Assembly (NCBI RefSeq): GCF_003334385.1
Contig: NZ_QOWN01000022.1
From: Escherichia coli
GTDB lineage: Bacteria; Pseudomonadota; Gammaproteobacteria; Enterobacterales; Enterobacteriaceae
Length of the DNA: 64,000 bases
Reading direction: 5' to 3' (one strand)
Shown here: piece by piece, positions 1 to 64,000 of the stretch
Position numbering within the stretch: position 1 is the stretch's first letter
Layout of the letters: every line of letters begins with the position of its first letter
The notes under the pieces: model-generated
What the model saw: only the letters and a program-made list of their open reading frames with translations
Told to the model about the DNA's origin: nothing
The model's database searches: none
Position numbers and translations under genes: made by a program

Positions 1-84
1 TTATCGTGAGAGTAATTCATCGGCACGTTAAATCATATCAGGCGTAATACCACAACCCTTAAGTTAGCGCTTATGGGCGCTTTT

Positions 85-123
85 CCCCTCACCCTAACCC
101 TCTCCCCAGAGGGGCGAGGGGAC
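85..123. repeat. GC-rich imperfect palindromic intergenic repeat (boxC-like)
   Basis: cccctcaccctaaccctctcccc-agag-gggcgaggggac: a C-rich arm followed by a complementary G-rich arm. A related sequence recurs at 275-300 at the ycjD stop. The family name is from memory only. Confidence 0.5.
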
Positions 124-184
124 CGTATTGTGCAAATATTGTTACCCCAGCAACAAACAGGCTCATACAGCCCCTAACCCTTTC

Positions 185-262
185 ATGGCGATGGCTGGGA
201 CGGTTCAGACCTTGCCGAATATTCTCCAGCACCGTCTCCATGTTTTCACCACAACAGCTATT
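185..262 (-). pseudogene. C-terminal relic of a second DUF559 (YcjD-like) gene
   Basis: Minus-strand translation NSCCGENMETVLENIRQGLNRPSHRH aligns with the YcjD C-terminus NEIDCNEETVLENILQELNRRSPSP. A 23-nt exact repeat gaatattctccagcaccgtctcc occurs at 217-239 and 323-345. No start codon or N-terminal part is present. Confidence 0.5.
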
Positions 263-287
263 CGGCTCGGTCTGCCCCCTCGCTCTT

Positions 288-641
288 TCAGGGAGAGGGT
301 GACCGGCGGTTCAGTTCCTGCAGAATATTCTCCAGCACCGTCTCCTCATTACAATCAATCTCGTTATTCCAGAAACGCAGCACGGTCCAGCCCTGCGACT
401 CAAGCCAGCTAGTGCGCCTGGAATCATAGGCAACTGCTAAATCATGCTGCCCACCATCCAGCTCAACGACTACACGCGCCGAGCAGCAAGCAAAATCGAG
501 AATGTAGCTCCCCACTGGATGTTGACGGCGAAATTTGAAATCACTAAAACGTCGGCTGCGAAGATATCGCCAGAGCTTTCGTTCCTGCAAAGTGAGATTG
601 CGTCTTAAATCACGCGCATTTGATTTAATTTTATCTATCAC
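288..641 (-). CDS. ycjD: DUF559 (Vsr-like endonuclease fold) protein YcjD, 117 aa, GTG start
   Basis: Intact 117-aa ORF, MIDKIKSNARDLRRNLTLQERKLW..., recognised as K-12 YcjD. The start codon is RC of cac at 639-641. Confidence 0.9.
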   Translation of the reverse strand: MIDKIKSNARDLRRNLTLQERKLWRYLRSRRFSDFKFRRQHPVGSYILDFACCSARVVVELDGGQHDLAVAYDSRRTSWLESQGWTVLRFWNNEIDCNEETVLENILQELNRRSPSP

Positions 642-681
642 CTCATTCTGACAAGATTTAATCTTTTGTCAGAATGAGGTG
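639..681. other. Perfect 16-bp inverted repeat (stem-loop) between the sapF stop and the ycjD start
   Basis: cacctcattctgacaa (639-654), an 11-nt loop, then ttgtcagaatgaggtg (666-681). The arms are exact reverse complements. The left arm contains the ycjD GTG. Confidence 0.85.
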
Positions 682-708
682 AATAATCTGGAAGGAGGAT
701 TCAGAAAA

Positions 709-1515
709 TTAGCGATCTTTACGCCACGCATCCGCCGTCAATGCCTCGCCAAAATGACCGGCAATCAGCCGTTTGGTGAGTTCATGCAGCGGCGATGCCA
801 GCACATCCGCGGTGCTGCCTCGCTCGACAACCTCGCCCTGATGCATCACCAGCACCTGGTCGCTAATGTGCTTCATCATTCCGATATGCTGGGTAACATA
901 AATATACGAAATGCCCTGTTTTTCCTGTAATTCCAGCATCAGATTAATCAACTGCGAACGCATCGACATATCCAGTGAAGCGAGGGCTTCATCGGCAATA
1001 ATGACTTTTGGGCGCAATATCAGCGCGCGCGCCAGACCCAGACGCTGTTTTTGTCCGGGTGCCAACATATGCGGATAGTAACTGACGTGATCCGGTAGCA
1101 GCCCAACCATACGCATCGTTTCAATAATCTGTTTGCGACGCTGTTCCGGTTCCAGGTCGGTGTTCAGGCGCAGTGGAAAATCCAGAATTTGCGAGATACG
1201 TTGACGGGGATTCAACGAGGTCGAAGGATCCTGAAAAATCATGCGAATACGCTGACTGCGGAAGGAATAATCGCCAAAATGCAGTGGATGATCGTCAATC
1301 AATAACTCGCCGCTGGTAGGCTCTATCATTCCCGCCAGCATTTTTGCCAGCGTGGATTTACCCGAACCATTCTCGCCAATAATCGCCAGTGTCTGGCCTT
1401 CACGTAGCGTAAAGCTCAAGGGTTTTACCGCTTCTACGGTCTGACGACGAAACCAGCCGGTCCGGTAGCGGAACGTTTTACTTAAATTACGCACTTCAAG
1501 CAGCGTTTCGATCAT
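709..1515 (-). CDS. sapF: ABC transporter ATP-binding protein SapF, 268 aa
   Basis: Walker A GENGSGKST, signature-like LAPGQKQRLGLARA, Walker B VIIADEALASLD. There is a 1-nt gap to sapD. Confidence 0.95.
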   Translation of the reverse strand: MIETLLEVRNLSKTFRYRTGWFRRQTVEAVKPLSFTLREGQTLAIIGENGSGKSTLAKMLAGMIEPTSGELLIDDHPLHFGDYSFRSQRIRMIFQDPSTSLNPRQRISQILDFPLRLNTDLEPEQRRKQIIETMRMVGLLPDHVSYYPHMLAPGQKQRLGLARALILRPKVIIADEALASLDMSMRSQLINLMLELQEKQGISYIYVTQHIGMMKHISDQVLVMHQGEVVERGSTADVLASPLHELTKRLIAGHFGEALTADAWRKDR

Positions 1516-1516
1516 C

Positions 1517-2509
1517 TCACTCTTTCTCCATGTTCAGCGGGAAATGACAGGCATAGAGATGATTTTTCGCCCCCGTCAAACGTGGCGTCACAATGCATTC
1601 TCGTTGTGCATACGGGCAACGTGGCCCCAGACGACAACCAATCGGTAACTGTTCCAGCAGTGGGATAGCGCCGGGCAGCGTATTGAGGCGACTTTTATGC
1701 GGCATCGCGCTGCCGAAGTCTGGTATCGCGCGGATCAGCGCCTGGGTATAAGGATGATGTGGCATCGTCACCAACTCCTTACTCGGCGCGGTTTCCACTG
1801 TTTGACCGCAGTAAAGCACGTTAATTTTATCCGCCCATTGGCTAAGCATTTGTAAGTCATGGCTGATAAGCAAAATAGTGGTATTGCTGTTTTGGTTGAG
1901 ACGCGTCAGCAGGCGAAAGATTTGCGCCTGGGTTGTTGGCTCCATTGAGTTGGTCGGTTCGTCAGCAATCAGCAGACGCGGTTGATTCGCCAGTGCAATG
2001 GCTATCATCACTTTCTGACATTCACCTTCGGTCAACTCATAGGGAAAACTGCGCATCGCATCTTTGTGATCTTTAATCCCCACGCGGTGCAGCAGTTCAA
2101 TGGCACGGCGTTTGCGCCAGCCAAAACGCTGCCACCAACGGCCTTTATAGGTCCAGGCTGGGATGTTTTGCATCAACTGGCGGCCCACACGTTCTGAAGG
2201 GTCAAGACACGACTGCGGTTCCTGGAAAATCATCGACACGTTATGGCCAACCAGTTTGCGCCGTTCGCGTGCGGAGAGACGCAGCAAATCGATATCATCA
2301 AAACGCATACGGTCAGCAGTAACACGCCAGTTATCTTTATTCACCCCACAAATCGCTTTCGCAATCAAACTCTTGCCGGAACCGGATTCACCAACAAGAC
2401 CGCGGATTTCACCTTCGGTTAAGGTCATACTTACCCGGTCGACGGCTTTAACCCACTCATCACCGGTTTTAAATTCAATGGTCAGGTTACGAATATCGAG
2501 TAATGGCAT
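1517..2509 (-). CDS. sapD: ABC transporter ATP-binding protein SapD, 330 aa
   Basis: Walker [10 protein letters not shown], Walker [13 protein letters not shown], and an Opp/Dpp-type C-terminal extension. Its first nt is shared with the last nt of sapC. Confidence 0.95.
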
Positions 2510-3399
2510 TATTCCACCCCCGCAATAATCGCACGACGAACGCCATCGCCAAGGAGGTTAACCAACAACACGCTAATCATAATTGCCGCACCTGGCAGCA
2601 TGACAGTCCACGGGGCGACATAAATCAGTTCCAGCGCATCACCGAGCATCGCTCCCCATTCAGGCGAGGGGAGTTGTGCGCCGAGATCGAGAAAGCCCAG
2701 CGCGGCGATATCGAGAATTGCCATCGACAGTGCGCGGGTGATCTCGGTGACCAGCCCGGCGGTGATGTTTGGCATCACAGCAAACCAGAGAATATTCAGC
2801 GTTGATGCGCCATCCAGACGGGCGGCGATAACGTACTCTTTTTCCAGTTCGTCATGCACCATGCTGTAAATCGAACGTACCATACGCGGCAGCAATGCCA
2901 GCCAGACAGCAAACATAGCGTGGGACAAACTCGGTCCGGCAAACGCTACAACGATAATTGCCAACAGCAGCGAAGGGATCGCCAGTAAGGTATCCAGAAT
3001 ATGGTTAAGCACCGCTGAGCGGAGGCCGTGTGTCGCCCCGGCGAAGGTGCCCAGTACCAGGCCACAGATCGTCGCGGCAAGCGTCACCACAAATGCGCCA
3101 CCCACGGTTGGCGCAGCTCCGCTCAGTAAACGGCTTAAAACATCGCGTCCGAGGTCGTCAGTCCCCAGGAAGAAAGAAACTTCGCCATAGCGCGACCATG
3201 ACGGCGGCAATAATTGATAACCGAGAAATTGCTGGTCGATGCCGTAAGGCGCAAACCAGCCGCCAAAAATACACAGTACAGCCAGCCCCGCGCAGCCGTA
3301 CAGGCCGACCATCGCAGAGGCGTCACTATAAAATTTGCGCCAGGCGGTACGCAGCGTGCCCGGCGGGCGCTTTTCGCTGTATACGCTATCGTAAGGCAT
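2509..3399 (-). CDS. sapC: ABC transporter permease SapC, 296 aa
   Basis: Polytopic hydrophobic ORF of the Dpp/Opp permease type. It overlaps sapB by 14 nt. Confidence 0.95.
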
Positions 3400-4351
3400 A
3401 CCATTCCTTATGTTTCAGAGGGTTAGCCATGGCACCCAAAATATCAGAAATCACGTTAACAATAATGACCAGTGAGCCACACACCATCACTCCGGCGGAA
3501 ATGGCTGCGTAATCCTGCTGGCGGATGGCGTTAATTAACCAGCGCCCTAAACCCGGCCAGCTAAAAACCATTTCGGTGATCATCGCCAGCGTCAGCATGG
3601 TGGAAAACTGTAAGCCCAGGCGAGGAATAACCGGCGGTAACGCGTTATGCAGAACGTGGCGACGCAAAATAGTAAAGCGCGACAAACCGCGGGTCGCCGC
3701 CGCTTTTACATAGTTCTGGTCATACACTTCGATAGTGCTGATACGCATCAGGCGGATCACTTCAGTTGTTGGCGCAACCGACAGGGTGATCACGGGCAAT
3801 ATCATATGGCGGATTGCGCTCATGATCATTTCATCCCGCCATGGTGAGTCCGAAAGCCAGGCATCAATCAACGCAAAACCGGTAATCGGTTTCACTTCGT
3901 AGAGCAGATCGAAACGCCCTGAAACGGGCAACCAACCTAGCGTGAGTGAACAAAACAGCGTCAACAGAAGCGCCAGCCAGAACACCGGGATTGAAAAGCC
4001 CAGTAAGGCGATGGCGTTGATCAAGTTATCCTGCCACTTATGGCTCGTAATCCCGGCAATCATCCCCACGGGGATGCCAACAATCAGCGCAAAACCGAAG
4101 GCGAGGATGCACAGTTCCATCGTCGCCGGGAAGACCTCTTTTAACTGTTCGGCAATCGGTTGACCGTTAATGCTGGAAACACCAAAATCCCAGTGGATCA
4201 GGCCGTTAAACCAGAACACCCAGGCATTCCACAGTGACGCGCCTTGTAACGGCGCATGAGGGGTGAAATAGCTCAAGCTGAAGCCAACGAAGGTCAGCAG
4301 GAACAAGGTGACAATCAATAACAAAATGCGGCGTAAGGTGAAGATAATCAT
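3386..4351 (-). CDS. sapB: ABC transporter permease SapB, 321 aa
   Basis: Polytopic hydrophobic ORF. It overlaps the sapA stop by 4 nt. Confidence 0.95.
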
Positions 4352-5991
4352 GGTTTTTTCAGCTCATCCTGTTTCTCGCGATACACCCCAGCAAAGGAGG
4401 CGTTACCAAACGGGCTAAGTACCAGACCTTTGATATCGTACCGATAGGCCTGCAAACGCAATGACGACGCCAGCGGCAAAATGGGCAATTCCTGCGCCAG
4501 AATACTCTGCGCTTCGTCATAGGCTTCAATACGCGCCGCCAGCTGCTGCGAAGAGAGCGCCTTACGCAATACGCTGTCGAATTTCGGATCGCACCAGTGG
4601 GCGAGGTTGGTCTGCGAATGAATTGCCGCGCAGCTCAGTAACGGACGGAAGAAACTGTCCGGGTCGTTACTGTCCGTCGCCCAACCGGATAACGTCAGAT
4701 CATGGCTCATATCCATCAACCGCGCCTCCTGAAAGCGACCTTCTACCGGCACAATCACCACTTTTACGCCAACCTGCGCCATATCCGCCTGAATCAGTTC
4801 GGCAGTTTTCAGTGGACTGGGGTTCCACGCCTGCGAACGTGTGGGCACCCACAGTTTCAGCGTTAAATTTTCCAGCCCCAACGACTTCAACTGTTCGCGC
4901 GATTTCGCCGGATTGTATTCAGTAATTTTAGCCTCGTTGTCATAGGCCCACGAGGCGCGCGGTAAAATAGAGGCCGCCGTTTCAGCCGTACCATAATAGA
5001 TGGATTGCATCAGGCGCTGGTTATTAATCGCCAGTGCCAGCGCATGGCGGACAGCGGGATTATTTAGCGGCGGTTTGGCGGTGTTAAATGCCAGATAGGC
5101 GACGTTCATCCCAGGACGCAGCGTTAAACGCAAGCGCGGGTCGTCACGCAAAATGGATAGCTGGCTGGCAGCAGGCCAGGCCAGAACGTCGCATTCCCCG
5201 GTCAGGAGTTTCGACAGACGTCCGGTGCCGCCGGAGCCTAAATCCACCACTACCTGCGGCATTAACGGTTTACCGCGCCAGAAGTCATCATGACGTTGTA
5301 GGCGAATAAATTGCCCGGCGCGGTATTCCGACAACTGATACGGACCGGTGCCGACCGGTTGACGGTCGAGTTGCTCCTGGCGATCTTCTTTCTCTAACTT
5401 CCGGGCATATTCTGCCGACATGACCGAAGCATAATGGGTTGCGAGGTGCCACAAAAAAGAAGCATCCGGCTGGGCGAGTCGGAACTCAACGGTATGATTA
5501 TCCAGTTTGCGGACGCTTTTCACGTTATCGGCAAATTGCAGGCTGTCGAAGTAGGGGAAGTTGCTGCCGTTGACGTTATGCCACGGGTTGTTGCGGTCAA
5601 AAATTCGCTGGAAGGTAAACACCACATCGTCGGCATTCATTTTACGAGTGGGAGTAAACCAGTCGGTTTTTTGAAACGGAACATCGCGACGCAGGTGGAA
5701 GCGATAGGTCGCGCCGTTGTCGAGTACTTCCCAGCTTTCGGCAAGTTCCGGCATCAGGCGATAGGTATAGGGATCGACATCCAGCAGTCGATCATAAAAC
5801 TGGGCGGCAAGGGTATCGACAATTAACCCACTGCTCGCTTTGGATGGGTTAAAGGTGTTGACTTGCCCGCTGACGCAATAGACAAAACCGCTGTCGCGGA
5901 TATCAGCATGCGGGGGAGATTCAGGCGCGGCGATTGCCTGACCACTCACAAGTCCAGCAATCACCAAAAGAGACGATAATACCTGGCGCAT
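4348..5991 (-). CDS. sapA: Periplasmic family-5 solute-binding protein SapA, 547 aa
   Basis: N-terminal signal peptide [21 protein letters not shown]. It has the length and sequence of an Opp/Dpp-type binding protein and is the first gene of the sapABCDF operon. Confidence 0.95.
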
Positions 5992-6239
5992 AATATTAAG
6001 GGATTTTATGTAAAGAGGCTATCTTACTAATATTTAATGACATTTGCCATTACCGTTTGTGTTCAGGGGTCGTAATGAGGGCCGTGTGGTTGGTCGTTGA
6101 ACAGGTGACGTCGCCATCTGTTCAACATTCGTACCCGTGATTTCTCTATAACTATAACTCACAGAACAACTTAGCGAGGAGCAGAGCGGTACGATCGTGA
6201 GAAACCCATTAAAGCACGCTGCAGTGCGTGTCATTGTTA

Positions 6240-6270
6240 GCCAGATGCGGCGTGAACGCTTTATCCGGAC
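6240..6270. repeat. REP (repetitive extragenic palindrome) unit, degenerate
   Basis: gccagatgcggcgtgaacgctttatccggac matches the GCCGGATGCGGCGTGAACGCCTTATCCGGC-type REP consensus with a few mismatches. Confidence 0.65.
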
Positions 6271-6303
6271 AACGATACTGACCGATCGTCTGCAATTAAA
6301 TCA

Positions 6304-6549
6304 TTACTCATTACCCCATTGATTCAAAAACTCTGCGATCTCATCAATGCGTACGGGATTAATCCCCGCTTCAGCAGCCATTTCATGTTGGGCTTCTTCG
6401 CTGATCTCTTCATTGTTCATCAAACGGGTGAGCAGTAACTGGAAGTAGTGGGCCAGCGGTGTGCGTTCAGCCTCTGCGACAGGCTCTGCGCATTCGGTCG
6501 CGTACTCATCGGCAATATCAAAATATTTTAGCGGGATATCGTGGTTCAT
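6304..6549 (-). CDS. ymjA: Small conserved protein YmjA (DUF2543), 81 aa
   Basis: Intact 81-aa acidic [22 protein letters not shown]..., recognised as K-12 YmjA. Confidence 0.85.
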
Positions 6550-6682
6550 TATTTGCCCCTGGGGTTAATGCGCTAAGCATAAGGGCGGATGATAGCACTC
6601 GTGATCCGGGTCATACATCTTTTTATAGTTAATGGCGCGGCGCGTTACCCTCAGGCAGGATAATGCGCCGCGCATCCGACTA

Positions 6683-8068
6683 TTACGTTTCACTCACCGG
6701 CGTTCTGTCACCATCATACAACGGCACTTTGCGATAGCGGCGGATCAGATACCATAAATATGCGCCGCCTAACGAAGCCCATACCAGACCGAGTGTCAGT
6801 GACGTTGACTCGAGGTTAACCCACAGCACACCCACCGTCAGCGCGCCAACCAGCGGCATCAGCAAATAGTGGAAGTGATCCTTCCAGCTTTTATTCATTC
6901 CTTTACGCCGCCAGAAATGATTAAACACCGACAGATTCACGAAGGTAAACGCCACCAGAGCACCGAAGTTAATTAACGCTGTGGCGGTAACTAAATCGAA
7001 GAACAGCGCCGACAACGCGACAATCCCGACCATAATGACGTTGAGTGCCGGAGTCCGCCATTTTGGGTGCACATAGCCAAACACGCGCTCCGGAAACACA
7101 TTGTCACGCCCCATCACATACAGCAGACGCGACACGCTGGCATGTGAAGCCAGGCCAGAGGCTAACGTGTTCACAAACGTGGTGCAGAGGAAAATCGACT
7201 GGAAGAGCTTGCCGCCGACGTACAGCGCAATTTCAGGCAGTGCGGCATCCGGATCTTTAAAGCGGCTGATATCGGGAAAGAACAGCTGCATAAAGAACGA
7301 CGCCGCGATAAAGATAACGCCACCGTAGACCGCCGTCAGGAAGATGGCTTTCGGGATCACGCGTGCGGCGTCCGGCGTCTCTTCCGAAAGCGTGGTCACC
7401 GCATCGAAACCGAGGAAGGAGAAACAGACAATCGTCGCCCCGGTAATAATCGGGATCAGGTGCGCGTTCTCGCTGATAAACGGCTGAAGTGACCAGACGG
7501 TGCCAACGCCTTCTCCTTTATGCAGTCCCTGAACTACCAGGAAGATAAACACCACCATGATGGAGATTTGCACCAGTACAAACAGGGTATTGAAGTTAGC
7601 GACCAGGTTGACGCTCTTCAGATTCGCGGCGGTTAAAATGGCGACGAAGGTTACCACCCACACCCACGGCGGCACTTCCGGGAAGAGGGCGGAGAGATAG
7701 ATTTTCGCCAACAAGACGTTAATCATCGGCAAAAAGAGATAATCCAGCAGCGATGACCAGCCGACCATAAATCCGACGTGCGGGTTAATCGACTTTTGCG
7801 CGTAGGTATAGGCCGAACCGGCCTCCGGAAACTGGCGAACCAGTTTGCCGTAGCTGATAGCGGTAAACAGCACACCCGCCAGCGCCAGCAAATAGGACGC
7901 CGGAACGTGACCGTCGCTAATGCCGGAGACAATACCAAAAGTATCAAATACGGTCATCGGCGTGAGATAGGCCAGACCCATCATCACCACCTGCCACAAT
8001 TTCAGTGATTTTCGCAGACGGGTTTTGCCGGGTTGCGCAGCAATATTCAGTGGTGAATTAATAGCCAT
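6683..8068 (-). CDS. puuP: Putrescine importer PuuP (APC family), 461 aa
   Basis: 12-TM amino acid/polyamine permease ORF. The start was set at the ATG (RC cat 8066-8068) giving [15 protein letters not shown]. The track ORF extends 18 codons further upstream. Confidence 0.93.
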
Positions 8069-8356
8069 AATTGCTGCCTCCCCTGCGTAATAAGGTTTGC
8101 GGTCGTGTCGACCTGAAATCAAACCTGTTTAGCAAGGGAAGCAAAGGGGGCGGAGTCCAGTCAGTAGCAGGAGGGGCGCATACGCAGCCTCCCTCGCCAT
8201 GCGGGGATTTAATCATCGGCATCATCTCATTTCCTCGTCACAGTCTTAATCGTTAACGGAAGCCCGTTGCCGCCCGCGCTCCATAACGCGACATCCGGGA
8301 AATGTCTGGATTACCAGCAAATGTCAGGCCTGGCTCCGCTCAGGCCGATGAAACAA

Positions 8357-8368
8357 CCCCGCAAGGGG
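8357..8368 (-). terminator. Short GC stem-loop just after the puuA stop (possible attenuator between puuA and puuP)
   Basis: ccccgcaagggg (4-bp stem, 4-nt loop) lies 3 nt downstream of the puuA stop. On the minus strand it is followed by ttgttt. It is weak and would have to allow readthrough to puuP. Confidence 0.35.
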
Positions 8369-8370
8369 TA

Positions 8371-9789
8371 TTACGCGTTTTTCAACATCCACTCAATTTC
8401 TGTTTCTGTGATGAGGCGCTCAAACTGCAACAGCTCATCATTTTTACAGGCGTGATAGACATGGCAGAAGCGTTCGCCTAAATAGCGGCGCAGGTGATCA
8501 TTCTCGATAAACTCACCCAGGGCATCGCTCTGGCGAATCGGAAAGGGTAAGCCTTCCTGTTCCAGCCCGTTGCCTTCGACTTCTTCCTGCAACGGCAGCT
8601 CGTTATCAAGGCCATGCAAAATACCGGCAAAAATCGCTGCCATCACCAGATATGGGTTGGCATCGGCACCCGCCACGCGATATTCCACGCGGTGATTATG
8701 ACGGTCGCCGCACGGAATACGCAGGGCGACGGTGCGGTTGTTATGGCCCCACGACGCCTGCGTCGGCACATACATTCCCGGCTGGAAGCGGCGATACGAG
8801 TTCACGTTTGGTGCCAGCAACGCCATCGACGACGGCATCAGGTCAATCATCCCGGCGAGCATCTTTTTCAGCAGCGGCGAATCTTCGCCTTCCGCGTCAG
8901 AAAGCACGTTCTCGCCACGATTATTTTGCATACTGATATGGATATGCATTCCGCTGCCCGCGTGCTCTTCATACGGCTTCGCCATAAAAGTGGCGTGCAT
9001 CTTATGCTTTTCTGCCATCAGACGCACCAGGCGTTTTAGTGCCAGCGCATCATCGCAGGCTTCCAGCACGTTATCAGTATGGTAAAGGTTGATTTCAAAC
9101 TGACCCGGCGAGGCCTCAGCGACCGCGCCATCTGCCGGAATCAGCTGTAACTGCGCCAGTTCATCAATATCATTGAGCACGTCGGCGAAGTGGTTGAGGT
9201 TATCAACGGAGTAAACCTGGCTTTGTGTATTGCGGTCATCGGTGCCAGGCGCGCAGGGCGGTTGCAGATACCCTTCAGCGTCGCGCTGGCGATCCAGTAA
9301 ATAGAACTCCAGCTCTACCGCTACGACCGGGAACAATCCGCGCTGGCGCAGCTGCTGCCACAGGCGGTTAAGAACGTTCCGCGGCTCAACGTCAAAGGGA
9401 GCGCCATCTTCATCGACCATGGTCAGGAGCATCTGACCGATAAACTCTGGATCGGCGGCAGAAGGAGTTAAGGAACCGAGAACAGGAACACAGGTACGAT
9501 CCGGCTCGCCCATTTCCTGACCCAGACCTGCTTCTTCTACTACGTTGCCCAGAATATCCATTGCAAATACCGAGGCCGGGAAATAACACCCTTTCTCGAG
9601 CTTCTTCAGGCTTGAAACAGGAATACGCTTTCCACGGAAGCAACCATTTAAATCGGTAAGTAAAACATCAACATATTGCGTATTCGGGTAGCGCTCCAGG
9701 TAGCGTTTCACTTCCTGCGTAAAGGCGCTACCCCGCCTCTCTTCTGACTGCTGAACAAAGTTCTCTACTTCAACGATATTGGTTTCCAT
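8371..9789 (-). CDS. puuA: Glutamate-putrescine ligase PuuA (glutamine synthetase family), 472 aa
   Basis: GS-family ORF. The start is at the ATG 9787-9789 giving METNIVEVENFVQQSEE. The track ORF has 26 extra upstream codons. Confidence 0.95.
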   Translation of the reverse strand: METNIVEVENFVQQSEERRGSAFTQEVKRYLERYPNTQYVDVLLTDLNGCFRGKRIPVSSLKKLEKGCYFPASVFAMDILGNVVEEAGLGQEMGEPDRTCVPVLGSLTPSAADPEFIGQMLLTMVDEDGAPFDVEPRNVLNRLWQQLRQRGLFPVVAVELEFYLLDRQRDAEGYLQPPCAPGTDDRNTQSQVYSVDNLNHFADVLNDIDELAQLQLIPADGAVAEASPGQFEINLYHTDNVLEACDDALALKRLVRLMAEKHKMHATFMAKPYEEHAGSGMHIHISMQNNRGENVLSDAEGEDSPLLKKMLAGMIDLMPSSMALLAPNVNSYRRFQPGMYVPTQASWGHNNRTVALRIPCGDRHNHRVEYRVAGADANPYLVMAAIFAGILHGLDNELPLQEEVEGNGLEQEGLPFPIRQSDALGEFIENDHLRRYLGERFCHVYHACKNDELLQFERLITETEIEWMLKNA

Positions 9790-9832
9790 GATTCTTCGCC
9801 TTTGGTTTGTTTTCCGCTCGTTATCAAAGCGT

Positions 9833-9847
9833 AAAATATAATGACCA
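9833..9847 (+). promoter_or_regulatory. Candidate PuuR operator copy 1 (aaaatataatgacca)
   Basis: A 13-nt core aaaatataatgaC/A is repeated at 10005-10019. It lies in the puuA-puuD divergent control region. From memory, the published PuuR consensus is AAAATATAATGAACA. Confidence 0.55.
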
Positions 9848-9929
9848 CCATTCGAATCTGTATGCAAACTAAATGTTTGTCAAATGTTAAATTGAGTTTG
9901 CAAAAATGAAAACCCACTGCTAGATTGAA

Positions 9930-9942
9930 AAAATATTGAACA
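9930..9942 (+). promoter_or_regulatory. Candidate PuuR operator-like variant (aaaatattgaaca)
   Basis: Same motif lacking 2 nt, in the same intergenic region. Confidence 0.3.
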
Positions 9943-10000
9943 TAAAGGTCATTTAAAGCGCAGTAATGGCGATAATTTAGTCCACTTTGTGAGATTGAGC

Positions 10001-10765
10001 ATGGAAAATATAATGAACAATCCGGTTATCGGTGTCGTAATGTGCAGGAACAGGCTTAAGGGTCATGCGACCCAGACTCTGCAAGAAAAGTACCTGAATG
10101 CCATCATCCATGCAGGCGGCTTGCCTATTGCGCTACCACATGCGCTGGCGGAACCGTCATTACTTGAACAACTTTTGCCGAAACTCGATGGCATTTATCT
10201 TCCTGGTAGTCCCAGCAATGTGCAGTCGCACCTATATGGTGAAAACGGCGATGAGCCTGACGCCGATCCCGGGCGTGATCTTCTGAGCATGGCGATAATT
10301 AATGCCGCACTCGAAAGGCGCATCCCCATTTTCGCCATCTGCCGGGGTTTACAAGAACTGGTGGTGGCAACCGGTGGTTCGTTGCATCGCAAGCTGTGCG
10401 AACAGCCTGAATTGCTGGAACATCGGGAAGATCCCGAACTGCCGGTGGAACAGCAATATGCACCGTCGCATGAAGTTCAGGTTGAAGAGGGGGGATTACT
10501 GTCTGCGTTGTTACCTGAATGTAGCAACTTTTGGGTAAACTCTCTACATGGACAAGGGGCGAAGGTCGTTAGCCCACGGTTGCGTGTTGAAGCTCGCTCG
10601 CCGGATGGCTTAGTTGAGGCGGTTAGCGTCATCAATCATCCTTTTGCGCTGGGCGTACAGTGGCACCCGGAATGGAACAGTAGCGAGTACGCGCTTTCGC
10701 GTATATTGTTCGAGGGCTTTATCACCGCTTGTCAGCACCATATCGCTGAAAAACAGCGACTCTGA
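10001..10765 (+). CDS. puuD: Gamma-glutamyl-GABA hydrolase PuuD (class I glutamine amidotransferase-like), 254 aa
   Basis: Nucleophile elbow FAICRGLQ and a C-terminal HPE triad motif (QWHPEW). The start is at ATG 10001 (MENIMNNPVIG). Confidence 0.95.
   Translation: MENIMNNPVIGVVMCRNRLKGHATQTLQEKYLNAIIHAGGLPIALPHALAEPSLLEQLLPKLDGIYLPGSPSNVQSHLYGENGDEPDADPGRDLLSMAIINAALERRIPIFAICRGLQELVVATGGSLHRKLCEQPELLEHREDPELPVEQQYAPSHEVQVEEGGLLSALLPECSNFWVNSLHGQGAKVVSPRLRVEARSPDGLVEAVSVINHPFALGVQWHPEWNSSEYALSRILFEGFITACQHHIAEKQRL
10005..10019 (+). promoter_or_regulatory. Candidate PuuR operator copy 2 (aaaatataatgaaca), inside the first codons of puuD
   Basis: It matches the remembered PuuR consensus exactly and overlaps puuD codons 2-7 (ENIMNN). 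Confidence 0.55.
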
Positions 10766-10791
10766 CCACTACAGTTTAAGGAAATGCAAAT

Positions 10792-11349
10792 ATGAGTGAT
10801 GAGGGACTGGCGCCAGGAAAACGCTTGTCGGAAATCCGCCAGCAGCAGGGGCTTTCACAACGTCGTGCCGCCGAACTCTCCGGGCTGACTCACAGTGCTA
10901 TCAGTACGATAGAACAAGATAAAGTCAGCCCTGCCATCAGTACGCTGCAAAAGCTGCTGAAGGTGTATGGTCTGTCACTCTCGGAATTCTTTTCCGAGCC
11001 GGAAAAACCTGATGAGCCGCAGGTCGTCATTAATCAGGACGACTTAATTGAGATGGGTAGTCAGGGTGTGTCAATGAAGCTGGTTCATAACGGTAACCCG
11101 AATCGCACGCTGGCGATGATCTTTGAAACGTACCAGCCGGGCACAACCACTGGGGAAAGAATTAAGCATCAGGGTGAGGAAATAGGCACTGTACTGGAAG
11201 GTGAAATTGTTCTGACGATTAATGGTCAGGATTACCACCTCGTCGCGGGGCAAAGTTATGCCATTAATACCGGCATCCCGCACAGTTTCAGTAATACGTC
11301 GGCAGGTATTTGCCGAATTATCAGCGCCCATACGCCCACCACGTTTTAA
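10792..11349 (+). CDS. puuR: Repressor PuuR (N-terminal XRE HTH plus C-terminal cupin), 185 aa
   Basis: HTH region LSQRRAAELSGLTHSAISTIEQDK and a cupin-like C-terminal half. Confidence 0.95.
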   Translation: MSDEGLAPGKRLSEIRQQQGLSQRRAAELSGLTHSAISTIEQDKVSPAISTLQKLLKVYGLSLSEFFSEPEKPDEPQVVINQDDLIEMGSQGVSMKLVHNGNPNRTLAMIFETYQPGTTTGERIKHQGEEIGTVLEGEIVLTINGQDYHLVAGQSYAINTGIPHSFSNTSAGICRIISAHTPTTF

Positions 11350-11365
11350 TCTTTTTGTTCTGTAA

Positions 11366-11390
11366 GCCGGGTAAGCGCAATGCGCCCGGC
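11366..11390. repeat. REP-like GC hairpin after puuR
   Basis: gccgggtaagcgcaatgcgcccggc has a 6-bp stem gccggg/cccggc. No T tract follows. Confidence 0.5.
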
Positions 11391-11410
11391 AATCTATACA
11401 CAAAATCATT

Positions 11411-11525
11411 CAAGTTGCATCAAGGCGGCAAGTGAGCGAATCCCGATGAGCTTACTCAGGTAAGTGATTCGGGGGAGCGAACGCAGCCAAGGCAGAGGCG
11501 GCTTGAAGGATGAAGTGTATATAAA
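11411..11525. repeat. ERIC / IRU (enterobacterial repetitive intergenic consensus) element
   Basis: aagtgagcgaatcccgatgagcttactcaggtaagtgattcgggggagcgaacgcagccaaggc... matches the remembered ERIC core (GTGAATCCCCAGGAGCTTACATAAGTAAGTGACTGGGGTGAGCG). It is an imperfect palindrome centred on gagcttac/gtaagtga. Confidence 0.7.
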
Positions 11526-11623
11526 GAATGTCGCCAGAAATAAACGGGCATACGGCCCGGGGATCTCTGCGCCCTGACGTTCACAAACTGCATATATCTG
11601 ATAGACGTGAAACAGGAGTCATA

Positions 11624-13110
11624 ATGAATTTTCATCATCTGGCTTACTGGCAGGATAAAGCGTTAAGTCTCGCCATTGAAAACCGCTTATTTATTAACGG
11701 TGAATATACTGCTGCGGCGGAAAATGAAACCTTTGAAACCGTTGATCCGGTCACCCAGGCACCGCTGGCGAAAATTGCCCGCGGCAAGAGCGTCGATATC
11801 GACCGTGCGATGAGCGCAGCACGCGGCGTATTTGAACGCGGCGACTGGTCACTCTCTTCTCCGGCTAAACGTAAAGCGGTACTGAATAAACTCGCCGATT
11901 TAATGGAAGCCCACGCCGAAGAGCTGGCACTGCTGGAAACTCTCGACACCGGCAAACCGATTCGTCACAGTCTGCGTGATGATATTCCCGGCGCGGCGCG
12001 CGCCATTCGCTGGTACGCCGAAGCGATCGACAAAGTGTATGGCGAAGTGGCGACCACCAGTAGCCATGAGCTGGCGATGATCGTGCGTGAACCGGTCGGC
12101 GTGATTGCCGCCATCGTGCCGTGGAACTTCCCGCTGTTGCTGACTTGCTGGAAACTCGGCCGGCGCTGGCGGCGGGAAACAGCGTGATTCTAAAACCGTC
12201 TGAAAAATCACCGCTCAGTGCGATTCGTCTCGCGGGGCTGGCGAAAGAAGCAGGCTTGCCGGATGGTGTGTTGAACGTGGTGACGGGTTTTGGTCATGAA
12301 GCCGGGCAGGCGCTGTCGCGTCATAACGATATCGACGCCATTGCCTTTACCGGTTCAACCCGTACCGGGAAACAGCTGCTGAAAGATGCGGGCGACAGCA
12401 ACATGAAACGCGTCTGGCTGGAAGCGGGCGGCAAAAGCGCCAACATCGTTTTCGCTGACTGCCCGGATTTGCAACAGGCGGCAAGCGCCACCGCAGCAGG
12501 CATTTTCTACAACCAGGGACAGGTGTGCATCGCCGGAACGCGCCTGTTGCTGGAAGAGAGCATCGCCGATGAATTCTTAGCCCTGTTAAAACAGCAGGCG
12601 CAAAACTGGCAGCCGGGCCATCCACTTGATCCCGCAACCACCATGGGCACCTTAATCGACTGCGCCCACGCCGACTCGGTCCATAGCTTTATTCGGGAAG
12701 GCGAAAGCAAAGGGCAACTGTTGTTGGATGGCCGTAACGCCGGGCTGGCTGCCGCCATCGGCCCGACCATCTTTGTGGATGTGGACCCGAATGCGTCCTT
12801 AAGTCGCGAAGAGATTTTCGGTCCGGTGCTGGTGGTCACGCGTTTCACATCAGAAGAACAGGCGCTACAGCTTGCCAACGACAGCCAGTACGGCCTTGGC
12901 GCGGCGGTATGGACGCGCGACCTCTCCCGCGCGCACCGCATGAGCCGACGCCTGAAAGCCGGTTCCGTCTTCGTCAATAACTACAACGACGGCGATATGA
13001 CCGTGCCGTTTGGCGGCTATAAGCAGAGCGGCAACGGTCGCGACAAATCCCTGCATGCCCTTGAAAAATTCACTGAACTGAAAACCATCTGGATAAGCCT
13101 GGAGGCCTGA
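11624..13110 (+). pseudogene. puuC: puuC (aldH), gamma-glutamyl-gamma-aminobutyraldehyde dehydrogenase, interrupted by a 1-nt frameshift near 12160
   Basis: ATG 11624 to stop 13110 is 1487 nt (3n-1). The first frame ends ...PWNFPLLLTCWKLG-RRWRRETA* at 12187. The overlapping ORF 12121-13110 continues PALAAGNSVILKPSEKSPL to the normal C-terminus. The local sequence is ctcGGCCGGcgc, and GGCCCGG would restore a 495-aa ALDH. Confidence 0.85.
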
Positions 13111-13111
13111 A

Positions 13112-14392
13112 ATGACCGAACATACCAGCAGTTACTACGCCGCCAGTGCGAATAAATATGCACCATTCGACACGCTGAATGAGTCAATCACCTGCGACGT
13201 TTGCGTGGTTGGCGGCGGCTATACCGGGCTCTCCTCCGCGCTGCATCTGGCGGAAGCGGGCTTTGACGTAGTGGTTCTCGAAGCCTCACGCATCGGCTTT
13301 GGCGCAAGCGGGCGCAATGGCGGACAGCTTGTGAACTCCTACAGCCGCGACATCGACGTGATCGAAAAAAGCTACGGCATGGACACCGCCCGTATGCTCG
13401 GCAGCATGATGTTCGAAGGTGGTGAGATCATCCGCGAACGTATCAAACGTTATCAGATTGACTGCGACTACCGCCCCGGCGGCCTGTTTGTGGCGATGAA
13501 TGATAAACAGCTCGCCACACTTGAAGAGCAGAAAGAGAACTGGGAACGCTACGGCAATAAACAGCTGGAATTGCTGGACGCCAACGCCATTCGCCGTGAA
13601 GTAGCCAGCGATCGCTATACCGGTGCGCTGCTGGATCACAGCGGTGGGCATATTCATCCGCTAAACCTTGCCATTGGCGAAGCGGACGCCATCCGCCTCA
13701 ACGGCGGGCGCGTGTATGAACTTTCTGCCGTGACGCAGATCCAGCACACCACGCCAGCCGTTGTGCGAACTGCCAAAGGTCAGGTGACGGCGAAGTATGT
13801 GATTGTCGCCGGGAATGCGTATCTGGGCGATAAAGTAGAGCCGGAACTGGCGAAACGCAGCATGCCGTGCGGCACGCAGGTGATCACCACCGAACGGCTG
13901 TCGGAAGATTTAGCCCGTTCGCTGATCCCGAAAAACTACTGTGTGGAAGACTGTAACTATCTGCTTGATTACTACCGTCTTACCGCCGACAACCGCCTGC
14001 TGTACGGCGGCGGCGTGGTCTACGGCGCGCGCGACCCGGATGACGTTGAGCGCCTTGTGGTGCCGAAACTGCTGAAAACCTTCCCGCAGCTGAAGGGCGT
14101 GAAAATTGATTACCGCTGGACGGGCAACTTCCTGCTGACCCTGTCGCGTATGCCGCAGTTTGGTCGCCTCGATACCAACATCTATTACATGCAGGGCTAC
14201 AGCGGCCACGGCGTGACCTGTACTCATCTAGCCGGACGTTTGATTGCCGAACTGCTGCGCGGCGACGCCGAACGTTTCGATGCCTTCGCCAATCTGCCGC
14301 ATTACCCGTTCCCCGGCGGGCGCACGCTGCGTGTGCCGTTTACCGCGATGGGCGCGGCGTATTACAGCCTGCGCGATCGTCTGGGCGTTTAA
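13112..14392 (+). CDS. puuB: Gamma-glutamylputrescine oxidase PuuB (FAD-dependent), 426 aa
   Basis: N-terminal dinucleotide-binding motif DVCVVGGGYTGLSSA. There is a 1-nt gap after puuC. Confidence 0.95.
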   Translation: MTEHTSSYYAASANKYAPFDTLNESITCDVCVVGGGYTGLSSALHLAEAGFDVVVLEASRIGFGASGRNGGQLVNSYSRDIDVIEKSYGMDTARMLGSMMFEGGEIIRERIKRYQIDCDYRPGGLFVAMNDKQLATLEEQKENWERYGNKQLELLDANAIRREVASDRYTGALLDHSGGHIHPLNLAIGEADAIRLNGGRVYELSAVTQIQHTTPAVVRTAKGQVTAKYVIVAGNAYLGDKVEPELAKRSMPCGTQVITTERLSEDLARSLIPKNYCVEDCNYLLDYYRLTADNRLLYGGGVVYGARDPDDVERLVVPKLLKTFPQLKGVKIDYRWTGNFLLTLSRMPQFGRLDTNIYYMQGYSGHGVTCTHLAGRLIAELLRGDAERFDAFANLPHYPFPGGRTLRVPFTAMGAAYYSLRDRLGV

Positions 14393-14429
14393 TTTCCGAT
14401 TAACCGTGAAGAGTCAAAAGGTGTGAAAC

Positions 14430-15695
14430 ATGAGCAACAATGAATTCCATCAGCGTCGTCTTTCTGCCACTCCGCGCGGGGTTGGCGTGATGTGTAACTT
14501 CTTCGCCCAGTCGGCTGAAAACGCCACGCTGAAGGATGTTGAGGGCAACGAGTACATCGATTTCGCCGCAGGCATTGCGGTGCTGAATACCGGACATCGC
14601 CACCCTGATCTGGTCGCGGCGGTGGAGCAGCAACTGCAACAGTTTACCCACACCGCGTATCAGATTGTGCCGTATGAAAGCTACGTCACCCTGGCGGAGA
14701 AAATCAACGCCCTTGCCCCGGTGAGCGGGCAGGCCAAAACCGCGTTCTTCACCACCGGTGCGGAAGCGGTGGAAAACGCGGTGAAAATTGCTCGCGCCCA
14801 TACCGGACGCCCTGGCGTGATTGCGTTTAGCGGCGGCTTTCACGGTCGTACGTATATGACCATGGCGCTGACCGGAAAAGTTGCGCCGTACAAAATCGGC
14901 TTCGGCCCGTTCCCTGGTTCGGTGTATCACGTACCTTATCCGTCAGATTTACACGGCATTTCAACACAGGACTCCCTCGACGCCATCGAACGCTTGTTTA
15001 AATCAGACATCGAAGCGAAGCAGGTGGCGGCGATTATTTTCGAACCGGTGCAGGGCGAGGGCGGTTTCAACGTTGCGCCAAAAGAGCTGGTTGCCGCTAT
15101 TCGCCGCCTGTGCGACGAGCACGGTATTGTGATGATTGCTGATGAAGTGCAAAGCGGCTTTGCGCGTACCGGTAAGCTGTTTGCCATGGATCATTACGCC
15201 GATAAGCCGGATTTAATGACGATGGCGAAAAGCCTCGCGGGCGGGATGCCGCTTTCGGGCGTGGTCGGTAACGCGAATATTATGGACGCACCCGCGCCGG
15301 GCGGGCTTGGCGGCACCTACGCCGGTAACCCGCTGGCGGTGGCTGCCGCGCACGCGGTGCTCAACATTATCGACAAAGAATCACTCTGCGAACGCGCGAA
15401 TCAACTGGGCCAGCGTCTCAAAAACACGTTGATTGATGCCAAAGAAAGCGTTCCGGCCATTGCTGCGGTACGCGGCCTGGGGTCGATGATTGCGGTAGAG
15501 TTTAACGATCCGCAAACGGGCGAGCCGTCAGCGGCGATTGCACAGAAAATCCAGCAACGCGCGCTGGCGCAGGGGCTGCTCCTGCTGACCTGTGGCGCAT
15601 ACGGCAACGTGATTCGCTTCCTGTATCCGCTGACCATCCCGGATGCGCAATTCGATGCGGCAATGAAAATTTTGCAGGATGCGCTGAGCGATTAA
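14430..15695 (+). CDS. puuE: 4-aminobutyrate aminotransferase PuuE (class III PLP aminotransferase), 421 aa
   Basis: Class III aminotransferase sequence with the DEVQSGFARTG motif. It is the last gene of the puu cluster. Confidence 0.95.
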   Translation: MSNNEFHQRRLSATPRGVGVMCNFFAQSAENATLKDVEGNEYIDFAAGIAVLNTGHRHPDLVAAVEQQLQQFTHTAYQIVPYESYVTLAEKINALAPVSGQAKTAFFTTGAEAVENAVKIARAHTGRPGVIAFSGGFHGRTYMTMALTGKVAPYKIGFGPFPGSVYHVPYPSDLHGISTQDSLDAIERLFKSDIEAKQVAAIIFEPVQGEGGFNVAPKELVAAIRRLCDEHGIVMIADEVQSGFARTGKLFAMDHYADKPDLMTMAKSLAGGMPLSGVVGNANIMDAPAPGGLGGTYAGNPLAVAAAHAVLNIIDKESLCERANQLGQRLKNTLIDAKESVPAIAAVRGLGSMIAVEFNDPQTGEPSAAIAQKIQQRALAQGLLLLTCGAYGNVIRFLYPLTIPDAQFDAAMKILQDALSD

Positions 15696-15714
15696 TAGCC
15701 CAACGCAATAATGT

Positions 15715-15794
15715 CTGATGCGCTGCGCTTATCAGGCCTGCAAACGACGTATTGATTATGTATGCCGAATAAAGCATTCACGCCGCATCCGGCA
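15715..15794. repeat. BIME: two REP units between the convergent genes puuE and pspF
   Basis: ctgatgcgctgcgcttatcaggc (15715-15737) and tgccgaataaagcattcacgccgcatccggca (15763-15794), in inverted orientation. Confidence 0.75.
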
Positions 15795-15814
15795 AGTTGT
15801 ATTGCTCAACTTCG

Positions 15815-16792
15815 CTAAATCTGGTGCTTTTTCAACAACGCGCGGAACTGATGATAAGTTAACCCCAGTAATTCAGCCGCGCGCTTCTGGTTATATTTCC
15901 CTTGTTGCAAACTGAGTTGCAGCAACTCTTTTTCCTGCTGCATCTGAAACTCACGTAAATCCAGCGGCAGTGTTGGAAGCGAGGTGGTTTCTGAAACGGC
16001 GATAGCGTCTTCAGGCGGACGCCGTTTAAAGGGATCAATAATGATGTCATCAAGCGGATAATCGCTGGTGCCGTGGCGATACACTGAACGTTCCACCACG
16101 TTTTTCAATTCACGAATATTTCCCGGCCAACGATAATTCAGCAATGTTTCTCTGGCGCGCTCCGTAAACCCCGGGAACAGAGGCAGCTTGATTTCCCGAC
16201 ACATCTGGATGGCAAAGTATTCTGCCATCAACATTATGTCGCTTTCGCGCTCGCGCAGTGGTGGCAGTTGTACAACATCAAAAGCCAGTCGGTCGAGCAG
16301 GTCAGCGCGAAAAGTGCCTTCATTGACCATCGCCGGGAGATCGGCATTCGTCGCGCATACCAACCGCACATTCACCTGCAATGGCTGGCTGCCGCCAACG
16401 CGCTCCAGTTCACCGTACTCAATCACGCGCAATAATTTCTCCTGCACCATCATCGGTGCCGTAGCGAGTTCATCAAGAAATAGCGTACCGCCGTCGGCAC
16501 GTTCAAATCTCCCTGGATGACGTTTTTGCGCACCGGTAAACGCCCCCGCTTCGTGACCAAACAGTTCGGAATCCAGCAGATTTTCATTTAACGCCGCGCA
16601 GTTAAGGGAAATAAACGGCCCTTGCCAACGGGAGGAGAGATAATGCAGGCGGCTGGCAATCAGCTCTTTACCGGTGCCGCGTTCGCCGATGATGAGCACC
16701 GGTTTGTCCAGCGGTGCGAGATGCGAAACCTGTTCCAGCACTTCGAGAAAGCTGTTCGCCTCACCAAGTAAATTATCTTTGTATTCTGCCAT
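15815..16792 (-). CDS. pspF: Sigma54-dependent activator PspF (AAA+ plus C-terminal HTH, no receiver domain), 325 aa
   Basis: Walker A GERGTGKE, the GAFTGA loop (HEAGAFTGAQ), and C-terminal HTH AAELLGLTYHQFRALLKKH. The start is at ATG 16790-16792 (MAEYKDN). Confidence 0.95.
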   Translation of the reverse strand: MAEYKDNLLGEANSFLEVLEQVSHLAPLDKPVLIIGERGTGKELIASRLHYLSSRWQGPFISLNCAALNENLLDSELFGHEAGAFTGAQKRHPGRFERADGGTLFLDELATAPMMVQEKLLRVIEYGELERVGGSQPLQVNVRLVCATNADLPAMVNEGTFRADLLDRLAFDVVQLPPLRERESDIMLMAEYFAIQMCREIKLPLFPGFTERARETLLNYRWPGNIRELKNVVERSVYRHGTSDYPLDDIIIDPFKRRPPEDAIAVSETTSLPTLPLDLREFQMQQEKELLQLSLQQGKYNQKRAAELLGLTYHQFRALLKKHQI

Positions 16793-16886
16793 GATGAAAT
16801 TCGCCACTTGTTAGTGTAATTCGCTAACTCATCCTGGCATGTTGCTGTTGATTCTTCAATCAGATCTTTATAAATCAAAAAGATAA

Positions 16887-17627
<741 letters not shown>

Positions 17628-17680
17628 TAACATCCAGGCGGCGTCCGAACGCGCCGCCGCTCATCGTCTAAGGAGTACTT

Positions 17681-17905
17681 ATGAGCGCGCTATTTCTGGC
17701 TATTCCGTTAACCATTTTTGTGCTGTTTGTTTTACCGATCTGGTTATGGCTGCATTACAGCAATCGTTCTGGTCGCAGTGAATTGTCGCAAAGTGAGCAG
17801 CAGCGATTAGCGCAACTGGCTGATGAAGCAAAACGGATGCGCGAACGTATTCAGGCGCTGGAATCTATTCTTGATGCAGAACATCCGAACTGGAGGGATC
17901 GCTAA
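17681..17905 (+). CDS. pspB: Phage shock protein B, 74 aa, single TM
   Basis: N-terminal TM segment, then a charged helix. Its stop overlaps the pspC ATG (TAATG). Confidence 0.95.
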   Translation: MSALFLAIPLTIFVLFVLPIWLWLHYSNRSGRSELSQSEQQRLAQLADEAKRMRERIQALESILDAEHPNWRDR

Positions 17906-18264
17906 TGGCGGGCATTAATCTCAATAAAAAATTATGGCGTATTCCACAGCAGGGCATGGTCCGCGGCGTCTGCGCCGGGATTGCCAACTATTTTGATGTA
18001 CCGGTAAAACTGGTGCGTATCCTGGTGGTGCTGTCGATTTTCTTCGGTCTGGCGCTGTTTACCCTGGTTGCTTACATCATTTTGTCATTTGCGCTTGATC
18101 CAATGCCGGACAACATGGCCTTTGGTGAGCAGCTACCTTCCAGCAGCGAATTGCTGGATGAAGTCGACCGTGAACTGGCGGCAAGTGAAACGCGTTTACG
18201 CGAGATGGAACGTTATGTCACTTCCGATACTTTCACGTTACGTAGCCGTTTCCGTCAACTGTGA
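17905..18264 (+). CDS. pspC: Phage shock protein C, 119 aa
   Basis: PspC domain with one TM and a C-terminal leucine-zipper-like region. Confidence 0.95.
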
Positions 18265-18272
18265 GGAAAGTT

Positions 18273-18494
18273 ATGAATACTCGCTGGCAACAGGCCGGGC
18301 AAAAGGTAAAGCCTGGTTTCAAATTAGCAGGCAAGCTGGTACTTCTTACCGCACTGCGCTATGGCCCGGCGGGTGTGGCGGGCTGGGCGATAAAATCAGT
18401 TGCTCGCCGACCGCTGAAAATGTTGCTGGCTGTGGCGCTGGAACCGCTGTTAAGTCGGGCTGCTAATAAACTGGCACAGCGTTATAAAAGGTGA
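18273..18494 (+). CDS. pspD: Phage shock protein D, 73 aa
   Basis: ATG at 18273 ([11 protein letters not shown]). The track ORF begins 4 codons earlier at a GTG. Confidence 0.88.
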
Positions 18495-18528
18495 GGGGAG
18501 TTTCGCAAAAATTGTTAAATCTCAGGCG

Positions 18529-18534
18529 TATAAT
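18529..18534 (+). promoter_or_regulatory. Consensus -10 hexamer (TATAAT) of a likely pspE-proximal promoter
   Basis: tataat lies 35 nt upstream of the pspE ATG. No good -35 is present. It is immediately followed by the 7-bp inverted repeat atggatg/catccat (18533-18554). Confidence 0.45.
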
Positions 18535-18568
18535 GGATGGCAATTTTCATCCATAGAAGGACGCTTAC

Positions 18569-18883
18569 ATGTTTAAAAAAGGCTTACTTGCTCTGGCACT
18601 GGTGTTTTCACTGCCCGTTTTCGCCGCTGAACACTGGATCGATGTTCGTGTTCCAGAGCAGTATCAGCAAGAGCACGTTCAGGGGGCCATCAATATTCCC
18701 CTGAAGGAAGTGAAAGAGCGCATTGCCACCGCCGTTCCGGATAAAAACGACACCGTGAAAGTGTATTGCAATGCCGGACGCCAGTCAGGGCAAGCAAAAG
18801 AGATCCTTAGCGAGATGGGATATACCCACGTTGAGAACGCCGGTGGCCTGAAAGACATCGCAATGCCGAAGGTCAAAGGTTAA
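18569..18883 (+). CDS. pspE: Periplasmic rhodanese (thiosulfate sulfurtransferase) PspE, 104 aa
   Basis: Signal peptide MFKKGLLALALVFSLPVFA and the rhodanese active-site loop CNAGRQS. Confidence 0.95.
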   Translation: MFKKGLLALALVFSLPVFAAEHWIDVRVPEQYQQEHVQGAINIPLKEVKERIATAVPDKNDTVKVYCNAGRQSGQAKEILSEMGYTHVENAGGLKDIAMPKVKG

Positions 18884-18899
18884 AAGAATTCACCATGAG

Positions 18900-18924
18900 C
18901 GGCGCTTATGCGCCGTTTTTTTTT
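18900..18924 (+). terminator. Rho-independent terminator of the psp operon / pspE
   Basis: cggcgc-ttat-gcgccg stem-loop followed by a run of nine T. Confidence 0.9.
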
Positions 18925-19031
18925 CTGTCACACCTTATTTACATCCCCATAGATTATTTGCGTCAGCTCACAAATACGCTTTTTCCCTGGTAAAAAATGA
19001 TTTCCTGCGTGACTAAAACCCTTGTGCTCAA

Positions 19032-19060
19032 TTGACAGTTTATTTTCTGCGGAGTAGTCT
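19032..19060 (+). promoter_or_regulatory. Predicted sigma70 promoter of ycjM (TTGACA-N17-TAGTCT)
   Basis: Consensus -35 ttgaca (19032-19037), a 17-nt spacer, and -10 tagtct (19055-19060). It lies about 36 nt upstream of the ycjM ATG. Confidence 0.5.
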
Positions 19061-19069
19061 CTCGTTTCA

Positions 19070-19083
19070 TGGGACCGCTACCA
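19070..19083. promoter_or_regulatory. Candidate YcjW (LacI-family) operator, site 1: tgggaccgctacca
   Basis: A 14-bp CG-centred imperfect palindrome (TGGnAnCGnTnCCA, 10/14 self-complementary). An identical 15-mer is repeated at 28997-29011. It sits just downstream of the predicted ycjM -10. Confidence 0.55.
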
Positions 19084-19095
19084 CGGAAAGGCAAC

Positions 19096-20775
19096 ATGAA
19101 ACAGAAAATTACGGATTACCTGGACGAAATCTACGGTGGAACATTTACCGCAACTCATTTACAGAAACTTGTAACGCGTCTTGAGAGTGCGAAACGATTA
19201 ATTACACAGCGACGTAAAAAACACTGGGATGAAAGTGATGTCGTGTTAATTACCTATGCCGATCAATTTCACAGCAATGATTTAAAACCATTACCCACAT
19301 TTAATCAGTTTTACCATCAATGGCTGCAAAGCATTTTTTCACATGTTCATTTGTTGCCGTTTTATCCATGGTCATCTGATGATGGCTTTTCGGTAATTGA
19401 TTATCATCAGGTCGCCAGTGAAGCGGGGGAGTGGCAGGATATTCAGCAACTCGGTGAATGCAGTCATTTAATGTTTGATTTTGTCTGCAACCATATGTCG
19501 GCAAAAAGTGAATGGTTTAAAAACTATTTACAACAGCATCCAGGTTTTGAAGATTTTTTTATTGCCGTTGACCCGCAAACCGATCTCAGCGCCGTCACTC
19601 GCCCGCGTGCGTTACCGTTATTAACGCCATTCCAGATGCGCGATCATTCAACGCGCCATTTATGGACCACCTTTAGTGACGATCAAATTGACCTGAATTA
19701 CCGTAGCCCTGAAGTGTTGCTGGCGATGGTGGATGTTTTACTCTGTTACCTTGCGAAAGGTGCTGAGTATGTCCGCCTGGATGCCGTTGGCTTTATGTGG
19801 AAAGAGCCGGGAACAAGCTGCATCCATCTGGAAAAAACACATCTGATTATCAAACTGTTACGGTCGATTATTGATAACGTTGCGCCAGGTACAGTGATCA
19901 TTACCGAGACCAATGTTCCGCATAAAGACAACATTGCTTACTTTGGCGCAGGCGATGACGAAGCACATATGGTGTACCAGTTCTCGCTGCCGCCACTGGT
20001 GCTGCATGCGGTGCAAAAACAGAACGTTGAGGCGCTTTGTGCGTGGGCGCAAAACCTGACACTACCTTCCAGCAACACCACCTGGTTTAACTTCCTCGCC
20101 TCTCACGATGGCATCGGGCTAAACCCGCTACGGGGCTTGTTGCCTGAAAGCGAAATATTAGAGCTGGTCGAGGCGTTACAGCAGGAAGGTGCATTAGTAA
20201 ACTGGAAAAATAATCCCGACGGTACACGCAGTCCGTATGAAATAAATGTGACCTATATGGATGCGTTAAGCCGCCGTGAGAGTAGCGATGAAGAACGTTG
20301 CGCCAGGTTTATCCTTGCCCATGCGATTTTGTTAAGTTTCCCCGGTGTGCCAGCGATATATATTCAAAGTATTCTTGGCTCGCGTAATGATTACGCAGGT
20401 GTCGAAAAACTCGGATATAACCGTGCGATTAACCGTAAAAAATATCACAGTAAAGAGATAACCCGAGAACTGAACGATGAAGCTACATTAAGGCATGCGG
20501 TATATCATGAGTTGTCGCGTTTAATTACACTTCGTCGCAGCCATAACGAGTTTCATCCGGATAATAATTTTACCATTGATACGATTAATTCATCCGTAAT
20601 GCGTATTCAAAGAAGTAACGCTGATGGTAATTGTCTGACTGGATTGTTTAATGTCAGTAAAAATATTCAGCATGTAAATATTACTAATCTGCATGGTCGG
20701 GATCTGATTAGTGAAGTTGATATATTGGGTAATGAAATAACGCTGCGCCCCTGGCAGGTTATGTGGATTAAATAA
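19096..20775 (+). CDS. ycjM: GH13_18 sucrose-phosphorylase-like enzyme YcjM (reported glucosylglycerate phosphorylase), 559 aa
   Basis: GH13 catalytic regions (VRLDAVGFMWKE, ITETNVPH, ASHDGIG). The start is at ATG 19096 (MKQKITDYLDE). Confidence 0.93.
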   Translation: MKQKITDYLDEIYGGTFTATHLQKLVTRLESAKRLITQRRKKHWDESDVVLITYADQFHSNDLKPLPTFNQFYHQWLQSIFSHVHLLPFYPWSSDDGFSVIDYHQVASEAGEWQDIQQLGECSHLMFDFVCNHMSAKSEWFKNYLQQHPGFEDFFIAVDPQTDLSAVTRPRALPLLTPFQMRDHSTRHLWTTFSDDQIDLNYRSPEVLLAMVDVLLCYLAKGAEYVRLDAVGFMWKEPGTSCIHLEKTHLIIKLLRSIIDNVAPGTVIITETNVPHKDNIAYFGAGDDEAHMVYQFSLPPLVLHAVQKQNVEALCAWAQNLTLPSSNTTWFNFLASHDGIGLNPLRGLLPESEILELVEALQQEGALVNWKNNPDGTRSPYEINVTYMDALSRRESSDEERCARFILAHAILLSFPGVPAIYIQSILGSRNDYAGVEKLGYNRAINRKKYHSKEITRELNDEATLRHAVYHELSRLITLRRSHNEFHPDNNFTIDTINSSVMRIQRSNADGNCLTGLFNVSKNIQHVNITNLHGRDLISEVDILGNEITLRPWQVMWIK

Positions 20776-20788
20776 AAAGGAACATCTC

Positions 20789-22081
20789 ATGATTAAATCA
20801 AAAATCGTGCTGTTATCAGCACTGGTTTCATGCGCCCTGATTTCAGGCTGTAAAGAAGAAAATAAAACGAATGTATCCATCGAATTTATGCATTCTTCGG
20901 TGGAGCAGGAGCGCCAGGCCGTTATCAGTAAATTGATTGCCCGTTTTGAAAAAGAAAACCCTGGCATCACCGTTAAGCAAGTGCCCGTGGAAGAAGATGC
21001 CTATAACACTAAAGTCATTACTCTTTCACGTAGCGGTTCGCTGCCGGAAGTGATCGAAACCAGCCATGACTACGCCAAAGTGATGGACAAAGAGCAGCTT
21101 ATCGATCGCAAAGCGGTTGCCACAGTCATCAGCAACGTTGGTGAAGGCGCGTTTTACGATGGCGTACTGCGTATTGTGCGTACCGAAGATGGTAGCGCAT
21201 GGACCGGTGTTCCTGTCAGCGCCTGGATTGGCGGTATCTGGTATCGCAAAGATGTGCTGGCAAAAGCGGGGCTTGAGGAGCCGAAAAACTGGCAACAGCT
21301 GCTGGACGTTGCACAGAAACTGAATGACCCGGCGAATAAAAAATACGGCATTGCGCTGCCTACAGCAGAAAGCGTGTTGACGGAACAATCCTTCTCCCAG
21401 TTTGCGTTATCCAACCAGGCTAACGTCTTTAACGCCGAAGGCAAAATCACCCTTGATACACCAGAGATGATGCAGGCACTGACCTATTACCGCGACCTTG
21501 CTGCCAACACTATGCCGGGTTCTAACGACATCATGGAAGTGAAAGACGCCTTTATGAACGGCACCGCGCCGATGGCGATTTACTCCACCTATATCCTTCC
21601 GGCTGTGATTAAAGAAGGCGACCCGAAAAACGTCGGTTTCGTGGTGCCAACCGAGAAAAACTCTGCGGTCTACGGCATGTTGACCTCGCTGACCATTACC
21701 GCCGGGCAAAAGACCGAAGAGACGGAAGCAGCAGAAAAATTTGTCACCTTTATGGAGCAGGCAGACAACATTGCCGACTGGGTGATGATGTCGCCAGGTG
21801 CTGCGCTGCCGGTGAATAAAGCGGTGGTGACTACCGCCACCTGGAAAGACAACGACGTTATTAAGGCGCTGGGTGAACTACTGAATCAGCTAATCGGTGA
21901 ACTGCCAAATATTCAGGTTTTTGGCGCAGTAGGGGATAAAAACTTTACCCGCATGGGTGATGTGACGGGTTCTGGCGTGGTGAGTTCAATGGTGCATAAC
22001 GTCACCGTGGGTAAAGCCGATCTCTCTACTACGCTGCAAGCGAGCCAGAAAAAACTGGATGAACTGATCGAACAGCACTAA
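20789..22081 (+). CDS. ycjN: Sugar ABC transporter periplasmic binding lipoprotein YcjN, 430 aa
   Basis: Lipobox LISGC at the N-terminus. Family-1 solute-binding protein sequence. Confidence 0.93.
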   Translation: MIKSKIVLLSALVSCALISGCKEENKTNVSIEFMHSSVEQERQAVISKLIARFEKENPGITVKQVPVEEDAYNTKVITLSRSGSLPEVIETSHDYAKVMDKEQLIDRKAVATVISNVGEGAFYDGVLRIVRTEDGSAWTGVPVSAWIGGIWYRKDVLAKAGLEEPKNWQQLLDVAQKLNDPANKKYGIALPTAESVLTEQSFSQFALSNQANVFNAEGKITLDTPEMMQALTYYRDLAANTMPGSNDIMEVKDAFMNGTAPMAIYSTYILPAVIKEGDPKNVGFVVPTEKNSAVYGMLTSLTITAGQKTEETEAAEKFVTFMEQADNIADWVMMSPGAALPVNKAVVTTATWKDNDVIKALGELLNQLIGELPNIQVFGAVGDKNFTRMGDVTGSGVVSSMVHNVTVGKADLSTTLQASQKKLDELIEQH

Positions 22082-22101
22082 ACCCAGGACAGGAATCCGC
22101 A

Positions 22102-22983
22102 ATGAACAGGCTTTTTTCAGGTCGTTCCGATATGCCCTTTGCGCTGCTGCTTCTCGCGCCCAGCTTATTACTGCTGGGCGGTCTGGTGGCGTGGCCGATG
22201 GTGTCGAATATCGAAATCAGTTTTTTACGTCTGCCGCTCAATCCCAACATCGAGTCAACGTTTGTTGGGGTGAGCAACTATGTGCGTATCCTCTCCGATC
22301 CCGGCTTCTGGCATTCGCTGTGGATGACGGTCTGGTATACCGCGCTGGTGGTGGCGGGCAGCACCGTGCTCGGGCTGGCGGTGGCGATGTTTTTCAACCG
22401 CGAGTTCCGCCTGCGCAAAACCGCGCGTTCGCTGGTGATCCTCTCCTACGTAACGCCGTCCATTTCGCTGGTGTTCGCCTGGAAATACATGTTCAACAAC
22501 GGCTACGGCATTGTTAACTACCTCGGCGTCGATCTTCTGCATCTCTATGAGCAGGCACCGCTGTGGTTCGATAATCCGGGCAGTAGCTTTGTGCTGGTGG
22601 TGCTGTTCGCCATCTGGCGCTACTTCCCGTATGCCTTTATCTCGTTTCTGGCGATTTTGCAGACCATCGACAAATCGCTGTACGAAGCGGCAGAGATGGA
22701 TGGCGCTAATGCCTGGCAACGGTTTCGTATCGTCACGCTGCCCGCAATTATGCCGGTCCTGGCGACGGTGGTGACACTGCGCACCATCTGGATGTTCTAC
22801 ATGTTCGCGGATGTTTATTTGCTGACGACCAAGGTCGATATTCTCGGTGTATATCTCTACAAAACCGCCTTTGCCTTTAATGATTTAGGAAAAGCGGCGG
22901 CGATCTCGGTGGTGCTCTTCATCATTATTTTCGCTGTCATTCTGCTGACCAGGAAACGGGTGAACCTCAATGGCAACAAATAA
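22102..22983 (+). CDS. ycjO: Sugar ABC transporter permease YcjO, 293 aa
   Basis: MalF/G-type permease with the EAA loop (YEAAEMDGANAWQRF). Confidence 0.93.
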   Translation: MNRLFSGRSDMPFALLLLAPSLLLLGGLVAWPMVSNIEISFLRLPLNPNIESTFVGVSNYVRILSDPGFWHSLWMTVWYTALVVAGSTVLGLAVAMFFNREFRLRKTARSLVILSYVTPSISLVFAWKYMFNNGYGIVNYLGVDLLHLYEQAPLWFDNPGSSFVLVVLFAIWRYFPYAFISFLAILQTIDKSLYEAAEMDGANAWQRFRIVTLPAIMPVLATVVTLRTIWMFYMFADVYLLTTKVDILGVYLYKTAFAFNDLGKAAAISVVLFIIIFAVILLTRKRVNLNGNK

Positions 22984-23812
22984 ACGCACACTCAGTCGCA
23001 TCGGTTTTTACTGCGGGCTGGCGCTGTTTCTCATCATCACGCTGTTTCCATTTTTTGTGATGCTGATGACCTCGTTCAAGGGCGCGAAAGAGGCGATCTC
23101 ACTGCATCCTACGCTGCTGCCGCAGCAGTGGACGCTGGAGCATTACGTCGACATTTTTAACCCGATGATTTTCCCGTTTGTCGACTACTTCCGTAACAGT
23201 CTGGTGGTGTCTGTGGTTTCATCCGTGGTGGCGGTATTCCTCGGCATTCTTGGGGCTTACGCGCTTTCCCGCCTGCGCTTTAAAGGTCGGATGACCATCA
23301 ACGCCAGCTTTTACACGGTGTATATGTTCTCTGGCATTTTGCTGGTGGTGCCGCTTTTCAAAATCATCACCGCGCTTGGCATTTACGACACTGAGATGGC
23401 GCTGATCATCACCATGGTGACGCAAACTCTGCCCACCGCCGTGTTTATGCTGAAAAGCTACTTCGACACCATCCCCGATGAGATCGAAGAAGCGGCGATG
23501 ATGGATGGCCTCAACCGTCTGCAAATTATCTTCCGCATCACCGTGCCGTTGGCGATGTCCGGGCTGATATCCGTGTTCGTCTACTGCTTTATGGTGGCGT
23601 GGAACGACTATCTGTTTGCGTCGATTTTCCTCTCCAGCGCCAGCAATTTCACCTTACCGGTGGGCCTGAACGCGCTGTTCAGTACGCCAGATTACATCTG
23701 GGGACGGATGATGGCGGCCTCACTGGTGACCGCATTGCCGGTGGTGATTATGTATGCGCTTTCGGAACGTTTTATTAAGAGTGGTTTGACCGCCGGTGGC
23801 GTGAAGGGCTAA
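22970..23812 (+). CDS. ycjP: Sugar ABC transporter permease YcjP, 280 aa
   Basis: MalG-type permease with the EAA loop (EEAAMMDGLNRLQIIF). It overlaps ycjO by 14 nt. Confidence 0.93.
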   Translation: MATNKRTLSRIGFYCGLALFLIITLFPFFVMLMTSFKGAKEAISLHPTLLPQQWTLEHYVDIFNPMIFPFVDYFRNSLVVSVVSSVVAVFLGILGAYALSRLRFKGRMTINASFYTVYMFSGILLVVPLFKIITALGIYDTEMALIITMVTQTLPTAVFMLKSYFDTIPDEIEEAAMMDGLNRLQIIFRITVPLAMSGLISVFVYCFMVAWNDYLFASIFLSSASNFTLPVGLNALFSTPDYIWGRMMAASLVTALPVVIMYALSERFIKSGLTAGGVKG

Positions 23813-23842
23813 AGCGGCCAGTTTCTTTACAAGGAGTTTTAA

Positions 23843-24895
23843 ATGAAAAAGTTAGTAGCCACAGCACCGCGTGTTGCTGCGCTGGTTGAGTATGAAGATC
23901 GGGCGATTTTAGCTAATGAAGTGAAGATCCGCGTGCGTTTCGGCGCACCGAAACACGGAACGGAAGTGGTCGACTTCCGCGCCGCCAGCCCGTTTATTGA
24001 TGAAGACTTTAACGGCGAATGGCAGATGTTCACTCCGCGTCCGGCAGATGCGCCGCGCGGCATTGAGTTTGGCAAATTCCAGCTTGGCAACATGGTGGTT
24101 GGCGACATTATCGAGTGCGGCAGCGACGTTACCGACTACGCGGTGGGCGACAGCGTATGCGGCTACGGCCCGCTCTCCGAGACGGTCATCATTAACGCAG
24201 TGAATAACTACAAGCTGCGCAAAATGCCGCAAGGCAGCTCCTGGAAAAACGCCGTCTGCTACGACCCGGCGCAGTTTGCCATGAGCGGCGTGCGCGATGC
24301 CAACGTGCGCGTAGGGGATTTTGTGGTGGTGGTAGGGCTTGGCGCAATCGGTCAAATTGCCATCCAACTGGCTAAACGCGCTGGCGCTTCTGTGGTGATT
24401 GGCGTCGATCCTATCGCCCATCGCTGTGATATTGCCCGTCGCCACGGCGCGGATTTCTGCCTTAACCCCATCGGCACTGATGTAGGTAAAGAGATCAAAA
24501 CGCTGACCGGCAAGCAGGGTGCCGATGTGATTATCGAAACCAGCGGCTACGCCGACGCGCTGCAATCGGCGCTCCGCGGTCTGGCTTATGGCGGCACCAT
24601 CTCCTATGTCGCGTTTGCCAAGCCGTTTGCCGAAGGTTTTAACCTCGGACGCGAAGCGCATTTCAATAACGCCAAAATTGTCTTCTCTCGCGCGTGCAGC
24701 GAACCGAACCCGGATTATCCGCGCTGGAGCCGCAAGCGTATTGAAGAAACCTGTTGGGAACTGCTGATGAACGGTTATCTCAATTGCGAAGATTTAATCG
24801 ACCCGGTGGTGACCTTTGCCAATAGCCCGGAAAGCTATATGCAGTATGTCGACCAGCATCCGGAACAGAGCATCAAAATGGGCGTTACGTTTTAA
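23843..24895 (+). CDS. ycjQ: Zn-dependent medium-chain dehydrogenase YcjQ, 350 aa
   Basis: MDR fold with NAD-binding motif VVGLGAIGQ. Recognised as K-12 YcjQ. Confidence 0.92.
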   Translation: MKKLVATAPRVAALVEYEDRAILANEVKIRVRFGAPKHGTEVVDFRAASPFIDEDFNGEWQMFTPRPADAPRGIEFGKFQLGNMVVGDIIECGSDVTDYAVGDSVCGYGPLSETVIINAVNNYKLRKMPQGSSWKNAVCYDPAQFAMSGVRDANVRVGDFVVVVGLGAIGQIAIQLAKRAGASVVIGVDPIAHRCDIARRHGADFCLNPIGTDVGKEIKTLTGKQGADVIIETSGYADALQSALRGLAYGGTISYVAFAKPFAEGFNLGREAHFNNAKIVFSRACSEPNPDYPRWSRKRIEETCWELLMNGYLNCEDLIDPVVTFANSPESYMQYVDQHPEQSIKMGVTF

Positions 24896-24913
24896 TTCAA
24901 AGGAATGAAAAAA

Positions 24914-25702
24914 ATGAAAATCGGCACACAGAATCAGGCGTTCTTTCCGGAAAACATTCTGGAGAAATTTCGTTATATCAAAGAGATGGGCTTCGATGGT
25001 TTTGAGATTGACGGCAAACTGCTGGTTAACAACATCGAAGAAGTCAAAGCGGCGATCAAAGAAACCGGTTTACCGGTGACCACCGCCTGCGGTGGCTATG
25101 ACGGATGGATTGGCGACTTTATCGAAGAGCGTCGTCTTAATGGCTTAAAGCAGATCGAGCGCATTCTCGAAGCGCTGGCAGAAGTGGGCGGTAAAGGCAT
25201 CGTCGTTCCGGCTGCGTGGGGCATGTTTACCTTCCGCTTACCGCCGATGACCTCGCCGCGTAGCCTGGACGGCGACCGCAAAATGGTGAGTGATTCCCTG
25301 CGCGTACTGGAACAGGTCGCCGCGCGTACCGGAACCGTGGTGTATCTCGAACCGTTAAACCGCTATCAGGATCATATGATCAACACCCTCGCCGATGCCC
25401 GCCGTTACATCGTCGAAAACGATCTTAAACATGTACAGATTATCGGCGATTTCTATCACATGAATATCGAAGAAGATAACCTGGCGCAGGCGCTGCATGA
25501 CAACCGCGACCTGCTCGGTCATGTGCATATTGCGGATAACCATCGCTACCAGCCGGGCAGCGGCACCCTGGATTTCCACGCGCTGTTTGAACAGCTGCGC
25601 GCGGATAACTATCAGGGCTATGTAGTGTACGAAGGGCGTATCCGGGCGGAAGATCCTGCCCAGGCGTACCGTGATTCGTTGGCCTGGTTGCGTACCTGCT
25701 AA
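24914..25702 (+). CDS. ycjR: Xylose-isomerase-like TIM-barrel sugar epimerase/isomerase YcjR, 262 aa
   Basis: AP-endonuclease-2 / sugar-phosphate-isomerase-like barrel. The start was chosen at the second ATG (MKIGTQNQ). An ATG 3 codons upstream (24905) is also possible. Confidence 0.88.
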   Translation: MKIGTQNQAFFPENILEKFRYIKEMGFDGFEIDGKLLVNNIEEVKAAIKETGLPVTTACGGYDGWIGDFIEERRLNGLKQIERILEALAEVGGKGIVVPAAWGMFTFRLPPMTSPRSLDGDRKMVSDSLRVLEQVAARTGTVVYLEPLNRYQDHMINTLADARRYIVENDLKHVQIIGDFYHMNIEEDNLAQALHDNRDLLGHVHIADNHRYQPGSGTLDFHALFEQLRADNYQGYVVYEGRIRAEDPAQAYRDSLAWLRTC

Positions 25703-25711
25703 GAGGTCTTT

Positions 25712-26767
25712 GTGAAAAGTGCAATGACAAGCTCTCCGCTGCGGGTCGCGATAATAGGCGCAGGCCAGGTGGCGGATAAGGTTCATGCTTCGTACTACTG
25801 CACCCGCAACGATCTGGAACTGGTGGCTGTCTGTGACAGCCGCCTTTCCCAGGCGCAGGCGCTGGCAGAAAAATACGGGAATGCATCCGTGTGGGACGAT
25901 CCGCAGGCCATGCTGCTGGCGGTGAAACCTGATGTGGTTAGCGTCTGCTCACCTAACCGTTTTCATTACGAACATACCCTGATGGCACTGGAAGCGGGCT
26001 GCCATGTGATGTGCGAAAAACCGCCCGCCATGACGCCAGAACAGGCGCGGGAAATGTGCGATACCGCGCGCAAACTGGGCAAGGTGCTGGCCTACGACTT
26101 TCACCATCGTTTTGCGCTCGATACGCAACAGCTGCGTGAACAGGTGACCAACGGCGTTTTGGGAGAGATTTACGTTACCACCGCCCGCGCCCTGCGTCGC
26201 TGCGGCGTTCCCGGCTGGGGTGTCTTTACCAATAAAGAACTGCAGGGTGGTGGCCCGCTGATCGACATCGGCATTCATATGCTGGATGCTGCGATGTATG
26301 TGCTGGGCTTTCCGGCGGTGAAAAGCGTGAATGCGCATAGCTTTCAAAAGATCGGCACGCAAAAGAGCTGTGGTCAATTTGGTGAGTGGGATCCGGCAAC
26401 TTACAGCGTCGAAGATTCGCTGTTTGGCACCATTGAATTTCATAACGGCGGCATTCTGTGGCTGGAAACGTCATTTGCACTCAACATCCGCGAACAGTCG
26501 ATTATGAACGTCAGCTTTTGTGGTGATAAAGCTGGTGCGACGCTGTTTCCAGCACATATCTACACCGATAACAACGGTGAATTAATGACGCTGATGCAAC
26601 GGGAAATGGCAGACGACAACCGCCATTTGCGCAGCATGGAAGCCTTTATCAATCACGTACAGGGCAAGCCCGTGATGATAGCCGACGCCGAGCAGGGGTA
26701 CATCATCCAGCAACTGGTGGCGGCGTTGTATCAATCCGCAGAAACAGGGACGCGTGTGGAATTATGA
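25712..26767 (+). CDS. ycjS: Gfo/Idh/MocA-family NAD-dependent oxidoreductase YcjS, 351 aa (GTG start)
   Basis: N-terminal Rossmann motif RVAIIGAGQVA, then the EKP motif (VMCEKPPA). Confidence 0.92.
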   Translation: MKSAMTSSPLRVAIIGAGQVADKVHASYYCTRNDLELVAVCDSRLSQAQALAEKYGNASVWDDPQAMLLAVKPDVVSVCSPNRFHYEHTLMALEAGCHVMCEKPPAMTPEQAREMCDTARKLGKVLAYDFHHRFALDTQQLREQVTNGVLGEIYVTTARALRRCGVPGWGVFTNKELQGGGPLIDIGIHMLDAAMYVLGFPAVKSVNAHSFQKIGTQKSCGQFGEWDPATYSVEDSLFGTIEFHNGGILWLETSFALNIREQSIMNVSFCGDKAGATLFPAHIYTDNNGELMTLMQREMADDNRHLRSMEAFINHVQGKPVMIADAEQGYIIQQLVAALYQSAETGTRVEL

Positions 26768-29031
26768 CCAGGCCAGTAACGTTATCAGAACCCCATTTCA
26801 GCCAGCATACCCTGAACAAGTATGCATCGCTGATGGCGCAGGGGAACGGCTATCTTGGGCTTCGCGCCAGCCATGAAGAAGATTACACGCGCCAGACGCG
26901 AGGGATGTATCTGGCGGGGCTGTATCATCGGGCGGGAAAAGGTGAAATCAACGAACTGGTGAACCTGCCTGATGTCGTGGGGATGGAGATTGCCATAAAT
27001 GGTGAGGTTTTCTCGTTATCCCACGAAGCCTGGCAGCGTGAGCTTGACTTTGCCAGTGGCGAATTACGCCGCAATGTTGTCTGGCGTACCAGCAACGGCT
27101 CAGGTTACACCATCGCCAGCCGTCGCTTTGTTTCGGCAGACCAACTGCCGCTCATTGCGCTGGAAATCACTATTACGCCACTGGACGCCGACGCGTCAGT
27201 GCTGATTTCAACAGGCATTGACGCCACGCAAACCAATCACGGTCGCCAACATCTCGACGAAACCCAGGTGCGGGTGTTTGGTCAGCATCTGATGCAGGGG
27301 AGCTACACCACCCAGGATGGACGCAGTGATGTGGCCATCAGCTGTTGCTGTAAGGTGAGCGGTGATGTGCAGCAATGCTATACCGCCAAAGAGCGCCGTT
27401 TACTGCAACATACCAGTGCGCAGCTTCATGCAGGCGAGACAATGACGTTGCAAAAACTGGTGTGGATCGACTGGCGGGATGACAGGCAAGCTGCTTTAGA
27501 CGAGTGGGGCAGCGCGTCGCTTCGCCAGCTTGAAATGTGCGCGCAGCAGAGTTACGACCAACTTCTTGCAGCATCAACAGAAAACTGGCGTCAATGGTGG
27601 CAGAAACGTCGTATCACGGTAAATGGCGGCGAAGCGCACGATCAGCAAGCGTTAGATTATGCGCTTTATCATCTGCGCATCATGACGCCTGCCCACGACG
27701 AGCGCAGCAGCATTGCGGCAAAAGGCTTAACCGGCGAAGGCTACAAAGGCCACGTTTTCTGGGATACAGAAGTATTTTTGTTACCGTTTCATCTGTTTAG
27801 CGATCCGACGGTTGCCCGAAGTTTACTGCGTTATCGCTGGCACAACTTGCCAGGCGCGCAGGAGAAAGCGCGACGCAACGGCTGGCAGGGCGCGCTATTT
27901 CCGTGGGAAAGCGCGCGCAGCGGCGAAGAAGAGACGCCGGAATTTGCCGCCATTAACATTCGCACCGGGCTGCGGCAAAAAGTGGCCTCGGCGCAGGCGG
28001 AACATCATCTGGTGGCCGATATCGCCTGGGCGGTTATTCAATACTGGCAGACCACGGGGGATGAAAGTTTCATTGCGCATGAAGGCATGGCGCTACTTCT
28101 GGAGACGGCAAAGTTCTGGATTAGCCGCGCGGTGAGAGTTAACGATCGTCTGGAAATTCATGATGTTATTGGGCCAGACGAATATACCGAACATGTCAAT
28201 AATAATGCATACACCAGCTATATGGCCCGCTACAACGTTCAACAGGCGCTGAATATTGCCCGCCAGTTCGGCTGTAGCGACGATGCGTTTATCCATCGCG
28301 CCGAAATGTTCCTCAAAGAGCTATGGATGCCAGAAATTCAGCCCGACGGCGTTTTGCCGCAGGATGATTCGTTTATGGCTAAGCCGGCGATTAATCTGGC
28401 GAAATACAAAGCGGCGGCGGGGAAGCAAACCATACTGCTGGATTATTCACGCGCAGAAGTGAACGAGATGCAGATCCTCAAACAAGCTGATGTGGTGATG
28501 CTCAATTACATGCTGCCGGAGCAGTTCTCAGCGGCATCGTGTCTTGCCAATCTGCAATTTTATGAACCGCGCACTATTCACGACTCGTCATTAAGTAAAG
28601 CAATCCACGGCATTGTTGCCGCACGCTGTGGCCTGCTGACCCAAAGTTATCAGTTCTGGCGCGAGGGGACTGAAATCGATCTTGGTGCTGATCCGCATAG
28701 TTGTGATGATGGTATCCATGCTGCCGCAACTGGCGCTATCTGGCTGGGGGCGATTCAGGGTTTTGCCGGGGTGAGCGTGCGTGACGGTGAATTGCATCTC
28801 AATCCGGCGTTACCTGAGCAGTGGCAACAGTTGTCTTTCCCTCTGTTCTGGCAGGGCTGCGAATTACAGGTCACTCTTGACGCGCAGCGTATTGCGATTC
28901 GAACTTCTGCGCCCGTTTCACTGCGTTTGAACGGTCAGCTTATAACCGTGGCTGAAGAATCTGTTTTCTGTTTGGGTGATTTTATTTTGCCCTTCAATGG
29001 GACCGCTACCAAACATCAGGAGGATGAATGA
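26764..29031 (+). CDS. ycjT: GH65 glycoside phosphorylase YcjT (reported kojibiose phosphorylase), 755 aa
   Basis: GH65 length and sequence ([28 protein letters not shown]). It has 4-nt overlaps with ycjS and ycjU. Confidence 0.93.
28998..29011. promoter_or_regulatory. Candidate YcjW operator, site 2 (identical tgggaccgctacca), inside the ycjT 3' end, 17 nt upstream of the ycjU ATG
   Basis: Exact copy of the 19070-19083 palindrome (15-mer atgggaccgctacca shared). Confidence 0.5.
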
Positions 29032-29687
29032 AACTGCAAGGGGTAATTTTCGATCTGGATGGTGTAATCACCGATACCGCGCATCTGCATTTCCAGGCGT
29101 GGCAGCAGATTGCCGCTGAAATTGGCATCAGCATTGATGCGCAGTTTAACGAATCCCTAAAAGGGATCAGCCGCGATGAGTCTCTGCGGCGCATTCTGCA
29201 ACACGGGGGCAAAGAGGGCGACTTTAACTCGCAGGAGAGGGCGCAACTGGCGTATCGCAAAAATCTGCTCTATGTCCACTCACTACGCGAGTTGACGGTC
29301 AACGCTGTTCTACCCGGCATTCGCTCTTTGCTGGCAGATCTCCGTGCACAGCAGATCTCGGTTGGGCTGGCTTCTGTCTCCCTGAATGCGCCGACGATTT
29401 TAGCGGCGCTGGAGCTGCGCGAGTTTTTCACCTTCTGCGCGGATGCTTCCCAACTTAAAAACTCGAAACCGGACCCGGAAATCTTTCTCGCCGCCTGTGC
29501 AGGGCTGGGCGTGCCGCCGCAGGCATGTATCGGCATTGAAGATGCGCAGGCGGGCATTGACGCCATTAACGCCAGCGGTATGCGCTCGGTGGGGATCGGC
29601 GCGGGCTTAACCGGGGCGCAATTACTGTTGCCTTCAACGGAATCACTCACCTGGCCGCGGTTATCGGCCTTCTGGCAAAACGTATAG
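29028..29687 (+). CDS. ycjU: Beta-phosphoglucomutase YcjU (HAD superfamily), 219 aa
   Basis: HAD motif [11 protein letters not shown] and motif IV-type GIEDAQAGI. Confidence 0.95.
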
Positions 29688-29700
29688 CAAAGGAATCAAC

Positions 29701-30783
29701 ATGGCTCAGCTTTCGTTACAACATATTCAAAAAATCTACGATAACCAGGTGCATGTGGTGAAGGACTTCAACCTGGAAATTGCCGATAAAGAGTTCATCG
29801 TGTTTGTCGGCCCGTCGGGCTGCGGTAAGTCGACCACCCTGCGCATGATTGCCGGGCTTGAGGAGATCAGCGGCGGCGATCTGTTGATCGACGGCAAACG
29901 AATGAATGACGTTCCAGCCAAAGCACGCAATATAGCGATGGTGTTCCAGAACTACGCGTTGTATCCGCATATGACGGTTTACGACAACATGGCGTTTGGT
30001 CTGAAGATGCAAAAAATCGCCAAAGAGGTGATTGATGAGCGGGTGAACTGGGCGGCGCAAATTCTCGGCCTGCGTGAGTACCTGAAACGTAAGCCGGGGG
30101 CGCTTTCCGGCGGGCAACGTCAGCGAGTGGCGCTTGGGCGGGCGATTGTACGCGAAGTGGGCGTGTTTTTAATGGATGAACCGCTCTCTAACCTTGATGC
30201 CAAGCTGCGCGTGCAAATGCGCGCAGAGATCAGCAAGCTGCATCAGAAACTGAACACCACCATGATCTACGTGACCCACGATCAGACCGAAGCGATGACC
30301 ATGGCGACGCGGATTGTGATTATGAAAGACGGGATTGTTCAGCAAGTAGGTGCGCCGAAAACCGTTTATAACCAACCCGCGAATATGTTTGTTTCCGGAT
30401 TTATTGGATCACCAGCGATGAATTTTATTCGCGGCACGATCGATGGCGATAAATTCGTTACGGAAACGCTTAAATTAACCATTCCCGAAGAGAAATTAGC
30501 GGTTCTGAAAACACAGGAAAGTTTGCATAAGCCCATCGTGATGGGAATACGACCGGAAGATATTCATCCGGACGCGCAAGAGGAAAATAACATTTCCGCC
30601 AAAATTAGCGTGGCAGAATTAACCGGTGCGGAATTTATGCTCTACACCACGGTTGGGGGGCACGAGTTAGTGGTCCGTGCTGGTGCGTTAAATGATTATC
30701 ATGCAGGAGAAAATATCACTATTCATTTTGATATGACGAAATGTCATTTCTTTGATGCAGAAACGGAAATAGCAATTCGCTAA
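29701..30783 (+). CDS. ycjV: MalK/UgpC-type sugar ABC transporter ATPase YcjV, 360 aa
   Basis: Walker A GPSGCGKST, signature LSGGQRQRVALGRA, Walker B FLMDEPLSNLD, H-loop YVTHDQ, and a MalK-like C-terminal regulatory domain. Confidence 0.88.
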   Translation: MAQLSLQHIQKIYDNQVHVVKDFNLEIADKEFIVFVGPSGCGKSTTLRMIAGLEEISGGDLLIDGKRMNDVPAKARNIAMVFQNYALYPHMTVYDNMAFGLKMQKIAKEVIDERVNWAAQILGLREYLKRKPGALSGGQRQRVALGRAIVREVGVFLMDEPLSNLDAKLRVQMRAEISKLHQKLNTTMIYVTHDQTEAMTMATRIVIMKDGIVQQVGAPKTVYNQPANMFVSGFIGSPAMNFIRGTIDGDKFVTETLKLTIPEEKLAVLKTQESLHKPIVMGIRPEDIHPDAQEENNISAKISVAELTGAEFMLYTTVGGHELVVRAGALNDYHAGENITIHFDMTKCHFFDAETEIAIR

Positions 30784-30788
30784 ATACA

Positions 30789-30806
30789 GGGGGAAGGCAT
30801 TCCCCC
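30789..30806 (+). other. Intercistronic stem-loop between ycjV and ompG
   Basis: gggggaa-ggca-ttccccc: a 7-bp perfect stem with a 4-nt loop and no T tract. It lies 22 nt upstream of the ompG ATG. Confidence 0.6.
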
Positions 30807-30827
30807 AGGATAATACAAGGAACAATA

Positions 30828-31733
30828 ATGAAAAAGTTATTACCCTGTACCGCACTGGTGATGTGTGCGGGAATGGCCTGCGCACAGGCCGAGGAAAGGA
30901 ACGACTGGCACTTTAATATCGGCGCGATGTACGAAATAGAAAACGTCGAGGGTTATGGCGAAGATATGGATGGGCTGGCGGAGCCTTCAGTCTATTTTAA
31001 TGCCGCCAACGGGCCGTGGAGAATTGCTCTGGCCTATTATCAGGAAGGGCCGGTAGATTATAGCGCGGGTAAACGTGGAACGTGGTTTGATCGCCCGGAG
31101 CTGGAGGTGCATTATCAGTTCCTCGAAAACGATGATTTCAGTTTCGGCCTGACCGGCGGTTTCCGTAATTATGGTTATCACTACGTTGATGAACCGGGTA
31201 AAGACACGGCGAATATGCAGCGCTGGAAAATCGCGCCAGACTGGGATGTGAAACTGACTGACGATTTACGTTTCAACGGTTGGTTGTCGATGTATAAATT
31301 TGCCAACGATCTGAACACTACCGGTTACGCTGATACCCGTGTCGAAACGGAAACAGGTCTGCAATATACCTTCAACGAAACGGTTGCCTTGCGAGTGAAC
31401 TATTATCTCGAGCGCGGCTTCAATATGGACGACAGCCGCAATAACGGTGAGTTTTCCACGCAAGAAATTCGCGCCTATTTGCCGCTGACGCTCGGCAACC
31501 ACTCGGTGACGCCGTATACGCGCATTGGGCTGGATCGCTGGAGTAACTGGGACTGGCAGGATGATATTGAACGTGAAGGCCATGATTTTAACCGTGTAGG
31601 TTTATTTTACGGTTATGATTTCCAGAACGGACTTTCCGTTTCGCTGGAATACGCGTTTGAGTGGCAGGATCACGACGAAGGCGACAGTGATAAATTCCAT
31701 TATGCAGGTGTCGCCGTAAATTACTCGTTCTGA
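30828..31733 (+). CDS. ompG: Monomeric 14-strand outer-membrane porin OmpG, 301 aa
   Basis: Signal peptide ending ACAQA. The sequence alternates aromatic and polar residues like a beta barrel and ends in NYSF (C-terminal Phe). Confidence 0.95.
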   Translation: MKKLLPCTALVMCAGMACAQAEERNDWHFNIGAMYEIENVEGYGEDMDGLAEPSVYFNAANGPWRIALAYYQEGPVDYSAGKRGTWFDRPELEVHYQFLENDDFSFGLTGGFRNYGYHYVDEPGKDTANMQRWKIAPDWDVKLTDDLRFNGWLSMYKFANDLNTTGYADTRVETETGLQYTFNETVALRVNYYLERGFNMDDSRNNGEFSTQEIRAYLPLTLGNHSVTPYTRIGLDRWSNWDWQDDIEREGHDFNRVGLFYGYDFQNGLSVSLEYAFEWQDHDEGDSDKFHYAGVAVNYSF

Positions 31734-31747
31734 TAATGGGCTAAATT

Positions 31748-31822
31748 GCCGGATGCGGCGCGAGTACTTTATCCGATCTATAAATGTAGGCCGGATAAGA
31801 TGCGCTAGCATCGCATCTGGCA
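31748..31822. repeat. BIME: two inverted REP units between the convergent genes ompG and ycjW
   Basis: gccggatgcggcgcgagtactttatccgatc and taggccggataagatgcgctagcatcgcatctggca. Confidence 0.75.
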
Positions 31823-31843
31823 TTCAGGCAAGGTAGCTGGTAT

Positions 31844-32842
31844 TTATTTCAGCGTCATATGCGTGGCAACGGTAATATTCTGTGGTGACGGTTTTCCAGA
31901 AATTAAGCGGAATAATAACTCGCAGCTTTGTTGACCTAACTCCTGCGTCGGAACATCGATGCCGCCCGGTGCAGGCGTTAAAATAAATGACAGCGTTTCA
32001 TTGCTATAACCCACCACCGCTAACTGCTGCGGAATAGCAATATTTTTCTCTGCTGCCGCACGATAAATGCTCATTAATTTCAGGCTGTCAGTGGCAAACA
32101 CCGCCTCAGGCAACGGTGACTGGCTTAATAATTGCCGTGCTGCTTTTAATGCAGTTTCATGGGTATAACCGCCATCAACAATCCATTCATCACGCACTGC
32201 AATATTATGCGCAGCCAGGCTCTGCTTATAACCATTAACGCGATCAACCGAAACATGGACATCAAGCGGAGCATGCAGGCAGGCAATATTTTGATGCCCA
32301 CTTTCAATTAATGCATCGGTCAACGCAATGCTGTCGCCAAAATTATCGGTATCGACAGAATAAACATGGGCATATTGACCTTCAACTTTGCCAATCACCA
32401 CCACCGGAATATCATATTTATCGAGTTGGGCAAAAAATGACTCATCCGCTGGCGAACTGAGCATAATAATGCCTTTAATCATTTTCTGCTTAATTTTGCT
32501 TTCGCATTTTTGCAGATCTTCTGCCGGATTGTGCGACGTTTGTAATATCACGTCGAAACCTTCTTCTTCAGCTTTGGCGGTGATGGCATGCAAAACTTCA
32601 GAGAAAAACGGATTACCCGCCGTAGTTTTGGTCGAACGGGTAGAAATCACCATAATGGCATCAAAACCCGAAGAGGTCAGCGCGCGGGCCAGCTTGTTTG
32701 GCTGATACTGTAATTCTTCAATGGCCCGTAACACTTTTTCGCGCGCTTCCGGGGAGATATTAGTTTGCTTATTCAGCACGCGTGATACGGTGGATTTTGA
32801 TACGCCTGCAACCCTGGCAATATCATAAATAGTAGGGGACAT
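31844..32842 (-). CDS. ycjW: LacI/GalR-family transcriptional repressor YcjW, 332 aa
   Basis: N-terminal [24 protein letters not shown] plus a periplasmic-binding-protein-like sugar-binding core. Confidence 0.95.
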
Positions 32843-32915
32843 AGGTCAGGAACTCCGTCCGAACGTGAATGCTGCACATCTTATGGAGTTCGCCGGTCGA
32901 TGACAACACGGGCAG

Positions 32916-32943
32916 TTGATAATCAATGGCCTGGCCCCCACAT
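32916..32943 (+). promoter_or_regulatory. Sigma32 (heat-shock)-like promoter upstream of ycjX
   Basis: TTGATAA-N13-CCCCACAT compares with the sigma32 consensus CTTGAAA-N13-17-CCCCATNT. It lies 55 nt upstream of the ycjX ATG. Confidence 0.5.
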
Positions 32944-32997
32944 TCATATCCTTACGAATGATTTTTTTTCTGGTCTTCAGAGCAGCACAGGACAGCA

Positions 32998-34395
32998 ATG
33001 AAGCGACTTAAAAATGAACTCAATGCGCTGGTGAATCGGGGTGTCGACAGACATCTGCGCCTCGCTGTAACCGGACTTAGCCGCAGCGGCAAAACAGCGT
33101 TTATCACCGCGATGGTTAATCAGTTGCTTAATATTCACGCCGGAGCACGTTTGCCGCTGTTAAGTGCGGTGCGTGAAGAGCGCCTGCTGGGCGTGAAACG
33201 CATTCCCCAGCGTGACTTTGGCATTCCGCGCTTCACCTATGACGAAGGGCTGGCGCAGTTATATGGCGATCCACCCGCCTGGCCAACGCCAACGCGCGGC
33301 GTCAGTGAAATCCGCCTGGCGCTACGTTTTAAATCGAATGATTCGCTGCTACGCCACTTTAAGGATACCTCCACGCTGTATCTGGAAATTGTGGATTATC
33401 CCGGCGAATGGTTGCTCGACCTGCCGATGCTGGCGCAGGACTATTTAAGCTGGTCGCGCCAGATGACGGGCTTACTCAATGGTCAGCGCGGAGAATGGTC
33501 GGCGAAATGGCGAATGATGAGCGAAGGGCTGGACCCGCTAGCGCCTGCCGACGAAAACCGGCTGGCGGACATTGCCGCCGCGTGGACCGATTATCTCCAC
33601 CACTGTAAAGAGCAGGGGCTGCACTTTATTCAGCCTGGGCGCTTTGTCTTGCCGGGAGATATGGCAGGTGCGCCCGCGCTGCAATTCTTCCCGTGGCCGG
33701 ATGTCGATACCTGGGGCGAGTCCAAACTGGCGCAGGCCGATAAGCATACCAATGCCGGAATGCTGCGCGAGCGCTTTAATTATTACTGCGAGAAGGTGGT
33801 GAAGGGGTTCTATAAGAATCATTTTCTGCGCTTTGACCGCCAGATTGTGCTGGTGGATTGCCTGCAACCTCTCAACAGTGGGCCACAGGCATTTAATGAT
33901 ATGCGTCTGGCACTGACGCAGCTGATGCAAAGTTTTCACTACGGGCAGCGTACCCTGTTCCGGCGTTTGTTTTCGCCGGTTATCGATAAGCTATTGTTTG
34001 CTGCCACTAAAGCGGACCATGTGACCATCGATCAGCACGCTAATATGGTTTCATTACTGCAACAACTGATTCAGGATGCCTGGCAAAATGCGGCGTTCGA
34101 AGGGATCAGCATGGACTGCCTGGGGCTGGCGTCAGTTCAGGCGACCACCAGCGGCATTATTGATGTTAACGGTGAGAAAATCCCGGCGCTGCGTGGTAAT
34201 CGACTTAGCGATGGCGCACCGCTCACTGTTTATCCTGGCGAAGTTCCCGCACGTTTGCCTGGTCAGGCGTTCTGGGATAAGCAAGGCTTCCAGTTTGAGG
34301 CATTTCGTCCGCAGGTGATGGATGTCGACAAACCACTACCGCATATTCGTCTTGATGCTGCGCTGGAATTTTTAATAGGAGATAAATTGCGATGA
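32998..34395 (+). CDS. ycjX: Conserved P-loop NTPase YcjX (DUF463), 465 aa
   Basis: Walker A GLSRSGKT near the N-terminus ([14 protein letters not shown]). Confidence 0.92.
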
Positions 34396-35453
34396 CCGAA
34401 CCGTTAAAACCACGTATTGATTTCGACGGTCCTCTGGAGGTCGATCAGAATCCTAAATTCAGGGCGCAGCAGACCTTTGACGAAAATCAGGCGCAAAATT
34501 TTGCCCCGGCCACGCTCGACGAAGCGCAGGAAGAAGAGGGGCAAGTCGAAGCGGTAATGGACGCAGCGTTACGTCCGAAACGCAGCCTGTGGCGCAAAAT
34601 GGTGATGGGAGGGCTGGCTCTGTTTGGCGCAAGCGTTGTCGGGCAGGGTGTACAGTGGACAATGAATGCCTGGCAAACCCAGGACTGGGTGGCGCTGGGT
34701 GGATGTGCCGCTGGGGCATTGATTATCGGCGCTGGCGTAGGTTCTGTGGTAACAGAGTGGCGGCGCTTATGGCGCTTGCGACAGCGCGCCCATGAACGCG
34801 ACGAAGCGCGTGATTTATTGCATAGCCACGGCACGGGCAAAGGCCGCGCATTTTGCGAAAAACTGGCGCAGCAGGCGGGTATTGATCAGTCGCATCCGGC
34901 GCTGCAACGCTGGTATGCCTCAATCCATGAAACGCAAAACGACCGTGAAGTGGTCAGCCTGTATGCGCATTTGGTCCAGCCAGTTTTAGATGCCCAGGCG
35001 CGGCGCGAAATCAGCCGTTCGGCGGCGGAATCAACGTTGATGATTGCGGTCAGCCCGCTGGCGTTGGTCGATATGGCGTTTATCGCCTGGCGCAATCTGC
35101 GTTTAATTAATCGCATCGCCACGCTGTATGGCATTGAACTGGGGTATTACAGCCGTTTGCGTCTGTTTAAGCTGGTATTGCTGAATATCGCTTTTGCCGG
35201 AGCCAGCGAACTGGTGCGCGAAGTGGGGATGGACTGGATGTCGCAAGATCTCGCTGCTCGTTTGTCTACCCGCGCAGCTCAGGGGATTGGTGCAGGACTT
35301 CTGACGGCACGACTCGGGATTAAAGCTATGGAGCTTTGCCGCCCGCTGCCGTGGATTGACGATGACAAACCTCGCCTCGGGGATTTCCGTCGTCAGCTTA
35401 TCGGTCAGGTGAAAGAAACGCTGCAAAAAGGCAAAACGCCCAGCGAAAAATAA
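34392..35453 (+). CDS. ycjF: Inner-membrane protein YcjF (UPF0283), 353 aa
   Basis: It overlaps ycjX by 4 nt (ATGA). An acidic N-terminal region is followed by hydrophobic segments ([52 protein letters not shown]). Confidence 0.92.
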
Positions 35454-35512
35454 TGCAATATCGGGTGCTGACCGGATATCTTTACGCCGAAGTGCCCGTT
35501 TTTCCGTCTTTG

Positions 35513-35530
35513 TGTCAATGATTGTTGACA
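35513..35530. promoter_or_regulatory. TyrR box (autoregulatory) upstream of tyrR
   Basis: TGTCAATGATTGTTGACA is an 18-bp palindrome fitting TGTAAA-N6-TTTACA. It lies 71 nt upstream of the tyrR ATG. Confidence 0.75.
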
Positions 35531-35600
35531 GAAACCTTCCTGCTATCCAAATAGTGTCATATCATCATATTAATTGTTCTTTTTTCAGGTGAAGGTTCCC

Positions 35601-37142
35601 ATGCGTCTGGAAGTCTTTTGTGAAGACCGACTCGGTCTGACCCGCGAATTACTCGATCTACTCGTGCTAAGAGGCATTGATTTACGCGGTATTGAGATTG
35701 ATCCCATTGGGCGAATCTACCTCAATTTTGCTGAACTGGAGTTTGAGAGTTTCAGCAGTCTGATGGCCGAAATACGCCGTATTGCGGGTGTTACCGATGT
35801 GCGTACTGTCCCGTGGATGCCTTCCGAACGTGAGCATCTGGCGTTGAGCGCGTTACTGGAGGCGTTGCCTGAACCTGTGCTCTCTGTCGATATGAAAAGC
35901 AAAGTGGATATGGCGAACCCGGCGAGCTGTCAGCTTTTTGGGCAAAAATTGGATCGCCTGCGCAACCATACCGCCGCACAATTGATTAACGGCTTTAATT
36001 TTTTACGTTGGCTGGAAAGCGAACCGCAAGATTCGCATAACGAGCATGTCGTTATTAATGGGCAGAATTTCCTGATGGAGATTACGCCTGTTTATCTTCA
36101 GGATGAAAATGATCAACACGTCCTGACCGGTGCGGTGGTGATGTTGCGATCAACGATTCGTATGGGCCGCCAGTTGCAAAATGTCGCCGCCCAGGACGTC
36201 AGCGCCTTCAGTCAAATTGTCGCCGTCAGCCCGAAAATGAAGCATGTTGTCGAACAGGCGCAGAAACTGGCGATGCTAAGCGCGCCGCTGCTGATTACGG
36301 GTGACACAGGTACAGGTAAAGATCTCTTTGCCTACGCCTGCCATCAGGCAAGCCCCAGAGCGGGCAAACCTTACCTGGCGCTGAACTGTGCGTCTATACC
36401 GGAAGATGCGGTCGAGAGTGAACTGTTTGGTCATGCTCCGGAAGGGAAGAAAGGATTCTTTGAGCAGGCGAACGGTGGTTCGGTGCTGTTGGATGAAATA
36501 GGGGAAATGTCACCACGGATGCAGGCGAAATTACTGCGTTTCCTTAATGATGGCACTTTCCGTCGGGTTGGCGAAGACCATGAGGTGCATGTCGATGTGC
36601 GGGTGATTTGCGCTACGCAGAAGAATCTGGTCGAACTGGTGCAAAAAGGCATGTTCCGTGAAGATCTCTATTATCGTCTGAACGTGTTGACGCTCAATCT
36701 GCCGCCGCTACGTGACTGTCCGCAGGACATCATGCCGTTAACTGAGCTGTTCGTCGCCCGCTTTGCCGACGAGCAGGGCGTGCCGCGTCCGAAACTGGCC
36801 GCTGACCTGAATACTGTACTTACGCGTTATGCGTGGCCGGGAAATGTGCGGCAGTTAAAGAACGCTATCTATCGCGCACTGACACAACTGGACGGTTATG
36901 AGCTGCGTCCACAGGATATTTTGTTGCCGGATTATGACGCCGCAACGGTAGCCGTGGGCGAAGATGCGATGGAAGGTTCGCTGGACGAAATCACCAGCCG
37001 TTTTGAACGCTCGGTATTAACCCAGCTTTATCGCAATTATCCCAGCACGCGCAAACTGGCAAAACGTCTCGGCGTTTCACATACCGCGATTGCCAATAAG
37101 TTGCGGGAATATGGTCTGAGTCAGAAGAAGAACGAAGAGTAA
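35601..37142 (+). CDS. tyrR: Aromatic amino acid regulator TyrR (ACT-PAS-AAA+-HTH), 513 aa
   Basis: AAA+ Walker A GDTGTGKD but no GAFTGA loop (ELFGHAPEGKKGFFEQA). C-terminal HTH STRKLAKRLGVSHTAIANKL. The start is at ATG 35601 (MRLEVFCEDRLG). Confidence 0.96.
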   Translation: MRLEVFCEDRLGLTRELLDLLVLRGIDLRGIEIDPIGRIYLNFAELEFESFSSLMAEIRRIAGVTDVRTVPWMPSEREHLALSALLEALPEPVLSVDMKSKVDMANPASCQLFGQKLDRLRNHTAAQLINGFNFLRWLESEPQDSHNEHVVINGQNFLMEITPVYLQDENDQHVLTGAVVMLRSTIRMGRQLQNVAAQDVSAFSQIVAVSPKMKHVVEQAQKLAMLSAPLLITGDTGTGKDLFAYACHQASPRAGKPYLALNCASIPEDAVESELFGHAPEGKKGFFEQANGGSVLLDEIGEMSPRMQAKLLRFLNDGTFRRVGEDHEVHVDVRVICATQKNLVELVQKGMFREDLYYRLNVLTLNLPPLRDCPQDIMPLTELFVARFADEQGVPRPKLAADLNTVLTRYAWPGNVRQLKNAIYRALTQLDGYELRPQDILLPDYDAATVAVGEDAMEGSLDEITSRFERSVLTQLYRNYPSTRKLAKRLGVSHTAIANKLREYGLSQKKNEE

Positions 37143-37150
37143 GCGCGAAT

Positions 37151-37179
37151 ATGCCTGATGGTGCAACACCATCAGGCAT
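37151..37179. terminator. Bidirectional hairpin terminator between the convergent genes tyrR and tpx
   Basis: atgcctgatggtg-caa-caccatcaggcat is a 13-bp perfect stem. The flanks are A/T-rich (gaat ... attaaatta) rather than long T runs. Confidence 0.7.
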
Positions 37180-37185
37180 ATTAAA

Positions 37186-37692
37186 TTATGCTTTCAGTAC
37201 AGCCAGAGCTGCTTCGTAATCCGGCTCGGTGGTGATTTCATCCACCAGCTGGCTGAAAATCACATTGTCATTTTCGTCAATAACCACAACGGCACGCGCT
37301 GCCAGACCTTTCAGTGGGCCATCAGCAATTGCCACACCGTAAGCTTGCAGAAATTCAGCGTTACGGAAAGTGGAGAGGGTGATAACGTTGTTCAGACCTT
37401 CTGCGCCGCAGAAACGAGACTGGGCGAACGGCAGATCGGCAGAGATACACAGCACAACGGTGTTGTCGATCTCAGTTGCCAGTTGGTTAAACTTACGTAC
37501 TGATGCGGCGCAAACACCGGTATCAATACTCGGGAAAATGTTCAGCACTTTGCGTTTACCCGCAAACTGACCGAGGGTGACGTCAGACAGATCTTTTGCC
37601 ACGAGAGTAAAAGTCTGCGCTTTGCTACCCGCCTGCGGGATGGAATTGGCGACTGTAACCGGGTTGCCCTGGAAATGAACGGTTTGTGACAT
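37186..37692 (-). CDS. tpx: Thiol peroxidase Tpx (atypical 2-Cys peroxiredoxin), 168 aa
   Basis: Peroxidatic Cys context PSIDTGVCA and resolving Cys in [14 protein letters not shown]. Confidence 0.96.
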
Positions 37693-37800
37693 GATTATCT
37701 TTCCTGTTTACATATAGTTAACGTCACACCTAGTTTATGCTAACTGTCAATAACACAGCAAACGCTATTTGCGCTTAATCCGCAGACCACCGCGACAACA

Positions 37801-38750
<950 letters not shown>

Positions 38751-38776
<26 letters not shown>

Positions 38777-39479
38777 GATGCCAGCGCAGCAAGTTTGCCA
38801 TCGCAAAGAGATATTTTTCGCTGGCTTCGTCGGAGGAGATGGGCGGAAACTCTGCGGTGATGCAATGCAAGTTCAGATCTGCACACCAACTGCCGAAAGA
38901 GCCAGGCGTTTCATAACCGACGCTGGTTACCAGAGGCAATTCAAACGCCTGAGCCAGCCATTCGCCTAATTCGCTGTGTCTGGGATCTTCAATACAGGCC
39001 AGTGGATCGTGGAATGAGACCACCCAGGCAGGTTGAATGCGGTGTATAAGCTGGCACAGCGCCTGGGTTTCAGGTTCGGAGCCAGGTTTGTCACCTGTCA
39101 GTAATACGACATCGCGTTCTTCAGCGGCGCTGTTCCAGCGATAAACGGTTTCACCTTCCTTCCAGTTCGCCGCCGGAAAGTTTCTGTTTAAATCCACACC
39201 ATTAGCATTGGCCCGTAACCCCAACTGGCAGCCGTCAGGATTCACACACAGCACCACATGATGACGGCGCAAAGAAGGTGTCAACGTCCGCAGAGCACAG
39301 GAGAGCGTGACGACCGAAGAGTTTTCATCACCGTGAGTGCCAGCCAGAATCAAACCACTTTCGCGGCTGGCTGCAGGGGCAGGAAACCAGATTAACGGCG
39401 CGCCCAATAATGAACGTCCGTAATGTTCTGTTCCGGGCGGAAATGCGCCGCGTTCGGCGCGTGGGCGGGTTACGGTCAT
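38751..39479 (-). CDS. mpaA: Murein tripeptide amidase MpaA (M14 zinc carboxypeptidase family), 242 aa
   Basis: Zn-binding HxxE motif in AGTHGDENSS. The start is at ATG 39477-39479 (MTVTRPRAERG). Its 3' end overlaps the ycjG 3' end by 26 nt. Confidence 0.93.
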
Positions 39480-39560
39480 GATCGTCTCTGGTTCAGGAAG
39501 TATTACAGGCAGTGTTGTGCAAATTTTGCGGATTATCAAATCCTTTTCTTCAACGCTATG

Positions 39561-39743
39561 TCATCGATCTTGTATCACTTTTTTGCCGGAAGTTGTTTGC
39601 ATTTTATTAGTTGGATAGGGTTTGTGGATTTTTGCTGGCTGACGGGCAAATAAAGTTTGTTTAATGGTTTGCTTATCTGCCAGTTGATTAATCACATGGC
39701 GGGCTATCTGACCGCCAGCACCAAGAATCAGTACATTTTTCAT
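39561..39743 (-). pseudogene. ymjC: ymjC': N-terminal relic of an NAD(P)-binding Rossmann (NmrA/SDR-like) protein, 60 codons
   Basis: MKNVLILGAGGQIARHVINQL carries a GxGxxG/A dinucleotide fold. After about 35 residues the ORF runs into unrelated sequence (the 30-bp repeat) and stops. This is far too short for a Rossmann protein. Confidence 0.7.
39575..39604 (+). repeat. 30-bp repeat copy A (tcacttttttgCCggaagttgtttgcattt)
   Basis: 28/30 identical to 42021-42050, in the same orientation. It lies 96 nt upstream of the mpaA start and inside the ymjC' tail. Confidence 0.85.
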
Positions 39744-39813
39744 GAAAATTATCCCAGATTATTGGCAGCAATATGCCAGTCCATATCACTATTGCGGATT
39801 TGAATATGTTTCA

Positions 39814-40734
39814 TTACAGAGTTTCCTCAAAGAACGGAGCTAATACTGAAATTGCTTCAGCCACATAGGCTTTGCCGTCATAAAGATCCATATGGTTTGC
39901 GCCTTCAACAATGTGATAGCGTTTATCCTGGCTTGATGCTCGATCGTACAGGTCGTCACTCATCCATTTGCTCCCTGCCTGGCTGCCCGCCACAATCTGC
40001 GTCGGCTGAGTCAGGTACACTTCCGCCATATGGTAAGCATCATAGGTAATAATCTGGTTAAGGCTGCGCAAAGTAGCGTAACCCGGTGCTGTTGGATACT
40101 GCGCGCGAGGGGGGTGGTAATACTCCCAGGCCTGACGCAGTTCTTCGTTCGGCGCATCGGACTCCTTCATTGGTGCCAGTGGCATAATGGCGTATTCTCC
40201 GCTGCTAATATCGCTGGTTCTGGCGTTTGAACCCGCTTCAACGTATGGCAGGGCATCAATAGATTTCACATTGTTTTCCCAACCATTACGGAATATCGAA
40301 CCAATATTGACCGCACTAACGGTACCGATGGCCTTGATGCGGCGATCCTGAATTGCAGCATTGGCTGTATATCCTGCACCGGCACAAATTCCCATCGCAC
40401 CAATTCGGGTATTGTCGACATAAGAAAGCGTTGTCAGGTAATCAATCACGGCACTGATGTCTTCAGTACGAATGTATGGGTTTTCTAACTGACGCGGCTC
40501 GCCGCCACTTTCACCTTGATAAGATGCGTCATAAGCAATAGTGACAAATCCCTTTTCCGCCAGTTTTTTGGCATAGGTTCCGGCCGTTTGTTCTTTAACG
40601 CCCCCACCTGGGTGAGATAACACAATTGCCTGATACTGACGGGTTTCATCAAATTTTGGAGGGAAATAGATCACTGCAGACAAAGAGATGGTTGGATTAT
40701 TGCTGTTAGTGAAGCTGACTTTATTATTCATCAT
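39814..40734 (-). CDS. ycjY: Alpha/beta-hydrolase YcjY, 306 aa
   Basis: Nucleophile elbow GICAGAG (GxC/SxG) in an alpha/beta-hydrolase-length ORF. The start is at the first of the tandem ATGs (MMNNKVSF). Confidence 0.88.
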   Translation of the reverse strand: MMNNKVSFTNSNNPTISLSAVIYFPPKFDETRQYQAIVLSHPGGGVKEQTAGTYAKKLAEKGFVTIAYDASYQGESGGEPRQLENPYIRTEDISAVIDYLTTLSYVDNTRIGAMGICAGAGYTANAAIQDRRIKAIGTVSAVNIGSIFRNGWENNVKSIDALPYVEAGSNARTSDISSGEYAIMPLAPMKESDAPNEELRQAWEYYHPPRAQYPTAPGYATLRSLNQIITYDAYHMAEVYLTQPTQIVAGSQAGSKWMSDDLYDRASSQDKRYHIVEGANHMDLYDGKAYVAEAISVLAPFFEETL

Positions 40735-40821
40735 TCCGTTCCTCATGGAGTTGTCGGTTCGTTTTAACGGTTGGTGATATCACTATAGATATTGATCATT
40801 AAGTTGATTAGACCCAAAATC

Positions 40822-40838
40822 ATGATTAGACCTATCAT
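40822..40838. promoter_or_regulatory. Candidate LysR-type (PgrR) operator ATGAT-N7-ATCAT in the ycjY-pgrR divergent region
   Basis: atgattagacctatcat is a palindrome containing a T-N11-A core. The direct repeat tgattagacc occurs at 40805-40814 and 40823-40832. A nearby 10-bp perfect palindrome gtgatatcac lies at 40784-40793. Confidence 0.4.
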
Positions 40839-40871
40839 TTAAATGATTAATAGATTGCATGGAGATACTGA

Positions 40872-41771
40872 ATGAAGCGTGAAGAAATCGCTGATCTGAT
40901 GGCGTTTGTCGTCGTTGCAGAGGAGCGTAGCTTCACTCGTGCAGCAGCCCGCCTGAGCATGGCGCAGTCAGCTTTAAGCCAGATAGTGCGTCGTATAGAA
41001 GAACGATTGGGATTGCGGCTTCTGACGCGAACCACGCGCAGCGTTGTTCCAACTGAAGCGGGCGAGCATCTTTTGTCTGTTCTTGGCCCTATGTTGCATG
41101 ACATAGATTCAGCCATGGCATCCCTGAGCGATCTGCAGAACCGCCCATCCAGGACAATACGTATTACTACTGTAGAACATGCAGCAAAAACGATATTGTT
41201 ACCAGCAATGCGCACATTCCTGAAATCGCATCCTGAAATTGATATTCAGCTCACCATTGATTATGGTTTGACCGATGTCGTTTCTGAACGTTTTGATGCA
41301 GGCGTCCGTCTGGGTGGGGAGATGGATAAAGATATGATCGCCATTCGAATCGGGCCAGATATACCAATGGCTATTGTTGGCTCACCGGATTATTTTTCTC
41401 GCCGAAGTGTTCCAACGTCAGTGTCACAATTAATAGATCATCAGGCAATTAATTTGTATCTTCCCACATCGGGTACAGCAAATCGCTGGAGATTAATACG
41501 CGGTGGACGTGAAGTTCGTGTTCGCATGGAAGGTCAGCTTTTACTGAATACGATAGACCTGATCATTGATGCTGCAATTGATGGGCATGGATTGGCGTAT
41601 CTACCTTATGATCAGGTTGAGCGGGCTATTAAAGAAAAAAAACTGATACGTGTTTTGGATAAATTCACACCAGATTTACCCGGTTATCACCTGTACTATC
41701 CACACCGTCGACATGCTGGCTCGGCATTCTCATTATTTATAGATAGGCTGAAGTATAAAGGTGCTGTTTAG
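40872..41771 (+). CDS. pgrR: LysR-family regulator PgrR (YcjZ), 299 aa
   Basis: N-terminal wHTH FVVVAEERSFTRAAARLSMAQSALSQIVRRIE plus a LysR substrate-binding domain. Confidence 0.93.
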   Translation: MKREEIADLMAFVVVAEERSFTRAAARLSMAQSALSQIVRRIEERLGLRLLTRTTRSVVPTEAGEHLLSVLGPMLHDIDSAMASLSDLQNRPSRTIRITTVEHAAKTILLPAMRTFLKSHPEIDIQLTIDYGLTDVVSERFDAGVRLGGEMDKDMIAIRIGPDIPMAIVGSPDYFSRRSVPTSVSQLIDHQAINLYLPTSGTANRWRLIRGGREVRVRMEGQLLLNTIDLIIDAAIDGHGLAYLPYDQVERAIKEKKLIRVLDKFTPDLPGYHLYYPHRRHAGSAFSLFIDRLKYKGAV

Positions 41772-42020
41772 CACTACTTGCTGATACATTAATTTAATTC
41801 TTCTCTTAACGTATTCTCAGTTCCTTTCAACGTTTTGGTCATTTTTTATTCTTCGTACAATGGCGACAGATGCTGATTATGATACCGAAAACGGGTTTGA
41901 ACGTGCGAAGCCCGAACGTAGTGTTCGGAGTTCTATGTGCTTTACCGCATTTTGGAGACTATTATTTACACTAAATCTGATTTGATATATTGATACTTAA
42001 AACATTTGATGCTTCCTTTG

Positions 42021-42050
42021 TCACTTTTTTGATGGAAGTTGTTTGCATTT
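42021..42050 (+). repeat. 30-bp repeat copy B (tcacttttttgATggaagttgtttgcattt)
   Basis: 28/30 identical to 39575-39604. It lies 58 nt upstream of the mppA ATG. Confidence 0.85.
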
Positions 42051-42107
42051 CTTTAAGGCGAAACAAATAATTACGCATCAATTTTAATGTCGGTTAGAGG
42101 GAAACTT

Positions 42108-43721
42108 ATGAAGCACTCTGTTTCAGTCACGTGTTGTGCGCTGTTGGTCAGCAGCATTTCTCTTTCGTATGCTGCAGAAGTTCCGAGCGGCACAGTACTG
42201 GCAGAGAAGCAGGAGCTGGTGCGCCACATTAAAGATGAGCCTGCGTCGCTGGATCCCGCTAAAGCCGTGGGCCTGCCAGAGATTCAGGTCATTCGCGATC
42301 TGTTTGAAGGTCTGGTGAATCAGAACGAAAAAGGGGAGATTGTCCCCGGCGTTGCGACTCAGTGGAAAAGTAATGACAACCGTATCTGGACTTTTACCCT
42401 GCGCGATAACGCAAAATGGGCGGATGGCACACCGGTAACGGCGCAAGATTTTGTCTACAGCTGGCAACGTCTGGTGGACCCAAAAACATTGTCGCCATTT
42501 GCATGGTTTGCCGCGCTGGCGGGAATCAACAACGCACAGGCGATTATTGATGGTAAAGCTACGCCTGACCAGCTTGGCGTCACCGCAGTTGATGCCCATA
42601 CTTTGAAAATTCAGCTTGATAAACCGTTGCCGTGGTTTGTGAATTTAACCGCTAACTTTGCCTTCTTCCCGGTGCAAAAAGCCAACGTAGAAAGCGGTAA
42701 AGAGTGGACGAAACCCGGAAATCTGATCGGCAATGGCGCTTATGTTCTTAAAGAGCGCGTAGTCAATGAAAAACTGGTCGTGGTACCGAATACCCATTAT
42801 TGGGATAACGCCAAAACGGTACTGCAAAAAGTGACCTTCCTGCCAATTAATCAGGAATCCGCAGCCACTAAGCGTTACCTCGCGGGGGATATTGATATCA
42901 CCGAATCCTTCCCGAAAAATATGTATCAGAAGCTGTTGAAGGATATTCCGGGGCAGGTTTATACGCCGCCGCAGCTCGGGACCTATTATTATGCGTTTAA
43001 CACGCAAAAAGGGCCGACGGCAGATCAGCGCGTTCGTCTGGCATTAAGTATGACGATAGATCGCCGCCTGATGACCGAAAAAGTATTAGGGACGGGCGAA
43101 AAGCCAGCGTGGCATTTTACACCAGATGTTACCGCGGGATTTACGCCGGAACCTTCGCCGTTTGAACAAATGAGTCAGGAAGAACTGAATGCGCAGGCAA
43201 AAACTTTGTTGAGCGCAGCTGGTTATGGTCCGCAAAAACCGCTGAAGCTGACGCTTTTGTATAACACTTCAGAAAACCATCAAAAAATTGCGATTGCTGT
43301 AGCATCGATGTGGAAAAAGAACCTTGGCGTAGATGTTAAATTGCAAAATCAGGAATGGAAAACCTATATCGATAGCCGTAACACCGGCAATTTTGATGTT
43401 ATCCGCGCCTCGTGGGTGGGGGATTATAATGAACCCTCCACTTTCCTGACATTATTAACGTCAACGCATTCAGGAAATATTTCACGCTTTAACAATCCGG
43501 CATATGACAAAGTTCTGGCCCAGGCATCGACGGAAAATACCGTTAAAGCGCGTAATGCCGATTACAACGCGGCAGAAAAAATCCTCATGGAGCAAGCACC
43601 GATTGCACCAATTTATCAATATACCAATGGACGATTAATCAAGCCGTGGCTGAAAGGTTATCCCATTAATAATCCTGAAGATGTGGCGTACAGTCGGACT
43701 ATGTATATTGTGAAGCATTGA
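42108..43721 (+). CDS. mppA: Periplasmic murein tripeptide-binding protein MppA (family-5 SBP, OppA paralogue), 537 aa
   Basis: Signal peptide MKHSVSVTCCALLVSSISLSYA and OppA-like sequence throughout. The start is at ATG 42108. Confidence 0.95.
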   Translation: MKHSVSVTCCALLVSSISLSYAAEVPSGTVLAEKQELVRHIKDEPASLDPAKAVGLPEIQVIRDLFEGLVNQNEKGEIVPGVATQWKSNDNRIWTFTLRDNAKWADGTPVTAQDFVYSWQRLVDPKTLSPFAWFAALAGINNAQAIIDGKATPDQLGVTAVDAHTLKIQLDKPLPWFVNLTANFAFFPVQKANVESGKEWTKPGNLIGNGAYVLKERVVNEKLVVVPNTHYWDNAKTVLQKVTFLPINQESAATKRYLAGDIDITESFPKNMYQKLLKDIPGQVYTPPQLGTYYYAFNTQKGPTADQRVRLALSMTIDRRLMTEKVLGTGEKPAWHFTPDVTAGFTPEPSPFEQMSQEELNAQAKTLLSAAGYGPQKPLKLTLLYNTSENHQKIAIAVASMWKKNLGVDVKLQNQEWKTYIDSRNTGNFDVIRASWVGDYNEPSTFLTLLTSTHSGNISRFNNPAYDKVLAQASTENTVKARNADYNAAEKILMEQAPIAPIYQYTNGRLIKPWLKGYPINNPEDVAYSRTMYIVKH

Positions 43722-43732
43722 TGTGATGGGAA

Positions 43733-43760
43733 CTGGCGTTACCCTTGTGCATAACGCCAG
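43733..43760. terminator. Hairpin between the convergent genes mppA and ynaI
   Basis: ctggcgtta-N10-taacgccag is a 9-bp perfect stem. The flanking T tracts are weak (followed by tgatgtctgattt). Confidence 0.45.
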
Positions 43761-43771
43761 TGATGTCTGAT

Positions 43772-44803
43772 TTAGCGACCCTGTTCCGGCGGTGTAATGT
43801 TATCCATATACAGCGTCTGGCTGGGGAAGGCAAAGTCCGCGCCGTGTGACTGTACAATATCGATAATCTTCAAATAAACGTCTTGCTGTGCAGCAAGCCA
43901 TTCAGCCCATACCGTGGTTTTGGTAAAGCAATAAACCATAATATTCAATGAAGAGTCAGCAAACTGGTTGAAATAAACCAGTAAGGTTTGTCGCTGGTCG
44001 ATGGCCGGGTGATTTTTCAGCATCTCACGTACAGCTTCGACAATAACGCCCACTTTTGCCGCATCCTCATAACGTAAACCAATGGTCGTGGTAATGCGGC
44101 GGTTGGTCATTCGTCCTGGGTTTTCTACGCTGATCGACGAAAACAGCGAGTTCGGTACGTACAATGGACGATTATCAAAGGTCGTAATTTTGGTAATTCG
44201 CCAGCCAATTTCCGCTACTGTACCTTCGATATTTCTGTCCGGTGAACGGATCCAGTCGCCAATACTGAAAGGACGGTCGAAATAGAGCATAATCCCGGAA
44301 AAGAAGTTACTCAGAATATCTTTACCGGCCATACCGACAGCCAGACCACCAATACCACCAAAGGTCAGCAAGCCAGAAAGGCTCATGCCGAAATGTTCGC
44401 CATAAAGCAGAACAAGCACCACAATAATGGTGATTTTGATGATACGCGACATAATCCGCGCACTGGTGATATCGCGACCTTTTTTAATCTGCTGTTTTTC
44501 AAACTGATTAATCAGCAGAAATAGCTTAATCGTCAGAATAACCGCAATCAGGGACGTACAGATAAAATCGATAACGCCTGGGGTGATAAATTTGAGTTTA
44601 TAGTTTTCTATAACATAATTAATAATGCTACCAACAGCACTGATAATTATGGTGTAGATTAAAAATTGCACCGCATGGAATAAAAATCCTTTTCTTTTAC
44701 GATTTCCACGGCGAAACCAAAAGCTCATCAGAATCAATGCTGCGCAGCTACCGAAAATAATGACCAGATTAAGCGCATTATTTGTAAACAGTTCAGCGAT
44801 CAT
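43772..44803 (-). CDS. ynaI: MscS-family small-conductance mechanosensitive channel YnaI, 343 aa
   Basis: Five N-terminal TM helices plus the conserved MscS pore and beta-domain ([37 protein letters not shown]). Confidence 0.94.
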
Positions 44804-45046
44804 TGTTTTATCAGGCTCCTCCAGATAATTGTCGTCATGCCGGAAACCCCTGGCGGGGCTATTTTACCGCGACAATTCATTCAGATCATCAATAGTCAGG
44901 GAAGGAAGTAGCAACATTAGCTAACTAATCAATGCGTTGATTGTAAATCCAGCTAAGAGGTGAGGTTTTCAGAGCAGACAACGGTGAAATGTCATGGTAT
45001 TGTTACGTTTAGGTAACAAGAAATTTGTCTGCACAAGGATTACATC

Positions 45047-45304
45047 ATGATTATGGCGAAACTGAAGTCAGCGAAAGGGAAGAAATTTCTCTTTGGTTTG
45101 TTGGCGGTTTTCATTATTGCGGCGTCGGTTGTGACTCGCGCGACCATCGGCGGCGTTATAGAACAGTACAATATTCCGCTGTCTGAGTGGACGACATCAA
45201 TGTATGTGATTCAGTCATCGATGATTTTTGTTTATAGCCTGGTCTTTACTGTGTTGCTGGCAATCCCGTTGGGAATTTATTTCCTTGGCGGCGAAGAGCA
45301 GTAA
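45047..45304 (+). CDS. ynaJ: Small membrane protein YnaJ (DUF2534), 85 aa
   Basis: Two hydrophobic segments. Recognised as K-12 YnaJ (MIMAKLKSAKGKKFLFGLLAVF). Confidence 0.85.
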   Translation: MIMAKLKSAKGKKFLFGLLAVFIIAASVVTRATIGGVIEQYNIPLSEWTTSMYVIQSSMIFVYSLVFTVLLAIPLGIYFLGGEEQ

Positions 45305-45305
45305 G

Positions 45306-45333
45306 TAAAAAATAGGCCCGATAACTCGGGCCT
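45306..45333 (-). terminator. Rho-independent terminator of uspE (also downstream of ynaJ)
   Basis: aggcccg-ataact-cgggcct stem. On the minus strand it is followed by ATTTTTTAC. Confidence 0.75.
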
Positions 45334-45353
45334 TGTCAGTTATTGAAGAGTCG

Positions 45354-46304
45354 TTAATCGTCTTCTTCGTCATCCAGTTCAACGGGTGTCTGATACTGGT
45401 CAGGTTTAATGACCAGCAGGTCGCAGCGAAGATGATCAATCACCTGTTCCGCCGTGTTGCCGAGGAATGCTGCTGAAATACCGGTGCGTCCTACCGTGCC
45501 CAGAACCACAATCCCCGCCTGTAAGTGCTCCGCCAAATCAGGAATCACCTCTTCTGGCAGACCTTTTTCTACGTGCGTCATGTTTTCATTAATGCCGAAT
45601 TTCTGCCGCAGGGCTTTCATTGCCAGCAAATGTTGCCCACGAATGGCATCGTTATAAACGCTCGGGTCAAATTCCGGCAGTTCAATCGCGATATTAATTG
45701 GCGTTACCGGATAAGCGCCAACCAGATGAACTTCGGTATGGTTGACTTGTTCTGCCAGTTCGATCGTCTCTTTGACCAGTTTTTCATTGAGCGCATTATG
45801 ATACGGCTCTTCACTGGCGAGATTCACCGCCACCAGCGCCTTGCCTCCTTCCGGCCACGGCTGGTCTTTCACCATCCACACCGGGCTTGGGCATTTGCGT
45901 AACAGATGCCAGTCCGTTGGCGTAAAAATCACCGCTTCCAGACGGTCATGTTGGTGCGCCATTTTTAGCACCAAATCGTGTCCGCCGCTGATCACTTCCT
46001 GAATGATGGCTTCGAAAGGACGGTTATGCCAGACCACTTTAATTTCAATGGGAACGCCAGCATTGAGATAATATTTTGCCTGCTCGTGGATCCAGGCTGT
46101 ACGCTGGCTGATGACGCCCTGACGCATAGCGGTACGTTCGTCCGGGGAGAGCAGGGTGGTCATTTCGTATGAGAAGTCATAGATCGGCAAAAAGGCTTTA
46201 ATTTTGCCACCAATCCGTTGATGTAAATAAACAGCTCGCCGCAATGCTGGTTGGTCGTCCTGGTTAGGATCGATAACAACGAGCATGTTCTGATACATAG
46301 CCAT
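45354..46304 (-). CDS. uspE: Tandem-domain universal stress protein UspE, 316 aa
   Basis: Two Usp domains, the second with the G-2x-G-9x-G(S/T)-like motif [22 protein letters not shown]. The start is at ATG 46302-46304 ([10 protein letters not shown]). Confidence 0.94.
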
Positions 46305-46455
46305 ACAGGGTCTCCTTACAACAACTGTCAACGCAGTTTGTAATTAAAAGATTAACCCATATCTGGTGAATGAAACAGTGATGAACCTTCTGCCAGATCA
46401 ATAAATCAGAAAAATTTAATGATATGACAGAAGGATAGTGAGTTATGCGGAAAAA

Positions 46456-47208
46456 TCAGGCAACGTTACGCGTATGACCAGCAAGCTGGGCCAGCGCATC
46501 GTTATTTTCGATGGTGATGTATTTACCTTTGACTGCCAGCATGCCGCTTTTCTGGAAGCGACCCAGCAGACGGCTGATGGTTTCTACCGTCAGGCCCAGA
46601 TAGTTACCGATATCGCCACGAGTCATCGTCAGGCGGAATTCACGAGGGGAGAAGCCGCGTTGGGCAAAACGACGGGACAGGTTGTAGATGAATGCAGCCA
46701 GACGTTCCTCGGCATTTTTCTTCGACAACAGCAGGATCATGTCCTGATCGCCTTTGATTTCACCGCTCATCAGACGCATCATCTGCTGACGCAGATTCGG
46801 CATTTTACCGGACAAATCGTCCAGCGTTTCGAACGGGATTTCACATACCATCGAGGTTTCCAGCGCCTGCGCGAAGCTCGGGTGATGGCCGCTGCCGATG
46901 GCGTCAAATCCCACCAGGTCGCCTGCTAAATGGAAACCAGTGATTTGCTCGTCGCCTTGCTCAGTGATGGTATAACTTTTAATCGTACCGGAGCGGATGG
47001 CATAAAGCGATTTAAGTTCATCACCAGCCTTAAACAGCGTCTGGCCTTTCTGAATAGGCTTCTTCCGCTCAATGATATTATCAAGCTGATCAAGCTCATG
47101 TTCGTTGAGTGTGAACGGGATGCAAAGCTGGCTGATGCTGCAATCCTGGCAATGGATAGCACAACCGCCAGACTGAATGCGCCGTATAATTCGCTTTTCC
47201 GGGATCAT
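46456..47208 (-). CDS. fnr: Global anaerobic regulator FNR (CRP/FNR family, [4Fe-4S]), 250 aa
   Basis: N-terminal Cys cluster [14 protein letters not shown] and C-terminal [23 protein letters not shown]. The start is at ATG 47206-47208 ([10 protein letters not shown]). Confidence 0.97.
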
Positions 47209-47227
47209 AGGTCTGCTCAAGCCGTAA

Positions 47228-47241
47228 TTGATATTTGTCAA
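47228..47241. promoter_or_regulatory. FNR box in the fnr promoter/leader (autoregulation)
   Basis: ttgatatttgtcaa (RC TTGACaaatATCAA) compares with the consensus TTGAT-N4-ATCAA. It is centred about 26 nt upstream of the fnr ATG. Confidence 0.6.
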
Positions 47242-47402
47242 TTTTAACATCTTTTTAGGGAGCAAGTAAGTCTAAGCAAACCTTAACAGCAGAGAATTCC
47301 GATATTAGATGTAAATATATGTCTATCTATTTGAAAACCCTTAAGTTGTTAAGGGTAACTTTACATAAAAGTGTGAACAAGCTGGCACAAATTGTTTAAT
47401 GT

Positions 47403-47918
47403 TTACAGCAAAAGATAACCTTCATGGCGCAATAACCACTCTTTTCGCTGAACTCCGCCTGCATATCCGGTCATGGTGCCGTTTCGGCCAATAACCCGAT
47501 GGCAAGGTACGACGATGCTGATGGGATTCGATCCGTTTGCCGCACCAACGGCACGCGCCGCGCCAGGACGGCCCAATTGCTCAGCCAGTTGGCCGTAATG
47601 CATTACCTGCCCGCAGGGGATAGTGCGTAGTGTTTTCCAGACTTCGCGCTGAAATGGCGTCCCCCCCGTAGCAGTGGGAAGCGTATCAATAATGCTAAGA
47701 TTACCGGCAAAATATTCACGAAGCTTGTCGCTTAAACCGCCTGGATTGGTGGCAGAAATGCGCTCATAGCCTTCTTTGCGATAATGGATGTCCAGCAGCT
47801 GCACCATGCGTTCGCTGTACTCTTCCCATTCAACCGCCCGCAGGCGAAATTGCTCATCGCAAATCACCCACAGTGGACCCAGTGGCGTGGCAATTTTTTC
47901 TTCAAGTAATCTCAGCAT
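47403..47918 (-). CDS. ogt: O6-alkylguanine-DNA methyltransferase Ogt, 171 aa
   Basis: Active-site motif VPCHRVIG. Confidence 0.96.
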
Positions 47919-47928
47919 CCGTTCTCTC

Positions 47929-49455
47929 TTAAGACAAACGTGGGTAAATACCCGGACCTATCGGCAGACCGACAAGATACCACGCCAGCAACATCAGCAG
48001 CCATACCACCAAAAAGATAAGTGGATAGGGCAAGACTAACGAATAGTAAGTACCCAGTTTCGCGTCTGGTTTGTAGCGTTGCAGGAATCCAAGAAACAGT
48101 GGAACAAAAGGAGATACCGGCGCTAAAGGCAATACGGATGAGTCGGCAATACGAAAGAGGATTTGCGCAAATGCCGGGTGAAAGCCAAGTAGCATAAACA
48201 TTGGTACGAAAATGGGGGCAAGAATCGACCAGATTGCGGAACCGCTGGCAATAAACATGCATAAGAAAGAGGAAAGCAACGCCAGACCGACAAACGCCGG
48301 GATGCCGCTAAGCCCTGAACTTTCCAGTATATCGGTCAGCCCCACGGCGATGAATTTCCCCATGTTGCTCCAGTTAAACATGGCGACAAATTGGGCGAGG
48401 GGAAAAACCATCACGATAAATCCCGCCATCTCTTTCATCGGTTCAATCATTAAATGCGGTAAATCCGCCTGACGTCGAATTGTGCGGGTAGCGATGCCAT
48501 AAGCCAGCGAGACAACAAAGAAAAAAAGAATGATCAGTGGCACGATACCTTTAATAAAGGGTGATGGCATCACGGTGTGATTAATCGGATCGCGCAATAT
48601 CCCGTTTTGCGGGATCACCATCAGCGCAATCGCAGCAATAAAAAGTAGCGATACGACACCTGCTATGCGTAAACCAAAACGCTGACTTTCGGTCAATGTC
48701 TGCAGTTTCTCATCGCTGTTTCCCTGCCATTGACCTAACCGTGGCTCGATGATTTTGTCGGTTATCAGGCCGCCAACAATCGTCAGTACGACTACGGAGC
48801 TGGCCATAAAATACCAGTTATCAATTACACTGACGTGCATTTGCGGATTGAACGCAGCTGCCGCTTCCGTGCTGATCCCCGACAGCAACACGTCGGTTGT
48901 GACAATCAGTAAATTAGCCGTAAAGCCGCAACCTACGCCTGCAATGGCAGCCAGTAAACCTGCAACTGGATGCCTGCCCACCGCCAGAAAAATCAGCGCA
49001 CCCATCGGTGGCATGATCACTAACGCCGCATCGGAAGAAATGTGGCTGAAAAAAGCAATAAACAGCACCATATAACTGGCGTAGCGGGCATTAACATGCG
49101 ATGCCATTTTAACCATTAGTGCTGGCAGTAAGCCGACGCGCTCCGCCAGACCGGCACCTAAAACCAGCGCCAGGATCGCACCAAGTGGAGCAAAACCGCT
49201 AAAGTTTTTAATAACATTGGGTAAAAACCAGTGTAATCCTTCCACACTGAGCAGGTTTTTCACCACGACCGGCGTACCATCGGTCGGGTTTTTCGCACTG
49301 ACGCCAAAGGCCGACAAAATTGCCGTCGTCACCATGAGTACGATAATCAAATAGATAAAGAGCAGAAAAGGATGGGGAACCTTGTTACCAATTCTTTCGA
49401 CCCAGCCATAGAGCTTCCCGGATTGGGAGGACGACGGTATGGATGACATACTCAT
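47929..49455 (-). CDS. abgT: p-Aminobenzoyl-glutamate transporter AbgT, 508 aa
   Basis: Polytopic AbgT-family ORF. The start was chosen at the ATG giving MSMSSIPSS, 6 nt after a GAGGA. The ORF-track start is 2 codons upstream. Confidence 0.92.
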
Positions 49456-49491
49456 GGGCATTCCTCGGTTGTTGTGTTTGCGTTGTTGTTG

Positions 49492-50937
49492 TTATTTTAA
49501 AGGTGACGGTGTCACGTTTTTCGGGATAGGGCAGTGATACGGTTGCGTGTCCGTTACTTGCTGATGCTCTTGTTGGCATTCTTGCAATAGCCCTGAATCA
49601 AGGAAGAGATTGACTGTGGTTGCTGCCATAGTTTTCGCCGCCAGCAGCATTCCTTTATGAGCAATAGATGTTCGCCCCTGGCTAACCAGTTGCCACGTAT
49701 GTAGCGGTGTACCGACGGCAAAACAGGGGCTGAAACACTGGGCAACAGGCAGTTTCCAACTGACGTCGCCGACATCAGTCGATGCCGCAAGCACGTTATC
49801 GGTGGCGGCATATGGAGCGACTTCATTCGCCAGTACCGTTTCACGATGACGTAGTGCAAAAACCTTGCCGTTTTCGCCACCGGTTGCGGCGATATTATTC
49901 AGACTGTTTTGCCGATCGTTGGAGGTGAGCGTAGCCTGAATTTGTTTCGCAAAAGCCAGTTCTTCGGAGTTCCATTCCGGGGTACCAAAATGGGATAGGG
50001 CCTGGTACATGGCATTTTCTAAGGTGCGATTCGGGAGATAACTGGAACAGGCTTTGTCGAAGCGGCATTCAACCGTGGTTTCGGTCATCAATGCCGCACC
50101 TTCGGCGATTTTGGCGACCCGATCATAAATATGCTGCACGTCGGTCATTTCGGGGGCGCGGATAAGATAAAGCACTTCTGCCTGCGCCTGGACCACGTTG
50201 GGCGAGATCCCGCCGCTATTTGTGATGGCATAGTGTACGCGCGCTTTTTCAATAATATGTTCGTTGAGGAAGTTGGTGCCAGTGGTCATCAACGTTACGG
50301 CATCAAGGGCGCTGCGTCCCAAATGAGGGGAATTCGCGGCATGTGCTGCGATCCCTTTAAAGCGCCATGATGCCTGAATGTTTGCCAGCGTGCGGGTATT
50401 GAACATACCGGCAAAGGCTTCCGGGTGCCAGGTGAGTGCCGCATCCACATCATCAAATACCCCCTCGCGAACCATGAACGTTTTACCCGAGCCGCCTTCT
50501 TCGCCAGGACAACCATAAAAGCGCACCGTGCCGCCTTGCCCATATTGTTCCAGCCATTTCTTGACGGCTATTGCAGCGGCAAAGGCGGCGGTTCCCAGCA
50601 AATTGTGTCCGCAACCGTGACCATTTTCACCGGGCGTCACGGATGTAGGTTGCGCGCAACCTGCTTGCTGACTTAAACCTGCCAGGGCGTCATATTCTCC
50701 CAGCAGGGCGATAACCGGTTTGCCTTGACCAAACGAAGCAATAAAGGCATTTGGGATATTGCCTACGTTGCGGGTAACGGTGAAGCCTGCAGATTCCAGC
50801 GCCGAAGCCAGATGCTCCGCTGACCAGAACTCTTCAAAACGTGTTTCTGGATGATCCCAGATTTGATCGGCAATATCGGTATAACGTTGGCGATCGGCTT
50901 CAATCGCATCGTCGATAAAACGATAGATTTCCTGCAT
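49492..50937 (-). CDS. abgB: p-Aminobenzoyl-glutamate hydrolase subunit B (M20 peptidase family), 481 aa
   Basis: M20/amidohydrolase-type sequence (GHGCGHNLLG, PGEEGGSGK). Confidence 0.94.
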   Translation of the reverse strand: MQEIYRFIDDAIEADRQRYTDIADQIWDHPETRFEEFWSAEHLASALESAGFTVTRNVGNIPNAFIASFGQGKPVIALLGEYDALAGLSQQAGCAQPTSVTPGENGHGCGHNLLGTAAFAAAIAVKKWLEQYGQGGTVRFYGCPGEEGGSGKTFMVREGVFDDVDAALTWHPEAFAGMFNTRTLANIQASWRFKGIAAHAANSPHLGRSALDAVTLMTTGTNFLNEHIIEKARVHYAITNSGGISPNVVQAQAEVLYLIRAPEMTDVQHIYDRVAKIAEGAALMTETTVECRFDKACSSYLPNRTLENAMYQALSHFGTPEWNSEELAFAKQIQATLTSNDRQNSLNNIAATGGENGKVFALRHRETVLANEVAPYAATDNVLAASTDVGDVSWKLPVAQCFSPCFAVGTPLHTWQLVSQGRTSIAHKGMLLAAKTMAATTVNLFLDSGLLQECQQEHQQVTDTQPYHCPIPKNVTPSPLK

Positions 50938-52247
50938 CAGATACCTCGCGTCCAGGGAAAATTGAGCGCGGTGCGCGCCAGCGTTTCGACGGCAATAGCG
51001 AGAACCTGCTCGTCAAAATCGAATTTTTCGTTGTGATGACCTGCCGCCAGCTGTGTGCCAAACACCACGTAGGAGGCTTGCCCTTGATGTTGCTGCACGC
51101 GGGCCATCATTAATGTGGCATCTTCGGAACCCGCAGGCGCTTCAACACGTTCAATGGCCTGATTGACCCCCGCGACCTGAGCCGCCTGACTTTGCAACCA
51201 TGCGACCCATTGCGGCGAAGGAGAACTGGCGGTAGCTGCACCCATCAGACGAGTTTCAACGCCGACACCATACATGGTTGCTGCGCCCTGAATCGCTTGT
51301 TGTGCACGGTCAAAAACATATTGATTAATGACGTCGCTGGCCCCGCGTGTTTCCACTTTCAGCAACGCCGAGGCAGGAACAACGTTACGACCGCTTCCTG
51401 CCTGCATAACGCCCACGTTTACTCTGGAAGCTCCTTCGCTGTGCGGGGCGATTGCATGCAGTGCAAGAGTGGCTTGTGCTGCCGCCAACAAGGCATTGTG
51501 ACCGTCTTCTGGTTTTGCGCCTGCGTGAGCGGCGGTACCGGTGAAGTGCGCGTCAAATTTGGTGGTTGCCATAAAATTATCACTGCCGCACACCACGGTG
51601 CCCGCAGGTACGCCAGTGCCAATGTGCACGGCAGTAAAATAATCAACATCATCTACGACACCTGCATCGACCATCGCCCGCGCGCCACGCGTACCTTCCT
51701 CTGCAGGCTGAAAAATCAGTTTGATGACGCCATGTAGTCCGGACTCGAACTGTTTAAGGGTATGCGCCAGCCCAAGCCCAATGGCGGTATGTCCATCATG
51801 ACCACAGGCATGCATCATTCCGGCGTTACATGACGCAAAACCGTCGCGGTAGGGGCGATGGCTGACATCCTGCTCTTCACTGAGATCCAGCGCGTCCATA
51901 TCGACACGGAAAGCCATCACCGGACCGGGGCGACCGGTATCCAGGGTGGCGACGATACCAGTGAAACCACCTTCAAAAGCCGCAATCCATTGTGCTAGCG
52001 CACCCTGTTGACGAGCGCGCTCGAATTCGCGTTGTAGAGTGAATTCATCAGGTAATCCCATCCGGCTACTTTCATTAACTACTTCGCGACCCAGCGCCAG
52101 TGAATAGCCGAGCTGGTGCAATTCTTCCGCAACAAGGGTGGCAGTGCGGAATTCCACCCAGCCAGACTCTGCATAGTGATGAAAATCACGTCGCCAGTGC
52201 GATAATTTTGGGGCAAGCGAATTAACAAATTGATTCAAAGACTCCAT
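50937..52247 (-). CDS. abgA: p-Aminobenzoyl-glutamate hydrolase subunit A (M20D amidohydrolase), 436 aa
   Basis: M20D motifs (MHACGHDGH, FQPAEEG). The start is at ATG 52245-52247 (MESLNQFVN). Its last nt is shared with the abgB start. Confidence 0.94.
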   Translation of the reverse strand: MESLNQFVNSLAPKLSHWRRDFHHYAESGWVEFRTATLVAEELHQLGYSLALGREVVNESSRMGLPDEFTLQREFERARQQGALAQWIAAFEGGFTGIVATLDTGRPGPVMAFRVDMDALDLSEEQDVSHRPYRDGFASCNAGMMHACGHDGHTAIGLGLAHTLKQFESGLHGVIKLIFQPAEEGTRGARAMVDAGVVDDVDYFTAVHIGTGVPAGTVVCGSDNFMATTKFDAHFTGTAAHAGAKPEDGHNALLAAAQATLALHAIAPHSEGASRVNVGVMQAGSGRNVVPASALLKVETRGASDVINQYVFDRAQQAIQGAATMYGVGVETRLMGAATASSPSPQWVAWLQSQAAQVAGVNQAIERVEAPAGSEDATLMMARVQQHQGQASYVVFGTQLAAGHHNEKFDFDEQVLAIAVETLARTALNFPWTRGI

Positions 52248-52422
52248 AACCTTTCCCGTCATCAGTAAAAAGTGTGACCCGGTTCACGTAGCGATAGTTT
52301 TTACTTATCACTAACTGATTTTTCACAGTTTTAACCGTTCATAAATTACCCTGACACAATCATCTGCATTAAAGTAGATGCCAGTTTCTTTGGTCTGATA
52401 AATAACGGTTATCGGTGGCGTC

Positions 52423-53331
52423 ATGGCTTTTCAGGTAAAAATTCATCAAATTCGGGCTTTTGTTGAAGTGGCTCGTCAGGGCAGCATTCGCGGAGCGAGC
52501 CGAATGTTGAATATGTCGCAACCGGCACTGAGTAAATCTATTCAGGAGCTAGAAGAAGGGTTAGCGGCGCAACTCTTTTTTCGCCGTAGTAAAGGCGTGA
52601 CGTTAACTGATGCCGGTGAAAGTTTTTATCAGCACGCCAGTCTAATTCTTGAAGAGCTGCGCGCAGCCCAAGAGGATATTCGCCAACGACAAGGGCAACT
52701 GGCAGGGCAGATTAATATCGGCATGGGGGCCAGTATTTCCCGCAGTCTGATGCCAGCTGTCATATCTCGTTTTCATCAGCAGCATCCGCAGGTAAAAGTA
52801 CGCATTATGGAAGGGCAACTGGTGTCGATGATTAATGAATTGCGTCAGGGAGAATTGGATTTCACCATCAATACCTATTATCAGGGACCGTACGACCACG
52901 AATTTACTTTTGAGAAATTACTGGAAAAGCAATTCGCGATCTTTTGCCGCCCGGGACACCCCGCCATTGGTGCCCGTTCGATCAAACAGTTACTGGATTA
53001 CAGCTGGACAATGCCGACGCCACACGGCAGCTACTACAAACAGTTGAGTGAATTGCTTGACGATCAGGCGCAAACGCCACAGGTCGGTGTAGTCTGCGAG
53101 ACGTTCTCAGCCTGTATCAGTCTGGTGGCAAAAAGCGATTTTCTCAGCATACTGCCTGAAGAAATGGGCTGCGATCCCTTGCACGGACAGGAGCTGGTGA
53201 TGTTGCCGGTTAGCGAAATTTTACCGAAAGCGGCCTATTATTTGATTCAGCGGCGTGATAGTCGCCAGACACCACTGACCGCGTCATTAATCACGCAATT
53301 CCGGCGAGAATGCGGCTATCTGCAAAGTTAA
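52423..53331 (+). CDS. abgR: LysR-family regulator AbgR, 302 aa
   Basis: wHTH FVEVARQGSIRGASRMLNMSQPALSKSIQELE. It is divergent from abgABT. Confidence 0.94.
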   Translation: MAFQVKIHQIRAFVEVARQGSIRGASRMLNMSQPALSKSIQELEEGLAAQLFFRRSKGVTLTDAGESFYQHASLILEELRAAQEDIRQRQGQLAGQINIGMGASISRSLMPAVISRFHQQHPQVKVRIMEGQLVSMINELRQGELDFTINTYYQGPYDHEFTFEKLLEKQFAIFCRPGHPAIGARSIKQLLDYSWTMPTPHGSYYKQLSELLDDQAQTPQVGVVCETFSACISLVAKSDFLSILPEEMGCDPLHGQELVMLPVSEILPKAAYYLIQRRDSRQTPLTASLITQFRRECGYLQS

Positions 53332-53337
53332 AACTGC

Positions 53338-53433
53338 ATAAAAAAATAGAGTCTGTCGACATCCGCCAGACTCTACAGTACACACAGCAGTGCATCCGCG
53401 TCTTAAATCCGGCATTGTCTCCTCTGCGCCGGT
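53338..53433 (-). ncRNA. mcaS: sRNA McaS (IsrA), about 96 nt
   Basis: The minus strand reads accggcgcagaggagacaatgccggatttaagacgcggatgcactgctgtgtgtactgtagagtctggcggatgtcgacagactctattttttt, which matches my recollection of McaS. It has a terminal hairpin agagtctg..cagactct plus U7 and GGA motifs. It lies between abgR and smrA as in K-12. Confidence 0.85.
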
Positions 53434-53660
53434 GACTGTGTTATAACGGTTTTAACCTTTAGTTGCCAATTTTCTTCAGTGACAGATTTCACGAAAATAT
53501 AAGTTACATTATTAATATCGTGAATGAATAATCATGCATAAGTATTTTGCTTAAAATATCGGCAATATTTGGAACTTATTACTGGAAATTTGGGTAATAC
53601 GTTGTTGGACCGACCCGGTCTGGTTATCATATCGCGCTCTTAATTGCGGGAGGATGTAAC

Positions 53661-54224
53661 ATGAACCTTGACGACAAATCGCTGTTTCTTGACGCCATGG
53701 AAGATGTCCAGCCGCTGAAACGTGCTACCGATGTCCACTGGCATCCAACGCGTAACCAACGTGCGCCGCAGCGTATCGACACGCTGCAGCTTGATAATTT
53801 CCTCACCACCGGATTTCTCGACATCATCCCACTAAGTCAGCCGCTGGAGTTTCGGCGGGAAGGGTTGCAACATGGGGTGCTGGATAAGCTGCGCAGTGGT
53901 AAATATCCGCAACAGGCGAGCCTGAATCTTTTGCGCCAGCCGGTGGAAGAGTGCCGCAAAATGGTGTTCAGTTTTATTCAACAAGCCCTGGCGGATGGTT
54001 TGCGTAACGTGCTGATTATTCATGGTAAAGGGCGGGATGATAAATCGCATGCCAATATTGTCCGCAGCTATGTGGCGCGCTGGCTGACCGAATTTGATGA
54101 TGTTCAGGCATATTGCACCGCGCTACCGCATCATGGCGGCAGCGGGGCGTGTTACGTCGCACTACGTAAAACGGCGCAGGCGAAGCAAGAAAACTGGGAG
54201 CGCCACGCTAAGCGCAGTCGTTGA
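53661..54224 (+). CDS. smrA: Smr-domain DNA endonuclease SmrA (YdaL), 187 aa
   Basis: C-terminal Smr domain with LIIHGKG. Confidence 0.92.
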   Translation: MNLDDKSLFLDAMEDVQPLKRATDVHWHPTRNQRAPQRIDTLQLDNFLTTGFLDIIPLSQPLEFRREGLQHGVLDKLRSGKYPQQASLNLLRQPVEECRKMVFSFIQQALADGLRNVLIIHGKGRDDKSHANIVRSYVARWLTEFDDVQAYCTALPHHGGSGACYVALRKTAQAKQENWERHAKRSR

Positions 54225-54244
54225 TCTCGAGACGCATCCGCGGC

Positions 54245-55477
54245 TTATGCCGCCAGCACGCGGTTGCGTCCATCATTTTTCGCCCGATACAAAGCATCAT
54301 CAACGCGTTTAAACAGTTCATCGATGCTTTCATTTCCTTCGTGATGCGCCACACCAATGCTGACGGTAAAGCGTGGTAAGCCCGAAATACTCACTTTTGC
54401 CACGCTTACGCGGATAGTTTCAGCCAGCGAAAGCGCGGTATCCAGTGGGGTTCTTGGTAGCAATAAGACAAACTCTTCGCCTCCCCAACGAAACACCAAA
54501 TCGCCTTTGCGAGCGCAACTTTCGAGGGTGCGGGCGAGGGCGCATAACACCTCATCACCTTTAGAATGCCCATAGAGATCGTTAATGTGTTTAAAACGAT
54601 CGGTGTCGATGAGCAACAAGCTGTAATCCTGAGCGATGGCGAGATGCTGCATTTGGCCTGGTTCCGTAATGTGATAAAACTGTCGCCGATTCAGTAATCC
54701 GGTCATCGCGTCATGGTGAGCAGCATGTTCCAGCTGCTCCTCCAGCCGTTTTTGCTCAGTAATATCATGCACAATACATAACATGAGCTTGTCGCCATAA
54801 ATTTCAATCGGTCCGGCATAGGTCTGCACATGACGAGTCGAACCATCCGCCAGTTTATGAACAAAATTCAAAGGTTTATGACCACCGGGTAAATGCGAGA
54901 TTTCATGCATGATAGGCATGACGCGACGCCCGAGCATATTTATTTCCCAGGTATGTTTCTGGCACATCGTTTCATGGTTATAACCATAGAAATTGAGCGC
55001 GGCGAGGTTAGCATCGACGATTTGTCCATCTCGTGACGGGTCAATCAACAACATTGGTGCAGAGTTAGTCAGAAAAAAGCGCGCATAAAAACCTTGTTTT
55101 TTGCGCTGATAATTTGCCGAGCGACTGGCTTTTAAACCCAGCGTTGCCGGCGCTTCGATACCTTCGAAAATAATCACCGGTTCTGTTTCTGTCAGCTTTC
55201 GCAAAACAAGCCGACAGCTCAATGCTGTTTCCTCTTCTTTACGCTGAACAGTGAGGATTTCGATAATATCGTGTTGGTTTTGCAGATCGGAGAGGTATTT
55301 CGGCAGTTCTTTTTGTGAGGAGACGGAATAGGGTCCGGTTCGTAGCTGACTAAACGTGAGGTCTTGCATCAACAGTTTCGCCGCGCTATTGGCATAAATT
55401 AACTGTTCCTCAAAGGGCGAAACGATCCAGACAGGACTGGTGAGTAAGTCCAGGGTATTGAAGTTGTGCGTAATCAT
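54245..55477 (-). CDS. dgcM: Diguanylate cyclase DgcM (YdaM): two PAS domains plus GGDEF, 410 aa
   Basis: Active-site GGEEF (RWGGEEFVLLL) preceded by PAS-like regions. The start is at ATG 55475-55477 (MITHNFNTLD). Confidence 0.94.
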   Translation of the reverse strand: MITHNFNTLDLLTSPVWIVSPFEEQLIYANSAAKLLMQDLTFSQLRTGPYSVSSQKELPKYLSDLQNQHDIIEILTVQRKEEETALSCRLVLRKLTETEPVIIFEGIEAPATLGLKASRSANYQRKKQGFYARFFLTNSAPMLLIDPSRDGQIVDANLAALNFYGYNHETMCQKHTWEINMLGRRVMPIMHEISHLPGGHKPLNFVHKLADGSTRHVQTYAGPIEIYGDKLMLCIVHDITEQKRLEEQLEHAAHHDAMTGLLNRRQFYHITEPGQMQHLAIAQDYSLLLIDTDRFKHINDLYGHSKGDEVLCALARTLESCARKGDLVFRWGGEEFVLLLPRTPLDTALSLAETIRVSVAKVSISGLPRFTVSIGVAHHEGNESIDELFKRVDDALYRAKNDGRNRVLAA

Positions 55478-55710
55478 TGAGATCCCGTTATTTTTATCAA
55501 TTTTTGTTGCTATCCGATCGCAAAAAAGCCACGTCATATGATCAGATAATTCTGATAATGATAGACGCTATTTAACACTTCACACGGTTTGTATACGGAA
55601 AAGCATTTTGCTTTTTGTATTCAATTTAGACAGAATTTTATTAATCATTTCAGGGTAATGGGGTGATGAGATGTTGCGTAACAGGGCCAGAAGGCTAGAC
55701 TACAAAATAA

Positions 55711-56715
<1,005 letters not shown>

Positions 56716-56761
56716 CAAAAGCAATTTTTCCGGCTGTCTGTATACAAAAACGCCGCAAAGT

Positions 56762-56775
56762 TTGAGCGAAGTCAA
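56762..56775. promoter_or_regulatory. FNR box of the fnrS promoter (class II position)
   Basis: TTGAGcgaaGTCAA compares with TTGAT-N4-ATCAA. It is centred about 42 nt upstream of the FnrS 5' end at 56811. Confidence 0.75.
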
Positions 56776-56810
56776 TAAACTCTCTACCCATTCAGGGCAA
56801 TATCTCTCTT

Positions 56811-56932
56811 GCAGGTGAATGCAACGTCAAGCGATGGGCGTTGCGCTCCATATTGTCTTACTTCCTTTTTTGAATTACTGCATAGCACAATTGATTCGTA
56901 CGACGCCGACTTTGATGAGTCGGCTTTTTTTT
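56811..56932 (+). ncRNA. fnrS: FNR-activated sRNA FnrS, about 122 nt
   Basis: gcaggtgaatgcaacgtcaagcgatgggcgttgcgctccatattgtcttacttcc... matches my recollection of FnrS. It ends in the terminator gccgactttgatgagtcggc plus T8 and lies in the zntB-dbpA gap as in K-12. Confidence 0.88.
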
Positions 56933-56989
56933 GCCTGTTATTTATCAGCGTCTACCCTTTAAGAGTCCACCCAATGACCAGAGGGAAAT

Positions 56990-57163
56990 ATGACGACACT
57001 TATTTATTTGCAAATTCCTGTCCCTGAACCGATTCCTGGCGATCCTGTTCCAGTGCCCGATCCGATCCCTCGCCCGCAACCCATGCCTGACCCACCACCC
57101 GATGAAGAACCGATTAAATTGTCGCATCGTGAGCGTAGATCTGCGAGGATACGCGCCTGCTAA
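56990..57163 (+). CDS. Unannotated-size (57-codon) proline-rich small ORF between FnrS and dbpA
   Basis: ATG at 56990 preceded by gaggg (56981-56985). Translation: MTTLIYLQIPVPEPIPGDPVPVPDPIPRPQPMPDPPPDEEPIKLSHRERRSARIRAC. It has 16 Pro in residues 10-41 in an alternating X-P pattern and stops 29 nt before the dbpA GTG. It may correspond to a small gene (ynaL?) in recent K-12 annotations, which I cannot verify. Confidence 0.45.
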   Translation: MTTLIYLQIPVPEPIPGDPVPVPDPIPRPQPMPDPPPDEEPIKLSHRERRSARIRAC

Positions 57164-57192
57164 CTTTGCGTCGATGACCACGAGAATAGATT

Positions 57193-58566
57193 GTGACCGC
57201 TTTTTCTACCCTGAATGTTTTGCCTCCCGCCCAACTCACGAACCTTAATGAGTTGGGTTATTTAACCATGACGCCGGTGCAGGCCGCCGCGCTTCCGGCG
57301 ATCCTTGCCGGAAAAGATGTTCGCGTGCAGGCGAAAACCGGCAGCGGCAAAACGGCGGCTTTTGGCCTCGGCTTGTTACAGCAAATTGATGCGTCGCTAT
57401 TTCAAACCCAGGCTTTAGTGCTGTGTCCTACGCGTGAACTGGCGGATCAGGTGGCAGGTGAATTGCGTCGGCTGGCGCGTTTTCTGCCAAATACCAAAAT
57501 TTTGACGTTGTGCGGTGGTCAACCGTTCGGTATGCAGCGTGATTCGTTGCAACATGCGCCGCATATTATCGTGGCAACGCCGGGGCGTTTGCTGGATCAC
57601 CTGCAAAAAGGCACGGTATCACTGGATGCGTTGAATACGCTGGTGATGGATGAGGCCGACCGCATGCTGGATATGGGATTTAGCGATGCCATTGATGATG
57701 TCATCCGTTTTGCGCCTGCATCTCGACAGACGCTTCTGTTTTCGGCAACCTGGCCGGAAGCCATCGCTGCAATCAGCGGACGAGTGCAACGCGATCCTTT
57801 GGCGATTGAAATTGACTCAACAGATGCTTTGCCACCCATTGAACAACAATTTTATGAGACATCCAGCAAAGGCAAAATTCCTCTGTTGCAACGGTTATTA
57901 AGCTTGCATCAGCCATCCTCTTGCGTGGTGTTTTGCAATACCAAAAAAGATTGCCAGGCTGTCTGCGACGCGCTGAATGAAGTAGGGCAAAGTGCATTGT
58001 CATTACACGGCGATTTGGAGCAACGCGATCGCGATCAGACCCTGGTACGTTTTGCTAACGGTAGCGCCCGTGTACTGGTCGCGACTGATGTTGCTGCGCG
58101 TGGTCTGGATATTAAATCGCTTGAGCTGGTGGTGAACTTTGAGCTGGCGTGGGACCCTGAAGTTCATGTACATCGCATCGGTCGTACAGCTCGTGCAGGA
58201 AATAGCGGTCTGGCGATCAGTTTCTGTGCTCCGGAAGAAGCACAGCGGGCCAATATCATTTCTGACATGTTGCAGATAAAACTTAACTGGCAAACGCCGC
58301 CAGCTAATAGTTCCATTGCGACGCTGGAAGCAGAAATGGCAACGTTGTGTATCGATGGCGGGAAAAAAGCCAAAATGCGCCCGGGTGATGTATTAGGTGC
58401 ACTGACAGGAGATATCGGGCTTGATGGCGCAGATATTGGCAAAATCGCCGTGCATCCGGCGCATGTCTATGTCGCGGTCCGTCAGGCTGTTGCTCATAAA
58501 GCATGGAAACAGTTACAGGGCGGGAAGATTAAAGGAAAAACGTGCCGGGTGCGGTTATTAAAATAA
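57193..58566 (+). CDS. dbpA: DEAD-box RNA helicase DbpA (23S rRNA hairpin-92 specific), 457 aa (GTG start)
   Basis: Motifs AKTGSGKT, PTRELA, VMDEAD, SAT and HRIGRTAR, with a C-terminal RNA-binding domain. Confidence 0.96.
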   Translation: MTAFSTLNVLPPAQLTNLNELGYLTMTPVQAAALPAILAGKDVRVQAKTGSGKTAAFGLGLLQQIDASLFQTQALVLCPTRELADQVAGELRRLARFLPNTKILTLCGGQPFGMQRDSLQHAPHIIVATPGRLLDHLQKGTVSLDALNTLVMDEADRMLDMGFSDAIDDVIRFAPASRQTLLFSATWPEAIAAISGRVQRDPLAIEIDSTDALPPIEQQFYETSSKGKIPLLQRLLSLHQPSSCVVFCNTKKDCQAVCDALNEVGQSALSLHGDLEQRDRDQTLVRFANGSARVLVATDVAARGLDIKSLELVVNFELAWDPEVHVHRIGRTARAGNSGLAISFCAPEEAQRANIISDMLQIKLNWQTPPANSSIATLEAEMATLCIDGGKKAKMRPGDVLGALTGDIGLDGADIGKIAVHPAHVYVAVRQAVAHKAWKQLQGGKIKGKTCRVRLLK

Positions 58567-58612
58567 TGAAATGTTGAATTGCCGGGTGCAAGAGTAAACA
58601 TCTTATTCGGGA

Positions 58613-58685
58613 TTGCCGGATGCGACGCTGGCCGCGTCTTATCCGGCCTCCATAAGAGTAGCCCGATACGCTTGCGCATCGGGCG
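58613..58685. repeat. Two REP-type units between the convergent genes dbpA and ttcA
   Basis: ttgccggatgcgacgctggccgcgtcttatccggcctcc and gcccgatacgcttgcgcatcgggc (7-bp stem). Confidence 0.7.
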
Positions 58686-58694
58686 CTATCCTGG

Positions 58695-59630
58695 TTATTT
58701 CACTTCAACCACATTCAGCCGTAACTCATCCAACTGATTTTCATCTTCTTCTGGCTGCCAGCACGCCGGTTGTAGTGGGATCTCTTCGCGATCAAACGCC
58801 AGATCACCCCCGTTAACCACTTCAGAACCGTGGGTGATGCCTTTGAAATCGAACAGGTTGGTATCGCACAGATGCGACGGCACCACATTCTGCATCGCGC
58901 TGAACATCGTCTCGATACGCCCTGGATAACGTTTATCCCAGTCACGCAACATGTCAGCAATCACCTGACGTTGCAGGTTAGGCTGTGAACCGCACAGGTT
59001 GCACGGAATAATCGGGAACGCTTTTGCATCGGCAAATCGCTGAATATCTTTCTCGCGGCAGTAGGCCAGCGGACGAATAACGATATGTTTGCCATCATCG
59101 CTCATCAGTTTCGGAGGCATACCTTTCATCTTACCGCCGTAGAACATATTTAAGAACAACGTTTGCAGGATATCGTCACGATGGTGACCCAACGCGATCT
59201 TCGTCGCCCCCAGTTCCGTTGCGGTACGATAAAGGATACCGCGACGAAGGCGAGAACACAGTGAGCAAGTGGTTTTGCCCTCTGGAATCTTCTCTTTCAC
59301 GATACCGTAAGTATTCTCTTCAACAATCTTGTACTCAACGCCCAGCTTTTCAAGATACTCGGGCAGAACGTGTTCCGGGAAGCCCGGTTGCTTTTGATCG
59401 AGGTTAACAGCCACCAGCGAAAAATTGATTGGCGCGCTTTGCTGCAAATTGCGCAGAATCTCCAGCATGGTATAGCTGTCTTTACCCCCGGAGAGGCAAA
59501 CCATGATGCGATCGCCTTCTTCAATCATATTGAAGTCAGCAATGGCTTCGCCCACGTTACGACGCAGACGTTTTTGTAATTTGTTCAGGTTGTATTGTTC
59601 TTTCTTTGTAATTTGTTGATTTTCTTGCAT
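58695..59630 (-). CDS. ttcA: tRNA 2-thiocytidine(32) synthetase TtcA (PP-loop ATPase), 311 aa; its 5' end crosses the Rac attL
   Basis: PP-loop SGGKDS ([10 protein letters not shown]), with Cys motifs CSLCSR and CNLCG. Confidence 0.95.
59581..59606. mobile_element. Rac prophage attL core (ttgttcaggttgtattgttctttctt)
   Basis: The sequence equals the 26-bp Rac att core as I remember it from the Rac excision literature. It lies in ttcA codons 9-17, 76 nt from the integrase gene stop codon. The attR copy is outside the window, so the duplication cannot be confirmed here. Confidence 0.6.
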
Positions 59631-59681
59631 TATTTCAGTTCTCTGGTACTAAATGGGGCAAATTGGGGGCAAACTTTGCAA

Positions 59682-60917
59682 CTACGATAACCGCGCATTC
59701 AACATGGCTATCTGTTCGTCGTTCATGTCATCAATCCACATACCGTAAATTTCATACACCATCTGCGCAGTTTCATGCCCCATTTGGCTGGCTATAAATG
59801 CCGGGTTCGCTCCTGCCGTCAACAGCCAGCAGGCAAAAGTATGCCGCGTATGGTACGGATTACGGCGGCGAATACCAGCACGTTTTACTGCTGCATTCCA
59901 CCTTGCCCCCAAACTGCTTACCGAGTAATAAGGTTTTTGTTTTCCGTTACACACCCTGGGCATGAAAACAAAATGCAGTTTTTGCTTTTCGGTTCTGCCG
60001 TACTCCCGATGATAAAAGGTGATTTCGCTTTTGCGATGATGCCCGGTCAGTTTGTATTGCTCCTTCAGTGCTTCAAGAGCAGGCTGCAGTAGTGTTACTG
60101 TTCGGATCCCGGCATTTGTTTTTGGGGGACCGAACATATCAAGTATCGTCAGGTTTCTTCTGACATTCACTATTCCCTTTTCGAGATCCACATCCTCCCA
60201 CGCCAGAGCTGCCAGTTCCCCGTGACGAAGTCCTGAGTAAACGGCAAATTTCCACAAGTTCTGGCTCTGTCCTTTTTCACTTTCCATTAATGCATTGAAT
60301 TCTGTTTTAGATAACGGATCAGGCTTTATTCTGTTTCGCTGTAATTTTTTTACTCCTTCAAATGGTTTGGTTGATATAAATCCCGACTGATACGCAAAAC
60401 GCAACAGCGAACAGAGCAGGGCGATATAGTTATCAACTGTGCGCACGGTTCTTCCTTTTTTGTTGGATCTTGGATTATCCAGGTAAAGCGTTTCTCCATG
60501 CAGCAGTTCATTCCGGTAGTTTAAGATATCGCTATAACGAATATGTGATATCGGGGTACTTTCACAAATTATTATTCTGAGTGTTTTTAATTGTGATTTC
60601 GTTTTCTTCATTGTGTTTGTTGTTAACTCTGTCTCTTTAATTTTTGTCCAGATATCACAAAGCTCTCCGAACGTTTTTATGACTCTCGTTGTCACCATTT
60701 TTGCCCCAGTGCTGGACTGGGGAAAACGTCTTAAATACTCAAATTCACCGGAGTTTATTTCATGAACTATCAGCGCTCTTAAATTTCCGGCCTTTTTAAT
60801 ATTACTGTTTGTAATCTCCCAGCCTTTTAATGTTTCCCGACATCGTTTTCCTCGAAACATGAACCAGATGCGAATGTATCTACCTCTAATCTCGACACCT
60901 GTTGGTAATTTAGACAT
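59682..60917 (-). CDS. intR: Rac prophage tyrosine integrase IntR, 411 aa
   Basis: Tyrosine-recombinase catalytic residues in context: RHGELAAL, HTRHTFACW, GHETAQMVYEIYG. Confidence 0.95.
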   Translation of the reverse strand: MSKLPTGVEIRGRYIRIWFMFRGKRCRETLKGWEITNSNIKKAGNLRALIVHEINSGEFEYLRRFPQSSTGAKMVTTRVIKTFGELCDIWTKIKETELTTNTMKKTKSQLKTLRIIICESTPISHIRYSDILNYRNELLHGETLYLDNPRSNKKGRTVRTVDNYIALLCSLLRFAYQSGFISTKPFEGVKKLQRNRIKPDPLSKTEFNALMESEKGQSQNLWKFAVYSGLRHGELAALAWEDVDLEKGIVNVRRNLTILDMFGPPKTNAGIRTVTLLQPALEALKEQYKLTGHHRKSEITFYHREYGRTEKQKLHFVFMPRVCNGKQKPYYSVSSLGARWNAAVKRAGIRRRNPYHTRHTFACWLLTAGANPAFIASQMGHETAQMVYEIYGMWIDDMNDEQIAMLNARLS

Positions 60918-60918
60918 A

Positions 60919-61134
60919 TCATGAGTCTTTGATAAACTGATTTATCTTTGGATAGTTGTACCAGATAATCCCTCGTTTGCTGTCTGGCTTACCTAAAGGA
61001 GATACTCGTTTGAAGTGGAAGCCCTCCACCCAACAGTTCTGGCGGTATGCTTCAATTTGTCTGGCCCCCAGACCAGTGCGAAGCATCAGGCCGTATTCAA
61101 CCATCCACTCTTCATTAAAGATTACTTGTGCCAT
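60919..61134 (-). CDS. xisR: Rac prophage excisionase XisR (YdaQ), 71 aa
   Basis: Small ORF ending 1 nt before the intR start, [17 protein letters not shown]... The track ORF has 8 extra upstream codons. Confidence 0.85.
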
Positions 61135-61212
61135 CGCATCACCTCTGGCAGGCGCCAATGTTAGACTGAAATTGACGCCCGATGTTGATTATTAATAATC
61201 AGCTATGAAGTT

Positions 61213-61422
61213 TTAATTTGAATACAATGCAATTCTCGAGGACTGAAGTTTCTCGCAATTAAAATTTATCAGTTTTACTTTCTGCTCTCTGGAAACGCCT
61301 GCTTCTTTTTTACCTGAGAGCATTTTTTCGCATTCTGATTTCGTTAGTTTAGATTTTGAATATCTTGTCCAGTTAGTAGGAGTGCCACCTTCCTTTTCAA
61401 TAGTGGCGGTAATTTTATACAT
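61213..61422 (-). CDS. rcbA: Rac prophage protein RcbA (YdaC), 69 aa
   Basis: The start was set at the ATG giving MYKITATIEKEGGTP. It overlaps the ralR stop by 8 nt. Confidence 0.8.
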   Translation of the reverse strand: MYKITATIEKEGGTPTNWTRYSKSKLTKSECEKMLSGKKEAGVSREQKVKLINFNCEKLQSSRIALYSN

Positions 61423-61609
61423 GAACACCTCCATTATTATTTCCAGTGGTTCGTTTATTCCATCTTTCGAGTGCTTCTTTTTCACTTCCACCATAACCGG
61501 TTCGGGATTCGCATCCGTTACACTTCGCTCGGTAATATCCTGAAATGGCTTTCACCGTTACTGATGGACAACCACAAAATGGACATGGTTTAACATTGTC
61601 ATATCTCAT
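61415..61609 (-). CDS. ralR: Rac prophage RalR (Lar): small Cys4 protein, restriction alleviation / type I toxin, 64 aa
   Basis: MRYDNVKPCPFCGCPSVTVKAISGYYRAKCNGCESRTGYG shows a CxxC-N17-CxxC zinc-ribbon pattern. The start is at ATG 61607-61609. Confidence 0.88.
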   Translation of the reverse strand: MRYDNVKPCPFCGCPSVTVKAISGYYRAKCNGCESRTGYGGSEKEALERWNKRTTGNNNGGVHV

Positions 61610-61637
61610 AATTTTTCTCATAAAAATATTTCAAGTT

Positions 61638-61656
61638 GGCGGTGCATTACACCGCC
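61638..61656 (-). other. Stem-loop between the recT stop and the ralR start
   Basis: ggcggtg-catta-caccgcc is a 7-bp stem. On the minus strand it is followed by aacttgaaatattttt, a weak T tract. Confidence 0.5.
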
Positions 61657-61664
61657 AGGCTGAA

Positions 61665-62474
61665 TTATTCCTCTGAATTATCGATTACACTGTATTCCCC
61701 GGTTAATACAGAGGAATCTGCAGGATCGATTGTCAGTGGTTCCTTTTCATCCATTGATACTGCACGCTGGATCTCAATTGATACGGGCAGATATTTGAAC
61801 AGGCGACGAATAGCCGTTTTCTTTGCCATTTCTTCCCAGTGAGTTACCCACGGCCCGTTATTACCAGCTTTACTCAGGCTGCGCACCAGCTCAATCTGTT
61901 TGCGCGTCATAACTTCAAACTGAGTACCTCCGTCTTTCAGTCTTGCGACAGCATAGACGTGGGTAACCGGGGCATCTTCGTTTTCTCCCGGGCGGTGTAT
62001 TAACTTTTCATCAAGGCCAAATTCGAAGCTAAACTCGTCACCTTCACGGACAACACGGGCTGACAGGCTGGCGATTTGACCAGAACGGCGAGCCAGATCA
62101 ATCATGCCGCGATAGCCAATGATTAGCTGAACGTTCTTTTTACCGCTCTTTTCGTTTTTATTACCAAAAGGCAGTAAATATGCATGACCGAGGGCGCTAC
62201 CTGGCTCAAGTCCGAGCTGTGAACACTGTACGATCGCACTGACAAAACTCATAGTGTCACAGTTTCCTAACGCCGGAACTTTACGAATTTCTGTGGTGGC
62301 GATACGGATCATACGTTCAGCCGTCATATGGCGTGGAAGAGCTGCTGCCAGTTGCTCTTTCATTGATGGCTGGTTAATAAAACTAATCACGTCGCTATTT
62401 TTAACTGCTGCTGGTGCACGGTTTCCCTGAGTTTTTTGCAGATCGGCTTTTGCGATTGGTGGTTGCTTAGTCAT
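61665..62474 (-). CDS. recT: Rac prophage single-strand annealing recombinase RecT, 269 aa
   Basis: RecT-family ORF. The start is at the ATG giving [14 protein letters not shown]. It overlaps the recE stop by 8 nt. Confidence 0.96.
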
Positions 62475-64000
62475 TTGCATATTCCTTAGCCCAGCGGGGC
62501 AGTGATAATGTCTTAATAGCTGGCCATTCATCGGTATTCAGGCAGTCAGACAGGGTTCGCAGATTGCGGTGATATTCCTGTTGACCTGCCAGTTTTGCTT
62601 CTTCGCCCATCATGAAAATTTCAACCGGATAACGTCCGCATTCAATAGTTGTGCTGGCAACCAGAAAAACGAAAGTTGGCTGCACTCCAAACTGTGCTTC
62701 ATAACCGTCACTGTAGAATGCATCCTGAACGTGATAGCGGTAGTCGTAATAAGCGGTTTTGAATCGTTGAATATCCGCCGTAGTTTTCACGTCCATGATC
62801 CAGTGAAATTCAGGGATAATTTTGTCCGGACGGCACCGACACAAAATTCCTGTTTCAGGATCTTCCCAGTAAATTGATGATTCAGCGTGTCCGGCGCTTT
62901 CAACAAGCCATTGCCCCAGCGGCAAAGCCATAACGCTTTGATACATGAGTTCAATTTTCCGGCCTTCTTCCGCAGTGATAACCGTTTTTCCTGTGCTTGC
63001 GCATTCCATCAGAAACGCTTTCTCTTCTTCTTTTCCGGCGTTTGTACGGCGGTTAAATTCAGGTGCTACGATAAAGCGGTTACTGAATTCTTCCGGTTCA
63101 AGTACCCGGCAGTGGAAAGCAGTTCCTAAATCGAGCGTTTTTGTCTTTGTGGTGTTCACGGGGGCATTTTTACGCCACAAATATAGTGCCGGAGTATCAG
63201 CAATGTCATCGAGCTGAGACTTACTGATACCGGGACCCGCGTGGTAATTCTCATTCGAAATTCCGTAATAAATACCTGGCTCTATGTCTTCTACGATTAC
63301 GGGATCTGCGACTTCGCCAGTTTCATCACTGCAATCGCGATGCGGATCGCTGCCAGCATTCTCATTGTGCGGATGTTCAGCGCCTTCCATTTCCTCCGGA
63401 TCATTTTCCTTAGCTTCAACCTGACTCTCTTCATCGAATGTTTCCTGGTATGTTGCGTCGCCCATCACCGCACCACAGTCAGGGCCGTTATCCCCGCCAG
63501 TCTGGCCGCAGGCATTGCAGGCTATTTCCGGTTCCTGTTGCACTACTGGCTCAGGTTGATTCATATCTGGGCTGGTTTTTTCCGTTTCTGGCTGGTTCTG
63601 GTACACACAATCGCGAGTCTGGATCCCCTTTACCCATTTCGGATCGTTCGGGTCGCTAATTCCGTCAACAAATTCACCACGTGATGCAGCAAGCAATTTA
63701 TCGGCATCGACAGGATTTTTTGATGGAATGTTTTTCCGGGCTTCATGGAGTTCTGCCCGCAGTTCCTGATATTTCGCATCAACAGAATTTACCTGTGACT
63801 GAGCATCCAGCGGCTGCGTGTCCTGATGATGTTCAGTTGCGTCCGGTTCCATTGTTTCAGCCTCTCCCTGTTCAACTGCCGTTGTTCCAGATGGTTGCGG
63901 TTTTTCTTCATCATCCTGTTTTCCTTCTTCTGTTACTCGCTGCGGCATCGGGGCAGAGGAGCGACCGCAGGCAATATCCACGATTTCCGGATCAGGGTTG
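62467..64000 (-). CDS. recE: Rac prophage exonuclease VIII RecE, C-terminal about 511 codons (5' end lies beyond the window)
   Basis: The frame stays open to the window edge (...[15 protein letters not shown]...). The C-terminal nuclease domain ends ...[13 protein letters not shown]. There is an acidic low-complexity linker upstream. Confidence 0.95.

Follow-up and report, generated by a model that had tools for sequence, protein, structure and literature searches.

The window analysed here is a stretch of 64,000 nucleotides from Escherichia coli, whose bases 1-720 are 100% identical to E. coli strain 4/2-1. It opens with the end of an IS186/IS421 copy (positions 1-75), which K-12 lacks, and K-12 matches bases 75-720 at 100%. 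Beyond the insertion sequence lie a group of palindromic repeats, the gene ycjD with its leader, and sapF (Table 1); fabI is located further downstream of ycjD, beyond the window. The gene is annotated as ycjD in both K-12 and strain 4/2-1, and its product matches Pfam PF04480 (DUF559; E 1.4e-49, 167 bits, cut-off 20.6), the NCBIfam equivalog PRK09767 (267.8 bits, cut-off 218) and a homologue of solved structure, PDB 3HRL (E 1e-27). Residues D49, E60, D62, G63-H66, D73, R76 and R89-N92, the likely catalytic ones among them, are conserved in at least 95% of 68 homologues. The acidic and histidine residues E60, D62 and H66 fit an EDxHD motif, which D67, conserved below 95%, completes in YcjD; the motif was assigned by sequence, following the literature on the clan (PMC9403480, PMC3424549). 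The protein ends …NRRSPSP-stop, and its last codons and TGA fall within a GC-rich palindrome.

Table 1. Positions of the features at the 3′ end of ycjD and in its neighborhood, in coordinates of the window
Feature	Position	Strand	Description
BoxC type A (TMECO no. 9)	85..121	minus	pairs, in inverted orientation, with the BoxC over the ycjD stop
Tandem unit copy 2 (relic)	134..239	minus	gene-end copy 201-239, decayed BoxC ~170-200, tail 134-169
Exact 23-mer, relic copy	217..239	minus	assigned as an apparent lineage-specific gene-conversion patch
Tandem unit copy 1	240..345	minus	ycjD codons 105-117 and stop, truncated BoxC, 34-nt spacer
Truncated BoxC, type-B-like	274..302	minus	encodes S-P-S-P, TGA in hairpin loop
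ycjD	288..641	minus	117 aa, DUF559 (Vsr-like PD-(D/E)XK); stop codon 288-290; from ORF list
39-nt repeat, gene copy	307..345	minus	encodes E-T-V-L-E-N-I-L-Q-E-L-N-R
ycjD leader	642..708	minus	begins at the sapF stop
sapF	709-1515	minus	from ORF list and annotated relatives

In the leader, a perfect 17-bp inverted repeat (638-654 / 666-682) overlaps the GTG start codon, and the motifs TTCTGAA-N6-TTCCAGA…ATTCTGACAA are found again ahead of the ycjD homologues that Kluyvera, Klebsiella and Enterobacter have elsewhere in their chromosomes. An Rfam scan of 1-720 returned microRNA-like matches on the leader hairpin only, which we judged to be due to chance. PADLOC gave no defence-system match, and searching YcjD against plasmids and phages yielded almost only chromids and mislabelled chromosomes, with no sign of the cassette riding on either. 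E. coli genomes without ycjD carry the 8-kb eefRABCD operon at the locus instead. The passages on ycjD in PMC12817139 treat the sapF-fabI locus as a replacement hot spot with ycjD and eefRABCD as alternative alleles, and give a 354-nt ycjD ORF, with a 3′ end that is 12 nt longer in ST69 and ST182.

The end of ycjD is present twice. A 39-nt direct repeat (201-239 vs 307-345; 35/39 or 90% identical, 106 nt apart), with no further copy anywhere in the window, contains the exact 23-nt repeat, offset by 106 nt, to which the original prediction had drawn attention (217-239 and 323-345). This 23-mer, GAATATTCTCCAGCACCGTCTCC, is found at just these two places of the 64-kb window, also with up to three mismatches permitted, and none is expected from shuffles. 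The similarity extends past the 39-mer: 345..240 aligns to 239..134 with 77 of 110 positions identical (score 80 vs −29 ± 9 for shuffles, ~11 SD above), and the 67 nt past the 39-mer, taken alone, still score 18 vs −26 ± 8 (42/71 identical, shuffle maximum 2, ~5.5 SD above). Homology thus covers the full 106-nt period, the hallmark of a true head-to-tail duplication of a 106-nt unit; the copies are adjacent, in the same orientation and homologous throughout, which confirms the prediction that the 3′ end of ycjD is partially duplicated in tandem. The downstream copy, hereafter the relic, had been thought to repeat the last ~25 codons. The last ~13 are indeed there, but for the first ~12, upstream of the 39-mer, similarity could not be demonstrated (NSCCGENM vs NEIDCNEE; 2/8 aa, 12/24 nt). 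The relic has decayed through substitutions, a 13-nt deletion in its BoxC and, in some lineages, a frameshift. The two units differ unevenly, with 90% identity over the first 39 nt and ~60% over the remainder, which calls for a further assumption, be it gene conversion or selection acting on the coding copy. Tandem Repeats Finder did not report the array at the E. coli locus due to the divergence of the copies, and no microhomology could be shown at the unit boundaries.

The palindromes do not constitute a new repeat family, but belong to the published BoxC/PIT/TMECO elements. The consensus CCCTCNCCC-N3-6-GGGNGAGGG-N3-GGGNGAGGG is matched exactly at 86-120 on the minus strand, the sole match in the window (0 expected by chance); this is TMECO no. 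9, listed as type A with one mismatch at K-12 1351204-1351239 (Holder et al. 2015, Table 1, PMC4666352). The element at the ycjD stop is in the opposite orientation and holds two of the three TMECO blocks, the third having been lost through a 12-nt in-frame deletion inside BoxC. At the orthologous position, STN0717-11, A287, E. ruysiae, Escherichia sp. E1V33 and E. coli 2017-02-2CC carry a complete BoxC, CCCTCACCCCAACCCTCTCCCTGAAAGGGCGAGGGGG, which identifies 274-302 as a truncated member. Consequently, the final residues of YcjD and its TGA are BoxC sequence, in agreement with the earlier proposal that a repeat element encodes the SPSP tail; as it overlaps codons 113-117 and the stop, this copy is not strictly intergenic. 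The K-12-type loss converts …SPSPQPSP-stop to …SPSP-stop, and is the very difference that PMC12817139 gives as the "12-nt longer 3′ end" of ST69 and ST182; the passages on ycjD in that paper do not tie it to BoxC, nor do they describe the duplicated unit. A palindrome had also been said to follow each copy. This is true of the gene copy, with 274-302, but the relic's own BoxC is decayed at ~170-200 (it is better kept in STN0717-11 and intact in E. ruysiae), and 85-123 is a separate element of opposite orientation. RNA folding predicts, as a prediction only, that the inverted BoxC pair base-pairs and encloses the relic (z = −3.85). By the account in PMC4666352, BoxC was first described in the 1992 sequence paper on envM (= fabI), that is, at this locus (Bergler 1992).

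A comparison across strains reveals one, two or three units among Escherichia, although variation within E. coli is rare. A single unit is found in Escherichia sp. E1V33 and E. coli 2017-02-2CC, where by sequence it may be either ancestral or a secondary loss; two are found in the sampled E. coli carrying ycjD, K-12 included; and three, with the same boundaries, in E. ruysiae (TRF period 119, 2.5 copies, 85% matches, score 418). The ycjD locus is present in 3378 of 5426 complete E. coli genomes, all but ~5 of which have two units. Every unit, in E. coli and in all three copies of E. ruysiae, starts at an identical position (…GAAAACAT / GGAG…). The relic has its orthologues in the relic units of other Escherichia, and those of E. 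coli and E. ruysiae share the diagnostic bases GAATATTCGGCAAGG where the gene copies instead have GATTATTCTGCAGG; the first duplication must then be older than the split of the two species, or else have been exchanged between them. Tandem BoxC-containing units also adjoin ycjD homologues in Leclercia (63 nt × 5) and in an Enterobacter MAG.

In this window, a 50-codon ORF is located at 89-241, in the region of the relic. Among lineages, the reading frame of the relic is not conserved. The relic of ST69-type E. coli and E. ruysiae, GGCGGATGATGAAGAATATTCGG, is one base longer and out of frame; in that of the B1/Shigella type, GTGACAGTTCTGGAGAATATTCGG, the longest run identical to the gene is 13 nt; and the K-12 type, to which this window belongs, reads GGAGACGGTGCTGGAGAATATTCGG. 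At the site of the 23-mer, the relic has GTGACAGTTCTGGAGAATATTC in the B1/Shigella type and GGCGGATGATGAAGAATATTC in the ST69 type. The K-12-type and B1-type relics differ at three positions, and all three K-12-type changes are toward the gene copy, so that a short gene-conversion patch would explain the exact 23-mer, which looks like a lineage-specific event. Over 126-420, approximately 1437 of the 3378 genomes match the window at 99% identity or more, and thus probably share the 23-nt patch. In strain G1/2, exactly one unit has been deleted, an allele that PGAP treats as a pseudogene, and the protein clusters P0004 (23 members), P0012 (20, in another background), P0022 and P0018 (Shigella dysenteriae) end in the relic-encoded …VLENIRQGLN(R/H)PSHRH…; judging by their sequences, these four are independent deletion or chimeric proteins. 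Recombination between repeat copies, as anticipated, is supported by these crossover alleles and by the conversion patch that explains the 23-mer. The further idea that the ycjD C-terminus was remodelled by recombination applies to the rare crossover tails, but not to the normal BoxC tail, which is shared with genera lacking the duplication; the normal K-12-type C-terminus has only been shortened by the 12-nt in-frame deletion, and was not made by the duplication.

We consider it very probable that the region is a BoxC cluster at the ycjD 3′ end, in which the relic stems from an old tandem duplication and was later altered by decay, conversion and crossover. The ycjD reading frame normally runs into a BoxC, followed by a second one in inverted orientation. 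In an ancestor of E. coli and E. ruysiae, ~106-119 nt comprising the last 13 ycjD codons, the BoxC and ~34 nt of spacer would have been duplicated head to tail. We infer both this old event and its mechanism, for which the likeliest candidates are slippage during replication and unequal exchange, in either case at the structure-forming BoxC. Subsequently, the downstream copy (134-239), probably without function, has decayed, a gene-conversion patch would have restored exact identity over 23 nt in the K-12-like lineage, and in rare isolates unequal crossover has removed one unit to yield a YcjD with a relic-encoded tail. The relic itself is best seen as a by-product, in all likelihood functionless, of the instability associated with BoxC, its lack of function being read solely from its decay and frame changes.

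Alternatively, the relic could be the remnant of an earlier ycjD cassette, next to which a second one landed upstream through homing, conversion or allelic replacement, the older gene then being mostly deleted. Such a history would befit a known replacement hot spot that houses either ycjD or the 8-kb eefRABCD (PMC12817139, in its passages on ycjD), as well as the observation that gene and BoxC pair come and go together, as an insertion/deletion unit, at three chromosomal sites in enteric genera, the matching E. coli sites having neither, and the strong divergence of the relic from the resident gene outside the conversion patch. We nonetheless regard it as improbable: all units, including the three of E. 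ruysiae, start at the same base with a constant period, which is expected of tandem amplification and not of independent insertions and deletions; homology links the spacer that trails unit 1 with the tail behind unit 2; and no relic of the 5′ part of the gene is seen. Far less plausible still is a functional switch, in which recombination at the duplication would alternate YcjD C-termini or turn the gene off. Crossover alleles did arise more than once, some are represented by 20 or more deposited sequences, and the recombinant ORF is open for 147-148 codons, but only ~5 of 3378 complete genomes depart from the two-unit arrangement, deletion is irreversible, the ST69-type and E. ruysiae relics are shifted out of frame, and the G1/2 allele is a pseudogene according to PGAP.

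The original prediction had also entertained another paralogue as the source of the relic. Positions 126-420, used as a query against the 5426 E. coli genomes, match at most two places per genome among the 3378 that are ycjD-positive; the best is at ycjD and the second is probably the offset gene-end/relic match at the same locus. No second DUF559 locus, paralogue or other home of the 39-mer was found in the 5426 genomes, which speaks against a paralogous origin. In K-12, the type-B BoxC copies that we inspected comprise two solitary ones in the neighborhood of yagA/yagE and argF, another behind ilvC, and the pair at hrpB-mrcB. Outside that pair, they come after the stop codons of argF and ilvC. 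Their flanks include the ends of argF and ilvC and no DUF559 sequence, the 13-nt flank GTGCGCGCTGATG is common to the copies at ilvC and hrpB-mrcB, and no DUF559 remnant occurs at any of these loci; the notion that BoxC copies are footprints of lost DUF559 cassettes was rejected on that basis. That the 23/39-mer is a mere part of dispersed BoxC, unrelated to DUF559, deserves practically no credence, for although it directly adjoins BoxC in both copies, it is refuted by the absence of a third match in the 64-kb window, by the at most two places per genome, by the argF/ilvC ends or GTGCGCGCTGATG that flank the other K-12 type-B BoxC, and by its encoding the conserved …VLE.IL..L C-terminal helix of DUF559 proteins.

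To what extent, then, do gene and repeat belong together beyond this locus? A scan with YcjD of one genome per species gave 80 loci, 68 of them with an intact ORF of 100-200 codons. A BoxC-like hairpin, loosely defined by a C-rich arm of 9 nt that pairs across a 3-9 nt loop with a G-rich one, lies within −200 to +350 nt of 67 of these 68 YcjD-type genes, over the last 60 nt of the ORF in 44, as compared to only 2 of 48 other intergenic segments of the same loci, which amounts to 0.82 per kb there against 3.5 per kb. The strict TMECO pattern, with up to two substitutions, has 105 matches in 283 kb, of which 34 fall in the 100 nt ahead of the stop, 32 in the 200 nt that follow it, 15 immediately 5′ of the start and ~4 at distances above 600 nt. 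The 68 loci represent ~35 different genomic contexts, with acnD/prpF, hypD/hypE, metF/metH and carA/carB among them by reading of the translated flanks. Given this near-universal coupling across 68 species and the unit-like mobility described below, the prediction that DUF559 genes and the repeat family travel together is well supported for this subfamily.

The arrangement differs by lineage. In enteric genera, BoxC sits exactly over the stop and is followed by an inverted type-A partner. The protein ends in PSPRPSP-stop in Enterobacter, Leclercia, Kluyvera, Klebsiella, Phytobacter, Yokenella and others, and a BoxC-encoded tail of the form PSPxPSP-stop is common to Enterobacter, Kluyvera, Klebsiella and others that are without the duplication. 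Across 23 enteric species, identity is 93% over the 38 nt of BoxC at the stop vs 70% over the gene body, indicating that the element is conserved as DNA and not only as codons. At the enteric loci examined, this window included, the repeats are on the 3′ side only. In non-enteric proteobacteria, the gene is bracketed on both sides: a C-G-G block element ends 5-25 nt before the ATG, an inverted C-C-G element covers the C-terminal codons and gives tails such as SPSPPAPLPQGERG, and several loci have a full composite unit on each side. Two-sided inverted flanking was seen in Stenotrophomonas, Paraburkholderia, Rhodocyclaceae, alphaproteobacteria and Picosynechococcus, and Azospirillum and Neisseria gonorrhoeae have the same two-sided layout as the non-enteric proteobacteria. 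The cyanobacterium Picosynechococcus PCC 7002 has another repeat sequence, with 5-nt blocks, in the same three-block architecture, and all 23 repeats of a 50-kb stretch fall within 10 kb around the gene.

The enteric cassette, consisting of a ~75 nt leader, the gene and the BoxC pair, is found at three chromosomal sites. The E. coli sites that match the other two, hemW-yggM (the Enterobacter site) and pbp4B-yfeX (the Kluyvera/Klebsiella site), lack both the gene and BoxC; REP/BIME elements alone occupy one of them, and a plain terminator the other. BoxC as a pre-existing landing pad was accordingly discarded.

Here a tentative idea, possible though to our minds doubtful, is that YcjD-type DUF559 nucleases are the cognate enzymes of the BoxC/TMECO three-block repeats, such that gene and repeats would form a selfish cassette akin to RAYT/REP. 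The nuclease would recognize or cut the structure-forming repeat, thereby driving its own spread, that of the repeat, or local instability in the form of tandem units, small deletions and gene conversion. Like the REP/BIME (REPIN)-RAYT systems, this one involves dispersed, intergenic GC-rich palindromes and a single-copy gene with family members as its immediate neighbors, and outside the enterics the DUF559 gene is likewise flanked on both sides in inverted orientation. Unlike RAYTs, YcjD is a Vsr-like PD-(D/E)XK nuclease and not an HUH Y1 transposase, this window and the other enteric loci carry repeats 3′ only, and BoxC numbers only loosely track the presence of ycjD. Another likeness is to the homing endonucleases of the Vsr/DUF559 clan (EDxHD; PMC3424549, PMC9403480), which share the fold clan and the small gene size, and the insertion between housekeeping genes (sapF/fabI, hemW/yggM, pbp4B/yfeX, acnD/prpF, hypD/hypE, metF/metH) is homing endonuclease-like as well. 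In contrast to those borne on introns or inteins, ycjD has neither.

The copy numbers give a similarly loose picture. A query of ycjD with BoxC-A finds a median of 18 places per E. coli genome, consistent with a dispersed multi-copy element, and ycjD-positive E. coli have 15-32 BoxC places vs 1-20 in ycjD-negative ones, overlapping ranges in a comparison that is confounded with phylogeny. The published BoxC count for K-12 is 23, and the published TMECO counts in groups of E. coli are 13-30, 1-2, 10-11, 12-15 and 6-7. We take these groups to be phylogroups A/B1/C (13-30), B2 (1-2), E (10-11), D (12-15) and F (6-7). In Enterobacter, TMECO counts in the literature span 1 to 143. To our knowledge, no origin or partner protein has come to light for BoxC since 1992.

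With the published BoxC/PIT/TMECO elements (Bergler 1992; Hoyne & Maher 2000, 2002; PMC4666352), the locus shares a listed member (no. 9, at 85-121), an element at the ycjD stop that is type-B-like in other strains, the inverted pairing of type A and type B, and small deletions and rearrangements around the elements. TMECO loci were indeed reported as hot spots of elevated small-scale intergenic rearrangement (Holder et al. 2015, PMC4666352). The same study found the motif to be always intergenic, with no link to neighboring genes; unlike the published elements, one copy here forms the final codons and the stop of a gene whose family is coupled, across many taxa, to repeats of this type. A tandem unit that includes coding sequence is not described in the published BoxC work. 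Our search of the literature on DUF559, ycjD and BoxC found no paper linking the gene family to the repeats; the near-universal coupling of YcjD-type genes and BoxC-type repeats is previously undescribed, the repeats themselves being already known.

On its own, the duplicated gene tail is an ordinary finding, a small structural curiosity at a well-studied locus. Together, the duplicated unit and BoxC account for the 12-nt polymorphism in ycjD length, for the rare database entries of longer "ycjD" proteins, and for the presence of a BoxC copy inside coding sequence. BoxC/PIT/TMECO elements occur in large numbers in E. coli, Enterobacter and many other bacteria, a link between them and genome instability has been drawn, and the mechanism of their origin and spread is not known. 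A conserved nuclease gene coupled to such repeats in proteobacteria and a cyanobacterium provides a specific candidate, open to testing in the laboratory, and the coupling suggests a function for the large DUF559 family.

At its proximal end, the window opens within a copy of IS186/IS421, an IS4-family element inserted between fabI, the gene further downstream of ycjD, and BoxC-A, the type A copy of the GC-rich palindromic BoxC repeat; K-12 is without it at this site. The 11-bp target duplication, GGCGCTTTTCC (window 76-86), is also present at the opposite junction of the element in E. coli strain 4/2-1, and the target, GGGGGGGCGCTTTTCCCC, draws on BoxC's first C-block. In B2 and O157:H7 strains, the entire ycjD-BoxC segment is replaced by an 8-kb TetR-RND-MFS operon (eefRABCD). 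One breakpoint coincides with the stop codon of sapF and the other falls ~120 nt 5′ of fabI; PMC12817139 has already described this replacement. In E. coli ECGI0523 (L047, CP178306.1), the ycjD locus differs from that of every other E. coli by numerous single-base indels that break the ORF; the pattern looks like assembly error and not biology.

On the other side of ycjD, the leader contains a perfect 17-bp inverted repeat, and B2 strains lacking the gene carry a similar hairpin after sapF, CACCTCATCCTGA...TCAGGATGAGGTG. The leader motifs TTCTGAA-N6-TTCCAGA and ATTCTGACAA turn up again 5′ of the ycjD homologues that Kluyvera, Klebsiella and Enterobacter carry elsewhere in the chromosome. Immediately 3′ of the ycjD homologue, Leclercia adecarboxylata and an Enterobacter MAG harbor tandem units of BoxC hairpin plus spacer, and gene sequence is absent from both arrays. 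Among the type-B copies inspected in K-12, those following argF and ilvC lie 13-22 nt beyond the stop codons, and a 13-nt flank, GTGCGCGCTGATG, outside the published 36-nt motif, is common to the ilvC copy and those of the hrpB-mrcB pair.

Features of the ycjD locus and of the comparison loci (L-numbers; coordinates are those of the locus)
Feature	Sequence	Coordinates	Details
IS186/IS421 copy end	window	1-86	transposase gene start at base 20, minus strand
Perfect 17-bp inverted repeat	window	638-682	overlaps ycjD GTG start; begins 27 nt after sapF stop
eefRABCD replacement	E. coli ECONIH2 (L010)	836-8852	also seen in L008
Tandem array	Leclercia adecarboxylata (L023)	2366-2688	63 nt x 5
Tandem array	Enterobacter MAG (L016)		~45 nt x 2
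Type-B BoxC	K-12 (L101)	7547-7579
Type-B BoxC	K-12 (L102)	360-392
Type-B BoxC	K-12 (L103)	348-432
Three-block repeat cluster	Picosynechococcus PCC 7002 plasmid pAQ6 (L098)	18656-28800	23 repeats

Outside the enterics, direct copies of a ~100-nt repeat, within which lies a degenerate copy (CCCTCTCCCTGTGGGAAAGAGTTAGAGAGAGGG) of TMECO, the three-block BoxC pattern, flank both sides of the homologue of PDB structure 3HRL in Neisseria gonorrhoeae (L097). This record is labeled a plasmid yet spans 2.17 Mb, and several multi-megabase entries of the “plasmids” collection that matched YcjD resemble chromosomes or chromids, not plasmids. One placement of the DUF559 cassette is shared by Paraburkholderia, Stenotrophomonas and Dyella, genera from different proteobacterial classes (L056, L057, L059, L061, L063, L074): it sits between what, judging by the translated flanks, appear to be two genes of the methylcitrate operon, acnD and prpF. 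Finally, on pAQ6 the repeats cluster around the DUF559 gene, inside a defense-like island of DUF499, DUF1156 and helicase genes; they comprise two sub-families, CCCC-loop-GGGG-ATTTA-GGGG and CCCCC-loop-GGGGG-YYR-GGGGG, and several fall within annotated DUF1156 coding sequence.

What the first reader, a model, noticed from the sequence alone, without database searches (positions are those of the whole stretch)
12151..12190. puuC is split by a single-base frameshift inside the conserved aldehyde-dehydrogenase motif
Two overlapping ORFs (11528-12187 and 12121-13110) together encode one aldehyde dehydrogenase. The first frame reads ...IVPWNFPLLLTCWKLG and then runs into RRWRRETA-stop. The second frame picks up at PALAAGNSVILKPSEKSPL. 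The conserved PWNFP...GPALAAGN..KPSE block is therefore broken exactly between G and P. From ATG 11624 to stop 13110 is 1487 nt (3n-1), so one base is missing. The local sequence is ctcGGCCGGcgc, and a C3 run (GGCCCGG) would restore a 495-aa protein. Every other gene I checked in the window has its expected K-12 length, so this is a genuine strain-specific pseudogenisation of the third Puu pathway step or a homopolymer consensus error.
Basis: partly seen in the sequence, partly recalled or inferred. Interest (0 to 1): 0.55.

Follow-up and report, generated by a model that had tools for sequence, protein, structure and literature searches.

The report
Real one-base frameshift inactivating puuC
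One missing C splits the putrescine-pathway aldehyde dehydrogenase gene puuC in this K-12-like E. coli; independent assemblies show the same deletion, so it is a genuine but ordinary clone-specific pseudogene and not a sequencing error.

Summary
Window puuC (11624-13110) is 1487 nt. It is identical to MG1655 puuC (1488 nt) except that GGCCCGG has become GGCCGG (CC at 12160-12161). The reading frame breaks after Gly179, inside WKLG|PALAAGN, and stops at 12185-12187.

The evidence favours a real mutation:
- The same allele, on 100% identical flanks, is in a read-level Logan assembly of run ERR1948963. That contig was seen in 7 samples.
- It is also in an NCBI assembly, GCA_012504395.1, where no puuC product is called.
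- It is absent from all 3300 complete RefSeq E. coli genomes that match the site.
- It is the only indel in about 59 kb against the nearest relative.

No −1 slippery heptamer or long homopolymer run supports recoding. The oxyanion-hole Asn168 lies on one fragment. Lys191, Glu267 and Cys302 lie on the other, so the enzyme is almost certainly dead.

The rest of the puu cluster is intact, so the loss looks recent. It belongs to a small clone that also carries private missense changes in sapA, sapB and puuD. Loss of puu genes in E. coli lineages is already described. This is an ordinary finding of low interest.

The parts
11624..13110 (+). puuC pseudogene (gamma-glutamyl-gamma-aminobutyraldehyde dehydrogenase), 1487 nt instead of 1488
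   Evidence: Identical to MG1655 puuC apart from one deleted C. It has the same position in the puuD-puuR-puuC-puuB-puuE gene order as in annotated genomes.
12160..12161 (+). Site of the 1-nt deletion: a CC run where every relative has CCC (GGCCCGG to GGCCGG)
   Evidence: None of the 3300 complete genomes matching the 80-nt site is identical to it.
11624..12187 (+). 5' fragment ORF: PuuC residues 1-179 plus 8 out-of-frame residues (RRWRRETA), then TGA at 12185-12187. Contains Asn168 of PWNFP.
   Evidence: NF007352 positions 1-179 at 386.6 bits, below the 850-bit cut-off. The exact 187-aa product is on record only from the ERR1948963 contig.
12121..13110 (+). 3' fragment ORF in the -1 frame. 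The native PuuC reading resumes at CCG 12160 (Pro180). The only gene-caller start is GTG 12184, overlapping the TGA as GTGA (308 aa). Contains Lys191, Glu194, Glu267 and Cys302.
   Evidence: NF007352 positions 189-495 at 687.5 bits, below the cut-off.
13112..14392 (+). puuB (gamma-glutamylputrescine oxidase), intact at 426 aa. It has its own GGAGG Shine-Dalgarno inside the puuC 3' end.
   Evidence: No difference from MG1655.
14430..15695 (+). puuE (GABA aminotransferase), intact at 421 aa
10001..10765 (+). puuD (gamma-glutamyl-GABA hydrolase), full length at 254 aa, with a rare Pro to Ser substitution at nt 10226
   Evidence: 0 of 4372 complete genomes carry the allele. It is present in 41 blocks of the wider assembly collection.
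10792..11349 (+). puuR repressor, intact at 185 aa
8371..9789 (-). puuA (glutamate-putrescine ligase), intact at 472 aa
   Evidence: L004 coordinates plus 6623; searches show no difference from MG1655
6683..8068 (-). puuP (putrescine importer), intact at 461 aa
   Evidence: searches show no difference from MG1655 here

Best explanation
This is a genuine, recent, clone-specific loss-of-function mutation. One C was deleted from a C3 run in puuC of a K-12-like (not K-12) E. coli.

Shown: translation from ATG 11624 leaves the native frame after Gly179, adds RRWRRETA and terminates at 12185-12187.

Inferred from established aldehyde dehydrogenase (ALDH) enzymology: the 187-aa product keeps the oxyanion-hole Asn168. 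It lacks the cofactor-binding Lys191 and Glu194, the general base Glu267 and the nucleophile Cys302. It therefore cannot oxidise gamma-glutamyl-gamma-aminobutyraldehyde.

Inferred: a 308-aa C-terminal piece might be made by weak re-initiation at GTG 12184, which overlaps the stop as GTGA. It would lack the first 187 residues, and neither piece would carry the PALAAGNS segment. A reconstituted enzyme is therefore very unlikely.

Inferred consequences:
- The glutamylated putrescine (Puu) pathway is blocked at its third enzymatic step.
- The PatA/PatD transaminase route should still allow putrescine to serve as a nitrogen source.
- About 920 nt of untranslated puuC mRNA may lower puuB and puuE expression through Rho-dependent polarity, although puuB keeps its own GGAGG ribosome-binding site.

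Whether the loss is neutral decay or selected is not resolved.
For: 1. The lesion is exactly one base, in a gene otherwise 100% identical to MG1655 puuC.

2. It is reproduced outside the window's own assembly. Logan contig ERR1948963_31 (63,305 nt, same contig in 7 samples) is 100% identical to window 96-14351 and 6624-17187, deletion included. NCBI GCA_012504395.1 contig DABAMG010000022.1 is 100% identical to window 4001-16765, deletion included, and no puuC product is called there. That contig ends at about window position 81, so the window comes from yet another assembly, one that reads into the flanking IS.

3. It is not a recurrent artefact of this motif. 0 of 3300 complete genomes carry it. 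The exact 187-aa product occurs in one contig group among about 15 billion proteins. There were 0 hits for the 39-mer in metagenome contigs and in species-representative genomes.

4. The assembly is not noisy. Against SW070917 there are 19 substitutions and one gap in about 59 kb. Against MG1655 and HL15 there is only one further private indel, at 61626.

5. The deletion travels with other private alleles of the same clone (sapB R to S, sapA V to L, puuD P to S) that the independent assemblies also reproduce.

6. Each fragment scores below the PuuC equivalog cut-off of 850 bits (386.6 and 687.5). The intact MG1655 gene, which is what restoring the C would give, scores 1112.8. The catalytic motifs fall on different fragments. 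The WKLGPAL block is conserved in the solved homologue shown (5iuu).

7. Precedent: puu-gene absence or pseudogenisation is reported as fixed in an E. coli lineage (bioRxiv 10.1101/2024.06.03.596356). 1054 of 5426 complete genomes have no puuC or puuD match. Other puuC truncations are on record.
Against: - I could not inspect a read pile-up.
- The independent assemblies may derive from one isolate or one project. The 7 samples are not listed, and GCA_012504395.1 may have been assembled from one of those runs. Independence is therefore certain for the assembly pipelines but not for the DNA preparations.
- The same preprint reports that a puuC frameshift in a 3-base homopolymer of the V. parahaemolyticus reference genome was a sequencing error. 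This class of artefact does occur.
- No expression or phenotype data exist for this clone. Other aldehyde dehydrogenases might partly substitute.
Confidence: 0.9

Rival explanations
1. Sequencing or consensus error: the strain really has CCC and an intact puuC, and one C was dropped from the short homopolymer during base-calling or assembly.
For: The lesion is a homopolymer contraction. A second private contraction (A6 to A5) lies at 61626. A directly analogous puuC frameshift in the V. parahaemolyticus reference genome proved to be an error. Several other public assemblies with split puuC are visibly noisy: L009 to L012 carry extra indels in neighbouring genes.
Against: The same allele appears in three differently built assemblies: the window's source, a Logan read-level assembly whose contig was seen in 7 samples, and NCBI GCA_012504395.1. 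A C3 run is short for homopolymer error. Only one or two indels occur in 64 kb. A motif-specific systematic error would recur in unrelated E. coli assemblies, but the exact product is unique to this clone.
Confidence: 0.06
2. Recoding or a functional split gene. Either a programmed -1 ribosomal frameshift (or transcriptional slippage) restores full-length PuuC, or the two ORFs are translationally coupled through the GTGA overlap at 12184-12187 and assemble into a two-piece enzyme.
For: The required shift is -1, and a slip right after GGC would re-read CCG and regenerate the native protein. The stop of ORF1 overlaps a GTG in the downstream frame, which a gene caller used as a start.
Against: There is no X XXY YYZ heptamer in the upstream frame and no run of 6 or more bases anywhere in the 12091-12187 overlap zone. 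The frameshift is not conserved: all other genomes encode a single 495-aa ORF. The sequence upstream of GTG 12184 has no good Shine-Dalgarno. A split at this point would omit residues 180-187 of a conserved motif and would cut through the protein between catalytic and cofactor-binding residues.
Confidence: 0.02

Closest known systems
E. coli K-12 puuC (aldH, b1300; WP_001009090.1), the NAD-dependent gamma-glutamyl-gamma-aminobutyraldehyde dehydrogenase of the Puu pathway
   Same: 1487 of 1488 nucleotides are identical, with the same operon context puuD-puuR-puuC-puuB-puuE. It matches the same equivalog model, NF007352.
   Different: One C is missing, so the ORF is split after Gly179 and no fragment reaches the equivalog cut-off.
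Lineage-fixed puu-gene loss or pseudogenisation described in E. coli, Shigella, the V. parahaemolyticus pandemic clone wave 4 and V. cholerae 7PET (bioRxiv 10.1101/2024.06.03.596356)
   Same: It is loss of function in the Puu pathway confined to one lineage. In that study, puuC deletion was used as the proxy for whole-pathway loss, and delta-puuC MG1655 showed more biofilm and adhesion.
   Different: Here the loss is a single-base frameshift in a very small clone (4 contigs carry its private SapB allele). The rest of the cluster is intact. There is no evidence of spread, fixation in a large lineage or selection.
Other truncated puuC alleles in public E. coli assemblies
   Same: Same gene, same N-terminal half and the same 308-aa downstream ORF call. 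One allele (P0003, 194 aa) that ends right after KPSE occurs on 35 contigs.
   Different: These are different lesions: a G3 to G2 contraction 15 nt downstream in L005, L009 and L014 (a 2-nt loss in L011), substitutions in L007 and L008 consistent with premature stops, and a 7-nt deletion in L006. Several are in assemblies with other obvious indel errors.
The puuC 'pseudogene' of the V. parahaemolyticus RIMD2210633 reference genome, a frameshift in an A3 run that resequencing showed to be an error
   Same: It is a one-base frameshift in a 3-base homopolymer inside puuC.
   Different: That one came from a single low-depth (8.9x) assembly and disappeared on resequencing. This one is reproduced in several assemblies and sequencing runs.

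Membership tests
PuuC (NCBIfam NF007352 equivalog, aldehyde dehydrogenase PuuC) | Whole-protein score at or above the curated cut-off of 850 bits | tested here: not met
   The fragments score 386.6 bits (positions 1-179) and 687.5 bits (positions 189-495). The intact MG1655 sequence scores 1112.8 bits. The locus is puuC by descent but does not encode a PuuC protein.
PuuC (NCBIfam NF007352 equivalog, aldehyde dehydrogenase PuuC) | Orthologous position in the puuP/puuA and puuD-puuR-puuC-puuB-puuE cluster, with near-identity to K-12 puuC | tested here: met
   The gene order is the same as in MG1655, SW070917 and HL15. 1487 of 1488 nt are identical to MG1655 puuC.
Aldehyde dehydrogenase superfamily (Pfam PF00171) | Significant match to the Aldedh profile | tested here: met
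   N fragment E = 4.6e-43 (profile positions 4-147). C fragment E = 5.6e-115 (profile positions 157-461).
Aldehyde dehydrogenase superfamily (Pfam PF00171) | Oxyanion-hole Asn, NAD-binding Lys/Glu, general-base Glu and catalytic Cys all on one polypeptide | tested here: not met
   Asn168 (PWNFP) is on the 5' fragment. Lys191 and Glu194 (ILKPSE), Glu267 (LEAGGKS) and Cys302 (GQVCIAG) are on the 3' fragment. The roles of these residues are assigned from general ALDH knowledge and were not tested here.
Programmed -1 ribosomal frameshift or transcriptional-slippage genes (such as dnaX or IS transposases) | Slippery heptamer X XXY YYZ in the 0 frame, or a long homopolymer run, within the ORF overlap | tested here: not met
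   None found in 12091-12187.
Programmed -1 ribosomal frameshift or transcriptional-slippage genes (such as dnaX or IS transposases) | Frameshift conserved among orthologues | tested here: not met
   0 of 3300 complete genomes share it. The orthologues are single 1488-nt ORFs.
Programmed -1 ribosomal frameshift or transcriptional-slippage genes (such as dnaX or IS transposases) | Downstream stimulatory RNA structure | not tested
   Not pursued, because no slippery site is present.
Assembly or homopolymer consensus artefact | Not reproducible in independently built assemblies or read sets | tested here: not met
   It is reproduced in Logan ERR1948963 (contig seen in 7 samples) and in NCBI GCA_012504395.1, both on 100% identical flanks.
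Assembly or homopolymer consensus artefact | Accompanied by many other homopolymer indels and broken genes nearby | tested here: not met
   There is one gap in about 59 kb against SW070917. There is only one other private indel in 64 kb (A6 to A5 at 61626, intergenic) against MG1655 and HL15.
Assembly or homopolymer consensus artefact | Raw-read pile-up contradicts the consensus | not testable with these tools

The most novel reading that the evidence does not exclude
The frameshift might be an adaptive loss and not neutral decay. On this reading the clone was selected for altered putrescine homeostasis. Four of its eight private non-prophage mutations in this window fall in putrescine export or catabolism genes (sapA V to L, sapB R to S, puuD P to S, puuC frameshift). 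[quoted passage not shown]

The enrichment is not significant (P about 0.10). The puuD allele also occurs with intact puuC on other backgrounds. This reading remains speculative.
Probability: 0.12. Interest if true: 0.35.

Novelty: already known. Interest (0 to 1): 0.1.

Why it matters
It matters little beyond correct annotation. puuC should be annotated as a pseudogene in this strain, as NCBI's annotation of a sister assembly already implies, and should not be "repaired".

Metabolic models of this clone should lack the glutamylated putrescine pathway. If the strain is used experimentally, it is predicted to fail on putrescine as sole carbon source and may accumulate putrescine.

At most, it adds one small data point to the reported pattern of recurrent puu-pathway loss in enteric bacteria.

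Tried and rejected
- **Exact deletion 39-mer in JGI metagenome contigs and GTDB species representatives:** 0 hits in each. This says only that the allele is rare.
- **Look-up of the 308-aa downstream ORF:** I expected more carriers of the allele. Apart from the ERR1948963 contig already found, it returned other puuC lesions (G3 to G2, substitutions consistent with premature stops, a 7-nt deletion), several of them in noisy assemblies.
- **Literature search for ERR1948963:** nothing found. The strain and project remain unidentified.
- **Schneider & Reitzer 2012 (J Bacteriol 194:4080):** not held. Statements about PatD/PuuC redundancy and putrescine accumulation in puuC mutants rest on my memory of that paper and of Kurihara et al. 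2005 (J Biol Chem 280:4602).
- **Recoding:** rejected because there is no slippery site or long run.
- **K-12 origin:** rejected. The window lacks K-12's IS5 at ynaJ/ynaI and K-12's ycjV frameshift, and it differs from MG1655 by about 20 SNPs.
- **Excess of non-synonymous private SNPs:** 7 of 7 chromosomal, 10 of 11 overall. Not significant against a 73% neutral expectation (P = 0.11 and 0.16).
- **Enrichment of private mutations in sap and puu genes:** not significant (P = 0.10).
- **Dating the deletion within the clone through the private SapB allele:** only 4 contigs carry it, and the one place shown has the split puuC. No intact-puuC intermediate was found.

Full report
**What is in the sequence.** The region 11400-13300 contains two overlapping + strand ORFs. 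The first is 11528-12187 (219 aa, or 187 aa from ATG 11624). The second is 12121-13110 (329 aa from GTG). A megablast of 11624-13110 against 5,426 complete RefSeq E. coli genomes hits puuC in 4,372 of them. All 40 listed top hits span 1488 bases in the record against 1487 in the window. Base-level alignment with MG1655 shows a single difference: GGCCCGG in MG1655 is GGCCGG in the window, with CC at 12160-12161. Over the whole gene there is no other substitution. In the upstream frame the codons run ...AAA CTC GGC(Gly179) CGG CGC TGG CGG CGG GAA ACA GCG TGA(12185-12187). The -1 frame reads CCG GCG CTG GCG GCG GGA AAC, which is PALAAGN.

**Identity of the gene.** The two pieces match the NCBIfam PuuC equivalog NF007352 at model positions 1-179 (386.6 bits) and 189-495 (687.5 bits). 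Both are below the 850-bit cut-off, while the intact MG1655 protein scores 1112.8 bits. Pfam Aldedh is matched at profile positions 4-147 and 157-461. Gene order around it is puuP and puuA on the - strand, then puuD, puuR, puuC, puuB and puuE on the + strand. This is the same as in annotated MG1655, SW070917 and HL15. All other puu genes have their normal lengths. Apart from one missense change in puuD, the cluster from the 3' part of puuA to puuE (window 8624-16110) is identical to MG1655.

**Real mutation or consensus error?** This was the open question, and four lines of evidence bear on it.

1. The allele is not a recurrent artefact of the motif. None of the 3,300 complete genomes that match an 80-nt query centred on the site is identical to it. 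The 39-mer carrying the deletion has no hit in JGI metagenome contigs or in GTDB species representatives. The exact 187-aa truncated product exists in one contig group among about 15 billion proteins.

2. The window is not a noisy assembly. Against its nearest complete relative (SW070917) about 59 kb align with 19 substitutions and one gap, the puuC one. Against MG1655 and HL15 the only other window-private indel in 64 kb is an A6 to A5 contraction at 61626, in an intergenic spacer of the Rac prophage.

3. The allele is reproduced elsewhere.
   - The Logan read-level assembly of run ERR1948963 has a 63,305-nt contig, flagged as seen in 7 samples. It is 100% identical to window 96-14351 and 6624-17187, deletion included.
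   - NCBI assembly GCA_012504395.1 (contig DABAMG010000022.1, 79,705 nt) is 100% identical to window 4001-16765, deletion included. No puuC protein is called there, and puuB starts one base earlier than in intact relatives.
   - That contig ends at about window position 81, whereas the window continues into the flanking IS. The window therefore comes from a third assembly.

4. The deletion travels with other clone-private alleles (sapB R to S at 4045, sapA V to L at 4362, puuD P to S at 10226). These are reproduced in the same independent assemblies.

I could not see read pile-ups, and the samples may all derive from one strain or project. Even so, an assembler or consensus artefact is now unlikely, and I put it at about 0.06. 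A relevant caution comes from a preprint that reports a puuC frameshift in an A3 run of the V. parahaemolyticus reference genome which vanished on resequencing. That case rested on a single 8.9x assembly. This one does not.

**Recoding.** A -1 shift immediately after GGC would regenerate the native protein. However, the overlap zone between the two frames (12091-12187) contains no X XXY YYZ heptamer in the upstream frame and no run of six or more identical bases. The frameshift is also not conserved in any orthologue. The TGA at 12185-12187 overlaps a GTG at 12184 that one gene caller used as the start of a 308-aa ORF. The 20 nt upstream hold no good Shine-Dalgarno. A protein starting there would lack residues 1-187.

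**Consequence for the enzyme and the pathway.**
- In PuuC numbering, Asn168 (PWNFP) sits on the 5' fragment. Lys191 and Glu194 (ILKPSE), Glu267 (LEAGGKS) and Cys302 (GQVCIAG) sit on the 3' fragment.
- The roles of these residues (oxyanion hole, NAD binding, general base, nucleophile) are established ALDH knowledge and were not tested here.
- The WKLGPAL block at the break is conserved in the closest solved homologue (5iuu, annotated only as an aldehyde dehydrogenase family protein). KauB (6b4r) and a gamma-glutamyl-gamma-aminobutyraldehyde dehydrogenase (4lih) are also among the best hits.
- I therefore infer a null allele. The Puu route (PuuA, PuuB, PuuC, PuuD, then PuuE; pathway as summarised in PMC9397018) is blocked at its third enzymatic step.
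- From memory of Kurihara et al. 2005 and Schneider & Reitzer 2012 (not held): the Puu pathway is needed for putrescine as sole carbon source, the PatA/PatD route can still supply nitrogen, PuuC is a broad-specificity aldehyde dehydrogenase, and putrescine accumulates in puuC mutants.
- Polarity on puuB and puuE through about 920 nt of untranslated mRNA is possible but untested. puuB retains its own GGAGG 8 nt upstream of its ATG.

**Evolutionary context.**
- The window is K-12-like but not K-12. It differs from MG1655 by about 20 SNPs in 64 kb, lacks K-12's IS5 between ynaJ and ynaI, has an intact ycjV where K-12 is frameshifted, begins with the end of an IS4-like IS421 as in SW070917, and carries Rac.
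- The clone is small. Its private SapB allele is on only 4 contigs, and the one place shown has the split puuC. I could not find an intermediate with the clone's SNPs and an intact puuC.
- puuC has accumulated no second lesion and the rest of the cluster is intact, so the loss is recent.
- Loss of this pathway is not unusual. 1,054 of 5,426 complete genomes have no megablast match to puuC or to puuD. Other truncated puuC alleles are on record, one of them on 35 contigs.
- A 2025 preprint reports puu-gene absence or pseudogenisation fixed in an E. coli lineage, and enhanced biofilm and adhesion in delta-puuC MG1655.
- Whether this particular loss was selected cannot be decided. The clustering of private mutations in sap and puu genes (4 of 8) is not significant (P about 0.10).

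**Verdict.** The alternative of a consensus error is largely, though not formally, excluded. The feature is an ordinary private loss-of-function allele of a well-characterised, dispensable catabolic gene. Nothing about it is new in kind, and I score its interest at about 0.1.

Noticed in passing
window 4045, 4362, 10226, 30158, 31714, 40113, 53192: All seven chromosomal substitutions private to the window (against SW070917, HL15 and MG1655) are non-synonymous: sapB R to S, sapA V to L, puuD P to S, ycjV A to V, ompG G to A, ycjY T to P, abgR G to E. The mutation spectrum is mixed. This is compatible with unselected mutation accumulation in the clone (a mutator, mutagenised or long-stored strain?). 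It is not significant against neutral expectation (P = 0.11).
   Followed up: partly
window 10226 (puuD): The Pro to Ser change in SPSNVQ[P/S]HLYGEN of PuuD is absent from all 4372 complete genomes that have puuD. The exact protein nevertheless occurs in 41 blocks of the wider assembly collection, on several backgrounds, mostly with intact puuC. Its effect on PuuD activity is unknown.
   Followed up: partly
window 61626 (Rac prophage, spacer between recT and ralR): This is a second window-private homopolymer contraction: A5 here against A6 in both MG1655 and HL15, about 20 nt upstream of the ralR start on the gene strand. I did not check it in the independent assemblies.
   Followed up: no
window about 30655-30660 (ycjV, ORF span 29611-30783): ycjV is intact here, with a G6 run. 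MG1655 has G5 and an annotated frameshifted pseudogene.
   Followed up: yes
window 44921-44924: The IS5 that K-12 carries between ynaJ and ynaI is absent. The window is collinear with duck isolates HL15 and SF10 here.
   Followed up: yes
window 1-74: The window starts with the end of an IS4-like IS421 element inserted between ycjD and fabI. SW070917 shares it, but MG1655 and HL15 do not. The Logan contig starts at window 96 and the contig of GCA_012504395.1 ends at about window 81, as expected at a repeat edge.
   Followed up: partly
window 59624-64000: This is the Rac prophage end (intR, xisR, rcbA, ralR, recT, part of recE) integrated next to ttcA. It is absent from SW070917. recE carries three private non-synonymous SNPs at 63156, 63486 and 63704. 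The Logan contig ends at about 63,400.
   Followed up: partly
window 61238-61416 (+), 56811-56928 (+), 53338-53433 (-): Known sRNAs were found at Rfam gathering score: RalA (antitoxin of RalR), FnrS and McaS. None lies near puuC.
   Followed up: yes
L005, L009, L011, L014 (equivalent to the GGG run at window 12174-12176): Another puuC lesion recurs in unrelated public assemblies. G3 has contracted to G2 in GCGGCGGGAAAC, 15 nt downstream of this site, and L011 has lost 2 nt there. L014 (GCA_047159125.1) has no other difference from MG1655 over the 6.9-kb locus. L009 and L011 have further indels in neighbouring genes, which suggests long-read errors. Whether this is a mutational hot spot or a base-calling artefact is open.
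   Followed up: partly
E. coli genome collection: Exactly 4372 of 5426 complete E. coli genomes match puuC, and the same number match puuD. About 19% of genomes therefore lack at least these two puu genes at megablast sensitivity. I did not determine which lineages these are.
   Followed up: no
window about 11400-11520 (puuR-puuC spacer): The 275-nt spacer contains an imperfect palindromic element that, from memory, resembles an ERIC/IRU repeat (...GTGAGCGAATCCCGATGAGCTTACTCAGGTAAGTGATTCGGGGGAGCGAACGCAGCC...). It is identical in MG1655. It was not tested further.
   Followed up: no

Follow-up and report, generated by a model that had tools for sequence, protein, structure and literature searches.

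Genes and repeats at the mpaA-mppA locus

In the window, that is, the whole stretch of 64,000 nt of Escherichia coli DNA that was analysed, two murein-peptide genes that are ancestral neighbours stand apart: mpaA, encoding the murein tripeptide amidase (38751..39479, minus strand; RefSeq, synteny, Pfam), and mppA, encoding the murein tripeptide-binding protein (42108..43721, plus strand; RefSeq, synteny). Between them lie the alpha/beta hydrolase gene ycjY (39814..40734, minus strand; RefSeq, Pfam), which is the first gene of the imported operon described below and reads toward mpaA, and pgrR, also named ycjZ (40872..41771, plus strand; RefSeq, Pfam), for the LysR-type regulator that accompanies the hydrolase operon. 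On the mpaA side, the remnant ymjC' (39606..39743, minus strand) retains the first 46 codons of the gene for a 212-aa NAD(P)H-binding SDR; it is a pseudogene in RefSeq, matches Pfam NAD_binding_10 and has an intact counterpart in locus L001. These gene identities, proposed in a first-pass annotation, were confirmed by the RefSeq annotation of an identical E. coli record and by Pfam.

A pair of direct repeats flanks these genes. Copy A (39575-39604) and copy B (42021-42050) are 30-mers on the plus strand that agree at 28 of 30 positions, the sole mismatch being the central CC/AT dinucleotide. The first-pass annotation had given these positions and this identity, and a direct check of the sequence agreed with both, as did the coordinates with its distances: the start of copy A lies 96 nt from the mpaA start codon at 39479, and the end of copy B 58 nt from the mppA ATG at 42108. 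Its claims that the match exceeds chance and that copy A forms the tail of the ymjC' reading frame also held. None of 100 dinucleotide-preserving shuffles of the window matched the pair with up to 3 mismatches allowed, and a 60-aa ORF (39561-39743) runs from ymjC' through copy A. A repeat search lengthened the pair to 42 nt at 83% identity (39568-39609 and 42014-42055); in strains with an undeleted block it measures 37 nt at 89% identity. The duplicated segments are thus delimited as 39568..39604 for copy A and 42014..42050 for copy B, each made up of the 30-mer and 7 weaker bases (leftward in copy A); the former adjoins the mpaA-proximal half and the latter the mppA-proximal half of the ancestral spacer. 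The repeat search found no inverted repeat inside the 30-mer itself.

The ancestral spacer and the inserted block

Synteny was compared in a sample of 80 Enterobacteriaceae loci. In 71 of these mpaA and mppA are adjacent and divergent, with a spacer of about 175 bp. Wherever the motif was recognised at no more than 7 mismatches, which was the case in most of the 71, each locus carries a single copy, and in the footprint alignment the element is seen in all 71 spacers. In the alignment, the K-12 left flank, the motif and the K-12 right flank placed end to end reproduce the single-copy spacer base by base. Relatives without the block have the arrangement that the first-pass annotation had asked about, mpaA next to mppA with one motif copy that is colinear with both flanks. 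Across 61 distinct spacer sequences TCA, AAG and TTTGCATTTC are invariant or nearly so, and the motif is retained in at least 70 genomes that have no PgrR ortholog. The mpaA-proximal part of the ancestral spacer corresponds to 39480..39567 (minus strand) and contains the cross-genus boxes GCAGTGTTGTGCAAA (39509-39523) and TATCAAAT.. (about 39534-39548), as delimited by the footprint over the 71 spacers and the alignment. A match of 11/16 between the 3' half of the motif and a conserved box on the mpaA side was dropped, as by rough estimate it is at about chance level in a 180-nt spacer.

The DNA that separates the two genes in K-12 (39605..42013, 2,409 nt) is missing at the 71 adjacent-gene loci and in 174 E. 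coli genomes. Only E. coli, Shigella and one close Escherichia relative have the block and the second motif copy; a motif copy at each edge was seen in E. coli and Escherichia sp. E1V33, and in Shigella flexneri (L006) the locus takes in the copy A edge alone. About 97% of E. coli genomes have both copies, and the site is empty in 174 of 5,419 complete genomes (about 3%), strain GF4-3 being an example; the block is also lacking in all sampled sister genera. Relatives and empty sites thus bear out the earlier proposal that ymjC', ycjY, pgrR and the AT-rich spacer are an intrusion between mpaA and mppA. A SNP at 39562 in the flank has the ancestral T in the sampled empty-site strains versus C in six sampled block-bearing loci, and in its light some of the empty sites may have arisen by excision.

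In its fullest E. coli form the block measures about 3.97 kb and consists of the SDR, a second alpha/beta hydrolase, YcjY, PgrR and AT-rich ends; JNEC-KY174 is one strain with a full block. It is foreign DNA, because it has homologs in other contexts and an atypical composition, with a GC content of 33-50% compared with 53-57% in the flanks. Its DNA is 77-79% identical to modules of the order LysR|YcjY-ABH2-SDR(-SDR2-OYE) in Klebsiella-, Citrobacter koseri- and Serratia-type loci, with homology that reaches as far as the stop codon of pgrR on one side and about 75 nt beyond that of the SDR on the other. YcjY homologs with 80-87% identity occur in Pluralibacter, Rhizobium, Sphingobium and Burkholderia, which include alpha- and beta-proteobacteria, and in every other context examined a pgrR homolog is divergent from the YcjY homolog. 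This homology marks the block as a truncated version of a module, LysR | YcjY-hydrolase-SDR, that has been transferred widely. The left end of the block is 106 nt long, and its AT-rich right end (41772..42013), of 242 nt, showed no homology to the module loci. RefSeq annotates a 31-codon QueH fragment there (41869-41961; L002, L097), which Pfam did not confirm, and no donor with pgrR beside queH was found among the contexts sampled.

The truncation of ymjC is a later event. Comparison of K-12 with L001 places the junction of a 665-bp deletion, which took away the spacer between ymjC and mpaA along with the 3' part of ymjC, at 39605..39606, and the identical junction is present in Escherichia sp. 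E1V33. Many E. coli strains have the intact 212-aa SDR together with an identical copy A in the same position. Copy A hence predates the truncation, since strains with intact ymjC carry it; the K-12 truncation came afterwards, by a separate deletion whose left end falls next to copy A by coincidence. This divides the first of two readings offered for the repeats in the first-pass annotation, namely that they are the scar or substrate of the rearrangement that inserted the block and truncated ymjC: the insertion is upheld, with the repeats as duplicated target edges, and the tie to the truncation is rejected.

Origin of the duplication

Taken together, we consider it highly probable that the repeats are two copies of about 37 bp of the ancestral mpaA-mppA divergent-promoter spacer, duplicated when the foreign segment was inserted, with copy B serving the mppA promoter and copy A being a leftover. 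In the proposed course of events, a foreign segment of about 4 kb, with pgrR divergent from ycjY, the second hydrolase gene and ymjC and with AT-rich ends, would have entered the spacer in the E. coli lineage. About 37 bp of the target would have been duplicated at the insertion, one copy going with each half of the former spacer. Together with the conserved -10 box on its right, copy B would still supply the mppA promoter with its upstream part and -35 and be held constant, and copy A, left over on the mpaA side, would be in slow decay. Two later deletions took the second hydrolase gene (about 0.9 kb) and the 3' end of ymjC (665 bp) from K-12, the latter deletion ending beside copy A. Under this reading the repeat pair is an ordinary scar of gene transfer.

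Target duplications made by transposases are short, 2-14 bp, and a duplication of about 37 bp is far longer. The ends of the block have no clean terminal inverted repeats, the sole inverted pair being weak (24 nt, 71% complementarity), and annotation and Pfam revealed only the SDR, hydrolases and LysR in all block forms, with no integrase, transposase or relic of either. A target-site duplication by a transposon or insertion sequence was rejected on these three grounds, length, ends and missing transposase. Nor are the flanking repeats a property of the module, as they were absent at the three other module sites tested (L087, L088, L091) and no motif-like sequence occurred in 13 module loci in other contexts. 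The duplication could have been made either by repair of a staggered break or by a single crossover; our best guess is a single illegitimate insertion event, at a staggered break or through template switching, rather than the work of a dedicated mobile element. To our knowledge E. coli is without classical end joining, which, with the length of the repeat, counts against a 37-bp target duplication.

Alternatively, the repeats might be cores resembling attL and attR, left when a circular element with a matching sequence integrated by a single crossover, either site-specific or using RecA on short homology, and later lost its recombinase. We regard this as unlikely, although several observations fit it. 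At about 37 bp, the direct repeat has a length usual for att cores and beyond that of a transposase duplication, and the arms adjoining the repeats are AT-rich. Single-copy alleles occur with a CC or an AT centre, and L086 is a chimera of the copy A left flank and the copy B centre. The same spacer was also struck independently in Salmonella and Scandinavium, so that insertions have occurred at this site at least three times independently. However, the breakpoints of these other insertions differ from those of the E. coli block, and no flanking repeats were found at the Salmonella cdt insertion; in Scandinavium the search covered only the mppA-proximal 500 nt of L071 and did not span the insert. 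The lack of any integrase, transposase or relic in the block and of the motif or repeats in the other module contexts also speaks against att-like cores, and the extended motif was in no phage contig. A scan of viral contigs gave 39 matches to the core, all with random flanks (5.7 of 20 flank bases matching). Five matches in a plasmid database were all to E. coli records, each of which has two places; judging by their 4.8-4.9 Mb, three are apparently mislabelled chromosomes, and the remaining ones measure 253 kb and 386 kb. A phage or plasmid attP was therefore rejected, as was a prophage at the motif: in strain MFDS1019527 the prophage joins inside the 5' end of mppA, and the motif is absent from that locus.

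Proposed promoter role of the copies and reported control by PgrR

A consensus scan predicted a sigma-70 promoter for mppA, TTTGCA-18-AATAAT (42042..42071, plus strand), with its -35 hexamer inside copy B and its -10 hexamer in the conserved GAAACAAATAATTAC box. The scan flagged this combination in the window, in Leclercia and in Escherichia sp. MOD1 but not in Citrobacter murliniae, and both hexamer regions are conserved. The duplicated piece of about 37 nt thus likely includes the predicted -35 and the upstream part of the mppA promoter, and the motif, which is conserved as a cis element of the ancestral spacer, most likely belongs to this promoter. Other kinds of element were rejected. Sigma-54 promoters have the spacing GG-N10-GC (TGGCAC-N5-TTGC), whereas CGGAAGTTGTTTGCA has GG-N9-GC, one base short, and the same applies to GGCAGTGTTGTGCA near mpaA. 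For a hairpin or intrinsic terminator, RNAalifold predicted no pairs, the covariation score was reached in 34 of 500 shuffles and Rfam gave no family above threshold; a terminator-like hairpin was seen in Leclercia only.

The two copies vary to different degrees. An exact copy B is present in 4,933 of the 5,419 genomes, and variants with one difference occur in 1,466 genomes for copy A versus only 15 for copy B, a contrast that counts genomes and not independent mutations and that a few large clades could yield. About 460 genomes have no exact copy B of the AT type, and copy B accordingly has at least two common alleles. The variants of copy A include a C>T change within TTTGCA and a 1-nt insertion. 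Within E. coli, copy B thus appears nearly invariant and copy A appears to drift, and we infer that copy A is vestigial.

The second reading in the first-pass annotation took the repeats for a shared regulatory site, for example for PgrR, controlling both murein-peptide genes. In its general form this holds that both copies are retained for one factor, PgrR or another, which coordinates mpaA and mppA, the duplication having been fixed since both genes could keep the site once separated. We consider it quite unlikely. In its favour, the segment is conserved as a cis element in the ancestral divergent spacer, two copies persist in about 97% of E. coli genomes, and the fixed spacing TCA-N12-AAG-N3/4-TTTGCA resembles an element recognised by a protein rather than a structure. 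PgrR, however, arrived with the block, yet the motif is conserved in genera without a PgrR ortholog. In the published genomic SELEX list, taken from secondary tables, the ycjY/ycjZ spacer is the sole PgrR target at the locus, without a separate peak upstream of mpaA or mppA (PMC5934670). Moreover, copy A has common variants, one of them in the most conserved box, the 30-mer contains no inverted repeat, and its conserved 3' part is more simply explained as a -35 element. The proposal of a PgrR site is thus left unsupported, and the label regulatory is fair for copy B as a conserved cis element within the predicted mppA promoter. A bolder version, which we find very doubtful, would make the segment of about 37 bp the central operator of an ancestral bidirectional mpaA/mppA control region, bound by a putative Enterobacteriaceae-wide factor other than PgrR; its duplication would have let the 4-kb foreign operon be tolerated, and both copies would still be bound, coordinating uptake (mppA) with breakdown (mpaA). 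Finally, although copy A adjoins the K-12 deletion junction, the chance that the repeat is a by-product of the ymjC truncation, a member of a dispersed family or a fortuitous match is negligible, given that strains with intact ymjC carry an identical copy A at the same position, that E. coli genomes have a median of 2 places and a maximum of 4 (which also disposes of REP/BIME, ERIC and similar repeats and of the widespread dispersed repeat named in the first-pass annotation as a possible refutation), that no shuffle reached the match and that Rfam reported no family above its gathering threshold in 39300-42300.

Insertion with duplication of the target accounts for the gene order of K-12, in which an acquired hydrolase/oxidoreductase module, pgrR-ycjY-ymjC, sits in the promoter region common to two murein-peptide genes. 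Because the imported operon points at mpaA, this gene would have ended up, simply through its location, as the terminal gene of a transcript under PgrR control; it is reported as the last gene of a PgrR-repressed ycjY-ymjDC-mpaA unit (PMC5934670). This suggests that the reported hold of PgrR, the "regulator of peptidoglycan recycling", over mpaA arose by chance of position in E. coli alone and does not go back to an ancestral circuit. The empty-site strains and the copy A variants form a natural experiment that lends itself to dissecting the promoters of mppA and mpaA.

Among known systems, the locus resembles integrase attL/attR cores in the length and direct orientation of its repeats and in its conserved intergenic target, but neither a recombinase gene or relic nor an attP-bearing element was found, and the target is a promoter region instead of a tRNA gene or gene end. 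With a target duplication at a horizontally acquired islet it shares the one copy at the empty site and two around the insert, the foreign insert with homologs elsewhere and the polymorphism within the species; it differs in the length of about 37 bp, in the lack of terminal inverted repeats, transposase and integrase, and in that the module occurs elsewhere without such repeats at the sites tested. Like other bidirectional-promoter spacers, the ancestral 175-bp spacer has fixed conserved boxes, with the motif overlapping the predicted mppA -35, whereas here the central piece is duplicated, the promoters lie 2.4-4 kb apart and no regulator is known to bind. Regulatory capture by read-through offers a further parallel, in that an imported operon is aimed at native mpaA, the reported last gene of the PgrR-repressed unit (PMC5934670), with the difference that mpaA retains its own ancestral upstream region.

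Insertion of the block between mpaA and mppA

The two 30-mers described in the first-pass annotation as direct repeats matching at 28 of 30 positions were confirmed on the plus strand at 39575-39604 (copy A, on the mpaA side) and 42021-42050 (copy B, on the mppA side), and no 30-mer match at ≤3 mismatches was found in dinucleotide-preserving shuffles of the window. Sequence and annotation also agreed with its distances to mpaA and mppA and, by ORF reading, with its statement that the ymjC' ORF runs on into copy A as its tail; RefSeq annotates ymjC' as a 46-codon 'NAD-dependent dehydratase' pseudogene. The copies differ solely in the central dinucleotide, CC in copy A vs AT in copy B. Repeat searches extended the similarity slightly leftward, to 42 nt with 83% identity in the window and to 37 nt with 89% identity in a strain with an undeleted block, while the right edge is sharp and identity ends after GCATTT. 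The window is 100% identical to E. coli K-12-type chromosomes. RefSeq places ycjG, mpaA, the ymjC' pseudogene, ycjY, pgrR, mppA and ynaI at the locus, Pfam concurs, and no Rfam family scored above its gathering threshold within 39300-42300.

Neighboring genes and the motif, i.e. the element shared by both copies, were mapped in 80 MpaA-homolog loci, each species being represented by one genome. In 71 of these, mpaA and mppA are adjacent and divergent, about 175 bp apart; they include Citrobacter, Enterobacter, Leclercia, Lelliottia, Kluyvera, Trabulsiella, Yokenella and Pluralibacter as well as E. ruysiae, E. whittamii and other Escherichia lineages. The motif element is present in all 71 spacers in the footprint alignment, and wherever it was recognized at ≤7 mismatches (most of the 71) there is one copy. 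The ymjC–ycjY–pgrR block with a copy at each edge was found in E. coli and Escherichia sp. E1V33, and the fetched Shigella flexneri locus contains the copy A edge alone. In this S. flexneri locus (L006, 5740-9900) the block is rearranged, likely by IS activity, with ycjY about 1.8 kb from a second hydrolase gene and mppA not within 10 kb. Base for base, the single-copy spacer is colinear with K-12 sequence once the block is taken out: the flank on the mpaA side, one motif, and the flank on the mppA side. The block was therefore inserted here, with about 37 nt of target now at both ends, and the comparison with relatives lacking the block that had been proposed earlier thus upheld the reading of the repeats as an insertion scar. 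Neither the insertion nor the repeat was described in any paper that a literature search brought up.

A dispersed repeat was rejected, since a 38-nt query and both exact 30-mers gave a median of two places per genome (maximum 4) in 5,419 of 5,426 complete E. coli genomes. The 17-nt core GGAAGTTNTTTGCATTT (16 specified bases) had 39 matches in 2.9 million viral contigs, the upstream 20 nt of which agree with the motif at 5.7/20 positions, the chance level. A plasmid collection gave five motif hits, all in E. coli records and with two places apiece; three of these records are 4.8-4.9 Mb long and therefore look like mislabelled chromosomes, and the remaining two measure 253 kb and 386 kb.

Within E. 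coli the block is polymorphic: a 501-nt probe for the empty site matched end to end in 174 of 5,419 genomes, and mpaA and mppA were adjacent with one motif copy in all three inspected. Three empty-site alleles were seen: two have a CC centre, one of them next to an E. ruysiae-like and the other next to an E. coli right flank, and the third combines an AT centre, as in copy B, with the left flank found at copy A. Recombination involving both copies would be expected to give a chimera of this third kind, but all three empty-site strains have the ancestral T at a flank SNP that reads C in the six sampled block-bearing loci (6/6). E. coli empty sites may therefore have arisen by excision, or by descent or allelic replacement.

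Foreign origin and stepwise decay of the block

The block is foreign. Its GC content is 33-50% vs 53-57% in mpaA and ycjG, and YcjY (39814-40734) is 80-87% identical at the protein level to homologs from Pluralibacter, Rhizobium, Agrobacterium, Sphingobium and Burkholderia (P0016-P0120), an unusually high cross-class identity that points to recent, wide horizontal spread of a LysR–hydrolase module. All other contexts inspected share one arrangement, in which a LysR gene and the ycjY homolog diverge and a second alpha/beta hydrolase gene lies downstream of the latter. Loci of the Klebsiella, Citrobacter koseri and Serratia types continue with an SDR that has 79-83% identity to the product of intact E. 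coli ymjC, and a second SDR and an old-yellow-enzyme gene are often added. The fullest E. coli block (L002) shares 77-79% DNA identity with these loci, from exactly the pgrR stop codon to about 75 nt past the SDR stop codon, and its outer ends (106 nt left, about 242 nt right) matched none of the module loci. RefSeq reports a 31-codon fragment of QueH (epoxyqueuosine reductase) in the right end of the block of some strains (41869-41961, within 41772-42013); Pfam detects none there, and the fragment would be a possible clue to the block donor. In Klebsiella/Salmonella-type loci (L098-L100, around 10000-12000), variable defence-like genes adjoin the module, either a cyclase with AGS_C and PycTM or SMODS with SLATT, and the module therefore sits by a defence-island hotspot there.

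The block decayed in steps. The full form encodes the SDR, the second hydrolase, YcjY and PgrR; a second form has lost about 0.9 kb of the second hydrolase gene; the K-12 form also lacks 665 bp, namely two-thirds of ymjC, at its 3' end, and the spacer that reached to copy A. The second hydrolase (310 aa, paralogous to ycjY; L002 2228-3119) is found in many E. coli genomes and is deleted in K-12 and in a locus with intact ymjC (L001), where its first ~19 codons are left; in the window it would lie between 39743 and 39814. The ymjC deletion is clean, with ≤1 nt microhomology (window 39605-39606; L001 1406-2071). Copy A has the same sequence and place in all three block forms. The truncation was therefore a later, separate event, and the link between repeat and truncation drawn in the first-pass annotation is not supported. 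A promoter-like TCCACA-16-TAAAAT directed toward mpaA (39601-39628, minus strand) spans the K-12 deletion junction; its -10 overlaps the end of copy A, and it is impossible in strains with intact ymjC.

The identical deletion junction is present in Escherichia sp. E1V33, together with an mppA-side flank of E. ruysiae type, which suggests that the K-12-type allele was transferred between lineages. Copy B of this strain is likewise of E. ruysiae type, and its block looks like an import by homologous recombination in which the exchange ended at the homology edge, the repeat.

The motif as a predicted promoter element and the role of PgrR

Footprinting of the 71 single-copy spacers revealed four conserved blocks: TACTnGCAGTGTTGTGCAAAA and TAATCAAATnGTTT on the mpaA side, the motif itself as ATCAnnTTT…AAG…TTTGCATTTC, and lastly GAAACAAATAATTAC. 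Among 61 distinct motif sequences, TCA, the A-G of AAG, TTGC and one T are invariant with fixed spacing, and the middle is variable. A sigma-70 consensus scan predicted TTTGCA-18-AATAAT in the window, Leclercia and Escherichia sp. MOD1, the -35 lying in the motif and the -10 in the fourth of the blocks; in Citrobacter murliniae, where the hexamer is ATTGCA, it flagged no such promoter. The motif would thus supply the mppA -35 with its 3' part and an upstream element with its 5' part. Leclercia also shows a hairpin, which was rejected because it is not conserved (RNAalifold, 0 pairs; covariation not beyond controls), and a sigma-54 promoter was rejected on the GG-N9-GC spacing read from the sequence. 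Nearer to mpaA, GCAGTGTTGTGCAAA (39509-39523, about 30-45 nt upstream) is nearly invariant in the 71 Enterobacteriaceae spacers, a conservation that exceeds the need of a plain promoter element; we know of no factor for it.

Counted as genomes and not as independent events, copy B occurs in its exact sequence in 4,933 and as a one-mismatch variant in 15, vs 3,714 exact and 1,466 with one difference for copy A, e.g. C>T inside TTTGCA or a 1-nt insertion in the T run. Such a contrast fits a constrained copy B, as part of a working promoter, and a relaxed copy A. A CRP ChIP-seq peak is reported in the ycjZ/mppA spacer of ETEC H10407 (PMC4287617).

PgrR, proposed earlier as a regulator acting through both copies, is an unlikely ligand of the motif: it came with the block, the motif is conserved in genera without a PgrR ortholog, and in genomic SELEX the sole PgrR target at the locus was ycjY/ycjZ, with no peak upstream of mpaA or mppA (PMC5934670). 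That source also gives ycjY-ymjDC-mpaA as a PgrR-regulated unit (PMC5934670), and the pgrR and ycjY promoters have been called RpoE-dependent (PMC5493296). The imported operon points toward mpaA, and the control of mpaA by PgrR is therefore most readily understood as having come about through the insertion, a useful reinterpretation of the PgrR–mpaA link.

Formation of the target duplication

All block forms lack a transposase, an integrase and clean terminal inverted repeats, and three other module sites tested had no flanking repeats. The same spacer has received other DNA. In Salmonella enterica subsp. arizonae and diarizonae, cdtA-cdtB-cdtC (cytolethal distending toxin) lie between mppA and mpaA (L024, 6857-10000; L027, 6571-10000); the motif has been replaced on the mppA side, and on the mpaA side S. 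diarizonae retains only its first ~19 nt. In Scandinavium spp. and Citrobacter sp. OP27, a single 2,866-aa ORF (GH94, cyclic beta-1,2-glucan synthase-like) is inserted left of the motif (L071, L079, L082; ~880-10000). These insertions are unrelated to the E. coli block and their breakpoints differ; flanking repeats were absent at the Salmonella sites, and the Scandinavium test covered the mppA-proximal 500 nt only. In E. coli MFDS1019527 (L095, 1-5950), a lambdoid prophage end (J, cor, tail fibre) is joined inside the 5' end of mppA, which gains a new N-terminus and is parted from mpaA.

The lack of a transposase or integrase, the lack of repeats at the other module and Salmonella sites and the differing breakpoints favour a one-off illegitimate insertion into a permissive gap between two promoters; either template switching or the fill-in of a staggered break would then have produced the duplication. 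Integration of a circular DNA with a similar core through a single crossover, as at att sites, is an alternative that we consider improbable, as the block has no integrase and the motif is absent from all 13 module loci. The feature is an ordinary target duplication flanking a horizontally acquired islet, and its length is the one unusual trait.

Follow-up and report, generated by a model that had tools for sequence, protein, structure and literature searches.

The proline-rich small-protein gene ynaL upstream of dbpA in Escherichia coli: selection on the peptide and a suggested cis link to dbpA

We analyzed a window of 64,000 nucleotides of Escherichia coli DNA (contig NZ_QOWN01000022.1, assembly GCF_003334385.1), in which an earlier note had drawn attention to a short, proline-rich open reading frame (ORF) directly upstream of dbpA and had proposed that it encodes a small protein or an EF-P-sensitive leader. 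The ORF (56990-57163, plus strand, stop codon included) begins with ATG and encodes 57 amino acids, translated in the ORF list as MTTLIYLQIPVPEPIPGDPVPVPDPIPRPQPMPDPPPDEEPIKLSHRERRSARIRAC, exactly as the note had described. RefSeq labels it ynaL, ‘proline-rich small protein YnaL’, and the Pfam family PF23677.1 (‘Protein YnaL-like’) matches residues 1-57 of 57 (E = 2.1e-40, 136.9 bits; gathering cut-off of PF23677, 27 bits). The interval 56700-57400 has no differences from K-12 MG1655 (NC_000913.3), where ynaL (b4743) sits at 1409308-1409481, flanked by fnrS and dbpA, and an identical peptide is listed in Table 1 of PMC6001520. In both sequence and locus, the ORF is the same gene as K-12 ynaL, and the name that the note had half-remembered is correct. 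The ORF is therefore an already annotated small-protein gene rather than a new one, and it was found in 5393 of 5426 complete E. coli genomes.

Evidence for translation of ynaL is available in the literature. A TetRP initiation peak at ynaL, listed as a 57-aa sORF (IVP7), and a chromosomal Venus fusion of the same gene were reported in 2016 (PMC4909307, the peak in the supplement), and chromosomal SPA-tagged YnaL was detected on an immunoblot in 2018 (PMC6001520). The initiation-peak and chromosomal fusion experiments that the earlier note had proposed are thus already published, and they establish YnaL as a small translated protein. Full-length, C-terminally tagged YnaL accumulates in the wild type (PMC6001520), which indicates that any abortion of ynaL translation is incomplete. 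Neither the annotation nor the literature searched gives a function for ynaL, no binding partner or phenotype of YnaL is reported in that literature, and a search for a connection of ynaL with EF-P or with dbpA regulation yielded only the two detection papers (PMC4909307, PMC6001520).

YnaL is extreme in composition. Among residues 10-41, 16/32 are Pro, as the note had counted, and 23/32 are Asp, Glu, or Pro, with PDPPPDEEP reaching 9/9. Several 6-residue windows consist of these three residues throughout (6/6), so that the peptide falls under the sequence rule published for intrinsic ribosome destabilization (IRD, the premature abortion of translation), namely at least three Asp/Glu/Pro per 6-residue window near the N-terminus (PMC11162784; bioRxiv 10.1101/2021.02.02.429294). 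AlphaFold models YnaL as an extended chain devoid of secondary structure, with a pLDDT of about 90 for residues 21-40. The note had likened this segment to the TonB spacer, (EP)n(KP)n, and both are alternating X-Pro sequences that probably form extended polyproline-II rods. However, the resemblance is one of composition and does not extend to family membership, since TonB models score far below threshold against YnaL (NCBIfam NF008084, 20.8 bits with a cut-off of 315; Pfam TonB_N PF16031, 11 bits with a cut-off of 33 and E = 0.68), and YnaL has neither the transmembrane anchor nor the C-terminal domain of TonB. No significant match to YnaL was obtained among PADLOC defence models or PDB sequence relatives.

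Comparisons of the locus covered 80 Enterobacteriaceae species for the ORF and promoter, 79 species for PPP and the position of the stop codon, a 32-species alignment, and 92 loci for an element at the ynaL 3′ end (block B, below). The upstream neighbor of ynaL is the sRNA gene fnrS with its intrinsic terminator (56811-56932, plus strand). Rfam RF01796 (FnrS) matches 56811-56928 with 134.8 bits, and the terminator hairpin (56905-56924) is followed by a T-run. This neighbor is constant, in that FnrS also precedes ynaL by ~35-70 nt in Mixta, Erwinia, Phytobacter, and Scandinavium. Right after the terminator, a phylogenetic footprint (56931-56958, plus strand) points to a putative promoter of ynaL, and possibly of ynaL-dbpA, comprising a -35 element TTGCCT (56931-56936), a 16-nt spacer, and a -10 element TACCCT (56953-56958) with C directly before it and TTAA directly after it. 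TTGNNN is positioned exactly 16 nt ahead of TAYNCT in 77/80 species, each spacer position has undergone 10-17 parsimony changes, and CTAYNCT also occurs upstream of ynaL in Mixta, Erwinia, and Phytobacter. We take the -10 region to resemble the sigma-S/sigma-70 type, and transcription from this element would begin near 56964-56967, ~7 nt past TACCCT. A consensus promoter scanner reported no site at this position, the element being too weak for the scanner. The Shine-Dalgarno (SD) sequence AGAGGG (56980-56985, plus strand), which includes the gaggg pointed out in the note, ends 4 nt before the ATG. Its AGAGG positions show 1-3 parsimony changes each, compared to 13-20 in the flanks, and the duplex predicted with the 16S rRNA 3′ end has an energy of -6.9 kcal/mol, vs. 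-3.3 kcal/mol for dbpA.

A homologous Pro-rich ORF is present upstream of dbpA in 80/80 Enterobacteriaceae species (dbpA-anchored loci), and the ORF goes well beyond what chance would give. Within the acidic X-Pro core (codons 14-40, 57029-57109, plus strand, PEPIPGDPVPVPDPIPRPQPMPDPPPDEE), parsimony changes stay near 0 at the first two codon positions but mostly reach 11-29 at the third, where the choice among Pro codons is free. Codons 18-40 have a pN/pS of 0.149 at a pS of 0.635, whereas dbpA has a pN/pS of 0.091 at the same synonymous divergence. Variation of codons 14-40 almost only at third positions indicates that the amino-acid sequence is under selection, and the codon-level conservation that the note had suggested looking for is evident. 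The constraint on the peptide (pN/pS 0.15) is as strong as that on an enzyme. The invariant core is roughly SDPxPTDPVPxPDPIPxPQPxPDPPPD; the conserved stretch thus spans ~30 residues, beyond PPP alone, and the N-terminus is variable. The YnaL family is small, with 32 clusters among 1.84 billion representatives, and its named members belong to the Enterobacteriaceae and Erwiniaceae.

The DPPPD motif, read directly from the sequence as in the earlier note, occupies codons 34-38 (57089-57103, plus strand). A D-PPP-D sequence is expected to give a strong EF-P-dependent pause, and synthesis of YnaL would depend on EF-P through this motif. PPP is present in 72/79 species; 3/79 have only PP, and 4/79 have DPSPD without any PP. 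In more distant members of the family, PPP occurs a second time, two codons ahead of the stop (...DPPPHR or ...DPPPHM, then the stop codon). A PPI motif inside dbpA shows no EF-P effect in the efp/efpL pause-score table.

The 3′ end of ynaL differs from the core in its pattern of conservation. Block A (codons 41-46, PIKLSH, 57110-57127, plus strand, CCGATTAAATTGTCGCAT) is conserved at all three codon positions, with 0-4 changes at third positions vs. mostly 11-29 in the core, and it is invariant in the 32-species alignment apart from a single T/A position and its two final bases. Block B (codons 50-56, RSARIRA, 57137-57157, plus strand, AGATCTGCGAGGATACGCGCC) is an element conserved at the nucleotide level, found as an exact 21-mer in 63/92 loci compared and invariant even where the ynaL stop codon precedes it. 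The note had also remarked on a basic tail, which is present in the E. coli peptide but is untranslated in 13/79 species, where its nucleotides are nevertheless invariant. What is conserved here is thus the nucleotide sequence and not the peptide, and the basic tail appears to be read-through into block B. The possibility that block B is an element that travels with dbpA was rejected, as Erwinia dbpA does not have block B upstream. No support was obtained for a sigma-70 promoter of dbpA within block A or block B: the scanner found no site, and the best manual match on either strand was 8/12, with non-conserved -35 elements.

The TAA of ynaL ends at 57163 and the GTG start of dbpA lies at 57193, leaving the 29-nt spacer (57164-57192, plus strand) that the note had given. 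By duplex energy and alignment, this spacer holds a weak dbpA ribosome-binding site (CGAGA, 57181-57185), of which the CGAG bases are invariant and the anti-SD duplex reaches only -3.3 kcal/mol. dbpA (57193-58566, plus strand) encodes an ATP-dependent RNA helicase and probably forms the distal cistron of the ynaL mRNA; its codons 1-4 (GTGACCGCTTTT) hardly vary at any position. Across 79 species, the ynaL stop codon may precede the dbpA start by as much as 63 nt or fall as far as 50 nt into dbpA, with dbpA 14-63 nt downstream of ynaL and the two genes overlapping in 3/79. A scan of 56600-57300 revealed no terminator-like site between ynaL and dbpA; the FnrS terminator and two other such sites all lie upstream of ynaL. 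In three Mixta sequences, which have no dbpA downstream, the 3′-end ynaL codons differ at synonymous sites, and blocks A and B are invariant at such sites only where dbpA follows. The restriction of this invariance to dbpA-linked genomes, beside a weak dbpA start, suggests a cis link between ynaL and dbpA, the mechanism of which is probably translational coupling.

RNA-level analyses were carried out on the same region. Folded as a single sequence, the ynaL-dbpA junction is no more stable than shuffled sequences (z = 0.12), and the leader folds less stably than shuffles (z = +2.06). An RNAalifold consensus pairs block B with dbpA codons 2-5 at -5 kcal/mol and with 0 compensatory pairs. GUCGCA of block A can pair with UGUGAC at the dbpA start, but while 98% of cells are paired, the pairs never vary and are hence uninformative, and covariation for this helix is not above that of shuffles. 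Attenuators of the hisL and trpL type feature an intrinsic terminator and an antiterminator before the structural gene, an arrangement not seen between ynaL and dbpA. With a C/G of 2.0-2.4, which exceeds the 99th percentile for the window, the ynaL core is rich in C and poor in G, a consequence of its CCN codons. A search of Rfam over the region returned only FnrS and a sub-threshold REP/naRNA4 match downstream of dbpA. Pairing of FnrS with the ynaL 3′/dbpA 5′ region was considered and set aside, as its duplex energy was no better than that with shuffled targets (fraction 0.66, in a crude test). Autoregulation by DbpA through a mimic of 23S rRNA hairpin 92 was also rejected: in a comparison of the leader (56933-57230) with rrlH on both strands, shared 8-10-mers were not above those of shuffles, and no shared k-mer was found near H92 at position 2549.

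The order of genes outside the dbpA-linked genomes bears directly on function. In Mixta (3 species), Phytobacter, and Scandinavium, the order zntB-fnrS-ynaL is followed by a convergent ttcA; no dbpA was identified within 3 kb downstream of ynaL in Mixta or in the downstream flank in Phytobacter and Scandinavium. In Erwinia, ynaL and dbpA are separated by ttcA, and a promoter-like TACACT of its own accompanies dbpA. Mixta ynaL, which has its own SD (AAGGAGG) and a downstream hairpin, shows a pN/pS of 0.05-0.12 at a pS of 0.33-0.61, indicative of purifying selection. Conservation of the peptide where no dbpA follows at the locus suggests that YnaL has a role independent of dbpA. Sensing of EF-P on behalf of dbpA is thus unlikely to be the main job of ynaL, and an EF-P-sensing leader would at most be a lineage-specific overlay.

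Collectively, these observations favor, with a probability of roughly 0.6, a genuine small-protein gene whose peptide acts in trans, with dbpA co-made from a ynaL-dbpA mRNA through coupling and without an evolved sensor. The product would be an intrinsically extended, acidic X-Pro peptide; because selection maintains its invariant core, YnaL most likely acts in trans as a polyproline-II-type binding element. Expression of ynaL would proceed from its own SD and from the conserved promoter-like element right after the FnrS terminator. Since no terminator or consensus promoter separates the genes and the GUG start of dbpA is preceded by a weak SD, dbpA is most likely carried on a ynaL-dbpA mRNA. 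Its initiation would be helped by ribosomes translating or finishing ynaL, a coupling that the anatomy of the locus suggests and in which blocks A and B may participate. DPPPD would make YnaL synthesis EF-P-dependent, and a slight effect on DbpA by polarity is possible, as a by-product rather than as an evolved sensor. A weak cis link of this kind in Enterobacteriaceae, in which a shared operon and coupling render dbpA passively EF-P-dependent, is plausible. The possibility of a trans-acting role is worth pursuing before, or alongside, a leader role, and blocks A and B at the junction offer a concrete and cheap target for mutagenesis.

Several other explanations compete with a trans-acting small protein. 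The proposal of the earlier note can be stated as ynaL being mainly a cis-acting leader, in which the DPPPD pause reports on EF-P or peptidyl-transferase-centre performance and tunes dbpA by coupling or by Rho-dependent polarity after uncoupling of ribosome and RNA polymerase. Such a leader would draw on DPPPD in E. coli and PPP in 72/79 species, on the recurrence of polyproline near the stop in distant family members, on the proximity of dbpA (14-63 nt, with overlap in 3 species) and its weak translation initiation region (TIR), and on nucleotide-level conservation at the junction. It also has precedents: EF-P maintains transcription-translation coupling at polyproline ORFs (PMC5021804) and exerts control over mgtA/mgtB by way of leader-ORF Pro codons (PMC5299641, PMC6460261). 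The C-rich, G-poor core and unstructured leader resemble a Rho-loading (rut) site, although such C-richness follows automatically from CCN codons. However, ynaL is under purifying selection where no co-directional gene follows, four species lack any Pro-Pro and three more lack PPP, the ~30 conserved residues far exceed the needs of a PPP sensor, the stop position varies between 63 nt upstream of the dbpA start and 50 nt within dbpA, there is neither an intrinsic terminator nor a covarying alternative structure, and full-length tagged YnaL accumulates in the wild type. We therefore regard this leader as improbable. While the identity, translation, and codon conservation claimed for ynaL stand, tuning of dbpA is unlikely to be the reason for its existence, given selection in Mixta, absence of PPP in 7/79 species, and the variable stop. 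In CadC, as is expected for YnaL, PPP makes the amount of protein depend on EF-P status; however, it tunes the copy number of CadC itself rather than that of a downstream gene, and in YnaL the motif is dispensable in 7/79 species. A further reading, also unlikely but marginally easier to accept, is that Enterobacteriaceae co-opted an older, free-standing ynaL as a gauge of translation difficulty for DbpA, a ribosome-assembly helicase. The share of ribosomes that pass the DE/P-rich DPPPD core would be set by EF-P, Mg2+, bL31, and peptidyl-transferase-centre quality, and would in turn set the unwinding of blocks A and B and the opening of the weak dbpA GUG site, with feedback from ribosome performance to 50S assembly as the outcome. 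If true, this would represent a rare case of ribosome assembly tuned by a read-out of elongation competence, and would enlarge the small group of ORFs that sense EF-P or IRD by a long, conserved member.

Explanations that place selection on the act of translation or on the nucleic acid fare less well. An ORF of the MgtL/MgtQ type, in which the rate of IRD abortion (through Mg2+, bL31, or ribosome quality) determines how many ribosomes reach the 3′ end and activate dbpA, is quite improbable. It is consistent with 23/32 Asp/Glu/Pro in residues 10-41 and 9/9 in PDPPPDEEP, with published motifs of like type (MgtL EPDPTP, YagN DPDPEPE), with an Asp/Glu/Pro run that begins only ~10 residues into the peptide, in the N-terminal region for which frequent IRD has been reported, and with the precedent of mgtQ, a small translation-aborting ORF by which translation of mgtB, located downstream, is promoted (PMC8092293). 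Like ynaL, the Salmonella leader ORFs MgtL and MgtP (of mgtA and mgtCBR) and the intergenic ORF mgtQ are short and rich in Pro and acidic residues, and the difficulty of translating them (Pro codons and EF-P, or IRD) sets expression of the downstream gene. They differ in length (at most 17 to ~30 codons, vs. ~30 conserved residues in YnaL), in sitting within long, structured leaders for which alternative stem-loops or Rho sites have been demonstrated, whereas ynaL has no covariation-supported switch, and in always preceding their target, whereas ynaL persists in Mixta, Phytobacter, and Scandinavium, where no target follows. This persistence, the detectable full-length tagged protein, and the lack of a supported structure switch all weigh against abortion as the purpose of ynaL. 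Still less likely is an arrest peptide in the style of SecM or TnaC, with the 30 conserved residues filling the exit tunnel and stalling near ...SHR or the stop to remodel the dbpA TIR. As in SecM, TnaC, and MifM, a variable N-terminus precedes a conserved segment of about tunnel length ahead of the initiation region of another gene; the stretch ends in ..S(H)R, directly before the stop in 13/79 species and in Kosakonia and Pseudescherichia forms, and block A shows complementarity to the region around the start codon of dbpA. Unlike in those peptides, the C-terminal motif is inconstant, differing by clade (EEPIKLSHR vs. PI[ILV]DPPPH[RM]), and three genera keep the ORF in the absence of a downstream gene; moreover, no covariation supports a TIR-sequestering helix, and the E. 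coli product is read through to a C-terminal tag. Finally, conservation might be due to an RNA or DNA element, an antisense ORF (56945-57181, minus strand), or a +1-frame ORF (57102-57248), with ynaL as translated noise. It is true that the nucleotides of blocks A and B are conserved whatever the frame, and that long ORFs occur on the opposite strand and in another frame. However, the variable sites in codons 14-40 are ynaL third positions and antisense first positions, indicating that the antisense ORF is without protein-level selection, and the alternative-frame ATG is lost in many species, wherever Asp38 is GAC; codon periodicity and this loss rule out both ORFs as targets of selection. Together with the absence of an Rfam family other than FnrS in the region, the low stability of the leader (z = +2.06), and documented translation from the ynaL ATG, this renders an origin of the conservation outside the ynaL frame exceedingly improbable, and for codons 14-40 the alignment effectively refutes it.

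Two features of the peptide deserve separate mention. Its variable N-terminus and ~30-residue conserved C-proximal segment also fit a peptide that acts in the tunnel to cause arrest. In addition, its extreme Asp/Glu/Pro content is of the type reported to be hard to translate (PMC11162784), such that selection on the act of translation is possible.

The ORF between fnrS and dbpA (56990-57163, + strand), read from the sequence and from the mechanical ORF list, starts with ATG and encodes a 57-aa peptide (MTTLIYLQIPVPEPIPGDPVPVPDPIPRPQPMPDPPPDEEPIKLSHRERRSARIRAC) with 16 Pro among residues 10-41 and a DPPPD motif at codons 34-38 (57089-57103, +). The sequence AGAGGG ends 4 nt 5' of the ATG, and 29 nt separate the stop from the dbpA GTG (57193). 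FnrS was matched by Rfam at 56811-56928 (+; 134.8 bits), and the hairpin and T-run of its terminator end at ~56932. The earlier note described the ORF, its Pro count, the motif, the Shine-Dalgarno (SD) sequence, the spacing, and the end of FnrS correctly, as judged against the sequence and the ORF list.

This ORF is ynaL, a known gene whose small protein is already known to be translated. A 701-nt query around it matched 5393 of 5426 complete E. coli genomes, and the annotated feature under the query was 'ynaL: proline-rich small protein YnaL' (WP_001296046.1). In K-12 MG1655, to which the window sequence is identical at ynaL, the gene (b4743, 1409308-1409481) has fnrS on one side and dbpA on the other, and the ORF product is matched by Pfam PF23677 ('Protein YnaL-like', E 2e-40). 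Exactly this 57-aa sORF was listed as an initiation site in tetracycline-inhibited ribosome profiling and was selected, under the name IVP7, to be fused to Venus on the chromosome (Nakahigashi et al., 2016; PMC4909307). Immunoblotting detected a C-terminal SPA fusion made at the chromosomal locus, after which the gene was named ynaL; it was noted to adjoin dbpA, with an operon possibly common to both (VanOrsdel et al., 2018; PMC6001520). The profiling and tagging experiments that the earlier note proposed therefore already exist in published form. Our literature search found no paper on YnaL function, its EF-P dependence, or its effect on dbpA.

Codon-level conservation was evaluated at 80 loci from 80 Enterobacteriaceae species, with DbpA as the anchor (86-100% identity) and substitutions counted by parsimony on a dbpA-based tree. 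A Pro-rich ORF was identified just 5' of dbpA in all 80 species. Across ynaL codons 14-40, positions 1 and 2 were almost unchanged and third positions mostly accumulated 11-29 changes each; pN/pS was 0.149 for codons 18-40 (pS 0.635) and 0.091 for dbpA in the same genomes (pS 0.615). The codon-level check suggested in the earlier note thus has a positive outcome. The variable sites coincide with third positions of ynaL, which a long antisense ORF reads as first positions; ynaL is therefore the selected frame, and the antisense ORF was ruled out as the frame under selection. The ATG and an AGAGG SD are kept within variable flanks. The N-terminus of the peptide (10-17 residues) differs in both length and sequence.

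Several alleles depart from this form. One Salmonella enterica allele carries a 10-residue internal duplication (PDPRPHPQPM), and two rare Enterobacter/E. coli variants are disrupted past ...PMP or ...DPP, where unrelated sequence takes over, probably through insertions or frameshifts. In Klebsiella oxytoca, K. michiganensis, and K. grimontii (L047, L054, and L056; locus positions ~2284-2550), the ynaL frame meets no stop codon ahead of dbpA and reaches 50 nt into its coding region in a different frame.

A profile search of 1.84 billion cluster representatives returned only 32 YnaL clusters, and named family members were from the Enterobacteriaceae and the Erwiniaceae genera Mixta and Erwinia. 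Distant members have the core SDPxPTDPVPxPDPIPxPQPxPDP in common and end in ...PI[ILV]DPPPH[RM]-stop; Erwinia and Mixta forms end in DPPPH[MR] or DPPPYR just before the stop. Gene order outside the dbpA context is decisive. In Mixta gaviniae, M. calida, and M. theicola (four loci), the gene after zntB-fnrS-ynaL is ttcA in convergent orientation, dbpA was not found within 3 kb, and ynaL is preceded by a strong SD (AAGGAGG) and followed by a hairpin. The same order occurs in Phytobacter and Scandinavium, both Enterobacteriaceae. In two Erwinia species (three loci), ttcA lies between ynaL and dbpA (zntB-fnrS-ynaL-ttcA>-dbpA>), and the dbpA gene carries a promoter-like TACACT of its own. Linkage of fnrS with ynaL is therefore universal, whereas linkage of ynaL with dbpA is not. 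Among the three Mixta species, ynaL is under purifying selection (pN/pS 0.05-0.12, pS 0.33-0.61); together with this gene order, this shows that the peptide is kept where dbpA does not follow.

Toward its 3' end, ynaL has two stretches in which all three positions of each codon are conserved in the Enterobacteriaceae loci with dbpA downstream, with a variable patch between them: block A (codons 41-46, 57110-57127, +; CCGATTAAATTGTCGCAT) and block B (codons 50-56, 57137-57157, +; AGATCTGCGAGGATACGCGCC). Block B includes a GATC site and an SD-like GAGGA. Comparison across loci shows that the blocks occur only where dbpA follows; block B is absent at the Erwinia dbpA, and the 3'-end ynaL codons of the three Mixta species differ at synonymous sites. 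The ynaL stop falls directly after ...S(H)R, 5' of block B, in 13 of 79 species. Because block B is invariant even there, where it is untranslated, the 'basic tail' RSARIRAC remarked on previously, which is present in the E. coli ORF, is most simply explained by reading through into an element conserved as nucleotide sequence, rather than by conservation of the peptide.

At dbpA, the opening codons (GTGACCGCTTTT) hardly vary, translation starts at GUG, and the SD is weak (-3.3 kcal/mol versus -6.9 for that of ynaL). Neither terminator-like nor consensus promoter-like sites were found between the two genes. Candidate pairings join GUCGCA of block A to UGUGAC at the dbpA start and GAGGA..GCG of block B to dbpA codons 2-5; no covariation was detected for them, all partners being invariant, and their energies were small and their statistics at or below those of controls.

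Directly past the FnrS terminator, 77 of 80 species share TTGNNN and TAYNCT separated by exactly 16 nt of freely varying sequence. In the window, the -35 element TTGCCT (56931-56936, +) overlaps the end of the terminator U-tract, and the -10 element TACCCT (56953-56958, +) lies in the context C-TACCCT-TTAA, which we take to resemble a sigma-S/sigma-70 extended -10. CTAYNCT, usually followed by TA or TTA, was also found in Mixta, Erwinia, and Phytobacter. This footprint, as distinct from a mapped start site, suggests a putative ynaL promoter with a 5' UTR of ~25-30 nt.

The explanation that we favor, with a probability of roughly 0.6 as a whole, combines a selected trans-acting peptide with a ynaL-dbpA mRNA in which translation is coupled. 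In it, ynaL encodes an extended acidic X-Pro peptide that is itself the selected product and most likely acts in trans on a partner. AlphaFold predicts no secondary structure for YnaL (pLDDT ~90 for residues 21-40, pTM 0.22), and no relatives were found among PDB sequences or defence-system models. In most Enterobacteriaceae, ynaL would be the promoter-proximal cistron, and dbpA, which initiates poorly, probably relies on ribosomes that are translating ynaL or terminating on it, a dependence in which blocks A and B may be involved. EF-P dependence would be a passive consequence; that ynaL has been co-opted to gauge ribosome performance for dbpA is unlikely. Our comparative results (ynaL kept independently of dbpA, the footprint of a putative promoter, the conserved blocks at the junction, and a tail explained by read-through) are useful leads rather than evidence of a new kind of system.

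The earlier note had raised an EF-P-sensitive leader of dbpA. D-PPP-D is about the strongest EF-P-dependent context, DPPPD is present as claimed, and YnaL output in E. coli should, as expected from the motif, depend on EF-P. A translation-centred role also gains from the second PPP that recurs near the stop in distant forms, and has precedents in EF-P- or Pro-dependent leader ORFs and in EF-P-maintained coupling against Rho. However, such a leader fits poorly as the reason for the ORF, because PPP is missing in 7 of 79 species (four of which, E. albertii and Citrobacter youngae relatives with DPSPD, have no Pro-Pro at all), ~30 residues and not 3 are constrained, the stop ranges from 63 nt 5' of the dbpA start to 50 nt within dbpA, and the ORF survives where no co-directional gene follows. 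We therefore consider a dedicated EF-P sensor for dbpA unlikely.

An MgtL-like sensor of Mg2+ acting through intrinsic ribosome destabilisation (IRD), the premature abortion of translation, is improbable in our estimate. In favor of a translation-centred role, the YnaL core is also a textbook 'DE/P-rich' sequence of the reported IRD-causing kind, as are EPDPTP of MgtL and DPDPEPE of YagN, and mgtQ, a translation-aborting ORF of this type, promotes mgtB translation. A further point for a translation-centred role is that the core RNA (57017-57112) is unstructured, with 44% C and 20% G; its C/G ratio of 2.0-2.4 (up to 2.36) lies above the 99th percentile of 78-nt windows across the 64-kb window, and the predicted fold of the 298-nt leader is less stable than those of its shuffled versions (z = +2.06). 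The composition appears rut-like, or like a Rho-loading site; the C-richness follows automatically from CCN codons. A SecM/TnaC-like arrest peptide is very improbable, and an explanation that bypasses the ynaL coding frame, set against the substitution pattern, can nearly be dismissed.

Other small features were observed nearby. Another tiny ORF annotated in K-12/RefSeq, ynaN (15 codons; 55671-55718, +, coordinates transferred from NC_000913.3), lies 13 nt 5' of the zinc transporter gene zntB and may serve as its leader. Between dbpA and ttcA, the REP-type element naRNA4 gave matches on both strands at 58610-58648 (29.1 and 25.1 bits, below the gathering score of 59.5). According to transferred K-12 annotation, the cryptic prophage Rac starts within the ttcA 3' end region, from ~59581 onward, shortly downstream of the ynaL locus.
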